From assembly GCA_965248265.1 (NCBI GenBank), contig CBDFJF010000002.1:2048001-2112000 (forward strand): 64,000 bases of DNA, given 5' to 3'. How positions within the stretch are numbered: position 1 is the stretch's first letter; the number at the start of each line of letters is the position of its first letter. The position numbers and the translations under genes are program-made. The notes beneath the pieces are model-generated. The model was not told where the DNA came from, did not search any database, and saw only the letters and a list, made by a program, of their open reading frames with translations. The stretch comes from Candidatus Latescibacterota bacterium (GTDB taxonomy: Bacteria; Latescibacterota; UBA2968; UBA8231). This document shows positions 1 to 64,000 of the stretch, in pieces.

Positions 1-450
1 TTCGCCATCGAAATGCCACCCTTGCGAAGGCGTCGAGAAGACATAGGTGAGCTAGCAGAGTTTTTTGTAGCACGATTTGCGGAACATCTGAATCAACGGC
101 CGCCCAAGATCTCCAGCGACGCGATGAAGATCCTAACTGGATATGAGTGGCCTGGCAACGTGCGCGAGCTGGAGCACATGATGCAACGAGCTGTCTTGTT
201 GGCGAAAAGTGACGTCATCCAGTTAGCCCATCTTCCTAGTGTTGCTGAAGAACAGATTGCAGATCAAGGTAGCCTCGTGATACAGCCTTGGGCTGCCCAC
301 GAGCGTCGCTATCTTGAGCAAGTTCTCGACCAAACAGAAGGTGTTATTTATGGTGACAACGGGGCGGCAGCCCTATTGGAAATCCATCCGAATACACTGA
401 GAAGCAGGCTAAACAAGCTTGGCATAAAGGTAAGAAAGAAAAAAGAGTAA
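1..450 (+). CDS. Sigma54-dependent enhancer-binding protein (Fis-type HTH), C-terminal part; begins before the window
   Basis: Frame is open from base 1 (FAIEMPPLRRRREDI). It contains YEWPGNVRELEH and a C-terminal HTH GAAALLEIHPNTLRSRLNKLG. Confidence 0.93.
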   Translation, partial: FAIEMPPLRRRREDIGELAEFFVARFAEHLNQRPPKISSDAMKILTGYEWPGNVRELEHMMQRAVLLAKSDVIQLAHLPSVAEEQIADQGSLVIQPWAAHERRYLEQVLDQTEGVIYGDNGAAALLEIHPNTLRSRLNKLGIKVRKKKE

Positions 451-469
451 CACCTCGTGTTGACCTGGG

Positions 470-600
470 TCACGGCATATGGTGATTCACGAGGTTGAGC
501 ACGAAATATCGTGCACACTCTTCCGCGAGTGTATCCTGTAGATAGTTCAGTAGGTTGCTAAAAGAATTTGTATAGTAAGGTCACGACATTTCGTGACCTT
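470..600. promoter_or_regulatory. Three palindromic putative bEBP binding sites (CACGA-N4-TCGTG)
   Basis: TCACGGcataTGGTGA 470-485 (degenerate), GCACGAaataTCGTGC 499-514, AAGGTCACGAcattTCGTGACCTT 577-600 (perfect 10-bp arms). Confidence 0.75.
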
Positions 601-693
601 CGCTCTGGTCCGGTTCATACCCATTTTGTCAGTTTCATGGCAACCGTTTGTTTTGGCTCATCTTGCGATGATTCTCCTCACAATCAGCTTGGT

Positions 694-709
694 TGGCCCA
701 ATCCTTGCA
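694..709 (+). promoter_or_regulatory. Sigma54 (-24/-12) promoter
   Basis: TGGCCCAATCCTTGCA matches TGGC-N7-TTGCA with exact GG-N10-GC spacing. It lies just upstream of the ATG at 747. Confidence 0.8.
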
Positions 710-746
710 ATATCGGCAACCAAACCAATGAGAAAGTGAGGATTCG

Positions 747-1466
747 ATGCGCCCCAAAATCATCATTGCAGATAGTGAACTAGATTACTTGCCAAACGTC
801 AGGACTGGAATCCTGGCTGGCTGCCACTTCGTCCGTGCAGCAAGCGAAGACGATGTGATGACTGAAATGCATGCTGCACCCGGCGCATGTCTTCTCTTGA
901 TCGATTCTGGCAGAACCGAAGACAGTTCTTCAAAGCTGCTACGGAGAATCAAGGAGAAAGGGCGTCGCAGCAGCAAGGTGGTTTGCACTGCCGAGAATCC
1001 AACTGTTGAGCTTGTTATCGCCGCTTTTAAGGACGGCGCTTGTGATTTCATCCCAAAGCCAGCTTCACACAGCGAGGTGCTTTCCACCGTTCAAGCTCTG
1101 GTCCATTCCGCCGAAAGAATGCCGAGTTACTGGGCGCGTCGACTCGACGCATATCTGATTGACAACTTGTCCAATCCCGATCTCAACCTCGCATTCTTGC
1201 AAACACACTTCGCCGTGTCGAAGAGTTATCTTTCAAAGCTCTTCAGGTCTGAGATCGGCGTGCCATTTCGAGACCGGTTGATGAGATTCCGAATGCTAAA
1301 AGCAGCTAAGCTTATCGAAACTACGGACCATCCGATCTACCTGGTTTCATACCATTGTGGATTCCGAAGTCAATGTCGGCTTACTGAGGCATTTACGCGT
1401 TATCATGGACTCGGGCCTCGAAGATATCGTGAGGCACACAGATCTCAATTTTCTCGTTCAAACTAG
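747..1466 (+). CDS. Response regulator with receiver domain and AraC-type HTH (YesN-like)
   Basis: N-terminal REC-like features (IIIADSE, LLLIDSG, AFKDGACDFIPKP). C-terminal AraC motif (SYLSKLFRSEIG...RMLKAAKLI...CGF...FTRYHGLGPRRYR). Confidence 0.88.
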   Translation: MRPKIIIADSELDYLPNVRTGILAGCHFVRAASEDDVMTEMHAAPGACLLLIDSGRTEDSSSKLLRRIKEKGRRSSKVVCTAENPTVELVIAAFKDGACDFIPKPASHSEVLSTVQALVHSAERMPSYWARRLDAYLIDNLSNPDLNLAFLQTHFAVSKSYLSKLFRSEIGVPFRDRLMRFRMLKAAKLIETTDHPIYLVSYHCGFRSQCRLTEAFTRYHGLGPRRYREAHRSQFSRSN

Positions 1467-1581
1467 AAGCACCCCAAGGGGATCTCTCTCTGTAATTGGT
1501 TGCTCGACGTTTCCTCCCGTCGTACCTTTGCGGAATGACCGCATTTGCAAGGCCAATTCGCATTAGGCAGACGACGAATAC

Positions 1582-4500
1582 ATGATGAAACCCGAGGCTC
1601 GTCCATACCACAGGGGGATATGGGAGCACTTTACAGTGCAGGACGGCCTTCCAGACATGAAGGTCGAATGCGTGTACGAGGACTCAAGGGGGGTGCTCTG
1701 GGTGGGAACGCACAACCGCGGATTGGTCCGGTACGATGGGGATGACTTTCAAGCGTTTACTACCAGAGAGGGTCTTTCTGGAGACGGAGTTTACAGCATA
1801 ATTGAGGATGAATCCGGAACGCTATGGATTGCAACCGATCGCGGTTTATCAACTTTCGACCAGGAGAATTTCCACAATGTCGATGTTGGTGTTGACTGTG
1901 GTTTCCTCTGGGGTGTTGACAGGGATGCTAAAGGCAATTTGTGGTTCGGGCTGCAACGCCGGCCAGGTTTACCTCCTGCGGTCTGCCGGGTAACAGAAAA
2001 TGATTGCAACATTGTTGTTGTGGACGAGACCGACGAGGCATCAGGGACAAGCATCCATTGCATCAGGACCAATCCAGAGGGCAATGTTTGGGTCGGCGGA
2101 CAGTCGGGATTGTATGAAAGCGAGTTTGATGGACGTTTTTCCCCTCTGAAGCAAGAATGGGACGTTTACGTCGTCGGCGACATACTCCCGACGGGGTCAA
2201 AGGGTATGTTGGTTGCAGCATACAACGGTTTGTGGCGGTTGGGGGATGGGGCTGCTGAGCATTTGCTTGCTGAAAGCGATAGTGGTCCAGTTTCATTAGC
2301 CCACGTTGATGATGATGTCTTCATGGTTTGTACGTATGACGGGCGCTTGCTTCGCGTTCTTGGGGACGAGGTGCAGCTGATTCACCATCTGAATTCCGTC
2401 CACACGGGAGGATTTGTATTTGATAGTGAGGGAAGATTGTGGATAGGTACGTATGGGTTGGGTCTGTACTGCTATGACGAAACCAGGCTTCAGATAACGC
2501 GGATGGACAGTGTTTCACCCAGCGCCTCAGTTACCTGCTTGAACACCGACTCCCACGGCGAGTTGGTTCTGGGCACTCGCCAAGGGGTGTTTGCTCTTGG
2601 TGATGCTGGTTTTTCGGCTCTCCGTAAATCTGAAACGCTTTCGAATGCCGAGATTACAGGTGTGCTGTTCGATAGTTCAGACCAATTGTGGTTGGGTACG
2701 CGCAATGGTTGGATTTACAGCCGCATTCAAGGGACGCTCAACCAGCATGAACTCGATCCGGCATTCCTCGGTTACAGTATTGATGCATTGGTAGAAGACA
2801 ACCATGGGCGAATATGGTATGGATCTCGGAGTGGGCAGGGGTTCGGCTGCATAGCTGATGGGAAGTCGGAGTTTTTTCCACCTGGTGGGAATGCCAATTA
2901 CCCATCTTGGGTGCGGGCAATTGCACGAGATCGATTGGGTGGGATGTGGCTCGGTTCTGCTTCTCCAGGGGATTGGGATGGGATTTCCAGGTACCGGGAA
3001 GGGGAGTTTGAGCAGATAAACGGGTTTTCAGGAGCAGCAATTCTGTCTCTTATGGAAGATCGCGACGGACGTATGTGGGTGGGCACGAACGAAGGCTTGA
3101 CCTGCATAGATGAAGACTATCTCATGACCTTCACGCAGAGTGACGGACTCTCATGTGAGATTGTAACGTCAATATTTCAAGCACGGAATGGGGTGTTGTG
3201 GATTGGCACTGATGGGGGCGGAATCAGCTGCTACGATGGTCAGGTGTTTCAGGCTTGGCGCGTGCCTCACGATCCAGCATGTAACGTCATTCACGATATT
3301 GCTGAAGGGCGAGATGGTGTAATCTGGTTTGCATCTGAAGGTGGTCTTATAAGGTACGAAGCAGGCCAGACGAAACCCACTGTTGATGTCGTTGAAGTCA
3401 TCGCAGATATAGCGTACCCCGTGCCTTCAGAGGTGCAGTTCCCGACGACGGTTGGAAGGATGACATTGCGATTCCGTGGAGTTAGTTCTTGCGACAGGGC
3501 GGAACACCTTGTTTACAGATATCAACTTCATGGTTACGAGAATGACTGGCAGCAAACAAAGAGTGGTCAGGTTGAGTACTATAAGTTGCAGCCTGGAGAG
3601 TACGTCTTCTACGTCCAGGCGGTTGACAGAGATTTGAACTACTCCAAACGCGCTGAGGTGCAGGTCGTAGTAACTGAAGACCCTCGTATCGAGGCTCTGA
3701 ATGATGCTCTTCGTGCAGAGGGTGCCAACGGTGAGTTCATTGGGAATAGTACGGCGCTAAGTGAGGTCAAAAGGCAAATTCGGGAGGTTGCTTGGACCGA
3801 TTTGACAGTGTTAGTGCTTGGAGAGACCGGCACCGGCAAGGGATTAGCGGCACGCGCGATTCATGATTCCAGTGAGCGCAACGAGCAACCGTTTATTCAC
3901 GTCAACTGCGGGGCTTTGCAGCACGGGCTCGTCGATAGCGAGTTGTTTGGGCACGAACGAGGAGCTTTCACTGGAGCTATCACTAGAAAGCTAGGGAAGT
4001 TCGAGTTGGCAGACAAAGGGACCATTTTTCTCGACGAAATTGGTGACCTCCCACTTGAGTCTCAAACGAGGTTGTTGCGGGTCTTGCAGGATCGCTGCAT
4101 TGAACGGGTAGGAGGCACCCAAACACTATCAATTGATGTAAGGGTGATCGCTGCTACAAATCGAGATCTCGTTGGTGCTGTGCGCGGAGAGAAGTATCGT
4201 GCTGATCTCTATTATCGGCTGAACGTGTTTCCTATTCGAATACCTGCACTCCGGGAGCGACAAGAGGATACGCCTCAGTTGGCTGGGCATTTCGTGAAAC
4301 GTTTCGCTGCCCATTTGAACCAAACCGCTCCGCGCATCAGTGATGCTGCCATGCAAATGTTGATGTCATACAGCTGGCCCGGGAACGTGCGCGAACTAGA
4401 GCATGTTGTGCAGCGAGCAGTGATTCTGGCGAAGGAGCAACAAATTGAACCTGTTCATATCGGCATTGGTCCTCCAGCGACGATAGTTCAAAGTGAGGAT

Positions 4501-4690
4501 CTGGCAGAGTTCCTCCCTCTACGGGAGCACGAAAAGCGCTATCTGGCGAAGGTGCTTGAGTTTACGGGGGGGGGTAATCCATGGGAAGCGCGGTGCTGCG
4601 CAATTGCTGAATATCAAACCCACAACCCTGCGGAGTCGACTTGAGAAATTGGGATTGATGAAAACCAAGCGCGTAGCGAAAACCAACTAA
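1582..4690 (+). CDS. Sigma54 enhancer-binding protein with N-terminal two-component-regulator beta-propeller and Y_Y_Y domains; HTH frameshifted at a G9 tract (4566-4574)
   Basis: Repeated EDxxGxLWIGT blades, YRYQLHGYENDW (Y_Y_Y), GETGTGKG, ELFGHERGAFTGA, FLDEIGD, WPGNVRELEH. The main ORF ends at 4644. The HTH (GVIHGKRGAAQLLNIKPTTLRSRLEKLG) is in another frame ending at 4690. Confidence 0.92.
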
Positions 4691-4723
4691 CATAGTGGCA
4701 ACCCATCAGAGCCGAAGCATTTG

Positions 4724-4850
4724 TTACGATATGTCGTAAAATCAACATTCGTTACTATATATCGTAAGTTATTACGTAACATGTTGACATGTATTCAATT
4801 ACACTAGAAAAAGGGATGTATGCCATAGAGTAATTTACGACATGTCGTAG
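4724..4850. promoter_or_regulatory. Three palindromic putative bEBP binding sites (TTACGA-N4-TCGTAA)
   Basis: TTACGAtatgTCGTAA 4724-4739, TTACTAtataTCGTAA 4752-4767, TTACGAcatgTCGTAG 4835-4850, all in an AT-rich intergenic region. Confidence 0.78.
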
Positions 4851-4949
4851 TTCCCAGGGGGGCATAATACTACATCTCGCCTTGGTTAATATCGTATAAC
4901 TCATTGTTAATAAGTCGTTTGAGGTATTCCTCAGGCGACTTTTTTTGTT

Positions 4950-4965
4950 TGGCATACATCTTGAT
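4950..4965 (+). promoter_or_regulatory. Sigma54-like (-24/-12) promoter of the peptide operon
   Basis: TGGCATACATCTTGAT has correct spacing, with GA rather than GC at -12. Its distance from the third palindrome matches the first promoter. Confidence 0.65.
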
Positions 4966-5032
4966 ATAACACAATTAGACGAAGCGACATTCGCTAAGCG
5001 GTTAAGGCAGGTCCATCTCTTAGGAGGAAATC

Positions 5033-5251
5033 ATGAGTTTCAGATCGATAGCTGACTGGTGTGCGAAAGGTATGGCAGTAGTTGGTGCAGTTGCTTTGGC
5101 GGGCAGCGTTGGCGCAGAAGCATCCTCACATGAGGCGGCGTTGAGCCAAGACTCCTCGCTCTATGTGCCTCAAGCAGATGTCTCAGTTGGGTACGTGGTA
5201 GCAGGTGATTTCGATTCTGATGGCGGCGGGAATCCGCCTAAGCCTGAGTAA
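5033..5251 (+). CDS. 72-aa small protein with predicted Sec signal peptide; candidate precursor peptide, copy 1
   Basis: Strong RBS AGGAGG at 5022-5027. Hydrophobic stretch AVVGAVALAGSVGA-EA. Silent-biased divergence from copy 2. Confidence 0.88.
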   Translation: MSFRSIADWCAKGMAVVGAVALAGSVGAEASSHEAALSQDSSLYVPQADVSVGYVVAGDFDSDGGGNPPKPE

Positions 5252-5275
5252 CACTGAATCTTCTCGAATCTCACC

Positions 5276-5350
5276 GTGTTAGATGTTCTGCGCCTGCAGG
5301 TCGGGCGAAAACTGTTACGATTTTCGCGGACAGGTGGGTCCATCTCTTAG
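5276..5350 (+). pseudogene. Duplicated 5' remnant of the glycosyltransferase gene
   Basis: GTG-started MLDVLRLQVGRKLLRFSRTGGSIS* versus MLDALRQQVGRKLLRWG at 5609. Confidence 0.8.
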
Positions 5351-5359
5351 GAGGAAATC

Positions 5360-5578
5360 ATGAGTTTCAGATCGATAGCTGACTGGTGTGCGAAGGGTTT
5401 GGCAGTAGTTGGTGCAGTCGCTTTGGCAGGTAGCGTTGGGGCAGAAGCATCCTCACATGAGGCGGCGTTGAGCCAAGACTCCTCGCTCTATGTGCCTCAA
5501 GCAGATGTCTCGGTTGGGTACGTGGTAGCAGGTGATTTCGATTCCGATGGCGGCGGGAATCCGCCTAAGCCTGAGTAA
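5360..5578 (+). CDS. 72-aa small protein with predicted Sec signal peptide; candidate precursor peptide, copy 2
   Basis: Same RBS. Protein identical to copy 1 except M14L. Confidence 0.88.
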   Translation: MSFRSIADWCAKGLAVVGAVALAGSVGAEASSHEAALSQDSSLYVPQADVSVGYVVAGDFDSDGGGNPPKPE

Positions 5579-5984
5579 CCGACGGCTTAATCTTCTTCGG
5601 TATCTACCGTGTTAGATGCTCTGCGCCAGCAGGTTGGGCGAAAACTGCTAAGATGGGGCAGGCAGTTGCATCAATATTCGACGGCGCTTGATCTGCGGCG
5701 CGAGCATCTTACGGTCCTTGTCTTCTTCCACGGATACTCTCTCGCTCACACAATCAGGCCTCTCGTAGTCGCTCGCTCGTTGCGCGACCGAGGTTATCAG
5801 GTCGTTCTGGCCGGACGTGGACCTCATGCGGTTCGCATTCGGGAGGAAGGCTTTCGTGTGTACGATGTGGAAACGCTCCCGCAGGACAGGATGGATCAGT
5901 TCGTCGCTCGTGGCGACTACATGTACTATGACTATGAATGGGTGGATAGATGCGTTTGATACTCCCCCGGAAAAATGGACACCG

Positions 5985-6854
5985 TCAAGCAGCAAGTTTG
6001 GTTGAATGCTGCTCGAATGCTGCGGGTGTTGCGTAATCCAGGGTGGAATGACTCCTTTCTCGATTGTAAAAAATCTCGATGTAGTCGAACAGGCTGCGAT
6101 ACGCGGCCCGGTAGTTGAGCCAGTGTTCGTGGTAGGTCAACTCGGTCTTGAGCAGATGGAAGAAGGACTCAGCCACGGCGTTATCCCAGCAGTCGCCCTT
6201 ACGGCTCATACTCTGCACAAAGCCGTGTTTGCTGACCCAGTTAGTGAACGCGGTGCAGGCGTATTGAACGCCGCGATCGGAATGGATGATCAGACCCCTC
6301 GGCGGACGACGTTGAGCTACAGCCCGCTGCAGCGCGACCAGCGCCACGCGGTGATCCAGTGCCGAGCTCAACGCCCAACCCACCACGCGCCTGGAGTACA
6401 GGTCGATGACGACGACCAAATACAACCAGCCGCGACCGACGCTGAGGTAGGTCAGGTCGCTGACCCACACTTGATTGGGGCGCTGTGCGGTGAAATCGCG
6501 CTGCAAACGGTTCGGCGCCACCGCAAATCGATGTTGCGAGTTGGTCGTCACCTTGAAACGGCGTCGCACAATCGAACGCAGACCCAACACACGCATGCGC
6601 CGTGCAACGCGATTCTCGCCCACCTGCCAGCCTCCGTCTATCAGGGCGCGGGTGATCTTTGGGCTACCGGAGCGCCGCTTGCTGGCTTCAAACAACTTGT
6701 TGATCTCGACATCCAGTCGCCGAGTCTGCTCAGCTCGAGGACTGATCGGGCGCTGCTGCCAGGCGTAGAAACCGCTACGCGACACCCGCAGCACGCGACA
6801 CAACATAGTGACCGGGTACATCGCCTTCTCCACCTCGATGAAGCGATACCTCAT
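5985..6854 (-). CDS. IS3-family transposase OrfB (rve/DDE integrase core)
   Basis: PNQVWVSDLTY, LVVVIDLYSRRVVGW, HSDRGVQY, SMSRKGDCWDNAVAESFF, YIEIFYNRER. Confidence 0.97.
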   Translation of the reverse strand: MRYRFIEVEKAMYPVTMLCRVLRVSRSGFYAWQQRPISPRAEQTRRLDVEINKLFEASKRRSGSPKITRALIDGGWQVGENRVARRMRVLGLRSIVRRRFKVTTNSQHRFAVAPNRLQRDFTAQRPNQVWVSDLTYLSVGRGWLYLVVVIDLYSRRVVGWALSSALDHRVALVALQRAVAQRRPPRGLIIHSDRGVQYACTAFTNWVSKHGFVQSMSRKGDCWDNAVAESFFHLLKTELTYHEHWLNYRAAYRSLFDYIEIFYNRERSHSTLDYATPAAFEQHSTKLAA

Positions 6855-7138
6855 CTGGACTCGTTGGCGAAGAAGGCCGCCGCCTTTTTTAGGATATCTC
6901 GTTCCTGGGACACCCGCGCCAGCTCACGCCGCAAACGGCGGACCTCCTCGTCGTGATCACCTAAATGGCCGGTACCTGGGAAGGCTTCATCTCCTTGGAC
7001 CTTCAATTCTCTCTTCCAACGACTGATAATGCCTGCACTTAAACCCAATCGTTGCTCGACCCCTCGGGCCGATACCCCTTCTTCTGCGGCCAGGCGAATG
7101 GCCTCGAGCTTAAACTCACGATCATACTTGCGTGACAT
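6851..7138 (-). CDS. IS3-family transposase OrfA (HTH)
   Basis: MSRKYDREFKLEAIRL...LRRELARVSQERDILKKAAAFFA. GGAGG RBS. AAAAAAG -1 frameshift motif at 6884-6890 and ATGA overlap with orfB. Confidence 0.95.
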   Translation of the reverse strand: MSRKYDREFKLEAIRLAAEEGVSARGVEQRLGLSAGIISRWKRELKVQGDEAFPGTGHLGDHDEEVRRLRRELARVSQERDILKKAAAFFANESR

Positions 7139-9410
7139 AAGAACACCTCCTGCCAGAAATTTAACTTGGCGCTTCGAGGTGTCCACTCTCTTGGGGAAGT
7201 ATCAGTTCAGTCCGAGCGCCTGCTGCTCAAAATGCTCAAGCCCCAGTTCGTGATTCATGACATGAAGCCGACGGCGGCGATTAGCGCTCGCCTCGAGGGG
7301 GTCGATGACGCGAAGATAACTCAGGCTTACAACCAGCCGGGTTACTCAGAGGTCATCCATCTCCCAGACTGGTTTTCGACTGAATCTGGACCTTTCGACG
7401 AATACCTCGCTGATCATGCCTGTGAGGCGAGCGCACAGCAATCCTTCTGCATGCTGGCCGACATCCCTGAGTTCCACCCCAACGACGAGGAAGCGGGTGG
7501 ATACCACTATGTCGGTCCCTTACTCGATCAGCCCGCCGAACCCGAGCATGTAGAGTTACTTGATGCCGATTGGGACCAGTCGCTGCCTCTTGTCTATCTG
7601 ACGTGCGGAAGCAGCGGACGATCGCCCGACTATCTGGATGATTTCATCGCGGCGGTGAAAGACCGTCCCTTTCGGGTCCTGATCACGACGGCGGGTCGGT
7701 GGACTGATTCCAATGAGGGGGCGGCGTTGCCGCGCAATGTGCGCGTTACCGATTTCGTCCCGGGGGAGTGGGTTCTGAGGCGAGCACAGATGATGATCGG
7801 GGTCGTCGGTATCGGCTCGATCTACCAGGCTCTCGGAAATGGTGTTCCCGTAGCCGGCGCGCCGGAGCATCTCGATCAAGAGTACCACCTGAATCGTGTC
7901 GAAGCGCTGGGTTTGGGTGCCAAACTGGACCGTCGGGATCTCGGCACAACGACCCTCATCGATGCGATCGAATCCATGCTCGCGAATCTCAAGGGCTTTC
8001 AAAAGCGCTGTGCCGTTTTCTCGAGCGCCCTCAAGGGATTCGATGGCGCCAGTCGGGTTGCCGACCTGGTGGACGCTCATTTTATATCCCGGAACAAGGC
8101 CTATAGAGTTGACCAGTCCGAAATGGTGACGGCCGAGGAGTTCCTTCACTACCTGAATCACACAACCCCGCCGGAACTGTCACGGGAAGAGGTGAGCCGA
8201 ATTCTGCAGAATGGGTTGCGCAGCGGGATTCCACATTGCCGCCAGAGCAAGCGTATCTATTTCGACCATTTGGACAGCTGGAATTGGCTGTATGACAACG
8301 AGCCGGCCTTTTTCGAGGCCGATTATCGGGCCTCAGAGAACAAGCGGCGCCAGTTTTTCGCCAGCAACAACGGCCACGTGCGCTGCCTCGAGGCTTGGCA
8401 ACGATTCCAGGTGACTTACCAATACAGGATCTTCCCTCGACCGCCGGCCGAGTACAGGCCGCTGGCGCCGGGTCAGCGACTCAAGCTGTTCATCCCCTTC
8501 CCGATTCACAAACCCGGACATCAGATCGACGTTGAGCTCAAGTCGTGCTCATCCGAGGCCATGGTCTCCTCTTTCGTGCCTCAACTCGGATTCATGTATG
8601 GCTTCGAGAGCGAGGTGCACTCCGACTCCAGGCCGCTGGAGTTCAGTTACAGCTGTGAACTGAGTGTTCGTGAGCAGGGTACGGGCGAAGGAGAACGCGA
8701 GCTCACCGAAGCGGAGCGTCACGGCAATCTGGAAGTCGACCCCGAGATCGCGCGGCTTCCGGAAGTGATCCAGTTCAGGCAACGGTTGGCCCCGGCGGAT
8801 GATAGCCGAGCTGCCATGGCGCGCGCCATCTATGATGAACTGGCTCGGTCGAGGCGCTTTCGCAAAACGAAGGACCGCTCTCACAACATGCTTTACTGCA
8901 CCGCCTCGATTCTGAGCGGCAAGAGTGGCCACTGCGTGACGATGTCACGCGCCTACATGGCTCTGTGCCGCCTCGAGGGCATACCGGTCCGTGAGATCTC
9001 GGGTGCACTTGCAGGCTATCCGTCGGGAAATGGCGGGTTCCAGATGAAGACCTATTGCGAGCCGGTCTTCGGACATACCTGGGTTGAGATCTTTCTGGAG
9101 GGGGAAGGGTGGATGCCTGTGGAGTTTCATTCCATCGTCATCGGTGAGCAGGCTCTCACCAAGGGCAACGTAACCGACGACGTTACCAGGGCCCTGGTGG
9201 CTGAGAACTCAAAGCGGTATCACGACTACTACTTCGGCAATCTGGACAATCACCGCCTGGTGTGCTCGAACTCCGTCAAGCAGATCCCACAGGCCATGGT
9301 CGAAGACCCCACGTTGCCCCTCGACCACGATGATCATTGGTCCCCGGCGCACGATCTGCGCTATGACTGCTCGCTGCAGTTTACGAAGGTGTGAGCGCGA
9401 GAGGACAGGC

Positions 9411-10505
9411 ATGGTCGATATCAGTGTAATCATCCCGACATACAATCAAATGGAGCGGCTGCGTCTGGTGCTTTGCGGCCTCGAGAATCAGCGTCTGGAG
9501 TCGTCACGCTATGAGGTCATCGTCGTCGACGATGGCTGCACGGACGGTACACCGGAGATGGTAGCACAGCGCATGGCGGATGGGGATTGCGGGAATCTCA
9601 GCCTGATTTCTGCCAATCCGAAAAAGGGTCGCAGTGCGGCGCGCAATCGGGGGCTTGAGGAGGCCACGGGTGATGTGGTCGTATTCCTCGACGGCGACGC
9701 TCTTCCCGCACCGGATCATCTGGAGCGGTTCGCACAGGCGATTGAGGACCACGGTCCCCAATGCCTGCTGTGCGGCATGCAGTACAGCTTGCCCGAGCTC
9801 GAGTTTTTCAAGGATCCGCAGAGTGGGGCGCTATATCCGGATGTGCCGGTAGCCAGCGTCGTCAAGGATTACGTGGGCCTGCGTCGCCAGGAGCTCATCG
9901 TCACGGAGGAGATGATCATCCGCGATTTCGACGCCATCCGGTCAAGGGCCAAGGAGGGCGGCTACCCCTTCGAAGAATCGAAACGTCGTCAGGAGGAGGC
10001 ACGCGCGCTGCTGTACTCGCGACCCGATGCCGAGAGCACCTGGTTGGCTTTCATTCCGCACAACGGCGCCGGACCCAGACAGCTACTGTTGGAGGCGGGC
10101 GGATTCGACGAGGAGATCCCGTTCAGCGAGGGGTGGGAACTCGCCTATCGGATGCGGCGGGAGCACGGTTGTGACATTCGCTGGGTCCAGGCGGACACCT
10201 TCCATCTGTACCACTACCACCCGTTCCTGGACCCTGAAGGGGGAAAGCGCGAAGGGCAAATCCGCTATCGCGCCATCGAATACATGGTTGCCAAGCACGA
10301 TGATGAGCGCATCCGTCTTCTCTACTTCTGGTACGCCCACCTGTGGCCTGATTTCTACATCCCGCAGGAGGCCGTCGTTCAGGATCTCGTTCATTTCGAC
10401 CAACTGTACACCGATCTGTGCGCCGATACCTGGCGTCAGCACCAGGTGATTCTCGAGCACCATCCATCCCAATTTCTGAAACAAGCGATTGAGGCTGTGA
10501 TATGA
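9411..10505 (+). CDS. Glycosyltransferase family 2
   Basis: ISVIIPTYN, EVIVVDDGCTDGT, GRSAARNRG, VVFLDGD, GGFDE. Start placed at ATG 9411 after GAGGA. Confidence 0.92.
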   Translation: MVDISVIIPTYNQMERLRLVLCGLENQRLESSRYEVIVVDDGCTDGTPEMVAQRMADGDCGNLSLISANPKKGRSAARNRGLEEATGDVVVFLDGDALPAPDHLERFAQAIEDHGPQCLLCGMQYSLPELEFFKDPQSGALYPDVPVASVVKDYVGLRRQELIVTEEMIIRDFDAIRSRAKEGGYPFEESKRRQEEARALLYSRPDAESTWLAFIPHNGAGPRQLLLEAGGFDEEIPFSEGWELAYRMRREHGCDIRWVQADTFHLYHYHPFLDPEGGKREGQIRYRAIEYMVAKHDDERIRLLYFWYAHLWPDFYIPQEAVVQDLVHFDQLYTDLCADTWRQHQVILEHHPSQFLKQAIEAVI

Positions 10506-11728
10506 TCCAGACAAACGGTACTCTCAAGGAAAAACAGCTCATAGAGGCACTGGAGCTGCACGAAAAGGGGGATGACCGTCGCGGTCTGGCCCTCGACTGC
10601 TATCAGCTCGGCGTCATTCACCAGGACGGGGGCCGCCTGGAGAGCGCCGAGCGTCTGTTTCGGCGGGCCCTGGTGCTGTGCGAAGCGCTGCAGGACATCA
10701 GTGGCGCGGCGGCGGCGCATGCGCGCTTGGGTCTCTTGTTCGAGATCTACGGCGACACCGGCCAGGCGAGGTTCTTCCTGGAGGAGGCTTGCCGTATGCA
10801 CCAGGCCGCGGAGGACAGGTCCGGCCTGGCGAGCGACTACGGGTATCTCGGCTTTATCGACTTCATCGAGGGTGATCACGCGTCGGCGGAGGAGCGTCTG
10901 CGTGAGGCGTTGCGCATGAATGAGCAGCTGGGGAACGAGGCTCGCGCTGCCGAGGACATGGGGAACATCGGCAATGTCTACCTAGCCAAGGGTGATTTCG
11001 AGGAGGCGGAGACGATGTATCACAAAGCCCTGGCGCAATACGAGAAGCTCGGCGATCAAAAAGGAATGGGCAGTCTGTATCGGAGTCTCGGACGACTGTG
11101 GCTGGAGCGCGATGATCCCGAGCAGGCAAAGGTGTTTTTCGAGCTCGGTCTCGGGTTGCACACGCAAGTGGGCTGGGTGCTGGGAGAGGCGCTACAGCAT
11201 GATGGCATTGCCCTGGTGTACGAACGAACCGGTCTCGCTGATAAGGCGGAGGAGTGTTACCAGCGAAGTCTGGAACTGTTGCGCGAAACCGGGCATCGCA
11301 CCCAAATCGCTCGAGCGCAGACGCAGCTGGGTACTTTGCGCGCGACCCGTGGAGAGCTGGACGGAGCCTGTGATTCGTTCGAAGAGGCCCTCGAGCTTCA
11401 CGAGCAAATCGGGGATTACAGCGGCGTGGCGTACGCCTGCAGGCGACTCGGGACGATCTACTTGAATCCTGCCAACCCCGATCTCGAGCGCGCTGAGCAG
11501 ATGTACCAAAAGGCACTGGGGATTTATCGCGAGCAGGGGGACGAACGTGGCGAGGGAGCGGTTTTCTCCGGATTGGGAAATCTGGCAGCCCGTCGTGGCG
11601 ATGTCTCGCAAGCCATCGGTATGTGGAAGGTCGCATCAGAACGGTTCAAGAAACTTGGCATCGTCGATCAGGTAGAGAAGCTGGATATCGCCATGAAGCA
11701 GATCTGGTCGCGCGGCATGGTCGCGTAG
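10502..11728 (+). CDS. Tetratricopeptide-repeat protein (TPR_12-like, no other domain seen)
   Basis: Successive long TPR-like repeats (LGxxxxxxGxxxxAxxxYxxAL). ATGA overlap with the GT2 gene. Confidence 0.9.
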   Translation: MIQTNGTLKEKQLIEALELHEKGDDRRGLALDCYQLGVIHQDGGRLESAERLFRRALVLCEALQDISGAAAAHARLGLLFEIYGDTGQARFFLEEACRMHQAAEDRSGLASDYGYLGFIDFIEGDHASAEERLREALRMNEQLGNEARAAEDMGNIGNVYLAKGDFEEAETMYHKALAQYEKLGDQKGMGSLYRSLGRLWLERDDPEQAKVFFELGLGLHTQVGWVLGEALQHDGIALVYERTGLADKAEECYQRSLELLRETGHRTQIARAQTQLGTLRATRGELDGACDSFEEALELHEQIGDYSGVAYACRRLGTIYLNPANPDLERAEQMYQKALGIYREQGDERGEGAVFSGLGNLAARRGDVSQAIGMWKVASERFKKLGIVDQVEKLDIAMKQIWSRGMVA

Positions 11729-11743
11729 AAAGAAGAAACCATC

Positions 11744-13012
11744 GTGACCTATCAGGATTCTTCCGGAACAAGAGCCGTCGGATACCGTGAGGTGTTGCGT
11801 GTTGTCACGCGACTTATGCGGGATCAGATCTGGCGCATGGACCGTCCCGAGGACTGGCAACGTGCGCTCACAGCCCTGATAGACGCGTTGAAGGCGTTGC
11901 GTATTCCATTCGACAGTTGTGACCTGCACCATGTCGATTCGGCGAGTGAGGCTCCTGCCATTCCGCACCTGTTCTCGTGGAGAGACAATCGCTGGCGTCA
12001 AACGGTTGTGGGAGAGGACAGGGACACAATTTCACAGATATGGCGACGTGGAGAGCCCGACCATCGAACCGACGTCGCTGCCGTCGACGCGCACGACCAG
12101 GGCGACATTTTGAGGATGCGGCATGGCTATGCCATCCGCTCGGCACTCGACGTTCCATTCGCCAACGGAGTTCTGTCGCTCTACAGCAGCTCCGCAAACG
12201 CGTTCTCGGAACGCGATATCGAGATGGTTATCGAACTCGCCGAGGGCCTCGTTACCCTGTACAACCGTCTCGATGATCTCAAAGAGTTGGAGGCCAAGCA
12301 ACGGCAGGTAGAGCAGGCACAGCGACTCGAAATGGTGGGGCAGTTGGCAGCCGGCATGGCACACGAAATCAACAACTGTCTGTCCGTCATTCTGGGGCAG
12401 AGCGAGTTGCTGCTGCTGGACCAGCTCGATCCGGGCGTTCGCGAGAGTGTCCAGCTGATTTCCAAAGCCGCCGAGGGAACCAAGTACAGCTCGCGGCGAT
12501 TGTTGGATATGGCGCGAGGACAGGAGCCTGAGCGGGCGCCGATCGATCTGAACACCCTGGTCATGGAATCGGTCGAACTCGTGCGTCGGCAATTCAAGCG
12601 AGAGGAAATCGAGATAGTCGATGAACTCGGTGCGGGGCTACCGCTCGTCAACGGTGAGCCGACTCAACTGCAACAGATCGTGATCAATCTGCTGCAGAAC
12701 GGTCGGGACGCGCTCAGGGGCAGAAGGCGATCGGGGCTTATTCGAATTCGGACACGGCGACTCGACAACAGGGTGACGCTGTCGGTCGAGGATGACGGGC
12801 CCGGCGTTCCCGAGCGCATCCGTGATAGAATCTTTGAACCCTTCTTCAGTACCAAGGAGAAGGGCAAGGGGACTGGTCTCGGTTTGAGTATCTGTCAGAC
12901 CATAGCTCACAACCACAGTGGCTACTTAAGACTTGAATCCTCATCCCGGGGCACCTGCGTTGTCCTGGATCTGCCTATCGCAGACAAGGCAGCATTGCAG
13001 GCGTTCAACTGA
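11744..13012 (+). CDS. Cytoplasmic sensor histidine kinase (GAF-like, HisKA, HATPase)
   Basis: [14 protein letters not shown]-box, [14 protein letters not shown]-box, [24 protein letters not shown]. No transmembrane segment evident. Confidence 0.93.
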
Positions 13013-13141
13013 TCGATCGCTGAACGCTGATCACCCGGTTACTCCGCTGCACCCCATGCAGTGGAAATCCGCCCAATATCCCGACGATACAGGCCGGCAA
13101 AATCGTCCTCTGACCCCTAGATAACATGCGGTCAGAGGATG

Positions 13142-13170
13142 TTGACGTTCCACTTGTACGGAAATAGTTT
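13142..13170 (+). promoter_or_regulatory. Putative sigma70 promoter
   Basis: TTGACG-N17-TAGTTT upstream of the transporter operon. Confidence 0.45.
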
Positions 13171-13345
13171 AATCCAGCTTCGGTCATTCGGGCGGCCTCC
13201 GCTCTGAGTCGCGCGCGCGATCGGCACGGCCTTCGACACGACCGCGATCGCCTCCTGCCGCGTGCATCAGTGACATCACACTCATAGCAATAGAAGACCT
13301 GGGTTGAAGATCGGTCTGCCGCAAGACTTCAGACAGTATCTCTCG

Positions 13346-15469
13346 ATGCGGGGTACGTCCGTCACGGGTGAAGAGACGGCCGAGCACCGGCCATTGACCG
13401 TACGTGCACTGGTGATTGGCACCTTCCTGTCGTTCTTTCTCGGTGTCGGCTCCAACTACGCCGATCTGGTTATCTCCGGCAGCTACATGACCCTCGATTT
13501 CAGCGCACCGGGGGCGATCTTCCTCTTCCTCGTGCTTGTCGGATTCCTGAACAGCCTGTTCAAGTTGACCGCCAAAGACTGGCGGATCTCGGGCGTTGTG
13601 TTCGCTGCCGTCGCCGCAGCTTACCTAGCACACTTCTATCCCTATGACGACATGCCCCTATGGTCACCGGGGGTTCTGTTCACCAGCTTCCTCGTCGCCT
13701 GCCTGCTCGCGAACACGATGCTGGCCGCCATGGGCAAGAACATGGCCCTGAATCGCTCCGAGCTGATCGTCGTTTACGTCATGCTCATCATCGTGGCCTC
13801 GTTCGCGACGATGGGACTGTGCGAGACCCTGTTGCCGGCAATCACCGGCGTCTTCTACTACGCCAATCCCGACAACAAATGGGCCGAGCTGCTGTTTCCG
13901 CACCTGCCCCTCGACATCATGCTGGACGACGGCAATACCAACCGGTCGTTCTTCGAGGGATTCGCGACACCGGAGTATCGCATACCCTACGAGCTCTGGA
14001 TCCGGCCGATGGCGATGTGGGGCGTGTTTCTCCTGGCTCTGTACGTGGCCATGGTGAGCACGGCCGTCATTCTGCGGCGGCAGTGGATGGACAGGGAGCG
14101 CCTGTCCTACCCGCTGGTGCAGACGGCGCAGGAGATTATCCGCGGCGAAGAGGACAGCCGCATCGTCAACCCGTTCTTCAAGAGCTGGGCGATGTGGTCC
14201 GGGGCATCGATTCCCATACTGGTAGGGTTGTTCACTGGATTGAACCGCCATCTCGGAGGTTGGCCCGTCATCACGACCGGTTGGTCGTTCCCGATTTACG
14301 GTGGCCAGAGCATCAACATGACGCTCAGCTTCGCGGTCCTGGGTTTTTCGTACTTGATCGGGCCCGATATCGCCATGGGTATTTGGGGATTCGCACTACT
14401 GAACAAAGTGGAGAGCATGATTTTCGTGAGTCAGGGCGTGACCAAGCAACAGGAAGTGTGGGCGGTGAAGGTCTCCGAGCTGATGAACTACCAGGGTCTG
14501 GGCGCTCTGATCGTGTTCGTCCTACTGGGACTGTGGGTAGGTCGAGAACACCTGGCCCAGGTGGGGAGGAAGTTCCTCGGTTTGTCATCCAGGCTCAGCG
14601 ATGACAACGAGATCATGTCCTACCGCGCTGCCGTACTGAGCCTGCTGTCGGGCGTGATCGTTATGGTTGGATGGTTCGCGTACCTGGGAACGCCGCTGTG
14701 GGCGAGTGTTCTCTTTATCGGATTGGCCTTTATCATCTTCATCGGTCTCTCGAGGGTGGTCGCCGAATCCGGCATCCCCGCTATCATCTCACCTATGGTA
14801 GCGCCAGACTTCATGGTCTACGGCCTGGGCTCGAAGCTGCTGGGGACTCAGGCCATCGCCAACTTCTCGATGAGCTACATCTTCGCCACCGACATCCGCG
14901 TGTTTTTGATGGGCATGTGTGCGAACGGACTCAAGCTCGTCGAGGGCATGACGAAGACGGCTCGTCGCCAGGTGTTCTGGGCGATCATGATCGCCATCGT
15001 CGTCGGCTTGACGGGCTCTCTGTACACCATCATGGAGGCGTCCTACCGCGACGGCGGCATCAACACCTCCAACTGGTTTTTTAAAGGTATGCCGATCATC
15101 ATCTACGAGACCGCGGAGGCCGGTCTTGAAGAGAGTAGCGGAGTGTACTGGCCAGGCATGGGCTTCATGACGCTCGGCGGCGCTGGCATGCTGGGGTTGA
15201 CCTGGCTGCGCCAGCGCTTCCTGTGGTGGCCCCTGCACCCGATCGGTTTCCCCATCATGGCCAGCTGGATCGTCGACTGGATGTGGTTCAGTGTGTTCCT
15301 GGCCTGGCTGATCAAGGTAATCATCCTGCGGTACGGCGGTGCCGAGCTGTTCAACAAGAGCCGGATTTTCTTCCTCGGGATCATCACCGGCCGCATGCTG
15401 ATCTCTGGAATGTGGCTCGTCGTCGACTACGTGACCGGCTTCGTCGGCAACAGCATTTTCTGGATATAG
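13346..15469 (+). CDS. Polytopic membrane protein, DUF6785/DUF6784-like (OPT-related putative peptide transporter); start uncertain (13304 or 13346)
   Basis: Many hydrophobic segments. Motifs ILRRQWMDRERLSYPL and RQRFLWWPLHPIGF recalled from this family. Confidence 0.75.
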   Translation: MRGTSVTGEETAEHRPLTVRALVIGTFLSFFLGVGSNYADLVISGSYMTLDFSAPGAIFLFLVLVGFLNSLFKLTAKDWRISGVVFAAVAAAYLAHFYPYDDMPLWSPGVLFTSFLVACLLANTMLAAMGKNMALNRSELIVVYVMLIIVASFATMGLCETLLPAITGVFYYANPDNKWAELLFPHLPLDIMLDDGNTNRSFFEGFATPEYRIPYELWIRPMAMWGVFLLALYVAMVSTAVILRRQWMDRERLSYPLVQTAQEIIRGEEDSRIVNPFFKSWAMWSGASIPILVGLFTGLNRHLGGWPVITTGWSFPIYGGQSINMTLSFAVLGFSYLIGPDIAMGIWGFALLNKVESMIFVSQGVTKQQEVWAVKVSELMNYQGLGALIVFVLLGLWVGREHLAQVGRKFLGLSSRLSDDNEIMSYRAAVLSLLSGVIVMVGWFAYLGTPLWASVLFIGLAFIIFIGLSRVVAESGIPAIISPMVAPDFMVYGLGSKLLGTQAIANFSMSYIFATDIRVFLMGMCANGLKLVEGMTKTARRQVFWAIMIAIVVGLTGSLYTIMEASYRDGGINTSNWFFKGMPIIIYETAEAGLEESSGVYWPGMGFMTLGGAGMLGLTWLRQRFLWWPLHPIGFPIMASWIVDWMWFSVFLAWLIKVIILRYGGAELFNKSRIFFLGIITGRMLISGMWLVVDYVTGFVGNSIFWI

Positions 15470-15473
15470 GCAG

Positions 15474-18400
15474 ATGCACGGCTCACCTCAACTCCTCTTC
15501 ATCTGCGTTGCAGCGTTGCTTTGCGGTGGGTGGACGAGCGCCCATGGGAAACAGCTGCGGTTGAAGGAGACGATCACAGCGCTGTCCACGCAGGGCTCTC
15601 GCCTGGCAGGGTATCCCGGCGACCGCTTCGCGGCCGACCTGGTCGAACGAGAGTTGATCGCCGCGGGCGTGGAAGGCGTCACGCGCGAGCCCTACGAAGT
15701 GGTCGTGCCCATGGACCACGGCGCTTCTCTCCGGATCCTGCGAAGCGACGGCAATTCACACTCCGATGAACCGAAGATTGAGCTCAAGTCGCTGTGGCCT
15801 AACCTGGTTCGCACCAATACCCTGGGTCCGCAAGGGCTGGAGGGGGAGCTGATCTACGCCGGCAACGGTGACTATGCCGATTTTAACGGCGAGCGAGTTC
15901 AGGGCAGCATCGCGCTCATGGAGTTCAACAGTGGTAAGAACTGGAAAAACGCTGCCGCGCTTGGGGTGGCCGCCGTCATCTTCATCGAACCTGAGGAGAC
16001 GTCCCGTATAGAGAGCCGGCGGAAGTGGAGTTGGGCTCCCGTCCACGTGCCTCGCTTTTGGATCGACCGCGCCTCCGGCAGTGCCTTGCGCCAGCGTGTG
16101 GAGGACGCAGGTGGGCTGCGGGTTCGCCTGCAGGCGCGCATGGACTGGGAACTCCACAAGACCTGGAACATCTGGGGAATCGTTCCCGGTACGGATCCAG
16201 AATTGGCCGACGAGTTGGTTGCCGTGCACGCTTACTACGACGGCATCTCGGTCGTTCCCGCAGACAATCCCGCCGCCGAAAGCGCGTCGAGTATCGCCGG
16301 CCTGCTCGAATTTGCCCATTACCTGAAGGCTCATCCTCCGGGACGGCCGGTGGCTCTGGTGGCGACCGGGTCACACTTTCTGGGACATAAAGGTGTCTTC
16401 GAATTCTTCGACCGGCATGCGCGCACCGACCCGCTCCTCAAGAGCAGGATGCCGAAGCGCCTGGTTGCCGATGGCGTCGATACCCGTCGTCTTGTAGCGG
16501 CCGTCCAGGAGCGGGGGTTGGACCTCGACTCGCTGGGGGTGGTCCTGCGTCCTGCGGCAGATTCACTGCAGGCACCGGTCTTCGACTCGGCGGACATCGA
16601 GAAGCTGGCCGCGTACGTGAAGCTGAGGCGTCTTGATCCCGACACACTCGGTGTCCCGCTCGAGCCAGACAGCCTCGCGATCGCTCTGTTCGTCGCTCTG
16701 GACCTGTCCAGCCGCAGCCGCCAGGTGGGCCTCATACACAGTGCACGGCAGCCGGAACACCGACGCATGTTCGTTCCCCTGGGACGCAGTTTCACGCGCT
16801 ACGCGGCGGCCGCGGCGACAAAGCACGGCCGCCGTCCCGACGGTCTCGTCAACCTGATCAGCCCGATCAAGGGACTCTCAGAGGATACTTACCTGTACTA
16901 CGGTTCGTATGTCGAAGCCGGTGAGGCGGCCAGGGATGTCGGCATCATGGCCCTCAATCTGGTGACCACGACCGATGCGCGCCTTGTCATCGATACCCCA
17001 CTCGACACTCCGGACAAGGTCGATTTCGTCAATCTTCAGCATCAGAGCGAGATGATCAACCAGGTCTTGCACAAAGCCCTGGGAGATCCCGATCTGTTCG
17101 GTCCGAACGCCATCGATAACAGGAAGAGTCACGAAAAGAACATCACCGATGAAAGGGCTACTATCGCCGGACGTCTGCGGTTGCTGCCCAAACGCGACGC
17201 CACTCCAGTCGACCCGGTGCCGAACGCCGTGGTCGTCATCGTCGACAATTTTTACGATGACTCGTGGCGACCTGGAGTGTACCTGGCGGATGAAGACGGG
17301 AATTACCAGGCGGGGGTGAGAAGGTGGAAATGCGAGGTGATGGGATTCCAGCTGGACGAGACCACCGGCGACATCACCTACGCGACCGACATGGGAGAGC
17401 GCGCTCAGGCGATCGGAAAGTTCGAGCAGACACCATCGAAGGCGGAAACGGTATGGACGACGATTCTGTTCCCGAGTGAGAGCATGGAGATCCACGAGCG
17501 CATTCACGCTCACCGCCATTGGACCTTCGGCAACTTCCATGAGGACATGAAGATCCTGGACCACAGGGGAGCCACGCCCCGTCAGTACGGTTTCGCTCTC
17601 GGGGACTACGACGAACAGATGATGGTCCTGTTCTCCACCTCGGGAGATTCGCTGCGTCTGGTAGATGAATCGATGGTGCTACTCAACAATGAGGGAGCCC
17701 GCGATGAGATCGAGGGGCAAGGCCACGGATTCGATCTGAGCACGAGCAAGATGGTGCCTTGGGCCGGCATGCAGTCGGCGGAGGACATGTGGCGTCTGGA
17801 CGAGCTGCGGATCGAGCGTATGCGGAGGTTCGCGATCGAGAATCCGCGCGTTGACGCGCTGCACGAACGCGCTCGCCTCTCGCTCGAACGTGCCACCGAG
17901 GCCATGGAAGCCCTCGACTGGGGGCATTATGCTAAATACGTCCGTGAAGCCCTGGGCTTCGAGTACCGGGCTTATCCTGACGTGAAGGGGACCCAGAGCG
18001 ATGTCCTGAACGGATTGGTGTTTTTTGTCGCCCTGTTGATTCCGGCGGCTTTCTTCAGCGAGCGTTTGATTTTCGCGTCGACGGACATCCGCCGGCAACT
18101 GACGTTGTTCGGTTTGATCCTGCTCGTGGTCTGGATCGTGCTTGCGCAGGTCCATCCCGCCTTCGGTCTGGCGCACCCGATCATAGTGCTGCTCGCGTTG
18201 ATGGTGCTGGTCACGGCTTTCTTCGTCATCTCCCTCATTGCCGGACGCTTCAACGGGTTCATGGATGAGCTGCGGGAGATGCGCACGGGCACCGTGGAGG
18301 GAGACATCAGCCGCGCCGGGACGGCCTACGTCGCTTTCATGCTCGGCATCTCCAACATGCGGCGGCGGGCACTGCGCACGAGTCTCACACTGGGGACGAT

Positions 18401-20105
18401 TACCGTGCTGACGTTCACGGTGCTGTCATTCACTTCAGCGAAGCAGGCGATACGATTCGTCGGTTTCGAGAAGGACTGGTCGCCTTCTTACGCTGGTGTT
18501 CTCATGCACGACGTGCACTGGTGGTCGTGGGAGCCGACGAATCTGGATTACCTGCTGTCCCACTTCGGTGAGCACGGCACGGTGGTGTCGCGCAACTGGT
18601 TGACGATGGGCTGGCGCGGCGATGGGTTTGTGCCCATTCGCCGGGGAGACCTCGAGGCGCGGGCAATGGGTGTTGTTGGGCTCTCGGTGGATGAACCCGC
18701 GGTGACGGGACTCGACCGGGCGCTCACGGCTGGAACCTGGTTCGGTCACACCGCTGCCGAGGAGGGGATAATCCTATCGGGTGAGCTGGCCGCGCAGCTG
18801 GACATCACGGAGCCGGAAGTCAACGGCGGTACCGGCGTTGAAGCGCCGCAGGTCTCATTGCTGGGCCGCTCCTGGAGTGTGATTGGCCTCTTCGACGCCG
18901 AGATCTACGAAGGTATTCACGACCTGAACAACGAACCTGTGACTCCGGCCAAGCAACGGTTTGAGCAATTCAGCCTGCCGGGGATGGATCACTTGATGGA
19001 AAGCAGCAACGTGTTCTGGGATTCGAACGTCGACATCGGCTACGAGCACACGCCGGCGAGCCGGCTGGCCATACTGCCTTTCGATCAAATGAGGGAGATG
19101 GGGGTGAAACTGCGCTCGGTGGCCGTCGCCCTGGATGAACCGGAAGCAGCAAGGGAACTGGTCGAGAGTTACCTGACGCGTGCCGCCTTCCGTTTGTTCG
19201 CCAGCCTGCCTGATGACGACGGCACACAGCGCGCCTATTCCTACACATCGCTGGCCGTGACCGGACTGGAAGGATTCGGCCATCTCCTCATTCCTCTGTT
19301 GATCGCCGCCCTTATCGTACTCAACACGATGATGGGTGCCGTGTACGAGCGCCATCAGGAGATTGGTGTTTACTCTTCGGTCGGCCTGGCTCCCGTCCAC
19401 ATAGCATTCCTCTTCATCGCCGAAGCGTGCGTCTATGGCGTCCTCGGCATCACCCTCGGATATCTCATCGGACAAACCGGTGCGAAGCTGCTGCTGGCAT
19501 TCGATCTGTTACAGGGGGTGTCGTTGAATTACTCCTCGACCTCCGCCATCGCCGCCGCGCTCCTGGTCATGGCCGTCGTCGTCATCTCGACACTGTACCC
19601 TGCCAGGATTGCATCGCAGGTGGCCGTGCCCGATGTCGTGCGCCGCTGGCAGCTACCCGATCCTGAGGACGATACGTGGCAGTTCGCTTTCCCGTTCACG
19701 GCGAACGCGCAGGTCATCCAGAGTTTGTGCGGTTACCTGCATTCGTATTTCTGCTCCTACGGTCACGAGTCGGTCGGCAAGATGTACACGGAGAAGACGC
19801 GCATCGTCACTGCTGAGGAGGACGGTAAGCCCGTTTATTCGGTGCAATTGCTGCTGTGGTTGGCTCCCTTCGACATGGGAGTAAGCGAGTACCTGCAGTT
19901 CACGATGGCTCCCAGTGATATCCCGGGGATTTACGGTATTCGACTGTATATCGAGCGCATCAGTGGCCCGATCGCGTTCTGGCAACGGCTGAATCTGCGC
20001 TTCATGCTGGAGCTGCGAAAACAGTTCCTGGTGTGGCAGACGCTGGGGGATGAGCTGCAGGAGCAACACAGCCAGCATGCCCGTCAGGTGATTCAGCATG
20101 AATAA
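15474..20105 (+). CDS. Large fusion: PA/M28-peptidase-like ectodomain plus FtsX/MacB-like permease
   Basis: Signal peptide. GELIYAGNG (PA domain), NIWGIVPGTDP...VHAYYD (M28-like), GISNMRRRALRTSLT and NTMMGAVYERHQEIGVYSSVGLAP (FtsX). Confidence 0.82.
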   Translation: MHGSPQLLFICVAALLCGGWTSAHGKQLRLKETITALSTQGSRLAGYPGDRFAADLVERELIAAGVEGVTREPYEVVVPMDHGASLRILRSDGNSHSDEPKIELKSLWPNLVRTNTLGPQGLEGELIYAGNGDYADFNGERVQGSIALMEFNSGKNWKNAAALGVAAVIFIEPEETSRIESRRKWSWAPVHVPRFWIDRASGSALRQRVEDAGGLRVRLQARMDWELHKTWNIWGIVPGTDPELADELVAVHAYYDGISVVPADNPAAESASSIAGLLEFAHYLKAHPPGRPVALVATGSHFLGHKGVFEFFDRHARTDPLLKSRMPKRLVADGVDTRRLVAAVQERGLDLDSLGVVLRPAADSLQAPVFDSADIEKLAAYVKLRRLDPDTLGVPLEPDSLAIALFVALDLSSRSRQVGLIHSARQPEHRRMFVPLGRSFTRYAAAAATKHGRRPDGLVNLISPIKGLSEDTYLYYGSYVEAGEAARDVGIMALNLVTTTDARLVIDTPLDTPDKVDFVNLQHQSEMINQVLHKALGDPDLFGPNAIDNRKSHEKNITDERATIAGRLRLLPKRDATPVDPVPNAVVVIVDNFYDDSWRPGVYLADEDGNYQAGVRRWKCEVMGFQLDETTGDITYATDMGERAQAIGKFEQTPSKAETVWTTILFPSESMEIHERIHAHRHWTFGNFHEDMKILDHRGATPRQYGFALGDYDEQMMVLFSTSGDSLRLVDESMVLLNNEGARDEIEGQGHGFDLSTSKMVPWAGMQSAEDMWRLDELRIERMRRFAIENPRVDALHERARLSLERATEAMEALDWGHYAKYVREALGFEYRAYPDVKGTQSDVLNGLVFFVALLIPAAFFSERLIFASTDIRRQLTLFGLILLVVWIVLAQVHPAFGLAHPIIVLLALMVLVTAFFVISLIAGRFNGFMDELREMRTGTVEGDISRAGTAYVAFMLGISNMRRRALRTSLTLGTITVLTFTVLSFTSAKQAIRFVGFEKDWSPSYAGVLMHDVHWWSWEPTNLDYLLSHFGEHGTVVSRNWLTMGWRGDGFVPIRRGDLEARAMGVVGLSVDEPAVTGLDRALTAGTWFGHTAAEEGIILSGELAAQLDITEPEVNGGTGVEAPQVSLLGRSWSVIGLFDAEIYEGIHDLNNEPVTPAKQRFEQFSLPGMDHLMESSNVFWDSNVDIGYEHTPASRLAILPFDQMREMGVKLRSVAVALDEPEAARELVESYLTRAAFRLFASLPDDDGTQRAYSYTSLAVTGLEGFGHLLIPLLIAALIVLNTMMGAVYERHQEIGVYSSVGLAPVHIAFLFIAEACVYGVLGITLGYLIGQTGAKLLLAFDLLQGVSLNYSSTSAIAAALLVMAVVVISTLYPARIASQVAVPDVVRRWQLPDPEDDTWQFAFPFTANAQVIQSLCGYLHSYFCSYGHESVGKMYTEKTRIVTAEEDGKPVYSVQLLLWLAPFDMGVSEYLQFTMAPSDIPGIYGIRLYIERISGPIAFWQRLNLRFMLELRKQFLVWQTLGDELQEQHSQHARQVIQHE

Positions 20106-20221
20106 GGCGCAATCAAAACGCGAACGAAGACTGTCCTCGCTGTGCTCGGCCAGTCTTTTGGAGTTCGCTTCGCGAACTCCCGGGGTGAATTGGCTTGAAT
20201 AAGGTGCAATCAAAACGCGAA
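20099..20221 (+). repeat. 26-bp direct repeat of a gene start flanking a hairpin-rich 71-bp insert
   Basis: TGAATAAGG(C/T)GCAATCAAAACGCGAA at 20099 and 20196. Inner hairpins AAGACTG...CAGTCTT and GGAGTTCGC-ttc-GCGAACTCC. Confidence 0.85.
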
Positions 20222-22897
20222 AGGCAGTACGAGGAGGTTAACGAGTATCGTGACCTGCTGTCGGCGCCAGACCGGTTTGAGGAAGGGTTTACCAGGCGAA
20301 CGGTAATCGGGGTCATCTTCATTGCCCTGATCATGATCCCGGGGCAGATGTATTTGAGTCTGGTAACCGGGATCGGCATCGGGGATGCGGCGCAGTGGGT
20401 GACGGTGATTCTGTTTCTGGAGGTTGCCAAGCGTTCGTTCACGACGCTGAAGCGCCAGGAAATCTTTTTGCTGACGTATGTCGCCTCGCAGCTGATCGTA
20501 CGCGCCGAGACGCAGACCTTTCTGCAGTTGATATGGCGGCAATATTTCGTCGGCTCACCAGAGGCCAGGCAGTTCGGGCTGACGGAGAAGCTCGTGGGAC
20601 TGCAGTACATGGGGTTGCCCTGGTTTTCGCCCTCTCCCGATTCTCCGGCGGTTATAGAGCGGTCCTTTTTTCACGTGGAGTGGGCCCTGCCGATTCTCCT
20701 GATGGTGCTCGCCATCATCGTCGGCCGAGTTACCTGGTTCACATCCGGTTACGCGCTGTTTCGCCTCGTTTCGGACAAGGAGCGCCTGCCCTTTCCGACG
20801 GCGCCACAGCAGGCACTTGGGGCGATGGCGCTGGCCGAAGAGAGTGGCGCCGAGGCGGAGACCTGGAAGTGGCGCACGTTTTCCGTTGGTGGTACGATCG
20901 GCCTCGTCTTCGGCTTCGTCTACGTCGCCATCCCGATGCTTACCGAGACGTTCGCTGGCACCAAGGTAGAAATTTTTCCGATACCGTTCGTCGACCTGAC
21001 GCCGATTCTTGGACAGCACTTCGGCGCCACGCCCATCGCGATCAGTTTCAGTCTGTCACCGATCTTCGCGGGCTTGCTGCTGCCTTTCTGGAGCGTGATG
21101 GGATCGTTCGCCGGGGTGATTTTCTTCATCGTGGCATCGCCGTTGCTGCATCACTACGGGATGATGCCGCACTGGGTTCCCGGCATGAGCGCGGTGCAGA
21201 CGCAGATCACGTCCGGTGTGGACTTCTGGCAGCCGTTCGCCATGGGTGTCACGTTGGCAGTTACCGCGATCAGCATCGGTCAGGTCGTGCGCGCTGGCAG
21301 GCAGCGGCGTGAAGACAGTGAGAGCGAGGCCGCTGCAACGACACCCGGCACGGGGCAATGCGCGCATGCTGAGTGCAAGAACGAGGCGCGGGTTCGTGGA
21401 TACTGTCTCGAACACCTGAACAGGGGCGATTTCTCACTGTGGATCTGTATCGCCCTGTTCTTCCTGGCGTCCGCGTATTCCATCATCCTGGCAAAGACGC
21501 TGTTTCCGATGCTGGTGAGCAGTAGCATGCTGGTCTTCATGCTCTTCATCGCGTTCCTCTACGGACCGATGATGTCCTTCGTGTCGGCGCGTCTCGACGG
21601 GTTGATCGGTCAGCAGATCCAGATCCCCTACATGCAAGAGGCGACCGTCTTTCTGATCGGCTACCGTGGCGTCGAAATCTGGTTCGTGCCCCTGGCCGCA
21701 TCCGATTACGGTGGCGGGGCGGAAACCTTCCGCGTCATGGAACTGACCGGGATGCGGTTTACGAGTCTGCTCAAAGCAGAGCTCGTGATGATCCCGATCG
21801 TCCTGGGTGCCAGCCTCGTGTACTGGAGTCTCCTGTGGAAGCTGGCGCCGATACCGTCAGACGCCTATCCGTACGTGCAGACTTTCTGGCCGGCGCGCGC
21901 CTTCCAGGAGGCGGTGAAATACTCGGCGACGCAGTATAGCCGTCTGTGGCGCGCTGGTGAAGAGGTAGAGGAGGAAGGGGAAGGCGCGATCGTGGCTCCC
22001 GGACAGGTGGTCTGGAGTCCGGCCAACCTGCAGGACAACGCTCTCTACTACTGGCGGGCGCGAGTGGCCGCGCCGGTAGATACGATAAATGGCATTAGCG
22101 TGAGTGTGCGCAACCCGCGTTTGCGGCGACACAGTCCATGGTCACGTGTGGGGTACTTCTATACCGACTTCAGCACCAGCGGGTCTGAACGCTCTCCTCC
22201 GGTCGTTGCCGCGCGCGGGTTCGACAAGAAGGCCGATGAGAGTCTGCCGCTGGCGTCTCTGGACAGTCCCGCCGACGGTACGGTGGTGTCCGAGGCTGAA
22301 GCCTTTTTCCGAGTGACCATGGAGCCCGAATGGGACGACCCGGTCGAGGTCGTCTTTGAGTTGGATACCGATCCGGAGTTTAACGGTGATTTTTTCCAGG
22401 GATCCTCCGAGCGACCCATGTTCTTTCAGATCTACTGGGAGGATCTGACCTCGACCGGGGACGGCCGCGACGACGACTCCGACGGCATTGCCGACGAAGA
22501 GTGGCTGAACCAGAAAGACGATGACGGCGATGGGTTGGTCGACGAAGATGTTCACCATCCCCTGCGCGGAGAGAAGTGGCCGATCGTCGGGATCGGCGCG
22601 ACGTTCGGGCTGGTGCTCTACCTCGTTCTCGGTTTCTTCGGCATGCCCATGTTCTTCGTCTGGGGCTACATCCGAGCGGTGGCGACGTCAGGTGTGGCGA
22701 CATTCTTCTCGCTGCTGACGGAAGTGATCGGAGCTCTGATCGCCAAGTACTACTTCTGGCCCCGGTACGGAAAACAGCAGTGGCGCCAGTACGCGATGGT
22801 CCTCGCCGTCGGCTTCGGTGTGGGGATGTCGCTGATCGGTATGTGCTCGGCCGCCATACTGATGGTAGTGAAGGCGGTTTCGCCCATGCAGTTTTGA
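20195..22897 (+). CDS. OPT-like (oligopeptide transporter-related) membrane protein with inserted soluble domains
   Basis: FEEGFTRRTVIG, ERLPFPTAP and many TM segments. Inserts include a Cys/His cluster, an FN3-like YYWRARV segment and DxDxDG repeats. Confidence 0.75.
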   Translation: MNKVQSKRERQYEEVNEYRDLLSAPDRFEEGFTRRTVIGVIFIALIMIPGQMYLSLVTGIGIGDAAQWVTVILFLEVAKRSFTTLKRQEIFLLTYVASQLIVRAETQTFLQLIWRQYFVGSPEARQFGLTEKLVGLQYMGLPWFSPSPDSPAVIERSFFHVEWALPILLMVLAIIVGRVTWFTSGYALFRLVSDKERLPFPTAPQQALGAMALAEESGAEAETWKWRTFSVGGTIGLVFGFVYVAIPMLTETFAGTKVEIFPIPFVDLTPILGQHFGATPIAISFSLSPIFAGLLLPFWSVMGSFAGVIFFIVASPLLHHYGMMPHWVPGMSAVQTQITSGVDFWQPFAMGVTLAVTAISIGQVVRAGRQRREDSESEAAATTPGTGQCAHAECKNEARVRGYCLEHLNRGDFSLWICIALFFLASAYSIILAKTLFPMLVSSSMLVFMLFIAFLYGPMMSFVSARLDGLIGQQIQIPYMQEATVFLIGYRGVEIWFVPLAASDYGGGAETFRVMELTGMRFTSLLKAELVMIPIVLGASLVYWSLLWKLAPIPSDAYPYVQTFWPARAFQEAVKYSATQYSRLWRAGEEVEEEGEGAIVAPGQVVWSPANLQDNALYYWRARVAAPVDTINGISVSVRNPRLRRHSPWSRVGYFYTDFSTSGSERSPPVVAARGFDKKADESLPLASLDSPADGTVVSEAEAFFRVTMEPEWDDPVEVVFELDTDPEFNGDFFQGSSERPMFFQIYWEDLTSTGDGRDDDSDGIADEEWLNQKDDDGDGLVDEDVHHPLRGEKWPIVGIGATFGLVLYLVLGFFGMPMFFVWGYIRAVATSGVATFFSLLTEVIGALIAKYYFWPRYGKQQWRQYAMVLAVGFGVGMSLIGMCSAAILMVVKAVSPMQF

Positions 22898-22973
22898 GGT
22901 CCACCTCGCTTCAACCCGCAACAACCAACACCACGTGCCGGTATGAGCACGCAAACATCGTTGAGGAGCCAAC

Positions 22974-24191
22974 GTGAAGATTACCGATATCGACATCATG
23001 CACATGAATCCGGCGATCGCCGCACGAAACGCCGACCAAAAGGCCCGCTTCAACAAGATCGACACCCAGACGCTGTTCAAGGTTGCCACGGATAACGGCA
23101 TCACTGGATACGGAGACAACCGTGGACACGTCTCCATCCCCGAGAAGGACGTGGAAAGGCTGATCGGATGCTCGCCATTCGATTTCGTCAACGCCGTTCT
23201 GCACCCAGGCCTCATGGGGGCACTCTACGATGTAATGGGTAAGCACCTGGAGGTACCAGCCTACAAGCTCATGGGGCAGAAGAGGCGTGACCGCGTGGCT
23301 GTCGCCGCATGGACCCGGCCGGCAAGTCCTGAAGACCTGGCAGCGGAGGTTGAGCGGGCTGCTGCCGATGGCTACATGATATTCAAGATGCACACGTGCG
23401 CCCACTACGACGTCTTCGAGCAGAATCGCGCCGTCGAGGAGGTGGCGCCGACGGGGTTCAAGATGCATTACGACTTCAACCACAATCGCGTGTCGACGGA
23501 CGTTCTGCGACTGGTCCAGGAGCTGGAAAAGTCGTCGGTGGTGGGTTTTCTGGAGGATCCGCTGGTGTGGCGTGACATTGACGGCTGGCGTCGCCTGCGG
23601 GAGAAGACCTTCATTCCGATCCTCATGCATGTTCCCCAGCTGGGTGGGGGCCCCGAAATCATACATGGGTGCGCGGATCTCTACATGGTCGGCGAGAATG
23701 ACAGCGTCGGTGGCACCATGGCCCGGGGCTTCGCGTGCGCCGAGGCCAACGTGTCGACGGTGCTGCAGCTGACGGGCGGAACGCTCACCAAGGCCCTGGC
23801 CCTGCACATGGCAGCGGTACTGCCCAACATCTCCCACACCATCAACCTGGACGACCAGTACGCGGAGGATGCGACGGGACAACGCATCGAAGTGTTCGAG
23901 GGCAGCTCGCCGGTCCCTGAGGGGCCGGGGCTGGGATTTGAGGTGGACGAAGAGATCGTCAAGCGGTTGGCAGCCAATCCGCCAACGCAGATACCCCGGC
24001 ACATCGGGATCTTGCACTTGCCGGGTGGTCACAAGCTCTACACGATCTCCTTCCCCGGAGTAAGTCGAATGACGGGTTTTGCCGAAGGCAACATCCGTGG
24101 CCTGAAGCTGGAGATTTGGAATGATGACGACTCACCGGAGTTCGCCGATTGCTTCGAGCGGCTCCAAAGGGAAGGATCGTTTCGGGAATGA
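22974..24191 (+). CDS. Mandelate racemase/muconate-lactonizing enzyme (enolase superfamily) protein
   Basis: ALYDVMGKHLEVPAYKLMG, FKMH, YDFNH, FLEDP, VPEGPGLGFEVDE. Confidence 0.88.
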   Translation: MKITDIDIMHMNPAIAARNADQKARFNKIDTQTLFKVATDNGITGYGDNRGHVSIPEKDVERLIGCSPFDFVNAVLHPGLMGALYDVMGKHLEVPAYKLMGQKRRDRVAVAAWTRPASPEDLAAEVERAAADGYMIFKMHTCAHYDVFEQNRAVEEVAPTGFKMHYDFNHNRVSTDVLRLVQELEKSSVVGFLEDPLVWRDIDGWRRLREKTFIPILMHVPQLGGGPEIIHGCADLYMVGENDSVGGTMARGFACAEANVSTVLQLTGGTLTKALALHMAAVLPNISHTINLDDQYAEDATGQRIEVFEGSSPVPEGPGLGFEVDEEIVKRLAANPPTQIPRHIGILHLPGGHKLYTISFPGVSRMTGFAEGNIRGLKLEIWNDDDSPEFADCFERLQREGSFRE

Positions 24192-24399
24192 AAGAAAAAC
24201 GCTGGATCAACCCCTTGTGCAAGGGGAACGAAGGGTGACAATCGTTGTGGTTAGGTGATGGACGACCGGCTGTTGGCGCCGTTTCGTCGCCTGGGGCGGC
24301 GCTGATGTATTTTCCCCGGCGAAACAAGGGCTGTTACCTGATGAGTGCCGATCGGATCTTCCGCAACCGCCGGACGGCCTTCCTAAACATCCCTGGAGC

Positions 24400-25191
24400 G
24401 TGGCTCGAGGGCTATTCAGAAAGGAGACTTACTTGGCCACACCACGATCCGTCGTGCGCAACTGGCGCGACAGCGAATCCTATCTCGGCCACGACAACGC
24501 CATAATCTGGCCGATGTTGTTGCCGGTGAGCGAGGACGATGCGTCCCCTCACCACTGCCTGACTCATCTCAGCGGCTTCGCCGGACATTCTCTGCAGGGC
24601 GGCAAGAGCACGGACTATCACTCCCACGAGAATGCGGAGCAGTACTATTACATCCTCTCGGGCGAAATGGAAGTGCGTATCGAGGACGACCGCTTCCCGG
24701 TGAGCGAGGGCTCAGTCACCTACTTCCCACCTGGAGTCAAGCACCAGCTCATCGGCGACAGCTGCCCGGACTGGATGCAGTACCTCATCATCACCTGTCC
24801 GGTCGACGCCGCCGTCGACGCCAGCCAGAGCCAGTCCCGTATCATCAACTGGCGCGACGCCTCGCCCGCCATCGGCAATCACGGTAAGGCGGTAACCTGG
24901 CAACTACTGGAGCGGCTCGGGGCAACCGAACCGGCCACCGATCAACCCTGTCTGTTGGCCTTCCACTACCTGGCGCGTCAAGCGTTGGGCCGCGGTCAGG
25001 CTTCCGACATGCATCAGCACGATGACAAGGAACAGATTTACTACGTCACCGAGGGGGAAGGCGTGGTTGTAACCGAGTACGAGGCCCATGGCGTGCGCGA
25101 AGGGGACGCGGTCTACCTGCCTCGCTCAGTGCCCCACATGATCCTCAACGACGCCTGCGACGACTGGCTGTCATACCTGGTCGTGAGTTGA
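24400..25191 (+). CDS. Bicupin protein
   Basis: Two cupin motifs: HSHENAEQYYYILSG...PPGVKH and HQHDDKEQIYYVTEG...PRSVPH. Confidence 0.88.
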   Translation: MARGLFRKETYLATPRSVVRNWRDSESYLGHDNAIIWPMLLPVSEDDASPHHCLTHLSGFAGHSLQGGKSTDYHSHENAEQYYYILSGEMEVRIEDDRFPVSEGSVTYFPPGVKHQLIGDSCPDWMQYLIITCPVDAAVDASQSQSRIINWRDASPAIGNHGKAVTWQLLERLGATEPATDQPCLLAFHYLARQALGRGQASDMHQHDDKEQIYYVTEGEGVVVTEYEAHGVREGDAVYLPRSVPHMILNDACDDWLSYLVVS

Positions 25192-25335
25192 TGATCCGGA
25201 CTACAGCTCCCGGTTGAAGGCCGGATCCACGGCTCGGTGTCGCGTTCACGTGCCCTCCGTGCGCCGGTTGCGGTGCGCCGATTCAGGCTTATCATACCTC
25301 AGGCCGTTGAGACTGTGAATGGAGGAGGACAACAA

Positions 25336-28011
25336 TTGACAGCACTGCCCACGCCCAGATCACTCAGCCGCCTTTGCCGTCAGGCACTACCGAAAATACT
25401 GGCGACTGCCGACGGCCGGCTGATGCGAGCGAACGTCGCCCGCATCGCCGAGACGGACCGCTGGAATTCATTCGATCGCTTTCAGGAGACCACACAGACG
25501 CTGTCCGAGTTGTACGAACGAGCGGGCGCCCGAGCCGAGGTGACACCGATCCAGACCGGGAGAAACCTGGGTGACGGTCACTGGGTGATTCAGGAGGCCC
25601 AGGATATCAAGGCGGCGGTTGCCGATGTGGTGAGTCCGGTACGCGAGCGGATCCTTGATTACCGGGATAATCCCTGGCACGTCGTACAGTGGACGGCGGC
25701 AACACCCCGGCGAGGTCTGCGTTGCTCCCTCGTGATTGTCGACGATGAACAGGAGTTGGATCGATTGCCCGCGGGTGGCCTCAAGGGCGCGGCAGTCCTG
25801 ACGCAACTGGATATCCGCGGTGTGATGGCGAAACTGGACCGAGCAGGTGCGGTAGCCGCGATCAGCGATCAGGCGGTACCCAACAACCCTGATGGGGTGG
25901 TGTGGACGAAATTCGGATGGGGCGCGGTGCCCATGGCCCATGCGAGGGCTAACCTGGTCGGATTGGTACTCTCTCAGCGACAGGGTCAAAGGCTACGCCG
26001 ATTACAAAATCGCCACGGTCAGCTCACCCTGCATCTGAAGGTAGATGCGCCGAAGTACGTGGGGTCCCACGACGTCGTTTGCGGTGTGGTGGAAGGCGAG
26101 CAGGATCCTCAGGATGAAGTCTGGGCGTTCGCCCACAGCGCCGAGCCTGGTGCTCTCGACAACGCTTCGGGCTGTGCCCTCACGATTGAGGTCGCGCGTG
26201 TTCTGGAAAGGTTGATCGCTTCCGGTGCGCTACCACGACCGCGCCGTTCAATCAGGTTGGTGAATGGCTATGAGTGTTACGGGCTCTTCGCTTACCTGGA
26301 GCGCGTCAAGCGGATGCAGCCTCCGCTGGCCGGCGTCAACGTCGACACGGTCGGTTCCAAAGCGGCCGTATGCAACGGTCGCCTCGAATGGCACGCCACG
26401 ATTCCGATGTCGGCCGGGTTCGTCGATTGGATCGGCGAAAAGATTTTGCGCTCGACGTTGCGACAGGATGGGCGGTCCGGTTACCGCCTGAGCCTGGAAA
26501 ACTTCATGCAGACATCCGACACCCTGATCGGAGATCCACAGTACGGATTTCCCTGTCCCTGGATCACGACGCATCATCACAAGCCTGGCATCGGATTCGA
26601 CGCCTATCACTCATCCGCTGACACGATGGCTATGGTGAGTGTGCCGGGCTTGAAGACCTGCGCCAGTGCAATGGCTGCCTATCTCTACTACCTGGCGCAG
26701 GCCGACAGCGATGATGTTGCTGCCATAGCCAGCGTCGAGGCGGAGCGCCTGGCGCGACACGCGGGAGGCCGTAGACGTCTCAAGCCTGCGGAAGCGACCT
26801 ATGTCCGCGATGCCATGGATGTCAGCCTGCGCCAACTGCGCCGGTGGTCGTGGGGTGGAGATCGAACCCAGATCGAGAGGCACCTGGCGGACTGCCAGGC
26901 TCAGGTGACCACCGCTGTGAGAGCCGCCACCGCTTCGCGGGCAACTCCTCGAAGTAGACTTTCGCAGGGGCGGCGCATCCCTCGTCGAACGGCATTACTG
27001 ACACCGACCGGGGACAACTGCCCGCCGCCGATCAGCAGACGCATCGATGGGTCTGGATTGCAGCGCTGGGCTCTGTACTGGGCGGACGGCAAGCGCTCGC
27101 TGGCTCAGATCCAGCAGGCCATTTCAGTAGAAGAGAGTGGCTTTCTGAGCCCGCTGGGCAAGACCGGAGACGTGGAAGTAGAGCTGCAAAACGTCATCGA
27201 CTACTTCGAGGCTCATGCAGAACTGGGCTATATCGAGCTGCCGGACGTTGAGAGTGTGATAACGAAGCGCCAGCTCATCGCCGATCTGCGACGTCTGGGC
27301 TTGCGCGAGGGTATGGACGTGATGGTCCACAGCTCTCTCTCCAGCCTCGGTGCCGTGAGCGGGGGAGCCGATACGGTCGTCGACGCCTTGCTGGCAGTGG
27401 TGGGGCGTTCGGGCACCCTGCTGATGCCCTCCTTCAACCACAAAACCGCACAGGTCTACAACCCGATGACGACACCGACGAAGAACGGGGCCATACCGGA
27501 CGCCATGTGGCGCCGCCCACGCGCCGTGCGCAGCATGCACCCGACGCACGCGGTGGCTGCCATCGGCGCGCGGGCAGTGGAATACTGTCGTGACCATCTC
27601 GAGATCGGCATCTGGGCGCCGGAGAGTCCGATCGGCAAGCTAGTTCACGACGGAGGCTACCTGCTGGCTCTGGGCGTTAACCACGATTCGACGACGGCCT
27701 ACCACGTAGCGGAGATGTCGGTGCCCTGCGGTTGCATCGATCCCTTCGCCAACATCGATCGCGTCGTGCAGCCCGACGGCACCGTCGAGGAGGTGTGGGG
27801 GTTGGGATTTCGGTCAGCAGCCTGTCCGGTTCCGGTCTCACCGAAACTGGATAACGCCCTCAACCGGCGCGGTCTTCAAAAGTGCGGTCGTGTTGGTGAA
27901 GCAGACTGTCAGCTGGTGCTCGCGCAGGATCTGTGGCGAGTAAGGCGAGAGCATCTGCGCGGGGTCTGCCCCACGTGCAAGGTCAAACCAAAGTATCGCG
28001 ACGACACATGA
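25336..28011 (+). CDS. DUF4910/M28-aminopeptidase-like protein fused to an AAC(3)-family N-acetyltransferase
   Basis: TTG after GGAGGAGG. AHSAEPGALDNASG, GYECYG, TSD, AYHSSADT (M28-like). LRRLGLREGMDVMVHSSLSSLG, GTLLMPSF, RSMHPTHAVAAIG, LGVNHDSTTAYHVAE (AAC(3)). Confidence 0.85.
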   Translation: MTALPTPRSLSRLCRQALPKILATADGRLMRANVARIAETDRWNSFDRFQETTQTLSELYERAGARAEVTPIQTGRNLGDGHWVIQEAQDIKAAVADVVSPVRERILDYRDNPWHVVQWTAATPRRGLRCSLVIVDDEQELDRLPAGGLKGAAVLTQLDIRGVMAKLDRAGAVAAISDQAVPNNPDGVVWTKFGWGAVPMAHARANLVGLVLSQRQGQRLRRLQNRHGQLTLHLKVDAPKYVGSHDVVCGVVEGEQDPQDEVWAFAHSAEPGALDNASGCALTIEVARVLERLIASGALPRPRRSIRLVNGYECYGLFAYLERVKRMQPPLAGVNVDTVGSKAAVCNGRLEWHATIPMSAGFVDWIGEKILRSTLRQDGRSGYRLSLENFMQTSDTLIGDPQYGFPCPWITTHHHKPGIGFDAYHSSADTMAMVSVPGLKTCASAMAAYLYYLAQADSDDVAAIASVEAERLARHAGGRRRLKPAEATYVRDAMDVSLRQLRRWSWGGDRTQIERHLADCQAQVTTAVRAATASRATPRSRLSQGRRIPRRTALLTPTGDNCPPPISRRIDGSGLQRWALYWADGKRSLAQIQQAISVEESGFLSPLGKTGDVEVELQNVIDYFEAHAELGYIELPDVESVITKRQLIADLRRLGLREGMDVMVHSSLSSLGAVSGGADTVVDALLAVVGRSGTLLMPSFNHKTAQVYNPMTTPTKNGAIPDAMWRRPRAVRSMHPTHAVAAIGARAVEYCRDHLEIGIWAPESPIGKLVHDGGYLLALGVNHDSTTAYHVAEMSVPCGCIDPFANIDRVVQPDGTVEEVWGLGFRSAACPVPVSPKLDNALNRRGLQKCGRVGEADCQLVLAQDLWRVRREHLRGVCPTCKVKPKYRDDT

Positions 28012-28074
28012 TATTGCACCCGACAACGATCAATCACGTCAACGATCAAATAAGGCCATGGAAACGATGCATTT

Positions 28075-28818
28075 ATGAGTAAGAAGATCCTGATTACTGG
28101 AGCCAACGGCCTGGTGGGGACTGCGCTGCGTCGATTCCTGCACGGTCGCTACAACCTGCGTCTTCTCTTTCACAACACGGTACCAGAGGTTGAGCCCGGG
28201 GTCGAAGTAGTCGTCTCGGATCTATCCGACTTCGAGTGCATGGTCGAGGCAGGGGCCGGAGTCGACGCGATCGTCCACTTGGGGATCGCCACCGGCAAGG
28301 GGGGGCAGCCACGGGCTCGATATAATCAGCTGATACTCGAGACCAATGTGCAGGGTACCTACAACATCTTCGAGTCGGCCCGAATCAATGGTGTTGAGAC
28401 CGTCGTATTCGGGTCCAGCAACGCGGTCACTGGCCTCTACGAACGAGATGGCATTCTGACGACGCCGGACATGCCGGTGCGTCCGCGTGACTTCTACGGA
28501 GTCAGCAAGGTCTTTGGCGAAGCCATGGGTCGCCACTATCACGAGTTATTCGACCTATCCGTCTACTGCATCCGCATCTGCAGTTTCCCCAACACGGACG
28601 AGTGCATGAGCGACTTTGAGCCGGGGATGAACCGCTGGCTCAGCAGCCGGGACGTGGCCGAATTGACCGCCTGCTGCATCGAGGCGCCCCACCCGCAATT
28701 CGGCATCATCTACGGAGTATCGAAGGGGGCGGAAAAGAAATGGGATATCACAAACGCCAAGGAGTTGGTGGGTTGGGAGCCTCAGGACGACGGTATTCGG
28801 AGGAATCGATCAAAGTGA
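28075..28818 (+). CDS. NAD-dependent epimerase/dehydratase (uronate-dehydrogenase-like extended SDR)
   Basis: ILITGANGLVG, GSSNAVTG, YGVSKVFGE, RWLSSRD. Confidence 0.88.
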   Translation: MSKKILITGANGLVGTALRRFLHGRYNLRLLFHNTVPEVEPGVEVVVSDLSDFECMVEAGAGVDAIVHLGIATGKGGQPRARYNQLILETNVQGTYNIFESARINGVETVVFGSSNAVTGLYERDGILTTPDMPVRPRDFYGVSKVFGEAMGRHYHELFDLSVYCIRICSFPNTDECMSDFEPGMNRWLSSRDVAELTACCIEAPHPQFGIIYGVSKGAEKKWDITNAKELVGWEPQDDGIRRNRSK

Positions 28819-30143
28819 CCGACACAGTAAGTGATACCCACCTGGAGGATCTGATCGCCGGCTTACGCCTCGAATGGCCGGAGGAGGGTTTAGAGCAGTT
28901 CACCCAGGGACGTTCCAGGGCTGATGCGATCGATGTGGTAGAGGCTATTGCCACCTGGCTCAACCAGATAAACACGCAGAACCACGACGGTGTGCTGCTG
29001 ACACCCACTCTCGTACGCTTCTTGTCCGATGGGGATGATGTGGATGCACGAATCGCGGAGCTGGACAGGTTGCGCAACGAGACTCGGGAAGGCCGCTTCG
29101 ACCTCACCAACGAACTGCAGCGCGAGCTGGAGTACAACAGATTCAGGTCCGAGTCGAACAGTCAACGGGATTGGCCCAAGGAACCAGCACAGCAGCGAGC
29201 CCTGTTCAAATCCCTCGAGGTTTTGCCGCCACAAGAGAAAGACCGGGTATGCACGCTGTCGGCAGAGGATGCTCACGAGGCCGGGAGAGCTGCACTGGAG
29301 GCCAAGGGTCTGCTGGACTTTTTGCGTGAAGCCCGCTCGAACACGGACCGCCCCATCACCGTGTTCGGCAACGATCGCTACGGCCGCATCTTTCTGGTGG
29401 AGCCGTTGGAACCGTATCTCCCTCCGGCGGAATTCGACCTGCTCTGCGATCGGATCCCCTCGCACTCCTCCATGCGCTTGACCGTGCCTCATCACGTTGA
29501 CCGGTTCCATCGCAGTGGTTTCGCGCCACCGACGATCAAACACCTCAACACCCACATGCCGCACATCGTGGCCGTAGACGTCTGCAGCCCGCGTGCCACT
29601 GAGAGCTACACCAAAATGCCCCGTGGATTGAGGGACTTGGTCAACTGGTTCATGGTCTTCAACTACATCCGCTCTGGGGGAGACCGCAGCCGATACGAGA
29701 AGGAGAGCGGATTGCCCGGCAGCAATCTCGCCGAGCTTGAGAAGTGGTGGCAGTTCGAGGTGGTTCGCCGGCTTATCAGGCAGTGGGTCGACCCCGGCTC
29801 GACTTATTCAATCTCACACTGGGCGCCCGAGCTGATGAAGGAAGTGATCATGGGTGAGCTCGTGGTCCCGGCCAAGCCGGTCGGTTCCTGGGACGAGCCC
29901 CAGGTTGTCGTGGCCAATCCCGGCTTGTATCGCACCGAAGGGGATGATCTGTCGGAGCTGCTGCGGACGACCCACCCCTACCACTTCAATGACCCGGAGA
30001 AGGCAGTCGCCGAGACCATCGTGCCCGGGTTCGGGGATCATGGCTTCGAAACCAGGGTAGACGGCTTCACGACGGATGAGTATGTGCTGGCCATACAGCA
30101 GCACATAGGCGTCGAGCTACGACAATTCGCCGGCGATCCCTGA
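28815..30143 (+). CDS. Hypothetical protein
   Basis: Long ORF with GTGA overlap to the upstream gene and host-like codon use. No family recognised. Confidence 0.7.
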   Translation: MTDTVSDTHLEDLIAGLRLEWPEEGLEQFTQGRSRADAIDVVEAIATWLNQINTQNHDGVLLTPTLVRFLSDGDDVDARIAELDRLRNETREGRFDLTNELQRELEYNRFRSESNSQRDWPKEPAQQRALFKSLEVLPPQEKDRVCTLSAEDAHEAGRAALEAKGLLDFLREARSNTDRPITVFGNDRYGRIFLVEPLEPYLPPAEFDLLCDRIPSHSSMRLTVPHHVDRFHRSGFAPPTIKHLNTHMPHIVAVDVCSPRATESYTKMPRGLRDLVNWFMVFNYIRSGGDRSRYEKESGLPGSNLAELEKWWQFEVVRRLIRQWVDPGSTYSISHWAPELMKEVIMGELVVPAKPVGSWDEPQVVVANPGLYRTEGDDLSELLRTTHPYHFNDPEKAVAETIVPGFGDHGFETRVDGFTTDEYVLAIQQHIGVELRQFAGDP

Positions 30144-30161
30144 GTCAATCCGGGTTCCAGC

Positions 30162-30905
30162 CTACGCCGGTTCGCCGGTGACAAGATTGAACCGGCCCTG
30201 CTCCCTGAAGGTCACCGGCGGGCAGTCAATCTCCTCACCGGATATCATCCTCTCCAGGATACCGGCGACGCCGCTTATGACGGGCTCGATGAGCCTGTTG
30301 CCCTTTTCGGCAGTGCCGAGGGCGGCGGATTCGTTGTCGATGTAATCGCTGTGGACGCGCTTGGGGTCCAACACCAGCATGGTAGAGGTCTCGTACTCGC
30401 CGGCGTGACCCGGCAGCGCTTTTTTCTCCATCACTTCATGAGCAAGCTCGAGATCGTAGACATCCCAGTAGGACTGGAATCTCAGGTTGACCTTCAGTTT
30501 GTCCCTGTACTCGTCCATCCGACGCATGATGGGCTTGGTGTTGCCGCCGTGGCCGTTGAGGATCAGGATGTTTTCGATGCCGGCGCGTACCAACGAATTG
30601 CACACGTCGAACACGTACTCGCAGAAGATCTCAGGGCGGACGGTAAGGGTGCCGATATGACTCATCCAGTGCTCGGACACACCGACCGGAATAGGTGAGG
30701 CCACGACCACCTGAGGATGTAGCCGCTTGGCGGCCTGTTCAGCCATGTAGGTTACATGCAGGGTGTCGTGGATCATCTCGAGGTGTTCGTTGTGCTGCTC
30801 CGTCGCCGCGATCGGTACGATGCCTGCCTTGATGGTACCCTGCTCCATGCGCTCGCGAAATTCCTTGCGCGTGAGATCACCTACAAAAACTCGATCGTCT
30901 GACAT
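30162..30905 (-). CDS. Creatininase/creatinine amidohydrolase family protein
   Basis: PIAATEQHNEHL...D, GVSEHW, LNGHGGN, HAGEYETS. Confidence 0.92.
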   Translation of the reverse strand: MSDDRVFVGDLTRKEFRERMEQGTIKAGIVPIAATEQHNEHLEMIHDTLHVTYMAEQAAKRLHPQVVVASPIPVGVSEHWMSHIGTLTVRPEIFCEYVFDVCNSLVRAGIENILILNGHGGNTKPIMRRMDEYRDKLKVNLRFQSYWDVYDLELAHEVMEKKALPGHAGEYETSTMLVLDPKRVHSDYIDNESAALGTAEKGNRLIEPVISGVAGILERMISGEEIDCPPVTFREQGRFNLVTGEPA

Positions 30906-30935
30906 TTCCGTCAGCTCCTTTTGGTGGATAAAAGT

Positions 30936-31964
30936 TCATTCGTCGTCTTCAGCGTTCAATGTCATCAACTCGGCGTTGTGGGCGAACAGCGCTGGCGTAC
31001 CACCAGTATTCACGTACACGGCAGTTTGCCCGGCCGTGATTTTCCCGGCTCGAACATGCTCGATCAGTGACAGCATGGTTTTGCCATTGTAGACCGGATC
31101 CAGCACCATGCCGTGATGGCGCGCGACCAACCGAATGGTCTCGGCAATAGGTGCCGTGACCACACCGTAGCCAGATTCCACGTGATCGTCAACGAGGTCG
31201 AAGTCGTCGCGCTCCACCGCAGTCGACAGTCCGATCAGCTCGGCCGCACGGCCTGCGTAGTCGAGAATGGGCTCGACGAGTTCCTCTGTCCTGGACTCGG
31301 CGGAAACTCCGACGACGCGAGAGCGACACCCAAGATGTTTGAGTCCCAGTACCAGACCGGCCATCGTCATGCCGGCGCCAACGGTGACATAGACGAGATC
31401 GGGTTCCAGAGCCTGCTCGCGAAACTGTTTCACCAGTTCCTCCGCGGCTGTCACGTAGGCGGCTGTGGCCGCCGCACCGTAAGAGAGGCGCCGGTCCATG
31501 ACCGCGACCGTGCGTCCATCGCGCTCGAGTTGTTCCTGCAGACTCTGTTGCGCCTCCAGGACGCTTGCGCCGGACCATCGACTACCCAAGTACCGCACGT
31601 CGGCGCCTAGAAGGTGGAACAGTAGCAGGTTTCCCTGTTCCGATTCGGAGGACGGCGGGTCGTCCTGCAGTAGCAGCACGGCGCGCAGGCCCAGGCGGCT
31701 GGCCGCCGCCGCGATTTCCCGCAGCTTGTTCGATTGGGCCGAGGCGGAGCCGATGACCGTGTCACAGCCGCGCTCCACGACATCGCCCATGGCGTACTCC
31801 ATCACGCGGACTTTGTTACCGCCAGAGCACAACCCGCACACATCATCTCGCTTGATGAACAATCGCGGTCCATCGATGGCGACCGACAGCCGCGGGGCTT
31901 CTTCCAGGGGGGTCGGGAATTCGGTCAGGGGAATACGCGGTAGCTGACTACACAGATTACCCAT
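30936..31964 (-). CDS. D-cysteine desulfhydrase/ACC deaminase family PLP enzyme
   Basis: FPTPLE, IKRDD...GGNKVR, QSN, LDPVYNGK, NTGG. Confidence 0.9.
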   Translation of the reverse strand: MGNLCSQLPRIPLTEFPTPLEEAPRLSVAIDGPRLFIKRDDVCGLCSGGNKVRVMEYAMGDVVERGCDTVIGSASAQSNKLREIAAAASRLGLRAVLLLQDDPPSSESEQGNLLLFHLLGADVRYLGSRWSGASVLEAQQSLQEQLERDGRTVAVMDRRLSYGAAATAAYVTAAEELVKQFREQALEPDLVYVTVGAGMTMAGLVLGLKHLGCRSRVVGVSAESRTEELVEPILDYAGRAAELIGLSTAVERDDFDLVDDHVESGYGVVTAPIAETIRLVARHHGMVLDPVYNGKTMLSLIEHVRAGKITAGQTAVYVNTGGTPALFAHNAELMTLNAEDDE

Positions 31965-33039
31965 GTTGCTCCCGCAGGCGTCGGCAGGCCTCGGCTTCGT
32001 TACAAAGCTTCTGGTAAGGCTCCTCCAACGGCATGTCGATGGCGATTCCGGGGGCAAAGCCGCAGTCGGGGTTCAGGCTCAAGCGCTCCGGGGCAACGTA
32101 CTCCAGTGCTTTCTGTGCCCGCGCGACGATCTCTTCAGTGGTGTCGATCTTCTCGAAGCGGCATTCGACGGCGCCGAGGCCGATGAGCTTGTCCTCGGGA
32201 AGCTGCTGGAGAATGGCGATGTCACCGACGACGGGGATACTGAATTCCATTACGTACTGATCGACGTTGATCTTCTTCATGGTCTCGATGATCGGGTCGT
32301 AGCCGCCCTCGGCGCCCCATCCCTTCCGACCCCAGTTGCGGCGGCACAAGTGAAGGGCCGTCTGCACATTGTCGATGCCGTCGACGAGCTGGTTGATCTT
32401 GTCCGCGGCCAGGTCCATTTCGTACTGGGGATCGTCAAAGGAGTCCCGGTAGGAAGGGTCCACAAGGACGCACAAGTGAGGCTCATCTATCTGTACGATG
32501 GTCACGCCCGTATCCTGCAGGGCCAACAGCTCATCGCGCAGGATCGGCACCAGAGCATCGATGAATTGGTCGCGTGTCGGGTAGGCCTTCGAGGAGACTT
32601 CCTCTTCCCACAGACGCACACCGAGTAGATAGGGCGAGGGTATGCAGACCTTGGTCATGCGGTCGGTGGCCTCAACCAGGAAGCGGGCCTCCTCGGCGAT
32701 GAGTCCTGGTTTCACCACCTCCATCGGTTCCGTGATCGAAATGCCCCACCGGTGCGGCTTTTCCCGCAGGTCAGCGGCATAGCCGGTAGCGATGTCGGCG
32801 ACGATGTGGGTATAGGCGTGCCGGCGCCATTCGCCATCACTGACGACATCAAGGCCGGCCAACTCCTGCATGGCGATGGCGTAGCGGACGGCGGCGTCCA
32901 TCTGCGGCGAGCGCGCCGCCTCCGCCGATTCAGGGCCAGGCGTCTGCGGCAGCATGTCCGTGACCATCAGGGGTCTGGGAAGGCTGCCGACAACGCTGGA
33001 AGCGAACATGGTTTTGGCGAATCGCCGCGATATTGTCAT
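31957..33039 (-). CDS. Cobalamin-independent methionine synthase II family protein
   Basis: VVGSLPRP, QELAGLDVVSDGEWRR, QIDEP, HLCRRN, LNPDCGF. Confidence 0.9.
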   Translation of the reverse strand: MTISRRFAKTMFASSVVGSLPRPLMVTDMLPQTPGPESAEAARSPQMDAAVRYAIAMQELAGLDVVSDGEWRRHAYTHIVADIATGYAADLREKPHRWGISITEPMEVVKPGLIAEEARFLVEATDRMTKVCIPSPYLLGVRLWEEEVSSKAYPTRDQFIDALVPILRDELLALQDTGVTIVQIDEPHLCVLVDPSYRDSFDDPQYEMDLAADKINQLVDGIDNVQTALHLCRRNWGRKGWGAEGGYDPIIETMKKINVDQYVMEFSIPVVGDIAILQQLPEDKLIGLGAVECRFEKIDTTEEIVARAQKALEYVAPERLSLNPDCGFAPGIAIDMPLEEPYQKLCNEAEACRRLREQHG

Positions 33040-33061
33040 TTCGTATTCTCCATTTCTTCCT

Positions 33062-33736
33062 TTACTCGAACAGGAACGACTCGAAAAAAGAAAGCTGATG
33101 AAAGCTCGGTTTGGGTGTGTCGACCGGGGCCCATGACCCCCAATGCGGGTGCGAAGTGAGGTCGCCGCACTTATAGACATTTCCCTTCCAAGTGGTTCCG
33201 GAGACCGGTTTCTCACAGTCAAAGTAGGAAACGAAGAGGGCGAGGGGGACGTGGTACTCGAGGGTCCAGGTGGTAGGGTCGGTGATCTCGGGTTCAACGA
33301 TCTGCGGCATCGAATGAGCGACTATGATGGTGGCGCCGTCGGCCTCGCTGACATCGACGTCTTCTTTTCCCGCCTGACGTTCCTCTGGCGAGGGAACACG
33401 CATCAGGAGCATCGTGCCGCCGCAGTTGAGTTCGAAGTTGAAAAACGCCTGTGAACCGGGAACGGGAGAGACGAAAAACTCGACGCAACTGTCACTGCAG
33501 ACACTGTCCTGAAATTTGCGCGCCACCGCGCGCACGTACTGGTCTTCAACGCGGAAGCTGACTCCGAGAAACTCATCGTCGTAGACGAAACGAGCCTGCG
33601 TAACCGGCCGATGGCCTGAGTCGGACCACGAAAAGTTGGTGACCTCAAGGGTTTCCGCCTGTTGCCACACGGGGCTGTCCCAGTCGGCGGTCGGTGATCC
33701 CAGTGGCTGGAGCGCTCTGGCTATCGTGTACTGCAT
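33062..33736 (-). CDS. Carbohydrate-binding family 9-like (DOMON-like) protein
   Basis: VCSDSCVEFF, FNFELNCGG, WKGNVYKCGD...PHWGSW...FH. Confidence 0.82.
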   Translation of the reverse strand: MQYTIARALQPLGSPTADWDSPVWQQAETLEVTNFSWSDSGHRPVTQARFVYDDEFLGVSFRVEDQYVRAVARKFQDSVCSDSCVEFFVSPVPGSQAFFNFELNCGGTMLLMRVPSPEERQAGKEDVDVSEADGATIIVAHSMPQIVEPEITDPTTWTLEYHVPLALFVSYFDCEKPVSGTTWKGNVYKCGDLTSHPHWGSWAPVDTPKPSFHQLSFFESFLFE

Positions 33737-33941
33737 CGGTGATGCTCCTATGTCAATGAGGGATTCCTTTGAGATGCGAGCATGGAGCGGGGCAAGCGAT
33801 AGGGAATAGGCACCTTCAGTGTGTGTCGGTCAAGGGCGCTGGGGTCCGTCAATCCTTGACTGGGCAAGCGAAAACACGTCTTTATCGCCCAGGCACGGAG
33901 GCCAGAACCACTCAGATCTGAAACCACCGGAGACCGATCGC

Positions 33942-34952
33942 ATGGTCAGTGAGAAGATCAACGCATTCCACGACAACGCCCTTGTCATCGATTCCCACAA
34001 CGACACCATCGTCACTCACATGAGGGCCAGGCTAAACCTTGACGGGGGTCCGGTCCGACAGGATGGGGCAGCCATCGTGACACGTTTCGGTCGTTACAGC
34101 GGGGCCGCCCTGCAGCTCGATTTCCCCAAGATGAGGCAATCCGGAATAAACGCGGCTTTCTTCGCCGTCGACGTGACCGGTGCCAAGGGGACCCACCTGC
34201 AGTACGCCCTGGATGGGCTCGGCTTCTTCTTGCGGGAGGCAGCTTTGTCGACGGAGGATATCGTCATCGTTCGTTGTGCCGCTGACATCACCCGCGCGCA
34301 GGCAGAAGACAGGCTGGCGGCGGTGTTGGCGATCGAGAACACGGACGGCTTGGATCAGAGTATCTACCCCCTGTCCGCTTTTTACGAGTTAGGTGTGCGT
34401 ACGCTGACGGTCACACACAGCACGCGATCGTGGGCGGCGGACGGATGTGAGGTCGAGAATGGTGGTGGGCTTACCGGTTTTGGCAAGAGCGTGATTGCAG
34501 AGATGAACCGGCTGGGCATGCTGGTGGATGTATCGCATCTCAACGACCGCGGGTTCTGGGACATCCTCGAACACTCAACCGCTCCGGTGATGGCGACACA
34601 CAGCTGCTGCCGGGCGCTGTGCGGCCATGTGCGCAATCTAACGGATGAGCAACTCGTGGAGTTGGCCGGATCGGGCGGTGTGGTGGCCCTTACGTTTGTG
34701 CCCGAGTTCATCCATGACTCGGCTCCGACCATCGACGGGTTGATCGATCACATCGAGCACGCGATCCAACACGCCGGGATAGACCACGTGGCGCTGGGCT
34801 CGGATTTCGATGGAGGCGGCACCCTGGTCGAGGATGCTCTCGTTTACCCGCAGATCACCGAGCTGCTCTCGCAACGCGGACTCTCTGACGGCGATCTGGC
34901 CAAGGTACTGGGTGCCAATCACCTGCGCATCCTGACTCAGGTAATCGGCTGA
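33942..34952 (+). CDS. Membrane dipeptidase (peptidase M19) family
   Basis: IDSHND, AIEN, GLTGFG...EMNRLGMLVDVSHL, THS, RNLTDEQ, GSDFDG. Confidence 0.93.
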   Translation: MVSEKINAFHDNALVIDSHNDTIVTHMRARLNLDGGPVRQDGAAIVTRFGRYSGAALQLDFPKMRQSGINAAFFAVDVTGAKGTHLQYALDGLGFFLREAALSTEDIVIVRCAADITRAQAEDRLAAVLAIENTDGLDQSIYPLSAFYELGVRTLTVTHSTRSWAADGCEVENGGGLTGFGKSVIAEMNRLGMLVDVSHLNDRGFWDILEHSTAPVMATHSCCRALCGHVRNLTDEQLVELAGSGGVVALTFVPEFIHDSAPTIDGLIDHIEHAIQHAGIDHVALGSDFDGGGTLVEDALVYPQITELLSQRGLSDGDLAKVLGANHLRILTQVIG

Positions 34953-34970
34953 CCCGAACGGAGGCGAGAC

Positions 34971-35933
34971 TTGGCCAACGATGACAAGTGGACGTTCCTG
35001 CACGTCAACGACAGCCATATGGGCACCCCGCGCTCGTATCGCTATCGCCCGGCGGTCAATCGGCGCTGGGCCGCGATCAAGCGGCAGATGACTGCCATCG
35101 ACGCGGACTTGCTGTTGCATGGAGGCGATCTGACTCGCGACGGCGATACTCACGAGTACGAATACCAGATGGCTCGGGATGACCTCGACACCTTGCCGTT
35201 TCCGAGTTTCGTCATCCCCGGAAACATGGATGTAGGCAACAAGAGAGTGAGTACAGCGGGGCCGATGGAAGACCGTGACCATCGCGATATCGGATTGAAT
35301 ACACCGCGGCTTAACTTGTTTTCCTCTTATTTCGGACCCATCAACTGGACCTTCATGCATCGTCATGTGCGTTTCACCGGCATGCACGCCGCCGTCGCCG
35401 GCAGTGGACTACCGCATGAGGAGCGCATGTGGCGAATGCTGGAGAGACTGCCTGAGCTGCCCAAGGCGCGTCACCACGTGGCGGTCATGCACTACTGGCC
35501 ATTCATGGAACACGCGGATGAACCGGCCTGGGACATGACGAAGGAGGATGAGTATATCAACTGGTATTTCAGCATCGATCCGCCCCATCGGCAACGTTTG
35601 CTGGGCCTTTTCAGGGCCGCTGGCGTGGAGATCCTGTTCTGCGGTCACGTGCACACGGGTCGCCCGGTCCAGGTCGTGGACGGGTTGCGGCTGTATCGCA
35701 CTTCGGCCGGCGGCAACACGTCGCAGTTGCAGGAGCGCTGGCCGGATGCGGAAACGCGGCAGGGTTTTCACCGCTGCGATGTCAGCGCCACAGGAATCGA
35801 AGTCACCTATGTTCCCGGCGATGATCAGTGCGACGAGTTCGACGCCTACGGCCCGATGGGGCACCCTCGGGTCGAGGACCGGGACTACTCCGTGGCTCCG
35901 GAGCAGCCCCCGCTACAGCCGGATCCACATTAG
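34971..35933 (+). CDS. Calcineurin-like metallophosphoesterase
   Basis: DSH, GGDLT, PGNMD, GHVH motifs. Confidence 0.88.
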   Translation: MANDDKWTFLHVNDSHMGTPRSYRYRPAVNRRWAAIKRQMTAIDADLLLHGGDLTRDGDTHEYEYQMARDDLDTLPFPSFVIPGNMDVGNKRVSTAGPMEDRDHRDIGLNTPRLNLFSSYFGPINWTFMHRHVRFTGMHAAVAGSGLPHEERMWRMLERLPELPKARHHVAVMHYWPFMEHADEPAWDMTKEDEYINWYFSIDPPHRQRLLGLFRAAGVEILFCGHVHTGRPVQVVDGLRLYRTSAGGNTSQLQERWPDAETRQGFHRCDVSATGIEVTYVPGDDQCDEFDAYGPMGHPRVEDRDYSVAPEQPPLQPDPH

Positions 35934-35950
35934 CAAGGAACGCACACACT

Positions 35951-36946
35951 ATGACCAAGGCCACCATCGACTATCGCGAACACGATCAGCAGATCTGGGA
36001 AGAGGAGCTGGAGGAGTTCGTCCCCGACCGAGTCTTCGATGCTCACTGTCACCTGTTCCAGAGGGCTGACTTTCGCGAGCTGAGCGTATTTGCCAAGGGT
36101 CGCAAGGATGCCGACGTGGCCACGCTCAGGGAGTGGGGGAAGGTCCTGTACCCCGGTCGCACTCACAGCTTCCTCCTGCTGGGAACACCGATCGTCGGTA
36201 TCGATGTCGACGCCCACGTCCGCACGGTTACGGCAGAGCTGAAGGACGAGCCCGACATCCGTCATTTTCGCGTCGTGACCCCAGACTGCCAGCTCGACAA
36301 GATCGAGCAGGATCTGAAGACACCCGGTTTCGTAGGATTGAAACCTTATCGCACGTTTTCGACGACCGGCGACATCGCCCAGTGCCGGATCCACGATTTT
36401 CTGCTGCACGAACAGATGGAGTTGGCCAACGACAAGGGACTGTGGGTGACCATGCACCTGTCGAAGCATCATGGCTGTGCCGACGAGGAGAACTTGGCGG
36501 ATCTGGAGGAGTTCACGAACAGGCGCTATCCGAACATCAAATGGATTCTCGCACACTGCGCGCGCAGCTTTACGTACTGGCCCATACGACAGGCGATCGA
36601 GCGCCTGCGGGACATGCCCAACATCCACTATGATCTGTCGGCAGTGACTGACATGAGACCGCATTTGACCTTATTCAGCAAGGAGAACACGAGCCGCTTG
36701 TTTTACGGGTCGGACGCGGTGGCCGCGGCGTATTTTCACGGTCAGTACCCGGCGCTGGGGCGGGCCTGGCAGTACCTGCAAACAGACAAAAGCGACATCC
36801 AATTCCCGCATTGCGATGGCAGGCCGATTCTGAGTGTCTACGAGCAGCTGCTGTCGATGAAACACGCGGCCGAAATCGCCGGTCTGTCGCAGGAGCAGAT
36901 CGAGGGAATTTTCTGGAATAATGCGATAACTGCGTTGGGTATCTGA
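35951..36946 (+). CDS. Amidohydrolase family protein
   Basis: FDAHCH, GLKPY, WILAHC, LFYGSD, IFWNNA. Confidence 0.87.
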   Translation: MTKATIDYREHDQQIWEEELEEFVPDRVFDAHCHLFQRADFRELSVFAKGRKDADVATLREWGKVLYPGRTHSFLLLGTPIVGIDVDAHVRTVTAELKDEPDIRHFRVVTPDCQLDKIEQDLKTPGFVGLKPYRTFSTTGDIAQCRIHDFLLHEQMELANDKGLWVTMHLSKHHGCADEENLADLEEFTNRRYPNIKWILAHCARSFTYWPIRQAIERLRDMPNIHYDLSAVTDMRPHLTLFSKENTSRLFYGSDAVAAAYFHGQYPALGRAWQYLQTDKSDIQFPHCDGRPILSVYEQLLSMKHAAEIAGLSQEQIEGIFWNNAITALGI

Positions 36947-36972
36947 ACCTTACTGAGTGGAGAGACAAGACG

Positions 36973-37635
36973 ATGAGTGACTACAAGCTCCGGCTGATCG
37001 AAGACAATCTGGCCGCGGGAGGTCAGATTTCGCTGCCCGGGTTAGCCGGTTACCGAGTCATCTATGCGGCGCGTGGCAGCGTGGCAATCGAGACCGGGAG
37101 TAGGGCTGAGACTCTGGCCGAGAACAGCGCCCGTTTCGACGCATCTGCATGCTCGGCGCAATCCGACGATTCGTCGACGCTGTGGAGGTGGGAGTTGGTG
37201 AAGCGATCGGAGGACGACTGGCCCGGCGATTCGCAGTCCAACCTCAAGGCCTCCCACGAACTGGAGCTCGATCCGCCACAGGGGGAATTCATGATGCGCT
37301 GCGACCGGGTCGATTTTCCGCTGGGTGGGATCGCCTACACGCACATCCACTCGGGTCCCGGGCTGCGATGCCTGTTGCGTGGGGAACTCAGCGTTGTGTT
37401 CAATGAAGGGGAAGAGGAGACTCTGGTGGAGCCGGGAGGCACCTGGTTCGAACGGGGTCCGGATCCCATCTATGCCCAAGCCTCGGAGACCGACCTAACC
37501 AGCTTCGTGCGCAGCATGGTGTTGCCGCGTGAATACAAGGGCCGGACGTCGATTACCTACGTCAAGGACGAAGACGCTGATAAGCCTAAGCCGCAGGAAT
37601 ACACGCGCTTCGTGGATGAATTTGTAGACTTGTGA
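36973..37635 (+). CDS. Cupin-like protein
   Basis: HIHSGPGLRCLLRGE...WFERGPDP cupin-type motif. Confidence 0.7.
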   Translation: MSDYKLRLIEDNLAAGGQISLPGLAGYRVIYAARGSVAIETGSRAETLAENSARFDASACSAQSDDSSTLWRWELVKRSEDDWPGDSQSNLKASHELELDPPQGEFMMRCDRVDFPLGGIAYTHIHSGPGLRCLLRGELSVVFNEGEEETLVEPGGTWFERGPDPIYAQASETDLTSFVRSMVLPREYKGRTSITYVKDEDADKPKPQEYTRFVDEFVDL

Positions 37636-37668
37636 TGCCGGCGCTTCGTCACCGGCATCACAAGTCTA
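37625..37668. terminator. 17-bp perfect hairpin between convergent genes (probable bidirectional terminator)
   Basis: TAGACTTGTGATGCCGG-cgcttcgtca-CCGGCATCACAAGTCTA. Confidence 0.7.
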
Positions 37669-37671
37669 ACG

Positions 37672-37857
37672 TTACTTATCGGCCGCCAGTGTGCCTCCCA
37701 CGGCCCAGTTCTCCTTGTCCACATCCTCGATGACGACATAGACGAATTCCGGTTTGGCGTTGCAGATTGATGCGACCGAGTCGGTGATCGATTTTGCCAG
37801 CTCTCGCTTCTGCTCGGTCGAACGACCTGACAGCATTTTGACCTCTACGTATGGCAT
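37672..37857 (-). CDS. 4-oxalocrotonate tautomerase family protein
   Basis: 61 aa, Pro-1 after Met, GRSTEQKREL, VVIEDVDKENWAVGG. GGAGG RBS. Confidence 0.93.
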   Translation of the reverse strand: MPYVEVKMLSGRSTEQKRELAKSITDSVASICNAKPEFVYVVIEDVDKENWAVGGTLAADK

Positions 37858-38058
37858 TGTGGCCTCCTGCGTAGGTGTTGGTTGGGTTTTTCGTTTGCAA
37901 CGACGCTTATCGTACGCGCAAACGCCCTGCGTCGGCAAGTTCCCTCGCAACGGCCAATGATAGGACAACGACCCTCAGGTGATGGACGGCATATGCTGGA
38001 AGCACGAATCCGCATATGTTCATGTGTTCAGCGCGGTTGAATAGGGGAGAATATTTGA

Positions 38059-38916
38059 ATGGTTGATATCAGCTACAGCACATCTGGATTCTCTGATCGC
38101 GATTTCGAGAGTGCCCTCGACGGCGTTGCCGCTGCCGGGTTCTCGAACGTTGAGATCCTGGGGATGGCACCCCATCTAGACGCCCCCCCTGAAGGTCAGG
38201 AACTGGAATCATTCAAGACGCGCCTGGGCGACCGCGGGATCACCGGGTGCACGGTGCATGCACCGATGAGAGAGAATGTTCTCGGTGCCCCGGACGAGGC
38301 CTGGAGAGTCGAAAAGGTCGGCGTCCTCACCACCTACCTGCGCTTCGCCGGAGCGATCAGCGCTCGCGGTCTGATCATCCATCCGGTGCCCAATCCGATC
38401 TTCGTCGACGAACCGAGGCGACCGGAGTTGCCTCTGATCATGGCCGACGCGGCGCGGCGATCCCTCGACGACCTGGTGCCAGTAGCTCAAGAGGCCGGTG
38501 CGCGCATGCTTCTGGAGAATCTCCCTTACGCCAGGCAGTACGACTGCCAGTACCCACTGTTGAAGATGGATGAACTGCGAAGCCTGGTGGACGATTACCC
38601 GGAAGAGGCTCTCGGTTTGGTCGTCGACACCGGTCACGCCTGGACCTCCCTAATCGAGCCTGCCAGTGAGATCAGGACCGCCGGCTCCCGCCTGGGTGGC
38701 ACTCATCTGCAGGATGTCGACTACGACGATCCCCAGGACAATCACTGGGCGCCGACCCACGGCGGTCTGGATTGGGCAGCCATCCGTGGCGCACTGGGCG
38801 AGGTGGGGTACGATGGCCACTGGACCTACGAGGTGATAAAACCGCGGCATGACGAAACGCCCGAGGCCCTGGCCACAGCGACCAGAGAGGCCGTGGACGG
38901 CTGGGGACTTGAGTAG
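38059..38916 (+). CDS. Sugar phosphate isomerase/epimerase (xylose-isomerase-like TIM barrel)
   Basis: LLENL, VDTGHA, HLQD, HWAPTHGGLDW, GYDGHWTYE. Confidence 0.9.
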   Translation: MVDISYSTSGFSDRDFESALDGVAAAGFSNVEILGMAPHLDAPPEGQELESFKTRLGDRGITGCTVHAPMRENVLGAPDEAWRVEKVGVLTTYLRFAGAISARGLIIHPVPNPIFVDEPRRPELPLIMADAARRSLDDLVPVAQEAGARMLLENLPYARQYDCQYPLLKMDELRSLVDDYPEEALGLVVDTGHAWTSLIEPASEIRTAGSRLGGTHLQDVDYDDPQDNHWAPTHGGLDWAAIRGALGEVGYDGHWTYEVIKPRHDETPEALATATREAVDGWGLE

Positions 38917-38928
38917 GACGATCGGTTG

Positions 38929-38996
38929 ACAATCGGAGAAACCATGATTGAGGGCCTGCAGGCGAAACAATTGGAGAAATCATGATTGAGGGCCTG
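38929..38996 (+). repeat. 30-bp tandem duplication of RBS and first codons
   Basis: ACAAT(C/T)GGAGAAA(C/T)CATGATTGAGGGCCTG at 38929 and 38967. Confidence 0.9.
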
Positions 38997-39599
38997 GAGA
39001 AAAAAGGGACGGTCAGGTGGTCGGGTGAGCACTGGATCAGTTATCTGCGCAGACCGGGTGAAGACGCCAACACCGGCATGGTCAGTCTCTACAACATGCG
39101 CTACACCGAAGCCGGCCACGGTTTCGTCGCGTTCGTGGTCATCCACGAAGGCGGGGGTGACGGGTCCAAGGACAATAGCTTCAAGGGATTGTGCACGACC
39201 AATCGAGCAGTCGCCGATTTCATGGTCAAGGAGGCCACTCGCCACGCAAGTCATCCGCCCTACGATGAAGTGTTGCCCGTCATAGATGCCACCTTCACCC
39301 AGGGCGGGCACGTGGCCCGCGACCCGTCGTGGACGATCTCCACGGGAGAGCACGAGATCGTGGCGACGTGGAGCCAGATTCAACCCGTCATCATCGCCGC
39401 CGGCCCCTGGCCAGCTGCTCCCTGCAACTACGTCCACTCGCTCCTACACTTCACCGATGAATCATCCATCCAACTGGATAGCCGTGCGATCGAGGGCAAG
39501 CCCTATTCGCGCGATATCTGGAGGCCGACGATCGGTGGCGATCGCAGCTCCTGCGTTTTCGCCATCTCCGAGAGTCTGATGACGGTTGAGTCACCGTGA
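38982..39599 (+). CDS. Hypothetical protein
   Basis: GGAG RBS. GTGA overlap with the next gene. A paralogous fragment lies at 55970. Confidence 0.75.
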   Translation: MIEGLEKKGTVRWSGEHWISYLRRPGEDANTGMVSLYNMRYTEAGHGFVAFVVIHEGGGDGSKDNSFKGLCTTNRAVADFMVKEATRHASHPPYDEVLPVIDATFTQGGHVARDPSWTISTGEHEIVATWSQIQPVIIAAGPWPAAPCNYVHSLLHFTDESSIQLDSRAIEGKPYSRDIWRPTIGGDRSSCVFAISESLMTVESP

Positions 39600-41503
39600 C
39601 AACTACCATCCAGGCACTGAATCTGCAGGCTCCCCCTCCATGGGCACTGATGCAGCGGGAGCTGATCCGTTTCATGGAGGAGGCCACGGAGTACGCGACG
39701 CAGAAATACGACAGACCGGATGGAGTGCCGCTCAATGTCCAGGATGCCGATGACGCCTACGAGGCCCACTCCTATCGAGGCCTGTTCTACGCCATCGGCG
39801 GCAGTGATCGAATCGGCGAACTGGCTTTTTCCCAGTGGAATGGGGTCACCCGTCTGTACGACGACGGCGCCGAAGCTCCGTACGGTGCGGGCGATCATCC
39901 CAAGCACACTGCCGAACTGCACAACGAGTACTACAAGCACGACGACTGGTTCCACATGGGGGAGGGCAACCAGTCCTTCTACAGTCTGGGCCTCGTTGAT
40001 CCGAGTCGACAGGATACCATCGATCGTGCCCGCCGGTTCGCGGATCTGTACTTGGGTGATAATCCGGAAACACCAAACTACGACGTCAATCACAGAGTGA
40101 TCAGATCCCCTTTTCATGGCAGTGCGGGGCCGGAATTCCACCGGGGCGTCGAATTCGTGAAGACGGCGCTGGATCCCATCTACTATCCGGGTGGAGTCGC
40201 TCGCGGCCATGCCCAGAGGTCGAGCCTGCATCCGCTGATTGCGGACCTGGAGGACACCTGGTTTGAGGACGAGAATCGCAGGGAGGAGGTCTGCGGCCTC
40301 TTCGACGAGGTCGTCCTGCACGCCGATATCCCCGACAACCTGTCTTGCACGGCGCTGATGACGAATGCCTACCTCCACACCGGAGAGGACAAGTACCGGC
40401 AGTGGGTGCTCGACTACACTGAGGCCTGGTTGGAGCGCACGCGCGCCAACGGTGGCATCATTCCCGACAACGTCGGTCCGAGCGGCGTCACCGGAGAACG
40501 CCGCAATGGCCAGTGGTGGGGCGGATGGTACGGCTGGAACAGCCGCAACTCGGCGCGAAACGCCTTTCTGGCCTCCACCATCGCGTCCGAGTGCTGCGTC
40601 CTGCTCACGGGCGATTTCGGCTATCTGGAATTGATTCGCTCGCAGATCGAGTTGTTGTTGCGCATGGCCAAGACCCGTGAAGATGGCCAGTTGCTCGTGC
40701 CTACCCGCGTGATGCCGGGAGATGAGTGGGTCGACTACCAACCGATGCATCTGCAGTGGCTCGGCCGGCTCTACCACACCTCCATGGATCAGCGTGACCG
40801 CGATTTGATTCTGCAGGTGCGCGATGGAGAACGGGACAGCGATTGGAACGCACTGGACATCGCCGCCGATCGCAGTGGCGGAAACCTGGAAGCTCGTTTC
40901 CAGTACTACGAAGGCGACTATCCCGAGTGGCCGCTCGAGCGGCTGCAGTCGGAGTACAAATACGTTTCCGCCATGTTCGAGAGCATGCGTCTGGACGATC
41001 GCGACGAGGCCACCATCATCGAAGAGAGCCGATGGCCACCCAATCCGGTGGTCGTGAAGGGGCTGACCCAGGTGACGATGGGCTCACCGCAACCGGTTTA
41101 TAATGGTGGACTGCTTCGAGGGCAGGTGCGCTATTTCGACGCCGAACGCCGACGTCCCGGATTACCCGAGGACGTGGCCGCGCTCGTGAATGAAGTTGCC
41201 GCCGAAGGTGTCGGCATCGAGCTGGTTAACCTGAACCCCTCACAGCTAAGGATGGTAACCGTTCAGGCAGGGGCCTACGGTGAGCACGAGTTCACCGAGG
41301 TCAAGCACGAGGTGGAAAGCCGCGACGGACTGGAGCGTCATGCCGGACTCTGGTTGAATAGCGAGCGTTCGTGGTCGCAACAGACAGTCCCGGTCGGGGG
41401 CCGTCATTTCACCATCACGTTGCCCCCATCGACGAGCATCCGGTTGCGATGTGGTATGCGGCGCTTCCAAAACCGGCCGACCTACGCTTTGCCATGGGGA
41501 TGA
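39596..41503 (+). CDS. Conserved hypothetical protein (possibly an alpha/alpha-barrel enzyme)
   Basis: 635-aa ORF with host-like codon use and Trp/Asp/His-rich motifs (DDWFHMGEG, NGGIIPDNVG, QWWGGWYGW). Fold is a guess. Confidence 0.75.
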   Translation: MTTTIQALNLQAPPPWALMQRELIRFMEEATEYATQKYDRPDGVPLNVQDADDAYEAHSYRGLFYAIGGSDRIGELAFSQWNGVTRLYDDGAEAPYGAGDHPKHTAELHNEYYKHDDWFHMGEGNQSFYSLGLVDPSRQDTIDRARRFADLYLGDNPETPNYDVNHRVIRSPFHGSAGPEFHRGVEFVKTALDPIYYPGGVARGHAQRSSLHPLIADLEDTWFEDENRREEVCGLFDEVVLHADIPDNLSCTALMTNAYLHTGEDKYRQWVLDYTEAWLERTRANGGIIPDNVGPSGVTGERRNGQWWGGWYGWNSRNSARNAFLASTIASECCVLLTGDFGYLELIRSQIELLLRMAKTREDGQLLVPTRVMPGDEWVDYQPMHLQWLGRLYHTSMDQRDRDLILQVRDGERDSDWNALDIAADRSGGNLEARFQYYEGDYPEWPLERLQSEYKYVSAMFESMRLDDRDEATIIEESRWPPNPVVVKGLTQVTMGSPQPVYNGGLLRGQVRYFDAERRRPGLPEDVAALVNEVAAEGVGIELVNLNPSQLRMVTVQAGAYGEHEFTEVKHEVESRDGLERHAGLWLNSERSWSQQTVPVGGRHFTITLPPSTSIRLRCGMRRFQNRPTYALPWG

Positions 41504-41637
41504 GTACCCGATCGCATCCCTGACGTGACTGAGGGCGAAAAGTTCACTCTCAGGTATTATGTGCTTTCTTGGCCGTGCGTTAGGGGTCGTCCGTTGACCC
41601 CGACGCCGGTATTTTCACGAACGAAGAGAGCTATGTC

Positions 41638-43314
41638 ATGTACAAACTCTCAGCATCTCATCGGAACGTAGCTGTCGCACTCGTGCTTGCCACCTCGTTC
41701 CTGGCCGGCTGTGGTCCTGACTCTGCCGTCCTGGCCAGGGTTGGCGACTCCGAGATCACGGAGATGGAGCTGGTGGAATTCGTCGATCGGCTACCCGAGC
41801 ATGTACGCAGTAAAGGACTGGGCATCGAAGCCGATCGCGAGCATCTCAACTCCATGATCGATCGTGAACTGCTCTTCCTCGAAGCCAGATCCCGCGGCCT
41901 GCACACCAGTGCCGTCGTCACCCGGCAAATAGGGAACGCCGAGGGGAAGCGCCTTATCGAGCGCTACTACCGGGAGGTCATCGCTCCCAGAGTGGAGATT
42001 CTTCCCGAAGACATTGAACGCGCGTTCCACAGCGTTGGATTCGATCGGGAACGGCTGCTGAATCGTATCGTGGTGAGAGGGGACGAGCGCGACGCCCGGG
42101 CGGTATTCGAGCAGCTCGAAGCCGGAAAAGCCTTCACGGACCTGGCCCGAGAGTATGCCGACAACGACCGCAACGCGGATGAGATTGGGAGGGTCGGCTG
42201 GATTGGATTGACCGGGCTCAAGAGGCTCTCGGTTACGCAACGTGAGTTCATGTCTCTCCAGATCGGGGAACCGAAGCTCATTCGCGTGGCGCCCGGGTCT
42301 TGGCAGATCATCCGGTTCGAGGAAGACCGGGAATCCCAGATCTCGAATTACGAGGACGATCTTCGCAAGATCGTCGGCAAGGAGCAATATTGGCGCCGTA
42401 CCGAAGAGCAGGCCGAGCTCCTCAACCGGGACCACGGCACGCGCTACCATCCGGAAGCGGTCCAGGTATTGGTCAAACGCTATGAGGAACGCCGGAACGA
42501 GTTGTACGAGGCGGAGAAGGCTCAGCCGCTTTACACCTTCGCGACTGGAGACACGATAACGGCGGGTGACTTCGTGACTCGGGTTCGAGAGCAACGGGGA
42601 ACCTCCGCAGTGGAGGACAGCGCGGCGAACGTCAGAATAGCCAAGGACGCTCTCCTTCACCCCTATCTGTTCGAACACGAAGCTCGCAAACGCGGCTGGC
42701 ACGAGGAGGAGGGTTTCGTCACATGGCGCGCCCACACCTTCGACGGCCTGTTGCTGGACTATCTGATGCAGACGGAGGTGGAGGACCACCTTTCCTTCTC
42801 GGAAGATGAGTTGAGGGCTTACTACGAGGGTAACCGTGAGGATTTCCACGTCGACGAAAGGGTCCGCATCGAGGAAGTGCACGCGCAGGACGAGGCCACC
42901 GCCCGGCAGTTTCGCGACGATATAGCGGGAGGCACCACGTTCACCGAAATCCTGCAACGTCCCGGTGCGGCCTCTTTCGGTAAACACCGGTTGGGAGGTA
43001 GGATTACCTTGCATCCTCATCAGGTGAGGAGCTTTCCGGTGTTGGTCGAGGCTGCCTTCGCCGCCCGCGAGGGCGAGTTGATCGGTCCGGTTCGCTTGGA
43101 GGAGCAGAACGCTTACGCCATTCTCCGGGTACTCGAGCGGAAGGAGTATCGCATCAGGCCTTTCGAAGAGGCGCGGAAGGCGGTTGAACAACATGTGCGT
43201 GTCACACGTAAAGATAAGCTGGTCTCAGCCTTCATTCAGTCGTTGCGGGACAAGTACGAGGGCCAGGTCGCCATCTTCGACGACCGCCTCGAGCAGCGGC
43301 ACACGGATCAGTAA
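41638..43314 (+). CDS. PpiC/parvulin-type peptidyl-prolyl isomerase, SurA/PrsA-like lipoprotein
   Basis: Lipobox LAGC, VLARVGDSEIT, AFTDLAREYAD...GRVGWI, second rotamase-like domain. Confidence 0.82.
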   Translation: MYKLSASHRNVAVALVLATSFLAGCGPDSAVLARVGDSEITEMELVEFVDRLPEHVRSKGLGIEADREHLNSMIDRELLFLEARSRGLHTSAVVTRQIGNAEGKRLIERYYREVIAPRVEILPEDIERAFHSVGFDRERLLNRIVVRGDERDARAVFEQLEAGKAFTDLAREYADNDRNADEIGRVGWIGLTGLKRLSVTQREFMSLQIGEPKLIRVAPGSWQIIRFEEDRESQISNYEDDLRKIVGKEQYWRRTEEQAELLNRDHGTRYHPEAVQVLVKRYEERRNELYEAEKAQPLYTFATGDTITAGDFVTRVREQRGTSAVEDSAANVRIAKDALLHPYLFEHEARKRGWHEEEGFVTWRAHTFDGLLLDYLMQTEVEDHLSFSEDELRAYYEGNREDFHVDERVRIEEVHAQDEATARQFRDDIAGGTTFTEILQRPGAASFGKHRLGGRITLHPHQVRSFPVLVEAAFAAREGELIGPVRLEEQNAYAILRVLERKEYRIRPFEEARKAVEQHVRVTRKDKLVSAFIQSLRDKYEGQVAIFDDRLEQRHTDQ

Positions 43315-43377
43315 CAGGGAGCTTGCTGTCGCGGCGGAGGCGGTCAGGCGCTCGAAGGGTCGGGGAGGATCGCCACC

Positions 43378-44514
43378 TCACCGCAGCTGCTCGAGGAGGA
43401 TCTGCTCTAAGGTCTCGCGCCAGATCCGGTTGCCGGCGTCGTTGAGATGGCAGTGATCGCGGAACAGGGTCTCGCCGGGGACGCCGTGAGGTTCGCGCGC
43501 GACGACGGCCCGCTCCACGTCCGCCAGCGGGATGCCGTGCGCGGCCGCCAGGGAGCGGATGATCTCGTTCTCGAGGTCGGAACTCTGATGCCGTCCGGGG
43601 GTCTCCCGCAGGATCTTGCGTCCGAGGTCGGCCCCTTCGGCCATCCTCCCCGACCGGTACAGCCTTGCCACCTGCTGATACTCCCTCCAGGCCGCCTCGG
43701 GCAGGTACGGCTTGATGAGATTCGAGGGTACCGTGCCGATGACGCTCAGGACCCCCGCTCGCCGGCACAGGTCCAGCATGAGGGTCAAGTTGCGGCGGTA
43801 GCTCTCCATCCGCTCAGCGACGTCGGCGAGGGTGAAGTCGTAGCGCCAGGCTCGGGCGTGAGCGGCAACCGTGGTCGGCTCCAGTCCTGCGAGGATGCGC
43901 CGGTTGTGCTCCCAGCGCAACACCCCGACGCGGACCTGGAGAATCCAGTCCCGCAGCCGCCGCACCAGGGCAGATCGAGCCAGCAAGCGTTGCAGGTCGG
44001 CGCCATCCGCATCCGCCAGCTGGAGTTGCTCGACCTCCTCGAACTCGTTGTGCCCGGAGTAGAGAAGGACGGCGTCGACGTCGTATTCGAGGAGCTCGGC
44101 GAGCACGGCGACGAGGCGGTGCGTGCCGTAGGCGCGGCCTCCGCCGTTGAGGATCTCAACCCGGTCGTAGCGGTCGGCCAGCTCCTGCCCGAGCCGTTCG
44201 GCCAGGGTGGCGAATTCCGGCTGCAGGTGGAAGACGGAGGATCCGCCCACCGCGGCCAGCCGCAGGGTTCGAGGCGGCTTGGCGGCCCGGAAAGTTTGAC
44301 GGCAGAAGGTGGTGACCTTGGCCGGGTTCGTGACCCGCAGGCTCGTGTCGAGGGGAGAAACCGTGAACAAGCGAGACCCGGGGTCGAACCCCAGGCCGTA
44401 GTCCACGGCGCGCGTCGGGAAGGGGATCTCGGCGAGGCGCGCGGCGAGCTCGAGGGTCGACAGGGACGCCGTTACGGCGATGACGGCGAAGAGGATCTCC
44501 CTGCGGCGGTTCAC
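43378..44514 (-). CDS. Membrane-anchored SGNH/GDSL-like protein
   Basis: N-terminal TM, VGGSS, YSGHNE, FRDHCHLNDAG. Start GTG overlaps the upstream TGA. Confidence 0.8.
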   Translation of the reverse strand: MNRRREILFAVIAVTASLSTLELAARLAEIPFPTRAVDYGLGFDPGSRLFTVSPLDTSLRVTNPAKVTTFCRQTFRAAKPPRTLRLAAVGGSSVFHLQPEFATLAERLGQELADRYDRVEILNGGGRAYGTHRLVAVLAELLEYDVDAVLLYSGHNEFEEVEQLQLADADGADLQRLLARSALVRRLRDWILQVRVGVLRWEHNRRILAGLEPTTVAAHARAWRYDFTLADVAERMESYRRNLTLMLDLCRRAGVLSVIGTVPSNLIKPYLPEAAWREYQQVARLYRSGRMAEGADLGRKILRETPGRHQSSDLENEIIRSLAAAHGIPLADVERAVVAREPHGVPGETLFRDHCHLNDAGNRIWRETLEQILLEQLR

Positions 44515-44850
44515 GGTCCGGGGGGCTCGAACAGCGCGTCGGGGAATCCCACGCCGAAGCGGATGTCCCGCATCAGCTCCTCCGTCCAGTCCGTGTCCGG
44601 TCGGTCTGACCCTGCCAGTCGGACGCCGTCGGCCACACGGTCGCTCAAACGCTCGTAGATCATTCCCGGATTGAGCAGCTTGTGCATCATCGCGAACCAG
44701 AATAAGTTGGTCTTGAGCAGGAGTCGGCGCGGTGCAACAGGGCGGCATCCGTCACCGGTTCGCCGTCCAGGGTCGCCCACGAGGCGGCGCCGTCGTAGCC
44801 CTGGATGAGCTCGACTTCGGTGAAGATAGCAACTTTCGACAGGTGGGTCC
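44511..44850 (-). pseudogene. Frameshifted, truncated remnant of a DUF6503-like secreted protein
   Basis: IQGYDGAASWATLDGEPVTDAALLHRA in one frame continues as LLKTNLFWFAMMHKLLNPGMIYERL...FPDALFEPP in another. Family name is from memory. Confidence 0.55.
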
Positions 44851-45111
44851 CGATGGCTCTTCGCTCCTGCCTCGCTGCCGCGACCTCCTTGTGGCAGACC
44901 GTCCGGGAGGGTATCTGGGCGGGGGGACCGATGGCCCTGGCGCAGACGTGGACCGGAGGCCGGAAAGGAGCATCAGGGGAATGGGAACTTTTCACGGACA
45001 GCGAATAGACCTCTGCTTAACGTAAGGGTGAGTGGACGCACGGGCCTGGTCGAGGTGAACGCTGATGAGGCATCCCGCTCCCATCCTGCTGGTTTCTACC
45101 GGAGGTCTGCT

Positions 45112-46311
45112 ATGATCTTCAAACTCATCACCGCGATGCTGCTGACGGGTGTCGCCCTCTACTCCTGCGGCAGCGACGAAACGCCGTTCCAATCCGGCGG
45201 AGAGAATGATGATCCGTCGGACGGGGGAGGTGGAGCTCCTCTCTCCGGATTTGACATCCCGGCCGAGCTCTCCCAGTGGGCAGGCGACAACCCCTTCGAG
45301 GGGAGCGGGTACACCATCAGGGGCTTCCCCGAGTACCTCGTCACCATCGGGGGTCCCGCCAAGGACGGGATCCCGGCGCTCAACAATCCCCCCTTCGTCG
45401 CGCCCGAGGAGGTCAGCTACGTGCAGGACGACCACCTGGTTCTGGGACTGGTCGTCGACGGAGTCGCCCGCGCCTATCCCCACAACATCGGCTGGTGGCA
45501 CGAGATCGTTAACGACGAGATCGCCGGGCACTTCGTCTCCGTCACTTTCTGTCCCCTGACCGGGACGGGTCTGGCCTTCGAAGTGCCGGACCGCGGGCAC
45601 TTCGAGCTGGGCGTGTCGGGTCTCCTCTACAACAGCAACCTGATCATGTACGACCGCCGCGACGGCAAGAGCCTGTACCCGCAGATGTATTTCACCGTGT
45701 TCCAGGGCTCCCGCAGAGGGGAGTCCCTCAGACTCCTGCCGATAACGGAGACGACCCTGGGAACCTGGAAGAGGCTCCATCCGGATACCGAGGTCATCGC
45801 CCTCGGCAGTGGCACCTTCGACGAGTCCCTATATGCCAAGTACCCCTACGGCAGCTACCGGACCAATAACCGCCTCAATTCCCGCATAGACCCCGTAATG
45901 AGGAGGAACAGCAACCCGCATGCCGGCGACCATGGGTGGAAGGAACTCACCCTGGGGGTGCGTCTGAACGGCGAGCCGAAGGCCTACGTCTTCGAAGACC
46001 TGGGGGAGCGCATCGCCATCAACGACCATCTCGGCGGCGAGGACATCCTCGTCGTCTGGGACCGGGACAGCCAGCTGGCGCTGCCCTACTGGCGCCAGGT
46101 GGACGGCCGGAGCTTGACCTTCACCCTCGACCCCGACGTGGGATTCCCGTTTTCCCTCGTCGACGAGGAGACCGGCAGCCGCTGGGACATTCTTGGCGTC
46201 GCCACCGAAGGACCCCTGGCGGGCCACCGCCTGGTTCAGATTCCGGCCTACAACAGCTTCTGGTTCGCCTGGGTCACCTTCTGGCTGGAAACGGACAAAT
46301 GGACACCGTGA
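45112..46311 (+). CDS. DUF3179-domain lipoprotein
   Basis: GGAGG RBS, lipobox LYSC, GGPAKDGIPAL, ARAYP...WHEIVND, VTFCPLTGTG, GVSGLLYNSNLIMYDR, FWFAW. Confidence 0.9.
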   Translation: MIFKLITAMLLTGVALYSCGSDETPFQSGGENDDPSDGGGGAPLSGFDIPAELSQWAGDNPFEGSGYTIRGFPEYLVTIGGPAKDGIPALNNPPFVAPEEVSYVQDDHLVLGLVVDGVARAYPHNIGWWHEIVNDEIAGHFVSVTFCPLTGTGLAFEVPDRGHFELGVSGLLYNSNLIMYDRRDGKSLYPQMYFTVFQGSRRGESLRLLPITETTLGTWKRLHPDTEVIALGSGTFDESLYAKYPYGSYRTNNRLNSRIDPVMRRNSNPHAGDHGWKELTLGVRLNGEPKAYVFEDLGERIAINDHLGGEDILVVWDRDSQLALPYWRQVDGRSLTFTLDPDVGFPFSLVDEETGSRWDILGVATEGPLAGHRLVQIPAYNSFWFAWVTFWLETDKWTP

Positions 46312-46510
46312 AGGAGGTGAGGCGCGCGAAGGAGACCATCTCCTCTCGCGTCGTCCCCCGCCCCGCTTGAACGGTTGGCTCGCAGGCGCGCTCCTGGGCG
46401 CTGGTCTGACGATCAGTTCCTGCGACGGCGAGAAGGCGCCCCTTGCCTCTGGCGGTGAGGAGCGTGGGACTCCGCCGACTGCAGATTTCTCCATTCCGGA
46501 GTATTACTAG
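46308..46510 (+). pseudogene. Possible N-terminal remnant of a second lipoprotein (DUF3179 paralogue-like)
   Basis: WLAGALLGAGLTISSCDGEKAPLASGGE...DFSIPEYY* resembles LYSCGSDETPFQSGGE...GFDIPAE of the upstream gene. No clean in-frame start. Confidence 0.45.
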
Positions 46511-46569
46511 AGCCGCTCGCCCGAGGCCGACACCTCCGCCTGCGGCGCGGACCGCGCTTCCGCCCCCTC

Positions 46570-47664
46570 TCAGTGCCCCCTCCGCTGCCTCCAGATGGCG
46601 GCGATCCTCGCGGCCAGCACGGCTGCGAACCGGTCGCTGCCGCGTTCGGACAGGTGGCAGATGTCGGAGAAGTAGACGCCACGCTTCGGTATCGACTCCT
46701 CCATGTCGATGAAGGCCGCCTCCGGATGCCGGGCGGCCAGGTAGCGGACGACGGCGTTGTGGGCATCGATGCCGGCGACGACGTTGCGCGGGTGTCCCCA
46801 GATTTCGATTGGGGATCGGTCGGTGGAGGAGGCGTAGTCCAGGTCGCCGGAGAGGAAGGCGCTCAACGAGTAGGCGGCCGGCACGTAGTAGGCGAAGGTC
46901 ATCAGGATCGGCGCGGCGCCGTTCCGGGTCGTCCGCGACACGATCTTCTCCAGGTTCGCCCGGAAGGCGCCCATCGTCTTGATGTCGCTTCCGTAGCGGA
47001 CCCACTCCCTCTCGGGCGCGTGCGGGGGCACGTAGCGCGGCTCCAGGAGGACCTGCCGGGCGCGGTGGAACAGGAAATCGAAGGAGAACGGGATGACGGA
47101 CAGGTCCATGGTGGGCAGGTGGCGGTCGGTGAGGTTGCGCATCTCGTACCACACATAGTGCGAATAGTCGGTCCGGTAGAGGTCGGGCGGGCAGTTATTG
47201 GCCCGGACCTCGTTGATCCCATGGTAGACGACGACGACGTCGAAGCGGCGGTCTCCAAGGGGCCTGAGCTTGAGGTAGCTGTCGCGGGTCGTGTGGGCCA
47301 GCCCGGACAGGTTGACGACGCGAAAGTCCGTCACCCCCTCCTCGAACAGGTCCGTCTCCAGGCGCGATGGGATGCCGCCGATGTCCTCCACGAGCACCGA
47401 GCCGCCCAGCAGCAGGATGTCGAAATTGGCGGCCGGCGGCGCGACTTGCTCGAGCTCAGGGTAGGCCTGGCGCACCATGCGTGACGGACGCAGGAACTCC
47501 CCCTCGTGAAAGACGGCGAAGTAGGCCCTCAGCGAAGCCTCGACCAGCAGGACCAGGAGGACCAGATAGACCAACACGAAAACGGGGACAGAGGCGGCGC
47601 GCGATGAAGTCCAGGTCACGGCACAGGGATCCGGAAGGGATGGCGGACGGCACGGCTCACGCAA
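46570..47664 (-). CDS. Membrane-anchored SGNH/GDSL-like protein (start uncertain)
   Basis: TM segment, ILLLGGSV, VVYHGINE, FSDICHLSERG. Confidence 0.8.
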   Translation of the reverse strand: MREPCRPPSLPDPCAVTWTSSRAASVPVFVLVYLVLLVLLVEASLRAYFAVFHEGEFLRPSRMVRQAYPELEQVAPPAANFDILLLGGSVLVEDIGGIPSRLETDLFEEGVTDFRVVNLSGLAHTTRDSYLKLRPLGDRRFDVVVVYHGINEVRANNCPPDLYRTDYSHYVWYEMRNLTDRHLPTMDLSVIPFSFDFLFHRARQVLLEPRYVPPHAPEREWVRYGSDIKTMGAFRANLEKIVSRTTRNGAAPILMTFAYYVPAAYSLSAFLSGDLDYASSTDRSPIEIWGHPRNVVAGIDAHNAVVRYLAARHPEAAFIDMEESIPKRGVYFSDICHLSERGSDRFAAVLAARIAAIWRQRRGH

Positions 47665-47866
47665 GGCAGCCGTCGGAGGAAGTGCCGTCAGAGTATAGGG
47701 GTTTTCGGTCCCCTGGGCAGCGTCGCCACGACCGGAGGGATGGTCTTCCTACTCATGGAAGGCGTCTTCAGATGGATTCGCATACAATAAGCACAGCGGT
47801 TTCAAGGACACCTGCTCCGTCCCACACCCCTCGCGGACCGCGCCGACCAGCGCGGCGTTCCGATGC

Positions 47867-47896
47867 TTGACAACCGTCATCCGGCCGCGCCATATT
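47867..47896 (+). promoter_or_regulatory. Putative sigma70 promoter
   Basis: TTGACA-N18-CATATT upstream of 47953. Confidence 0.4.
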
Positions 47897-47952
47897 GCCC
47901 TGCGCAAGCCCGCCTGTGTAACGCCAAATAACCACGCCCGTCAGCGGACCGG

Positions 47953-50900
47953 ATGCCTATGGAAAGCCGCGGACCCGCCATCGGCGGGCGTGTCGGCGTA
48001 GCACCGCCGATCGTCTACCTGCTCTTCTTCCTCTCCGGCTTCACGGCCCTCGTGTTCGAGATTCTGTGGAGCCGCCAGTTCGTCACCGTCTTCGGCAACA
48101 GCTCCTATTCCATCAGTGTGGTGCTGTGCGCCTATATGGCGGGGCTGGGGTTCGGCAGCTGGCTGGGTGGGCGGCTGGCCGACCAAACCCGGCGGTGGCT
48201 GCTCCTCTATGCCGGCATCGAGGCGGCGGTGGGGCTGTGGGCGCTGCTGATCCCACTGGTGCTGGACGGGCTGCGCCGGTGGGTACCCGAAGTCAGCCTG
48301 CTGGCCCCCGACCAGTCCCTGCTGGTCTCCAGCTCCCTCCGCTTCCTCATCTCCCTGATCACGCTGTTCCTGCCCTGCACGCTGATGGGGGCCACCCTGC
48401 CGTTGCTGGTGCGCTTCTGCAGCGAAGGCCGCAGCGAGGTGGGACCCGTTGTCGGCACCCTCTACGGCATCAACACGGTGGGGGCCGCTCTGGGCTGTTT
48501 CGTCGCCGGCTACTGGATGCTGGAGGCTTTCGGCATTGCCACCACGAACCGCACCGCGGCGGGCGTCGACCTGCTGCTTGCGGTGGCGGCCGCCGCTCTC
48601 GCCTTCAAGCTCGGTCCCGCGCCTGAGACCTCCGGGGAGCAACCGCGCACGGGTCCGCCGGAGGAGAGCGAGGTCCCGGCCGCGTCACACCCGCGACGCG
48701 TGCTGCCATGGGTCGCGTTCGCTACCGGATTGGCGGGACTGTCCTGCGAGGTGTTGTGGACCCGTTACCTGGTGTTCTTCAACAACGTCCACTACGTGTT
48801 CACGACCATCCTGGTGCTCTTTCTGCTGGGGCTGGGCCTCGGCAGCCTGTTCTACCGGCTGCTGCTGGCCAGGCGGACCGATCCGCTCAAGCTTCTGTCC
48901 CGGATGCTGCTGCTGCTGGCCGCGGCCGTACCAGCCTGCTTCGCGCTGGGTGCTTTCCTGTATTCCTCCGGGCACTTGTCGCTGGATCGCTATTGTGTCA
49001 AGGCGGCCGCCGTCACCATGGCGGTGCCTACGGTTTTGATGGGCGCGGTGTTCCCGGTGATCTGCGCCGCGTACGGCCCCGAACTGAGGCGCGCAGGCCG
49101 CGGGGTCGGCACCCTCGCGGCCCTGAACACGGCCGGGGCCGTGGTAGGCGCCCTGCTGCCGGCATTCGCGTTCGTCCCCCTCCTCGGAGTCCACCACAGC
49201 ATCCTGCTCATGAGCGGCCTCTACCTCGCCATGGGGCTGATCCTGACCCCGATGGCCGCTCCCGGTCGGAAGCAGTGGGTGCCTTCCGGAGCGCTGGGCG
49301 CCCTGGCGGTCCTCGTCATCGCCGTGTCGGCGCCTGCCGACCTCGTGCGCGGCGTCTTCCTGCAACGCACTGCGCGTCTGCCAGTCGACCCGGAGATCAC
49401 GTTCTGGCAGGAGGGCCGTACGGCCACCTCCGTGGTGATTCGCGACCGGAACACCCAACAGAAGTGGATCTTCATCAACGGCAACGCCGAGGTCCCCACC
49501 ACCCTCGCCTCCCTGTCCTGCTTCAAGCTGCTGGGTACTCTCGGCCCGCTGCTGCACCCCGATCCGCAAGACGCATTCATCATCGCGGTCGGGGGCGGCA
49601 TCGCCGCCGGCGCCACGCTGCAGCATCCCGACGTGGAGTCGGTGGAGATCGTCGACATCGAGGAGGCCGTGATCGAAGCCGCACGCCAGATGGGGGAGTT
49701 CAACCACGACTTGCTCGACGACTCGCGGGTCGAGGTGGTGATCAACGACGGACGAAACCAGCTGCTGATGTCGCAGCGCAAGTGGCCGGTCATCATCTGC
49801 GACTCTACCCATCCGAAGGCCTCTGACAGCTGGGTGCTCTACACCCAGGAGTTCTACAGGCTGGTGCACGAGCACCTGGACGAGGGCGGGGTCTTCGTGC
49901 AGTGGCTGCCGACTCACGGACTGAGCGTGCCGGAGGTCCAAAGCATCGTAGCGACCTTCCAGTCTGTGTTCCCCCACGCCAGTGCGTGGATCAGTGCCGC
50001 AGCCGGCAATCGGGGGGGCACCGAGTTCTACCTCCTGCTGGTAGCTACCCAGGACAGGCTGCAGATCGACGTCGAGGACCTCGGGCGCCAGCTCGACGCT
50101 CCGGCCCTGCGCGCCGACCTGCGGCCCTACGGCCTGGCCGAACCGTTCGGTCTGCTGACCAGTTTCCTGGCAGGAGAAGAGATGCTGGAGAGCTGGGCAA
50201 AGGACGCGCCGCTGAATACGGACGATCTGCCCTGGACCTACTACGACACCGGGCCGTCGAAGATCGTTCCTGCCGACCTGAGCGCCATAGCGTCCTTGCT
50301 GCAGAGTCCGGCTCCCTACCTGGAGAGCGCCGACACGGAGCTGGTGGCGCAGCTGGATCGCACGGTCGAGATACGCCAGCTCGCGTGGCGGATCAATCGG
50401 GGTGGGCAGCTGACGGAGACGGACATGCGGAGCGTGCTGCAGATTGCCGAGCTTCTGGGCGACGAACCGGACGCGCTCAACCAGCTCGCCGCCGACATGG
50501 CCAAGTTGCGCGGGGGTGCCGCGGTGGCGACCCGGATCTACCGGAATGTGATCGAGATCGATCCGGAGAATCCGGGAGCGCACAAGGGGCTCGGTCACCT
50601 GTACCAGAGGATGAACAAGATAGAGGAGGCGCTGGAGCAGTTTCGCAGCGCAGTCGAAATCTCACCCGACGACGTCGAAGCCAACGTCGGCCTCGAGGCC
50701 TGCCTCCGGCGGCGGGGCACGCTCACCGACGCTGAGAGCTACTACAGGTCTGCGATCGAGAGCCGTCCGGACCACACGGGTTTCCACTACGGCCTGGGGA
50801 CCATCCTCGCCCGGAGCCAGAAACTGGAAGAGGCGGCGGCGGAGTTCCGCCGGGCGGTGGAGTTGCAGCCGCGCTGGACCGTTCCCCGTTACAGCCTGGC

Positions 50901-51039
50901 CGTGGCCCTTGTCCAGGCAGGACAGCCGGCGGAGGCGATAGATCACCTGCAGAAGGTGCTCGAGATCGAGCCGGAGCACGAGCCGTCGCGGCGGGTCCTG
51001 AGCGCTCTGCTGGCCAGGGGCAATCGCCCCCCACCCTGA
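47953..51039 (+). CDS. Fused membrane (MFS-like)/spermidine-synthase-like protein with C-terminal TPRs
   Basis: LFFLSGFTALVFEILW, LMGATLPLL, LYGINTVGA, GGGIAAG, NDGRN, LYTQEFY, LNTDDLP, followed by TPR repeats. Confidence 0.9.
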   Translation: MPMESRGPAIGGRVGVAPPIVYLLFFLSGFTALVFEILWSRQFVTVFGNSSYSISVVLCAYMAGLGFGSWLGGRLADQTRRWLLLYAGIEAAVGLWALLIPLVLDGLRRWVPEVSLLAPDQSLLVSSSLRFLISLITLFLPCTLMGATLPLLVRFCSEGRSEVGPVVGTLYGINTVGAALGCFVAGYWMLEAFGIATTNRTAAGVDLLLAVAAAALAFKLGPAPETSGEQPRTGPPEESEVPAASHPRRVLPWVAFATGLAGLSCEVLWTRYLVFFNNVHYVFTTILVLFLLGLGLGSLFYRLLLARRTDPLKLLSRMLLLLAAAVPACFALGAFLYSSGHLSLDRYCVKAAAVTMAVPTVLMGAVFPVICAAYGPELRRAGRGVGTLAALNTAGAVVGALLPAFAFVPLLGVHHSILLMSGLYLAMGLILTPMAAPGRKQWVPSGALGALAVLVIAVSAPADLVRGVFLQRTARLPVDPEITFWQEGRTATSVVIRDRNTQQKWIFINGNAEVPTTLASLSCFKLLGTLGPLLHPDPQDAFIIAVGGGIAAGATLQHPDVESVEIVDIEEAVIEAARQMGEFNHDLLDDSRVEVVINDGRNQLLMSQRKWPVIICDSTHPKASDSWVLYTQEFYRLVHEHLDEGGVFVQWLPTHGLSVPEVQSIVATFQSVFPHASAWISAAAGNRGGTEFYLLLVATQDRLQIDVEDLGRQLDAPALRADLRPYGLAEPFGLLTSFLAGEEMLESWAKDAPLNTDDLPWTYYDTGPSKIVPADLSAIASLLQSPAPYLESADTELVAQLDRTVEIRQLAWRINRGGQLTETDMRSVLQIAELLGDEPDALNQLAADMAKLRGGAAVATRIYRNVIEIDPENPGAHKGLGHLYQRMNKIEEALEQFRSAVEISPDDVEANVGLEACLRRRGTLTDAESYYRSAIESRPDHTGFHYGLGTILARSQKLEEAAAEFRRAVELQPRWTVPRYSLAVALVQAGQPAEAIDHLQKVLEIEPEHEPSRRVLSALLARGNRPPP

Positions 51040-51088
51040 GGAGCACAGAGGACAGGACTTGCTGCGTTACGACACGCTCGGCAGCCGG

Positions 51089-52750
51089 CTATGAGCCCGG
51101 TTCGGGGCGACGCGGCGACGGGCTCTTCTCCCCGAAGGTCATGAGGAAGCGCGTCTCGCCCTGTGGTCCCTGGCGCAGCCAGAGCCCTGGATCGCCGGGG
51201 CCATACTCCTGGCCTTCGCGCCGCAGGCGGGCGTGGAAGAACCCGCCAGGCTGGGGTGTCAGGCCCTCGGGCAGCTCGGTCCATGTGCCCAGGACGACGG
51301 TTTCGCGGAGGGCAAGGTCGCCTTCGATGGTCCCCCCGCCTCCAGTGCCGGAGAAATCACCGACTGCGTGCCCCGAGTGGACCGTCAGGTCCAGGACGGT
51401 CTCCCAGCTCTCCCCCACCTGGACCTGCCACCGGCCTGCGAACAGGCTCCCACTGTAATCGGAGTAGCTCCGCACCTCGTCTATGATGCCCCACGGCTCG
51501 CAGGCCCTGGGGTAGCGGATGCAGAAGTCGCGCGCGTTGGCCCGCAGCACCTCCGTCTCCTTGGTGGGCCTGCTATCGGGGGAGTAGGGGTAGTCGAAGT
51601 AGGCCTCTCGAGCAGGACCCTTGAGGTTGGGGAGGATGGAGATGAACAGCAGGACGTAGGCGCCGATGTGGAAGAAGCGGCTCTTGAAGAAAGCCCGCGG
51701 CGTTGCCCAGGGGATGAGGGCATCCACCCTGACGTCGATCCTGGCGGCCACGCGCTCGAACGTCGGGACCAGCAGGTTGACAAGGAGCACGGGGAAGATC
51801 TTGTCGTAGTAGCTGACCTCGCCGAAGGCGCGCAGCAGCATGTAGGTCCCCACGATCGCGGTGCCCCAGGTCAGTCCGAAGAGGAACTTGCCCGTTTTGG
51901 ACCCGGGCGAGGTCGCGGGGTCCGTGGCCAGGAGGTTCAGGCCCAGGAACACGTTGATGTGGAAGATCCGGTGGGAGAACGGGGCACCCAGCAGCGACTC
52001 CGCACCGAAGAAGATCACGGTTAGCGCGAGGACGGCACCCAGGGTCACCTGGGTGGTGCGGAACAGGACCTGGACCATCAGGCCGAAGACGAACATGAAC
52101 TCGAAGAAGCTCGGGGGGAACTCGTAGGAGTTCACGAGGTTGACTCCGGTCGTCGCCGCGAGGGAGTCCGTCACGATCAGGAAAAAGCCAGCGAGGCTGA
52201 GGACGATGGCGGAGGGATTAAAGATGTGCCTGGAACGTCCGTCCCGATTCCAGCGGATGAAATCCTTCGTTAAGAACGCCACGGCGACCATCAAGAGCTG
52301 GCAGTAGAAGAACTCGGGCTTGAACCACAGGAACAGGTTGATGCTCCCGATGATCGGGAAGGGACCGAAGCCCATGCTCCAGGTGCGCCCTCGCGACCAG
52401 GCGAGGAGCATGTCGAACAGATAGGCGAAGACCAGTTGGATCAGCACCAGGGGGACATACTCGTAGACGGGGGCGTAGTAGAGACCCCAGTAGACGTAGT
52501 GCGACCCCTGCGTGAACCCCTGGAAGTAATGCGACGCTATGACCCGGAGGTCCGTGTCCAGTGGTCGCCCCCGCCGGAAGTGCTGCCACCAGACGACGCC
52601 CTGCCAGACGAGCAGGATTGCGCCCAGACCGGCGATCGAGTAGACGAGCACCGGCTCTCCTTCCCCGCTGGCCCAGATGATGGCTGCGGCGAGCAGTCCG
52701 TTCAGTACGAGGGCTCCGGTCAGGGCCATCTTTCGGGAGTGTTCGATCAT
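51089..52750 (-). CDS. RnfD/NqrB-like (UnbU-like) membrane protein
   Basis: Multiple TM segments with HIFNPS and LATDPATSP motifs typical of RnfD/NqrB-related proteins. Confidence 0.65.
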   Translation of the reverse strand: MIEHSRKMALTGALVLNGLLAAAIIWASGEGEPVLVYSIAGLGAILLVWQGVVWWQHFRRGRPLDTDLRVIASHYFQGFTQGSHYVYWGLYYAPVYEYVPLVLIQLVFAYLFDMLLAWSRGRTWSMGFGPFPIIGSINLFLWFKPEFFYCQLLMVAVAFLTKDFIRWNRDGRSRHIFNPSAIVLSLAGFFLIVTDSLAATTGVNLVNSYEFPPSFFEFMFVFGLMVQVLFRTTQVTLGAVLALTVIFFGAESLLGAPFSHRIFHINVFLGLNLLATDPATSPGSKTGKFLFGLTWGTAIVGTYMLLRAFGEVSYYDKIFPVLLVNLLVPTFERVAARIDVRVDALIPWATPRAFFKSRFFHIGAYVLLFISILPNLKGPAREAYFDYPYSPDSRPTKETEVLRANARDFCIRYPRACEPWGIIDEVRSYSDYSGSLFAGRWQVQVGESWETVLDLTVHSGHAVGDFSGTGGGGTIEGDLALRETVVLGTWTELPEGLTPQPGGFFHARLRREGQEYGPGDPGLWLRQGPQGETRFLMTFGEKSPSPRRPEPGS

Positions 52751-52864
52751 GGGTCTCCGGCTCGTCTCGAGAGGCGGCTCGTTTTGAGCCCGCTCACGGC
52801 GGACATATGGTCTGTGGACAGAGGAGGTATAAAGCGACCTACCGGCAGTTTGTCAAGGTCGAGG

Positions 52865-54433
52865 TCAGGGCCGCCGAGAATCCGCTCTCACCCACTCTGT
52901 AATCAGCCTGCTCAACTCCCCGCGGATGCCAGGGTGGGGATCCAGTGCGAGGACCCGTCTGAAGACAGCTACGGCCTCCTCCTTCCTGTCCTGCCGCCAC
53001 AGGATGATCCCCAGCAGGTAGTTGGCATCCACCGAGTCGGGGAACGCCACCAGCTCTTTCTGGATGGCTTCCCGGGCGGCATCCAGCCGCCCCCACTGGA
53101 TGTAGATGAGGGCCAGGTTGTAATGGAGCAGCTGGAGAGCCTGATAAGGTGGAGCCAGCTGGGCAGCCGCTCGATACGCCCTCTCCGCCCGGCTCAGATC
53201 GCCCTCCAGGTGGTAGGCGATTCCCAGCTTCAAATGGGCGTTGGGCAGCTTCGGAGACGCCGCCACCGCTGCCAGCGAAAAAGCCTTGCGGTCAGCATAG
53301 GCCGCGGAGTAAGACCAGCTTCCGACGAAGAGTCCGACGCCGGCGGCGATCGCCACGGCCGCCACGACCCTGCGCGCCCGAGGCCACGCTTCCCACAGTC
53401 GCGAAACCGCCGCCACCAGCGCCACGAAGAGACAGCAGGCGGGCAAGTATGCCCGCGTCTCGAGGACGAGCCGCTCCGAAGCGAGAAGGGTCGGCGCCAG
53501 AAAGAGGAAGAAGCAGGCCCCGCCCCAGAGGAAGAGCCGCCGCCGCTCTCCCTGCAGGACCCAGGCGACGCCCCCAAGACAGACAAGCCCCAGGAGTCCG
53601 GGAACCCACGAGGTTTCCTCCCTGTCCGCCAGCACGGCCAGGTCGACGGGGGCGAGGAGCTTTCCCAGGTGCATGAGGGGAACGAGTCCATCGCTCAATG
53701 CCACCCCGTGCGATCGCAGCGCCAGGGGGTCCACGTTGCCGATGACGGCCGAGCGCAGGAGAGCCCAGGCGCCGGCGATCACCAGCCAACCGATCCAGAG
53801 TGCCGGCCACCGCATCGTCGACCACGCGCGCCGGCTCCACAGGAGGAGGGCGCCGGCCACTGGGACGAGGACGGCCGTCTCCTTGCACAGTAGCGCCAGT
53901 CCCCAGAGGCACAAGTGGCCGGCCAGCAGCGACCAGCGAGGCCGGTCACCCATGCGCACCAACGCGACCAGGGCGGCCAGAGAAAAGACGGCCAGCAGGC
54001 TGTCGAATCTGCCCGGTATCCAGGCCACGGTCTGGCAGAGGGCAGGATGAACTACGAAAAGGAGCGTGCCCGCCCATGCCGTCGGCCACTCCAGGGCAAG
54101 CGAGCGCAGCAGCGCAAAGAGGAGAAGAGCCGCAGCGACGTGGCAGAGTAGATTGGTGAGGTGAAAGGGAAGGGCGCTCCTCGACCCCTGCCACTGCGCA
54201 TCGAGAACGAAGGTCGCCGTCACCAGCGGGCGGTAGTACACGGCGTCGCTGACCATCGGTTGGCCGAAGGCGGCGGCGATGTAACTGAGGTCCTGGAGCC
54301 TGGTCCCCTGGTCTTCGATGAGCGTCGTGTCGTCGGTGCCGGTGAAGGCAAAACCCAGGCTGCGCCCGTAGAGGCCCGCGGCGAGGACCACCACGCTGCA
54401 CAGCAGGACCGTCAGCCGAGTCCGGGCTTCCAT
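52865..54433 (-). CDS. TMTC-like GT-C glycosyltransferase (protein O-mannosyltransferase-like) with TPRs
   Basis: GTDD, YYRPL, FHLTNLLCH, VHPALCQTVAWIPGR, LLCKETA, RAYLP, C-terminal TPRs. Start at ATG 54433. Confidence 0.85.
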   Translation of the reverse strand: MEARTRLTVLLCSVVVLAAGLYGRSLGFAFTGTDDTTLIEDQGTRLQDLSYIAAAFGQPMVSDAVYYRPLVTATFVLDAQWQGSRSALPFHLTNLLCHVAAALLLFALLRSLALEWPTAWAGTLLFVVHPALCQTVAWIPGRFDSLLAVFSLAALVALVRMGDRPRWSLLAGHLCLWGLALLCKETAVLVPVAGALLLWSRRAWSTMRWPALWIGWLVIAGAWALLRSAVIGNVDPLALRSHGVALSDGLVPLMHLGKLLAPVDLAVLADREETSWVPGLLGLVCLGGVAWVLQGERRRLFLWGGACFFLFLAPTLLASERLVLETRAYLPACCLFVALVAAVSRLWEAWPRARRVVAAVAIAAGVGLFVGSWSYSAAYADRKAFSLAAVAASPKLPNAHLKLGIAYHLEGDLSRAERAYRAAAQLAPPYQALQLLHYNLALIYIQWGRLDAAREAIQKELVAFPDSVDANYLLGIILWRQDRKEEAVAVFRRVLALDPHPGIRGELSRLITEWVRADSRRP

Positions 54434-54440
54434 CCCCCGC

Positions 54441-55562
54441 CTACTGCTGTCCGCCCAGGCGGGCGGCGATCTGGCGGGCCGCCAGGGCATGCCCGGCGGG
54501 GTTCCAATGGCTGTCCCGATAATAGAGGGGCTGGCGCTGGGCCTTTTCTTTAAAGACGGGGTACAGGTCGAGGAAATCGATCCCGTAGCGCTCGGCGATG
54601 GCTCCGAGCCGCTTGTTCGGCTTGAGCAGGTCGTAGCGACCCACCAGGTCGCGCAGCTTGGGGGCCCACTCCTCGGCCTCGACCTGGACGATGGCCGGCA
54701 CATAGACCAGCATGAAACGGGCGCCGCTCTTTTCGACTGCCGTCTTGAAAGCCGCCAGCAGGATGCCGCTGGCTTCCCATGCACGTTCGTAGCGCCCTTC
54801 GGCGTCCAGCCCGTAGAGGGCGTCGTAGAACTGACCCTGTTGTTCGCCGCTCATCTGGGGCGTCAGAGCTTTGCGGGCAAGAACGTAGAGGTGCCATTGC
54901 TGGGTGAGGTAGTGCTGGAGCCGAAGGTCCCAGGACTCCTTCTCCCAATAGTCCTTGTCCCAGTACCGCGTCCTGGGTACCGGCACCCCTTTCAGGCGCA
55001 GGCGGCCGCCCGCGGCGAAGGAGAAATGAGGCTTGTAGCCCTGCTCGGTGCCGATGCCCCAGTCGGAGACATTATTCCACAGGTCGTTGGCGTAGTAGCA
55101 GACCACGACGCAGTCGGGGTGGAAAGCCGCGCCCTCCTTCTGGAAGAGCAGCATCTCCTGGTCCGTACCGTAGCCGGCCACGCCGAAATTGAGCACCTGG
55201 TCTCCCGCCAGGATCTGCCGCAACCGGCCGGAGACCGTCTGTTCCACCTCGACGCCCCAACCTTCGACGAAGGAGTCGCCGAAAACCAGCAGCCGCTCTC
55301 CGGCCTCCGGCGGCTCGGGGGGGACGGGCCTGTCGCGCAGTCCCGCCGCATTGATCCGGTACTCCACGTCGAATTCGGGGCCGATCTGCCGCCCGGCCGC
55401 GCCGACGATGTGCGCCCACCCCAACAGCTCGTCGTAGCGCCAGACCGGCGGCCGCTGCGAAAGCTGCGGCCAGAAGGCCGCCAGGAGCCCTTCGCCGGCC
55501 AACAGCCCCACCACCAATCCACCCAGCACCAGCAGAGCAGAAGCACCGCGCACCCGATTCAC
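54441..55562 (-). CDS. SGNH/GDSL hydrolase-family protein (AlgX/AlgJ-like)
   Basis: INAAGLRD, FGDSFVEG, NFGVAGYGTDQ, YANDL, DSHWNPAGH. Confidence 0.9.
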   Translation of the reverse strand: MNRVRGASALLVLGGLVVGLLAGEGLLAAFWPQLSQRPPVWRYDELLGWAHIVGAAGRQIGPEFDVEYRINAAGLRDRPVPPEPPEAGERLLVFGDSFVEGWGVEVEQTVSGRLRQILAGDQVLNFGVAGYGTDQEMLLFQKEGAAFHPDCVVVCYYANDLWNNVSDWGIGTEQGYKPHFSFAAGGRLRLKGVPVPRTRYWDKDYWEKESWDLRLQHYLTQQWHLYVLARKALTPQMSGEQQGQFYDALYGLDAEGRYERAWEASGILLAAFKTAVEKSGARFMLVYVPAIVQVEAEEWAPKLRDLVGRYDLLKPNKRLGAIAERYGIDFLDLYPVFKEKAQRQPLYYRDSHWNPAGHALAARQIAARLGGQQ

Positions 55563-55969
55563 CTCCGACCGATCGCGTTGACGAATGCGGGGATACTATG
55601 CGCTGTGCCCTGGCAAGGTCAAGGGGAGGTGCTCTGCGCTATAGTCCGGACCGCAGAGACGATCACTCGGTAACGCCCGGCCGCCAGGGGCTCGTCCACG
55701 AGCAGGTGGACGAGCTGCCCGAGGGAGTTGTGGATCGACAGCCGCGCGGGTCCGGCGGTTGCCACCGTGAAGTGGAGGACGGGGTTGAGGGGCGATATTA
55801 CAGTTGCGAAGGGAACCCGCCCTTTGTACAGTCGGACAAGACTCGTGCGGAGAGTTTCGTCTGCGCCGGCAGAGGCGCGATGGAGGGCCAGGAGAAGCGG
55901 GTTGGCGCGCGCTGTGATCGTCTGCCTATTTTCAGCCGCGTGATCGAGACGGGGGATGCGCCAGGGAGG

Positions 55970-56110
55970 ATGATGGCTTTAGGTGTCGTGCTGAACGGAA
56001 CGGTGAACAGGTCCAGCGAACACTGGATCGACTACCTGCGGGTAGATCTTTGCGAGGAGTCCCTTGTCGCCCCGGAGGCCCCCATGCCTCCTTCCCGGGC
56101 ACGGCACTGA
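55970..56110 (+). pseudogene. Truncated paralogue of the 38982 hypothetical gene
   Basis: GGGAGG RBS, then MMALGVVLNGTVNRSSEHWIDYLRV versus MIEGLEKKGTVRWSGEHWISYLRR. Confidence 0.6.
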
Positions 56111-56119
56111 GAGTCCGCG

Positions 56120-58690
56120 ATGCGTTGGGTCGTCCCCTGCCTCTTCTTCCTGTCCGGCGCCTGCGGCCTCGTCTACCAGGTCGTCTGGGCCCGCATGCTC
56201 ACCGTCGTCTTCGGCGCCACGGTCCTGGCCGTGAGCACGGTGCTGAGCGCCTTCATGGCCGGCCTCGCCCTGGGCAGCTTCCTCCTGGGGCGCCGGGTCG
56301 ACCGCGTCCGCCGGCCGCTGCGCGTCTTCGCGTTGCTCGAGGCCGGTATCGGATCCTACGCCCTGCTCTTTCCGACCCTGTGCGGCGGGATCGGCTCCTC
56401 CGCGGCTGGCCTGCTCCCCGCCCTGGGACCCGAGGGCGGCGCCCTCTACCCGGCCCTGCGCTTCGCCACGAGCTTCGCCCTCCTGCTCGTGCCGACGGCG
56501 CTGATGGGCGCCACCCTTCCGGTGCTGACCAAGTTCGTCGTCCGCCGTCTCTCCGACGTCGGCATCGGCGTCGGCCTGCTCTACGGCCTCAATACCCTGG
56601 GAGCCGTCGCCGGGGTCGTCCTCATCACATTCTTTCTGATGGAAGCGCTCGGGCTGGAGACGAGCACCTACGCCGTCGCCGCGGTCAACTTTACCGTCGC
56701 CGCCGTCGCCTGGTTGATTGACCGGCGATCGGTCTGCGCGGCGCAGGCCGCCGAGGCAGCGGTGCCGCAGCGACGCGCAGACTCGACTCCCGCGCCCGGC
56801 GGCTCGCCGGCCCTGCCCGGATACCTGCTCGCCGTCGTCATCGCCGGCTTTGGCCTGTCCGGCTTCGCCGCGCTGGGCTACGAGGTGGCCTGGCTGCGGC
56901 TGCTGATCGTCACGTTCCAGGCCAACACGCACTACGATTTCAGCATCATCCTGATCGCCTTTCTGCTGGGGATCTCGCTGGGCAGCTTCGCCTGCAGCCG
57001 CTACCTGAGGCGCGGGCGGGATCTCCTCTCGCTGTTCGGGGTCATGGAAATCCTCATCGGCTTCATGGGCATCTGCTCCGTGTTCCTCTTCGTGTGGTCT
57101 ACGGAGTGGATCGAGTCGGTGGTACAGACCCGCTCGTGGTGGCAGTACCGTCTTGGGATGTTCTCCCTCGCCTTCGCCATCATGTTCGTACCGACCCTGC
57201 TGATGGGGGCTCTGTTTCCAGTGGTCAGCCGCATCAACACCCGCGCCCTGCAGCGCCTCGGCCGCGGCGTCGGTGACGCCTACGCCGTCAACAGCCTCGG
57301 CTCGATCGGCGGCTCGGTCGTCACCGGCTTCGTGTTGATTCCCGCCTTCGGAACGGAGGGCGCCTTCCGGGCCCTTGGCCTGCTGAACCTGGCGGTCGGT
57401 CTGGCCGTGCTCCTGCTGCATCCGGGCCTCCGGTCGCGCGCCCGGAAGGGGATTGTGGTCGGTGCGGCGCTGGCTGCCGCCGTTCTCGCCGTCGCCTTGG
57501 GCCCCCGGGACGTTCTGAGGGGGGTCGCCGAACCGAGCCAGCCGGGGGCTGAGCTCGTCTTCTACAGCGAGGGTCGCGAGGGGGTCGTCACCGTCGTGGC
57601 TCAGCCCGGGTACCGCGAGATGCAGTTCAACAGGGGGAACCAGGTGCCCAGCGACTTCCCCTCCCTTCAACTGTTCCGCCTGCTGGGACACCTCCCCTTG
57701 CTGCTCCACGAGGACCCACAGGAGGTCCTCGTCATCGCCCTCGGGGGAGGCATAGCGCTGGGCTCTGTAGCTCAGCACGACCTCAAGGAAGTGGAGTGCG
57801 TGGAGATGGTGCCCGACGTGCTGGAGGCAGCCCGGGAGGAGTTCGGGCCCTTCAACCATCGGGTGATGGAGCGCCTGGAGGATTTACCGATCGACATCGT
57901 CATCGACGACGGCCGCAACTACCTGTTGACGAGGTCCCGTAAGTACGACGTCATCACGGGGGATGCCACCCATCCGAGCACCACCGACAGCTGGGTGCTC
58001 TACACCCGGGAGTTCTATCAGTTGTGCCGGGCGCACCTGGCCGAAGGGGGGATCTTCGCGCAGTGGTTGCCCTACCACGCTCTCCGAGTCGAGGATTTCA
58101 AGACCGCCCTGCGCACCTTCGGGAGCGTGTTCGAGCACGCGACGCTGTGGCACACGAGCAACTACGCCCTCATGGTAGGGACGACGCAGCCCCTGAGGAT
58201 CGACATGGAGCGCCTCGAGCGGGCTTTCGACCACCCGTCGGTTCGCGAGAGCCTGGAAGAGGTCCATCTGGGGAGGCCGATCGATCTCCTCAGTTGCTTC
58301 CTCCTGGACGAGGTCTCATTCTCCGATTACGTGGGCCCAGGAGCCGTCAACACGGACGACCATCCGTACCTCAGCTTCGCCAGCCCGGGCGGCTTCGATG
58401 CCCAAATGTGGCGGGTTCTGGATGATCTGGGTCGCTACGTCGACGACCACCCGGTGGAGCTGGGGCCCTGGATCCTGTTTCCGGATGAGGCCGCGCGCCA
58501 GGTCTGGAGGCTACGCCTGGCGACATATTTTGAGAGCAAGCGCCACGAGCTGGCGGGGGACATCCAGCGGCTGAGGTTGGACTGGGATGGAGCCTCCCGG
58601 GCCTACGGGAAGGCTCTGGAAGTGAACCCGGAGGCGAACACGGCTGCCTACCACTACAGGCAGATAGGGCGCCCGGCGCGGAGCCATTGA
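56120..58690 (+). CDS. Fused membrane (MFS-like)/spermidine-synthase-like protein
   Basis: LFFLSGACGLVYQVVW, LMGATLP, LYGLNTLGA, LGGGIALG, DDGRNYL, LYTREFY, VNTDDHP. Confidence 0.9.
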   Translation: MRWVVPCLFFLSGACGLVYQVVWARMLTVVFGATVLAVSTVLSAFMAGLALGSFLLGRRVDRVRRPLRVFALLEAGIGSYALLFPTLCGGIGSSAAGLLPALGPEGGALYPALRFATSFALLLVPTALMGATLPVLTKFVVRRLSDVGIGVGLLYGLNTLGAVAGVVLITFFLMEALGLETSTYAVAAVNFTVAAVAWLIDRRSVCAAQAAEAAVPQRRADSTPAPGGSPALPGYLLAVVIAGFGLSGFAALGYEVAWLRLLIVTFQANTHYDFSIILIAFLLGISLGSFACSRYLRRGRDLLSLFGVMEILIGFMGICSVFLFVWSTEWIESVVQTRSWWQYRLGMFSLAFAIMFVPTLLMGALFPVVSRINTRALQRLGRGVGDAYAVNSLGSIGGSVVTGFVLIPAFGTEGAFRALGLLNLAVGLAVLLLHPGLRSRARKGIVVGAALAAAVLAVALGPRDVLRGVAEPSQPGAELVFYSEGREGVVTVVAQPGYREMQFNRGNQVPSDFPSLQLFRLLGHLPLLLHEDPQEVLVIALGGGIALGSVAQHDLKEVECVEMVPDVLEAAREEFGPFNHRVMERLEDLPIDIVIDDGRNYLLTRSRKYDVITGDATHPSTTDSWVLYTREFYQLCRAHLAEGGIFAQWLPYHALRVEDFKTALRTFGSVFEHATLWHTSNYALMVGTTQPLRIDMERLERAFDHPSVRESLEEVHLGRPIDLLSCFLLDEVSFSDYVGPGAVNTDDHPYLSFASPGGFDAQMWRVLDDLGRYVDDHPVELGPWILFPDEAARQVWRLRLATYFESKRHELAGDIQRLRLDWDGASRAYGKALEVNPEANTAAYHYRQIGRPARSH

Positions 58691-58711
58691 CGGATCCATG
58701 GTTCCGGTCCC

Positions 58712-60673
58712 TCATTCCAGGCGGGACGCTCGCTCGAAAGCAGCGGCGGCTTCCTGCGCCATACCCAACTGCCGGTAGAGCGCTCCAACCGCTCGCAGCG
58801 TCTCGCCGTCGCGGGCTCGCTCTTCCAGAGCCCGCACCTGGACCAGGGCGGCCGCCGGGTCGCCCCGATGGATCTCCAGGGCCGCGAGCTGACGATACAG
58901 CGGAAGGGCCTCCGGATCGAGCTCGAGAGCCCGCCGGTAGGCTGCAGCCGCCCCCTCCAGGTTGCCCGTATGGCTCAGGCACTGGGCCAGGCGGGCTTGG
59001 GTGACGGACCAGTCCGGCTTCTCTTCGATCAGGTGTTGGTAGTGGCGGGCGGCCAGAGCATAGTCCCCGGCCTGCAAATGCATGTCCGCCACTACGAAGC
59101 GGGCATCGCTGCGGTCTGGGTACAGCTCCAGGAGTCGCTCCCAGGTCGCCAGGGCTCGCCGCTGGTTGCCGAGCCGCATCAACACCGTGCCCATATCCAT
59201 CAGAGCGATTTCGTGATCCGGTTCCTTCTCCAGGGCTAACTCATACTGCTGCAACGCCCTGGCTGGCAAATCCTCGGCGCCGTAGGCCTGTCCCAGGTAG
59301 ACGTGCTCCTGGGCATCACCGTGACCTGCATGGGCAGGGGCGCCCGCGTTGAGGGCCACCGTCAGCCCGCCCAGGGGGACGAGGGCCGCAGCCAGCCGGC
59401 GTCCTCGGAGCAGGCGGAGGCGCGCCACGGCGTAGCTGGCGAAGAGGAGGAGGGGGGGGACGACGGGCAGCCGGTAGCGGCCGGTGACGAAGAAGAGGAC
59501 GACGGAGATGGTGTAGGCCACCGTGAAGAGGAGGAGGAGGTCGCCCGTTGGCGTGCGGTCCCTGGGGCTGCGCAGATAGAGGAACAGACCCGCCAGGGCC
59601 AGGGGAGAGGCGATCCCGAAGGGAAAGGCCAGTCCCCGGATCCACAAGAGCCCCTGCAACAGCCACGAATGCCGGCGGGCAAAGTAGGGATCGAGGTTGC
59701 GCGGGATCTCGTCTCCGCGCCAGAAGAGGTAGAGCTTGCGTATCTGGAGGAAGGCGTACCCGGCTGGATCGGAGGTCAGGTAATCCCAGGAGCGGGAAAA
59801 GAAAAACTGTGAGCCCGCCTTCCCGGTGATGCCCGCCTCCCTCTCGGGCATGTCCGTCAACTCCTGCCAGTCGCGTCCCGGACGGATGTTCGTGGTGCGG
59901 TCGTAATCGGGGTTGTTGCCGATGTAGAAGTTGATCCCGCTGTTGTGGGAGATGAGGACCCATTCCCCGCCCACGAATAAGTTGCGCAGGGTCACCGGGG
60001 CTATCGCCAGGGCGACGCCAAGGACGAGCGCTCCAAGGGCCCAGCAACGGGGAGCGGGCACCTGAGAGCGGGCCCACAGGAGCGCCACGGGAACGAAGAG
60101 GAGGACGCTGGCCACCACCAGGGAGCTCAGTCCCAAGAGGAAACCGGCGATCAGCCAGCTGCGGGTTCCCCCCGAGGGGGCGCGGACGAGGGCAAGCAGG
60201 GCCAGGCAATCGAGGAAAACGGCTAGGCCGGCCGGCAGCAGCTCCCCCTCGAAGTAGATAAAAGGGCCGTAGAGGGCCGCTGCTGCTGCTGCCAGCCACC
60301 CGACATTGGGGGAGAAAGCCCGGCGTCCCAGGGCCAGAATCAGGAGGCAGGTCGCCGTCCCGGCGGCGGCCTGGAGGAGACGGGGCAGCCAGTAGCCTTC
60401 GCCGAACAGCGAAAAGAGCAGCCCGAGCAGGTAAGGGAACAGCGGCGGCTGCCAGAAGGGCTGGGGGTCCCCCAGCCAATGCCCATCGGCGAGTTGCAGA
60501 GCCGCCTGCACGTAGGTACGGGCATCGACGATGGGGTGGGTGAACAGAGGGCTGTCGGCAGCCTGCGCGAGGTACAGCAGGCGCAGGGAGAGGGCTGACA
60601 CGGCCAGCAGTAGCGGGCCGATGAAGGGCCGACGCCGAAGGAGGCCTGCGAAGTCTCGCAGACGGAGCAACAT
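58712..60673 (-). CDS. ArnT/PMT_2-like GT-C glycosyltransferase with TPRs
   Basis: IVDARTY, FWQPPLFPY, LYGPFIYFEGELL, NSGINFYIGNNP, FVTGRYRLP, followed by TPRs. Confidence 0.87.
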   Translation of the reverse strand: MLLRLRDFAGLLRRRPFIGPLLLAVSALSLRLLYLAQAADSPLFTHPIVDARTYVQAALQLADGHWLGDPQPFWQPPLFPYLLGLLFSLFGEGYWLPRLLQAAAGTATCLLILALGRRAFSPNVGWLAAAAAALYGPFIYFEGELLPAGLAVFLDCLALLALVRAPSGGTRSWLIAGFLLGLSSLVVASVLLFVPVALLWARSQVPAPRCWALGALVLGVALAIAPVTLRNLFVGGEWVLISHNSGINFYIGNNPDYDRTTNIRPGRDWQELTDMPEREAGITGKAGSQFFFSRSWDYLTSDPAGYAFLQIRKLYLFWRGDEIPRNLDPYFARRHSWLLQGLLWIRGLAFPFGIASPLALAGLFLYLRSPRDRTPTGDLLLLFTVAYTISVVLFFVTGRYRLPVVPPLLLFASYAVARLRLLRGRRLAAALVPLGGLTVALNAGAPAHAGHGDAQEHVYLGQAYGAEDLPARALQQYELALEKEPDHEIALMDMGTVLMRLGNQRRALATWERLLELYPDRSDARFVVADMHLQAGDYALAARHYQHLIEEKPDWSVTQARLAQCLSHTGNLEGAAAAYRRALELDPEALPLYRQLAALEIHRGDPAAALVQVRALEERARDGETLRAVGALYRQLGMAQEAAAAFERASRLE

Positions 60674-60717
60674 TTCGGGGAATCCAGGCGAGTGTGGAGG
60701 GGGATGGGCAGCCGGAT

Positions 60718-60760
60718 AAAAAAAGAGCGCCGGGCAGGTCCAACTCCACCTGCCCGGCGC
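60718..60760 (-). terminator. Rho-independent terminator
   Basis: 13-bp stem GCGCCGGGCAGGT/ACCTGCCCGGCGC followed on the minus strand by TCTTTTTTT. Confidence 0.85.
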
Positions 60761-60807
60761 AACAACTTGCGAACCGCTGATCTGTACTTCAGATCAGAAG
60801 ATGTCGC

Positions 60808-61731
60808 TTAGAACTGAGACTTGATCCTGCCCCAACTCTGGGACTCAACGGAGGTCATCATGTCGTCCCAAGGCAGATCATCTCTGAGCTCTTCGAGGTA
60901 CGTGTCGCCCATGCCGAAACCACCAATGCCAAGGACGCCGGTGTTCCAGCGGTCGGTGGGGCCGCCGCCGTCCTCCTCGCTGTCGTCGTCATTATTGCGC
61001 CAGGTGGTATGCATGATGGTACCCTCTTCCACGGTTTTCCAGACATGCTCGGAGTAATTGCCAATCTCCGAATAATCCAACCCTGAGGGATAGAAATCCA
61101 GCATCCGCATCTGGTGCTCGTAGTGATAGGTGCTCTCGCCGTACTCCTCGCCGGTGAAGGACCACTCCAGCGAGTGCTGCTCGTTGTGGTTAACTGACCA
61201 GTCGCAGGCGTTGCAGGGGCTGACGACCATCCAGGTGTCGCCGGTGGAGGACTTGGGCACGGCGAAGTTGACACCCCATTGCGGATTTATTCCTTCCGCC
61301 TCCCGATGGTCGCGCAACTCCTGCTCGCCCATGTGGAGGGCCACCCACATGTGCTCGGCCCCGTCGTCGTCGTACCAGTCGTAAGAGTCGGCGCGGTCGA
61401 TGACGTGAACGTCGTCGAAGACGGACTGGCAGTAGTAAAAGTGCGAGGAGCCGTCAACGCTGGCGCTCCATCCCATACGGGTCGTGATTGTGAGGTCACT
61501 GGGGTTCATCTCGCCTCTCGTGAGATCCGAATCGTAGAAATCGGCGCCCAGCAGCCAGTACTCATCGCCCGGAATGACCGCATCCCAGTCGCTGCAGTCG
61601 CCGTCGATGGTGGGTTCGTTGCCGGCGGGGAACTGTACGGCGGTCCAGATCTCGTCAACCGGATCGTGGGCCAGCACCGCCGTGGAAATAGCCATGATGC
61701 AAACTACAAACATCAGTGCAACTTTGCGCAT
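60808..61731 (-). CDS. Secreted acidic protein, CBM9/DOMON-like, with C-terminal TSVESQSWGRIKSQF motif
   Basis: AGGAG RBS, signal peptide ending VLA-H, PTIDGDCSDW. Confidence 0.8.
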   Translation of the reverse strand: MRKVALMFVVCIMAISTAVLAHDPVDEIWTAVQFPAGNEPTIDGDCSDWDAVIPGDEYWLLGADFYDSDLTRGEMNPSDLTITTRMGWSASVDGSSHFYYCQSVFDDVHVIDRADSYDWYDDDGAEHMWVALHMGEQELRDHREAEGINPQWGVNFAVPKSSTGDTWMVVSPCNACDWSVNHNEQHSLEWSFTGEEYGESTYHYEHQMRMLDFYPSGLDYSEIGNYSEHVWKTVEEGTIMHTTWRNNDDDSEEDGGGPTDRWNTGVLGIGGFGMGDTYLEELRDDLPWDDMMTSVESQSWGRIKSQF

Positions 61732-61873
61732 GATTGATCTCCTTCGATAAGGGAACGATAAGGGAACATTGCGAGTGAGTGAATTTTTTTCACCTCGACA
61801 CCGTTTCAAAGAGTTAATATAACACAAGAAGAACAGCAATCAAGAAAAAAATAAAAAGCCCCGCCGGCCCGTT

Positions 61874-64000
61874 TCAGTAGGCCAGGGAGAGGGTCCCCGC
61901 GGCGGTTTTCCGGCCCTCGTCGCTGTGGAGCTCGACCTGGACGATGTAGACTCCCGGGGGGGCCAACAGGCCGGCATCGTCGCGGCCGTCCCAGCGACGG
62001 GTGAAGTGGCCGCTGGCCGTGGGGGCGGCCGCGATCAGGCGCCGCACGGAGCGGCCGTCGAGGGTCCAGATGCGCACGTCGACGGGGCGTTGGTCCGTCA
62101 GGTCGCGCAGGTTGAAGGAGATGGAGGCTTCGTCGTTGACCCCGTCGCCGTTGGGGGTAAAGGCGCGAGGCAGGATCTCCAGCTGCTGCACCAGGTCGCC
62201 GCCGGCCGGGGTGCGCACGGAGAGGACGTTGCCGATGAAGCGGATGGTGGCATCGCCCGGCCTGATCGTCTGCTTCAGCTCCGGCTCCTGGCTGTCGTAG
62301 ACCCAGCCGCTGAATTCGGCGCCGAAACGGAGGACCCGAGCGCTGAATTGCACTTCGATCCGCTTCTCGTTGTCCTGCTGGGGGTCCACCAGCCGGTCGA
62401 AGGAGAGGATGACGCGGTCTTCCCGGATGTCCGGCTTGTAGCGGTCATCGCCGAGGTCGACTTCCTGGCCGCCCACGCGCAGCGACGAGACCTCGGCCGG
62501 GCCGTAGGTGAAGATCTCCAGACGGTCGAATCCCGCATTGCCATCCCTCAGCACCGGCTTGACGACGTATGTGAAGGGTTGGGGCTCGAAGCTGTCCACC
62601 TCGATCGGCCAGATTTCGCCGACTACCTCTTCGGCGGCCGACGCCTCGGAGAACAACAGGGACAAATCGTCCAATCGCGGCGTCTGGTCGGCGGTGGCCT
62701 CCAGCACGATCTCGAGCTGCAGGTAGCGGGTGGGTCCCGGGGAGAGGAACCGGGTGCCGTCCGTCCAGGCGGCGGCCGGCGCGCTCTCGTCGCGCAGGCC
62801 AGCGGCGAAGCTGTAGGTGGCGGACCAGAAGCTCCAGTTGTCCCGGTCCAGGGTGCGTTGGGCATCGCTGGAAGGGTATTCACGGGACCAGGTGTCGAAG
62901 TCGGTCTCCACGAATCCCCCGATCACCGTGCGCAGCTTCCACAGATCGGTCTCAAGAGTTTTCCCGGTGCGAGAGCGTATCGATATCCTGGTGCCGGGCG
63001 GCTGTTCCCCGGACCAGCGGATTTTGCTCCAGGTGACGGGGCGGCCGAAGTCGAGGATCCGCGAGCGGTAAACGGAGCGGCGGACGTAACCTTCGCCGTA
63101 TACCTCGATCTCCGCCACCTCCCACGTGCGGGTCGGGATATACGGGCGGACGGAGACCATCCGCACATCGCGCGTGGGGAAGCGGAAGTCGATGACCGGA
63201 TCCAGGTTGTCCCTGGTCTGGATCAGCGCTTCGAAGTTCGGGTCCGTGTAGAGTGAATCGGCGTAACCGGTGTTCTCGGAGTAGCGCCTGAACTGACCTT
63301 GACCTGGAGCGTAAACCCCGCCCGCGCCGGGCAGCTCCCTGATGGGGGCGTCGTTGTCGGTCACGGCGATCTCGTACCACTCGAGGTAATTGCCGGCAAA
63401 GCTGGTCTCCCCGAACGACTCCGGGTCCGGCTTGGGCTCGGCCATGGCGGCGATGGCGGCGGCATCGTCGAGCCGGCCGAGGCGGGGATAGATGCGCACG
63501 CGGTTGATCGGCATCTGGAGACCCAGGTTGATGATAACGGCCGTGGCCTGGGCTCCCAGGTAGACGCCGCCGGATATCAACGGCTCCGCCTCCAGCGGGT
63601 TCTCCCTGAACAGCACCAGGCGCGTGGTCGATGGATCCCCGTCGATGTGGGAGCGGAACTCGGGGCCCGCGAAGAAGCCGACGTTGTGACCGTGATAGAT
63701 GCCCCCACCTCGGGGGTAGAGATTGTCGAGCAGCACCAGATTCTCAAGGGGATCGACGAGGACCGCCTGCAGCACATTTCCTTCCATGGAGGGCTGGTCG
63801 GGGCCGCGGTGGTTGTACTCCTCCAGCATGATCCCTCCTCCGACCTCGAGAAGGCCGCTCAGGTCGCGCCGGTCCAGCTCGTTTCCGTCCTCGTCGACTA
63901 CGATGTAGGAGCCGGTAGTCACCTCCTCGCCCGTACTCTCCCTGTCCAGACCGATCCGGCCGTCGTTGTCAGCGGGAAGGAGAATGAACCGTTCGTAGGG
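61874..64000 (-). CDS. Large secreted protein with C-terminal FlgD-Ig/gliding-motility-associated-like domain; 5' end outside the window
   Basis: Frame open to the window end. FTPNGDGVND, RIWTLDGRSVR, WDGRDDAG...PPGVY. Confidence 0.85.
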   Translation of the reverse strand, partial: PYERFILLPADNDGRIGLDRESTGEEVTTGSYIVVDEDGNELDRRDLSGLLEVGGGIMLEEYNHRGPDQPSMEGNVLQAVLVDPLENLVLLDNLYPRGGGIYHGHNVGFFAGPEFRSHIDGDPSTTRLVLFRENPLEAEPLISGGVYLGAQATAVIINLGLQMPINRVRIYPRLGRLDDAAAIAAMAEPKPDPESFGETSFAGNYLEWYEIAVTDNDAPIRELPGAGGVYAPGQGQFRRYSENTGYADSLYTDPNFEALIQTRDNLDPVIDFRFPTRDVRMVSVRPYIPTRTWEVAEIEVYGEGYVRRSVYRSRILDFGRPVTWSKIRWSGEQPPGTRISIRSRTGKTLETDLWKLRTVIGGFVETDFDTWSREYPSSDAQRTLDRDNWSFWSATYSFAAGLRDESAPAAAWTDGTRFLSPGPTRYLQLEIVLEATADQTPRLDDLSLLFSEASAAEEVVGEIWPIEVDSFEPQPFTYVVKPVLRDGNAGFDRLEIFTYGPAEVSSLRVGGQEVDLGDDRYKPDIREDRVILSFDRLVDPQQDNEKRIEVQFSARVLRFGAEFSGWVYDSQEPELKQTIRPGDATIRFIGNVLSVRTPAGGDLVQQLEILPRAFTPNGDGVNDEASISFNLRDLTDQRPVDVRIWTLDGRSVRRLIAAAPTASGHFTRRWDGRDDAGLLAPPGVYIVQVELHSDEGRKTAAGTLSLAY

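Follow-up and report, generated by a model that had tools for sequence, protein, structure and literature searches.

Tandem genes for a 72-residue pre-peptide with a purifying-selection pattern adjoin a glycosyltransferase/transglutaminase-fold module in a Latescibacterota genome

The twin open reading frames (ORFs) in the analysed 64,000-nt stretch of Candidatus Latescibacterota DNA (hereafter the window) represent a real gene for a 72-aa pre-peptide that is present as two copies in tandem; the coding parts have changed nearly only synonymously since the duplication, and the spacer has decayed. The twin arrangement itself is an ordinary tandem duplication. A product under purifying selection, as claimed by an earlier reading of the sequence alone (the sequence-only reading), is supported independently by this synonymous bias, by a conserved family with the same length and architecture in other genomes, and by the Shine-Dalgarno sequence, sigma-54-type promoter and neighbours found in 9/9 loci. 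The reading that we favour, with a probability of roughly 0.55, is that of a sigma-54-induced pre-peptide modified by neighbouring cytoplasmic enzymes before export. It is the adjacency of the genes that would tie the peptide to the enzymes, and the modification step is one that we infer. The duplicated segment contains the following features.

5010..5336, + strand: duplication unit 1, made of a leader (5010-5032) with AGGAGG, copy A and an 85-nt spacer
5033..5251, + strand: peptide gene copy A, 72 codons plus stop, with M14
5337..5608, + strand: duplication unit 2, made of the same 23-nt leader as in unit 1, copy B and a 30-nt gap
5360..5578, + strand: peptide gene copy B, 72 codons plus stop, with L14

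Codon-by-codon comparison of the two copies gave 8 differing bases, exactly as had been counted by eye: seven are third-position synonymous changes (K12, V20, A23, G24, G27, S51 and S62), and the eighth turns codon 14 from ATG in copy A into TTG in copy B (M14L). From residue 15 to residue 72 there is no protein difference between the copies, so that the claimed identity of the mature part holds. The dN/dS estimate that had been proposed as a check gave an omega of 0.042 by the Nei-Gojobori method (dS 0.146 and dN 0.0061; S 52.7 and N 163.3 sites; Sd 7, Nd 1). Because the site counts (Fisher p 2.5e-4), the binomial probability of at most one non-synonymous change among 8 (3.2e-4) and a randomisation of where the 6 transitions and 2 transversions fall (p 8.3e-4) all agree, the synonymous bias is statistically real, beyond chance; under a model of neutral drift in one copy only, P was 0.048. 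The twin genes may thereby offer a built-in natural test for the ORF being read as protein.

The 23 nt preceding both ATGs, AGGAGG included, are identical, and further upstream the identity is gone. On the 3' side the flanks have indeed diverged with indels: the 85-nt spacer differs from the stretch 3' of copy B by 13 mismatches and 6 indel events, as against 8 mismatches and 0 indels over the 216 nt of the coding part. This spacer (5252-5336) holds a dead stub that starts with a GTG at 5282 and copies the first ~16 codons of the glycosyltransferase gene further downstream, whose true GTG start lies at 5609. The duplicated unit of 327 bp, repeated head to tail, extends from the ribosome-binding site through the peptide gene into the opening codons of the next gene. 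The ORF list also contains an antisense ORF (5170..5343).

A profile search against 1.84 billion representatives returned 37 matches at E<=1e-3, of which 36 were proteins of 65-105 aa; P0039 (E 6.5e-4) was left out of the peptide alignments. The single long match, P0027 (1566 aa, 14 matched stretches), was considered as an FG-GAP-like protein and rejected, as Pfam gave no FG-GAP for it and the match is one of low complexity to a simple Cys/Ser/Asp-rich repeat in which DxDxDG is absent. The word-index search retrieved the window's own cluster, one 72-aa protein with 62% identity, and nothing else. The family occurs in 8 of the 168 genomes of the phylum, with two copies in the source genome only. 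A second close pair (L018/L024) showed a pN/pS of 0.045/0.121. One metagenome locus (L070, from the close-relative alignment A10) was discarded as spurious; it reads an ABC-ATPase gene in antisense. Pfam, NCBIfam and PADLOC gave 0 hits for the peptide, the best score of a structure search in the ESM Atlas was 0.77 with no lead, and a literature search at the level of titles and abstracts found no publication on the peptide family or on a glycosyltransferase/transglutaminase fusion with a peptide.

Members share a basic N-terminus, a short hydrophobic stretch, an AxA-type site, a hypervariable linker and an acidic C-terminus. Mean pairwise identity falls from 0.37 in the signal region to 0.09 in the linker and rises again to 0.38 in the C-terminal part, reaching 0.52 over the final 6 residues. 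The conserved pattern S/G-Y-V-x-x-G-D-x-D-x-D-G ... P-P-x-P-E runs up to the very end of the protein, with a C-terminal E in 38/43 members and a PPxx[EQT] end in 37/43. Tyr54 is kept in 93% of members, position 53 being S, G or A; the family alignment contains neither an invariant sugar-accepting residue nor a conserved Cys column. The window peptide begins MSFRSIADWCAKG-MAVVGAVALAG-SVGAEA, followed by SS, and ends ...NPPKPE with no residues beyond; it has no 19-residue TM-like segment. By hydropathy scan and regex, the N-terminal part resembles a Sec signal and is here called Sec-like; the strict regex G[RK]xxx-small-x-small fits 30 of the 43 members and misses 13, both window copies included. 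Its GDFDSDG presumably resembles an FG-GAP calcium loop, and Pfam at E<=10 detected no FG-GAP in the 43 peptides. A lipoprotein reading of DWC was rejected because a lipobox is absent and the Cys is not conserved.

The peptide gene has fixed neighbours. In 9/9 loci a GT1-glycosyltransferase/transglutaminase-fold fusion gene lies directly 3' of it, with a gap of 18-30 nt (window, L018), and GT2, TPR and histidine-kinase genes then follow in all five loci that reach that far. The gene order of the window recurs in L018, L020, L026, L027 and L042, and the cassette was encountered in just a few uncultured Latescibacterota. [quoted passage not shown] No peptide was found at the other ~31 fusion-gene loci, nor elsewhere in the genome by a six-frame scan. 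In a quick tree, the peptide-linked fusion genes fall within one of three major clades. In the other clades the module sits 3' of genes for other secreted proteins, namely DUF1573 proteins and FG-GAP proteins that carry a T9SS C-terminal domain. This arrangement fits a module that acts on whatever the gene immediately upstream encodes. In the window, the genes 3' of the peptide pair and the element that interrupts them are as follows.

5609..5956, + strand: 5' piece of the GT1-glycosyltransferase/transglutaminase-fold fusion gene, 116 codons, cut by the insertion sequence (IS)
5957..7204, - strand: IS3-family element, with orfA 6851..7186 and orfB 5985..6854 and the ends TGATAC...GTATCA
7205..9394, + strand: 3' piece of the fusion gene, with the remaining GT-B domain, a beta-sandwich and a transglutaminase-like core carrying a Cys-His-Glu triad
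9330..10505, + strand: GT2 glycosyltransferase (Pfam)
10502..11728, + strand: TPR protein (Pfam)
11744..13012, + strand: cytoplasmic histidine kinase (Pfam)

The translation of the 5' piece aligns with the N-terminus of an intact 829-aa orthologue (HGYSLAHTIRPL ... YYD.EW.DRCV) and has no Pfam match by itself; the 3' piece matches Transglut_core (5.8e-14), EryCIII-like_C (3.5e-8) and UDPGT (9e-7). Cys676, His723 and Glu739 as well as the donor-binding motif are invariant in 33/33 fusion homologues, aligned without the frameshifted L059 and the partial L057 and L060. The GT1 part is nearest to natural-product transferases of the GtfB/GtfD/OleD/CalG type. In the predicted model (pLDDT 91.8) the C-terminal half consists of a beta-sandwich and a transglutaminase core, with fold matches of cysteine-protease and transglutaminase types, the best being 3isr (a putative cysteine protease), TgpA and eukaryotic transglutaminases. 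The fold matches listed for the GT2 model are glycan-extending GT-A enzymes. No TM-like segment was found in any operon enzyme, and these enzymes look cytoplasmic. The fusion enzyme family comprises 182 clusters with generic names only, and PADLOC gave only generic TPR and kinase matches on the locus.

The interrupting element belongs to the IS3 family, as judged from its orfA/orfB domains (HTH_Tnp_1 and rve in Pfam), its TG...CA ends and the 3-bp target duplication GTT at 5954-5956 and 7205-7207. It is present in 6 copies of 100% identity in the genome, 3 of the 6 having a perfect 3-bp duplication. Removal of the element and one GTT restores the reading frame of the fusion gene across the flanks, and a relative in a different sample has the locus without the IS: a contig of run X5 joins 5953 to 7205. 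As the gene split in this way is the only GT1/transglutaminase-fold gene of the genome, and the activator gene is frameshifted as well (unless by a homopolymer error), the peptide system has been switched off recently in the source genome. Present-day function there is therefore doubtful. The earlier claim of a product kept in two doses consequently stands for the past; for the present it is weakened by the split enzyme gene and by the activator frameshift in the assembly. Insertion and frameshift together show how fast such accessory cassettes get lost.

Upstream of the peptide pair, the window contains an activator gene and a compact regulatory region.

1582..4690, + strand: sigma-54 enhancer-binding protein gene, with Reg_prop beta-propeller repeats, Y_Y_Y, sigma-54 AAA+ domain and AAA lid
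4726..4848, no strand: three copies of the palindrome ACGAYATNTCGT, at 4726-4737, 4754-4765 (one mismatch) and 4837-4848
4912..4951, + strand: hairpin and T run with a 13-pair stem, directly 5' of the promoter
4950..4964, + strand: sigma-54-type promoter TGGCAT-N5-TTGA (-24/-12), 83 nt 5' of the copy A ATG

The activator gene adjoins the peptide gene and carries a sigma-54 AAA+ domain (Sigma54_activat 1.7e-67, besides Reg_prop 3.3e-47 and Y_Y_Y 4.1e-11), and rpoN is present in the genome (Sigma54_DBD 211 bits, a 494-aa frame on contig C1). TGGCAY-N5-TTG(A/T) was found 66-111 nt 5' of the peptide ATG in all nine loci; the spacing of the -24/-12 elements at 4950-4964 is correct, and the -12 element is TTGA or TTGT instead of the usual TTGC. 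No separate promoter precedes copy B. Between 4600 and 5700, no sigma-70-like site was seen and Rfam gave 0 matches at E<=1. Sigma-54 control of the peptide operon is predicted, from a site of the sigma-54 type. Six places in the window match the palindrome, with 11 strand-matches in all where 1.59 would be expected, and 0/100 shuffles reached 11; exact sites number only 7 in the 7.32-Mb genome, and 4 of these lie in two window clusters. Similar palindromes stand 5' of the peptide gene in the related loci inspected, and we presume the three window palindromes at 4726-4848 to be upstream activator sites for the enhancer-binding protein. The hairpin (-20.6 kcal/mol, z -4.98, equally stable in 0/200 shuffles) has counterparts with a T run before TGGCA in L020, L026, L027 and L058; it is terminator-like and may insulate the peptide operon from the activator gene. 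Because a G9 run (4566-4574) shifts the frame of the activator gene, its Fis-type HTH is readable only in the overlapping ORF 4493..4690, and Pfam found no HTH_8 in the activator ORF. In L007, where the orthologue is intact, GGVIHGKKGAAYLLGLKPTTLRSRL is read in frame. The activator has thus lost its HTH by a frameshift that is either real or a homopolymer error in the G9 run.

In the favoured reading, a signal sensed by the propeller of the activator would lead sigma-54 to transcribe a single operon made up of the two peptide genes (pepA-pepB) and the enzyme genes. Given a peptide with a Sec-like signal and enzymes that look cytoplasmic, any modification would have to come before export. The GT1/transglutaminase-fold protein and the GT2 would glycosylate and/or trim the conserved C-terminal part in the cytoplasm, the TPR protein perhaps holding the free PPxPE end meanwhile, and the peptide would then leave via Sec, with the signal cut after AEA, as a 42-aa acidic glycopeptide (7 D/E, 1 K). 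The second copy would merely raise the dosage of substrate relative to the enzymes. Cytoplasmic glycosylation of Sec-exported proteins is known from HMW1C/HMW1, from GtfA-GtfB with serine-rich adhesins and from autotransporter heptosyltransferases. There too, soluble glycosyltransferases modify a signal-peptide substrate encoded next door before its export; however, those substrates are large adhesins, whereas the candidate here is a 42-aa peptide and the enzyme has an additional transglutaminase-fold domain.

A tentative extension, which we consider possible though on the unlikely side, is a new class of ribosomal glycopeptides. The fusion enzyme, GT2 and TPR protein would recognise the free C-terminal PPxPE and decorate or trim the acidic D-x-D-x-D-G segment, the propeller-type sigma-54 activator would switch the system on, and the same module behind FG-GAP/T9SS and DUF1573 genes would make it a phylum-wide device that modifies the protein encoded just upstream. 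To our knowledge, Latescibacterota have no cultured representatives with genetics. Small proteins of this phylum are mostly unannotated. A real, selected small-protein family that no library (Pfam, NCBIfam or PADLOC) names is now defined, together with a clear regulatory design of palindromes, sigma-54-type promoter and propeller activator and a constant association with a fusion enzyme family that is uncharacterised. Should the peptide prove to be the substrate of the enzymes, it would represent a new route to glycosylated peptides and give a handle on the role of the widespread GT1/transglutaminase-fold module.

The peptide may instead be a genuine exported small protein that is no substrate of the enzymes and works without modification, in the envelope or extracellularly, e.g. 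as a signal or an acidic metal-binding peptide, possibly feeding back on the kinase/activator pair, and the co-induced glycosyltransferases would act on another acceptor (a glycan, lipid or small molecule). This would account for a Sec-like signal beside cytoplasmic enzymes, for a GT1 part most like small-molecule transferases and a GT2 model most like glycan-extending enzymes, for a kinase and an activator within the cassette itself, and for the ~31 loci that have the enzyme module without the peptide. However, wherever the peptide gene was found, the fusion gene accompanies it, only 18-30 nt separate the two, the peptide-free modules carry another secreted-protein gene in the same position, and the strictly C-terminal PPxPE looks like a recognition handle. 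We regard an unmodified peptide as rather unlikely, albeit far from negligible.

A strict RiPP-type precursor is improbable. In this view, the enzymes would recognise the N-terminal part as a leader, which would then not be a Sec signal; the transglutaminase-fold domain would cut it off, in the way the transglutaminase-like B protease acts on lasso peptides, and the glycosylated core would exit by an unlinked exporter. The N-terminal part is in fact as conserved as the C-terminal part (0.37 vs 0.38) and has specific residues (W9 in 67% and G24 in 98% of members); the Cys-His-Glu triad is invariant in a fold of cysteine-protease/transglutaminase type, and RiPP clusters commonly carry multiple precursor copies. 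On the other hand, the N-terminal part follows the classical n-h-c arrangement and includes AxA, no RiPP-typical exporter or leader peptidase gene was found in the conserved cassette, and the one RiPP-protein match in NCBIfam (the TPR protein, to HaaT) is far below threshold at 129 bits against a cut-off of 1125.

Two known RiPP types were compared with the cassette. Glycocins, e.g. sublancin (SunA/SunS) and glycocin F, are made by SunS-type GT2 transferases acting on Cys/Ser/Thr of disulfide-stapled helical peptides, which have double-glycine leaders and a C39-ABC exporter. As in glycocins, a small ribosomal peptide gene lies beside dedicated glycosyltransferase genes, and a glycosylated exported peptide would therefore be expected. 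In contrast to glycocins, the present family has no conserved Cys and a Sec-signal-like N-terminus, the neighbouring gene encodes a GT1 with a fused transglutaminase fold, the listed matches of the GT2 are not of SunS type, and the conserved cassette encodes no peptidase C39 or ABC transporter; a glycocin identity was rejected for lack of a SunS-type GT2, Cys pairs and the C39-ABC exporter. The lasso-peptide B protease is a transglutaminase-like leader peptidase, which likewise is a transglutaminase-fold cysteine enzyme encoded beside a short precursor gene. Here, by contrast, the domain is fused to a glycosyltransferase, no lasso B protease is among the listed fold matches, which are led by 3isr and TgpA, and Pfam and NCBIfam detected no cyclase and no RiPP recognition element (RRE)/PqqD-like family in the cassette. 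A lasso identity was likewise rejected, the transglutaminase-fold domain being present and the Asn-synthetase-like cyclase and RRE absent. The B protease is a topic of PMC10885120 and PMC7533575, as far as portions of these sources go.

PMC1569441 concerns PEP-CTERM/exosortase systems with PrsK/PrsR/PrsT. Systems of this kind, known from environmental bacteria, bring together small secreted proteins with a sigma-54 activator and a histidine kinase, a TPR protein and glycosyltransferases, much as this cassette does. The window peptide, unlike PEP-CTERM proteins, ends in PPxPE with a free carboxyl and no TM helix or Arg cluster after it, and the activator has a propeller sensor and not a receiver domain. 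A PEP-CTERM identity was rejected since nothing follows ...NPPKPE and most members end in E; the NCBIfam matches to PEP_resp_reg (315 bits vs 502.6) and PEP_TPR_lipo (30.8 vs 312.2) are sub-threshold.

That an assembler stitched two strain haplotypes of a single-copy locus into an apparent pair is very improbable, even though the assembly is of metagenome type with 4.4% contamination, no contig listed for the runs spans both copies, and the supporting runs X1-X3 are one sample, probably the source sample of the assembly itself. Each copy was recovered with 0 differences as a separate 243-bp unitig, copy A (5010-5252) in runs X1 and X3 and copy B (5337-5579) in run X2, at about the depth of the flank and not half of it; in run X5, 4600-5666 is uncovered. 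The spacer with its decayed stub of the next gene is possible in the tandem form only, yet it is covered like the unique flank (X1 4.7-8.6 vs 4.7; X2 6.5-16.5 vs 17.6; X3 10.8-17.7 vs 12.1), and its indels and 13 mismatches are unlike the neighbouring sequence, where the contigs show 0 differences. The view of the sequence-only reading that the pair is no assembly artefact is thus upheld by separate error-free unitigs and a tandem-only spacer, in contigs that probably come from the source sample only.

The duplicated peptide gene and the elements around it are arranged in the window as follows.

4726, 4754 and 4837: three copies of the palindrome ACGAYATNTCGT, upstream of a hairpin
4950-4964: candidate sigma-54 promoter of the peptide genes (TGGCAY-N5-TTG(A/T) motif)
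5033..5251, + strand: peptide gene copy A, 72-codon ORF
5360..5578, + strand: peptide gene copy B, 72-codon ORF
5957-7204: IS3-family element, 1,248 bp, with a 3-bp target duplication (GTT)

Codon-by-codon comparison of copy A and copy B gave 8 nucleotide differences: synonymous changes at the third position of seven codons (K12, V20, A23, G24, G27, S51 and S62) and a sole replacement at codon 14 (ATG/TTG, M/L), exactly the list of the sequence-only reading. The purifying selection proposed there was also borne out by Nei-Gojobori counting (S 52.7, N 163.3, Sd 7, Nd 1), with dS of 0.146, dN of 0.0061 and omega of 0.042. The synonymous bias was significant (Fisher p 2.5e-4, binomial p 3.2e-4), and when 6 transitions and 2 transversions were placed randomly, one replacement or none occurred in 8.3e-4 of 100,000 trials. 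Hence the twin coding sequences have been under selection; a model with a single copy free to drift gave the observed pattern a probability of 0.048. Six of the 8 changes fall within the first 30 codons, a clustering that was not significant (p 0.06). Across the peptide family, the codon-14 column holds L in 74% and M in 14%.

The pair is a tandem duplication with a repeated unit of 327 bp. The unit begins 23 nt 5' of the ATG, and these 23 nt, including AGGAGG, are identical in both copies; upstream of this shared leader the identity ends. It extends about 85 nt beyond the stop codon and so takes in the ribosome-binding site, the peptide gene, the gap behind it and the first codons of the next gene, all of which were therefore copied in a single event. 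That next gene encodes a GT1-glycosyltransferase/transglutaminase-fold fusion protein. Its true GTG start (5609) sits inside the tail of copy B, therefore the first ~16 codons of it in the tail of copy A (GTG at 5282) are a dead stub. Alignment of the tail after copy A with the sequence after copy B showed 13 mismatches and 6 indel events, in line with the earlier claim of diverged flanks. The non-coding tail then diverged at roughly the synonymous rate, whereas both coding sequences were preserved.

A word-index search of 5.8 billion clusters returned the peptide's own cluster, one 72-aa protein (62% identity) and nothing else. Single-protein search of 60 related genomes gave marginal matches only, two of which (E 0.004-0.005) turned out to be a 79-aa ORF with the same genes around it. 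An 11-member profile recovered 37 proteins from 1.84 billion representatives with a cut-off of E<=1e-3; 15 of the 37 reach <=1e-10, and all but one have lengths of 65-105 aa (36 proteins). The exception, a 1566-aa match, was rejected as a simple repeat. These proteins establish a peptide family, with no match in Pfam, NCBIfam or PADLOC. The profile found the gene in 8 of 168 genomes of the phylum, the present one included, all within one family (7 of the 75 others there) and 6 of 49 genera, and two copies occurred in the present genome only. Latescibacterota or Latescibacteria is the label of 36 of the 43 related loci.

Mean pairwise identity is 0.37 for residues 1-30, 0.09 for the linker (31-48) and 0.38 for residues 49-72, reaching 0.52 in the final six. 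The N-terminal part carries basic residues, a short hydrophobic stretch and small residues with AxA-site-like spacing (...ALAGSVGAEA|SS in the twins); 30 of 43 members matched a strict signal regex, and no 19-residue TM-like segment was found in the peptide. The C-terminal part reads (S/G)-Y-V-x-x-G-D-x-D-x-D-G ... P-P-x-P-E, in which Tyr is conserved in 93%, each Pro in 88-90% and the final Glu in 88%. The predicted mature peptide of the window is 42 aa long and contains 7 acidic residues and a single basic one.

Synteny of the peptide gene with enzyme genes was observed throughout. The fusion gene (~830 aa) lies directly 3' of the peptide gene in 9/9 loci, and GT2, TPR and kinase genes follow in all five loci extending far enough; none of these proteins showed a TM-like segment. 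The N-terminal part of the fusion protein is a GT-B glycosyltransferase closest to GtfB/GtfD/OleD/CalG-type enzymes. Its C-terminal half was modelled (pLDDT 91.8) as a beta-sandwich plus transglutaminase core, with 3isr, TgpA and animal transglutaminases as best structural matches. The sugar-donor motif and the Cys-His-Glu triad are unvarying in 33/33 homologues.

The fusion family comprises at least 182 clusters, with generic names throughout, and the fusion-GT2(-TPR) module occurs without the peptide in ~31 further loci. One upstream type there is a ~720-aa FG-GAP protein with a T9SS-type C-terminal domain (three scanned: FG-GAP_3 in 2/3, sorting domain in 3/3). FG-GAP genes with a FlgD-Ig/T9SS sorting domain, at about 2200-4480 in each locus, precede fusion-GT2-TPR directly in L021, L025, L028, L029, L031, L032, L034, L054 and L060, which belong to another clade. 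Other upstream proteins are of ~310 aa (L023, L033, L035, L037, L038, L039 and L043; the one scanned was DUF1573) or of other kinds. In a quick tree of 33 fusion proteins, where related sequences are not independent, upstream-gene type tracks clades and the 6 peptide-linked genes fall inside one of three major clades. The module may act on whichever product is encoded directly upstream. In L048 (3871-4095), L056 (3842-4105) and L055 (3686-3838), a repetitive stretch with ORFs reading like ...ISALTSPIRACISALTSPI... lies between NtrC-type activator and fusion genes; it may consist of tandem DNA repeats or encode a further repetitive peptide. Farther downstream, window 13304-22897 encodes three proteins: a multi-pass membrane protein (DUF6785/DUF6784), one of 1543 aa with PA/M28/FtsX domains, and a second multi-pass protein, of 900 aa, that matches no family. 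Their order is not kept in the related locus L017.

The putative promoter motif was located 66-111 nt 5' of the peptide ATG in 9/9 loci with DNA, and in the window a strong hairpin with a T run immediately precedes it. As copy B lacks a separate promoter, a single transcript would carry both copies. The palindrome gave 11 strand-matches in the window against 1.6 expected; only 7 exact sites exist genome-wide, 4 of them in two window clusters, both ~110 bp ahead of a sigma-54-like promoter. The genome contains rpoN, and the gene preceding the peptide genes (1582..4690) encodes a sigma-54 activator in which Reg_prop propeller repeats are combined with Y_Y_Y and a sigma-54 AAA+ domain; no receiver domain was found in it. 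A second, 5'-cut activator gene (1..450) shares 50% identity with the C-terminal end of the first across 117 residues. Behind it come same-core palindromes at 501 and 583, then, at 694, a canonical TGGCCC-N5-TTGCA promoter 5' of a receiver/AraC-type regulator gene (747..1466). Because such a regulator also precedes the activator in the related loci L026 and L027, a regulatory cascade or autoregulation is hinted at.

We favour, with a probability of roughly 0.55, a pre-peptide induced through sigma-54 that the co-transcribed enzymes would modify in the cytoplasm before its export; the second gene copy would raise substrate dosage. The peptide might instead be exported unmodified and merely be co-regulated with the enzymes, which we regard as possible at perhaps one chance in four. 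A strict RiPP, whose leader is removed by the transglutaminase-fold domain, is rather improbable. By the defining features tested, the system is neither of the glycocin nor of the lasso-peptide type, and the peptide is not a PEP-CTERM protein. The system is placed with 'precursor peptide plus tailoring enzymes' arrangements, in no named class, and among the papers listed by our full-text literature searches none on such a peptide/fusion-enzyme system was found.

The genome (7.32 Mb, 2 contigs) holds the peptide gene as these two copies only. In Logan contigs of runs X1-X3 (one sample, possibly the source of the assembly), a 9,599-bp contig terminates 30 nt into the shared leader. Distinct 243-bp unitigs match with zero differences copy A (X1 and X3) and copy B (X2), and the tandem-specific spacer is covered at a depth similar to the unique flank. 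As the sequence-only reading had argued, this speaks against an assembly artefact, with none of the contigs listed bridging both copies, and haplotype merging is a very improbable source of the pair.

The IS3 element cuts the fusion gene, the sole member of its family in the genome, after codon 116; with the element set aside, the flanks continue in frame. All six genome copies of the element are 100% identical; the insertion is therefore recent, and the identity of the copies suggests a burst not long ago. A contig of run X5, from another sample and another study and 90-99% alike, joins 5953 directly to 7205 and has no IS at this site. In the activator gene the reading frame is shifted within a G9 run (4566-4574), and the Fis-type HTH is readable solely in an overlapping ORF (4493..4690). 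Removing one G would restore the frame, so the shift is either real or phase-variable, or else a homopolymer error of the assembly. Given the split fusion gene and the frameshifted activator, the selection signal reports the past and not necessarily the present; of the proposal that the product is kept in two doses, past selection stands, while present maintenance is not implied. In L059 (4501-6998), the fusion gene is interrupted too (two tblastn pieces, 20 stops if read straight), another instance of module decay.
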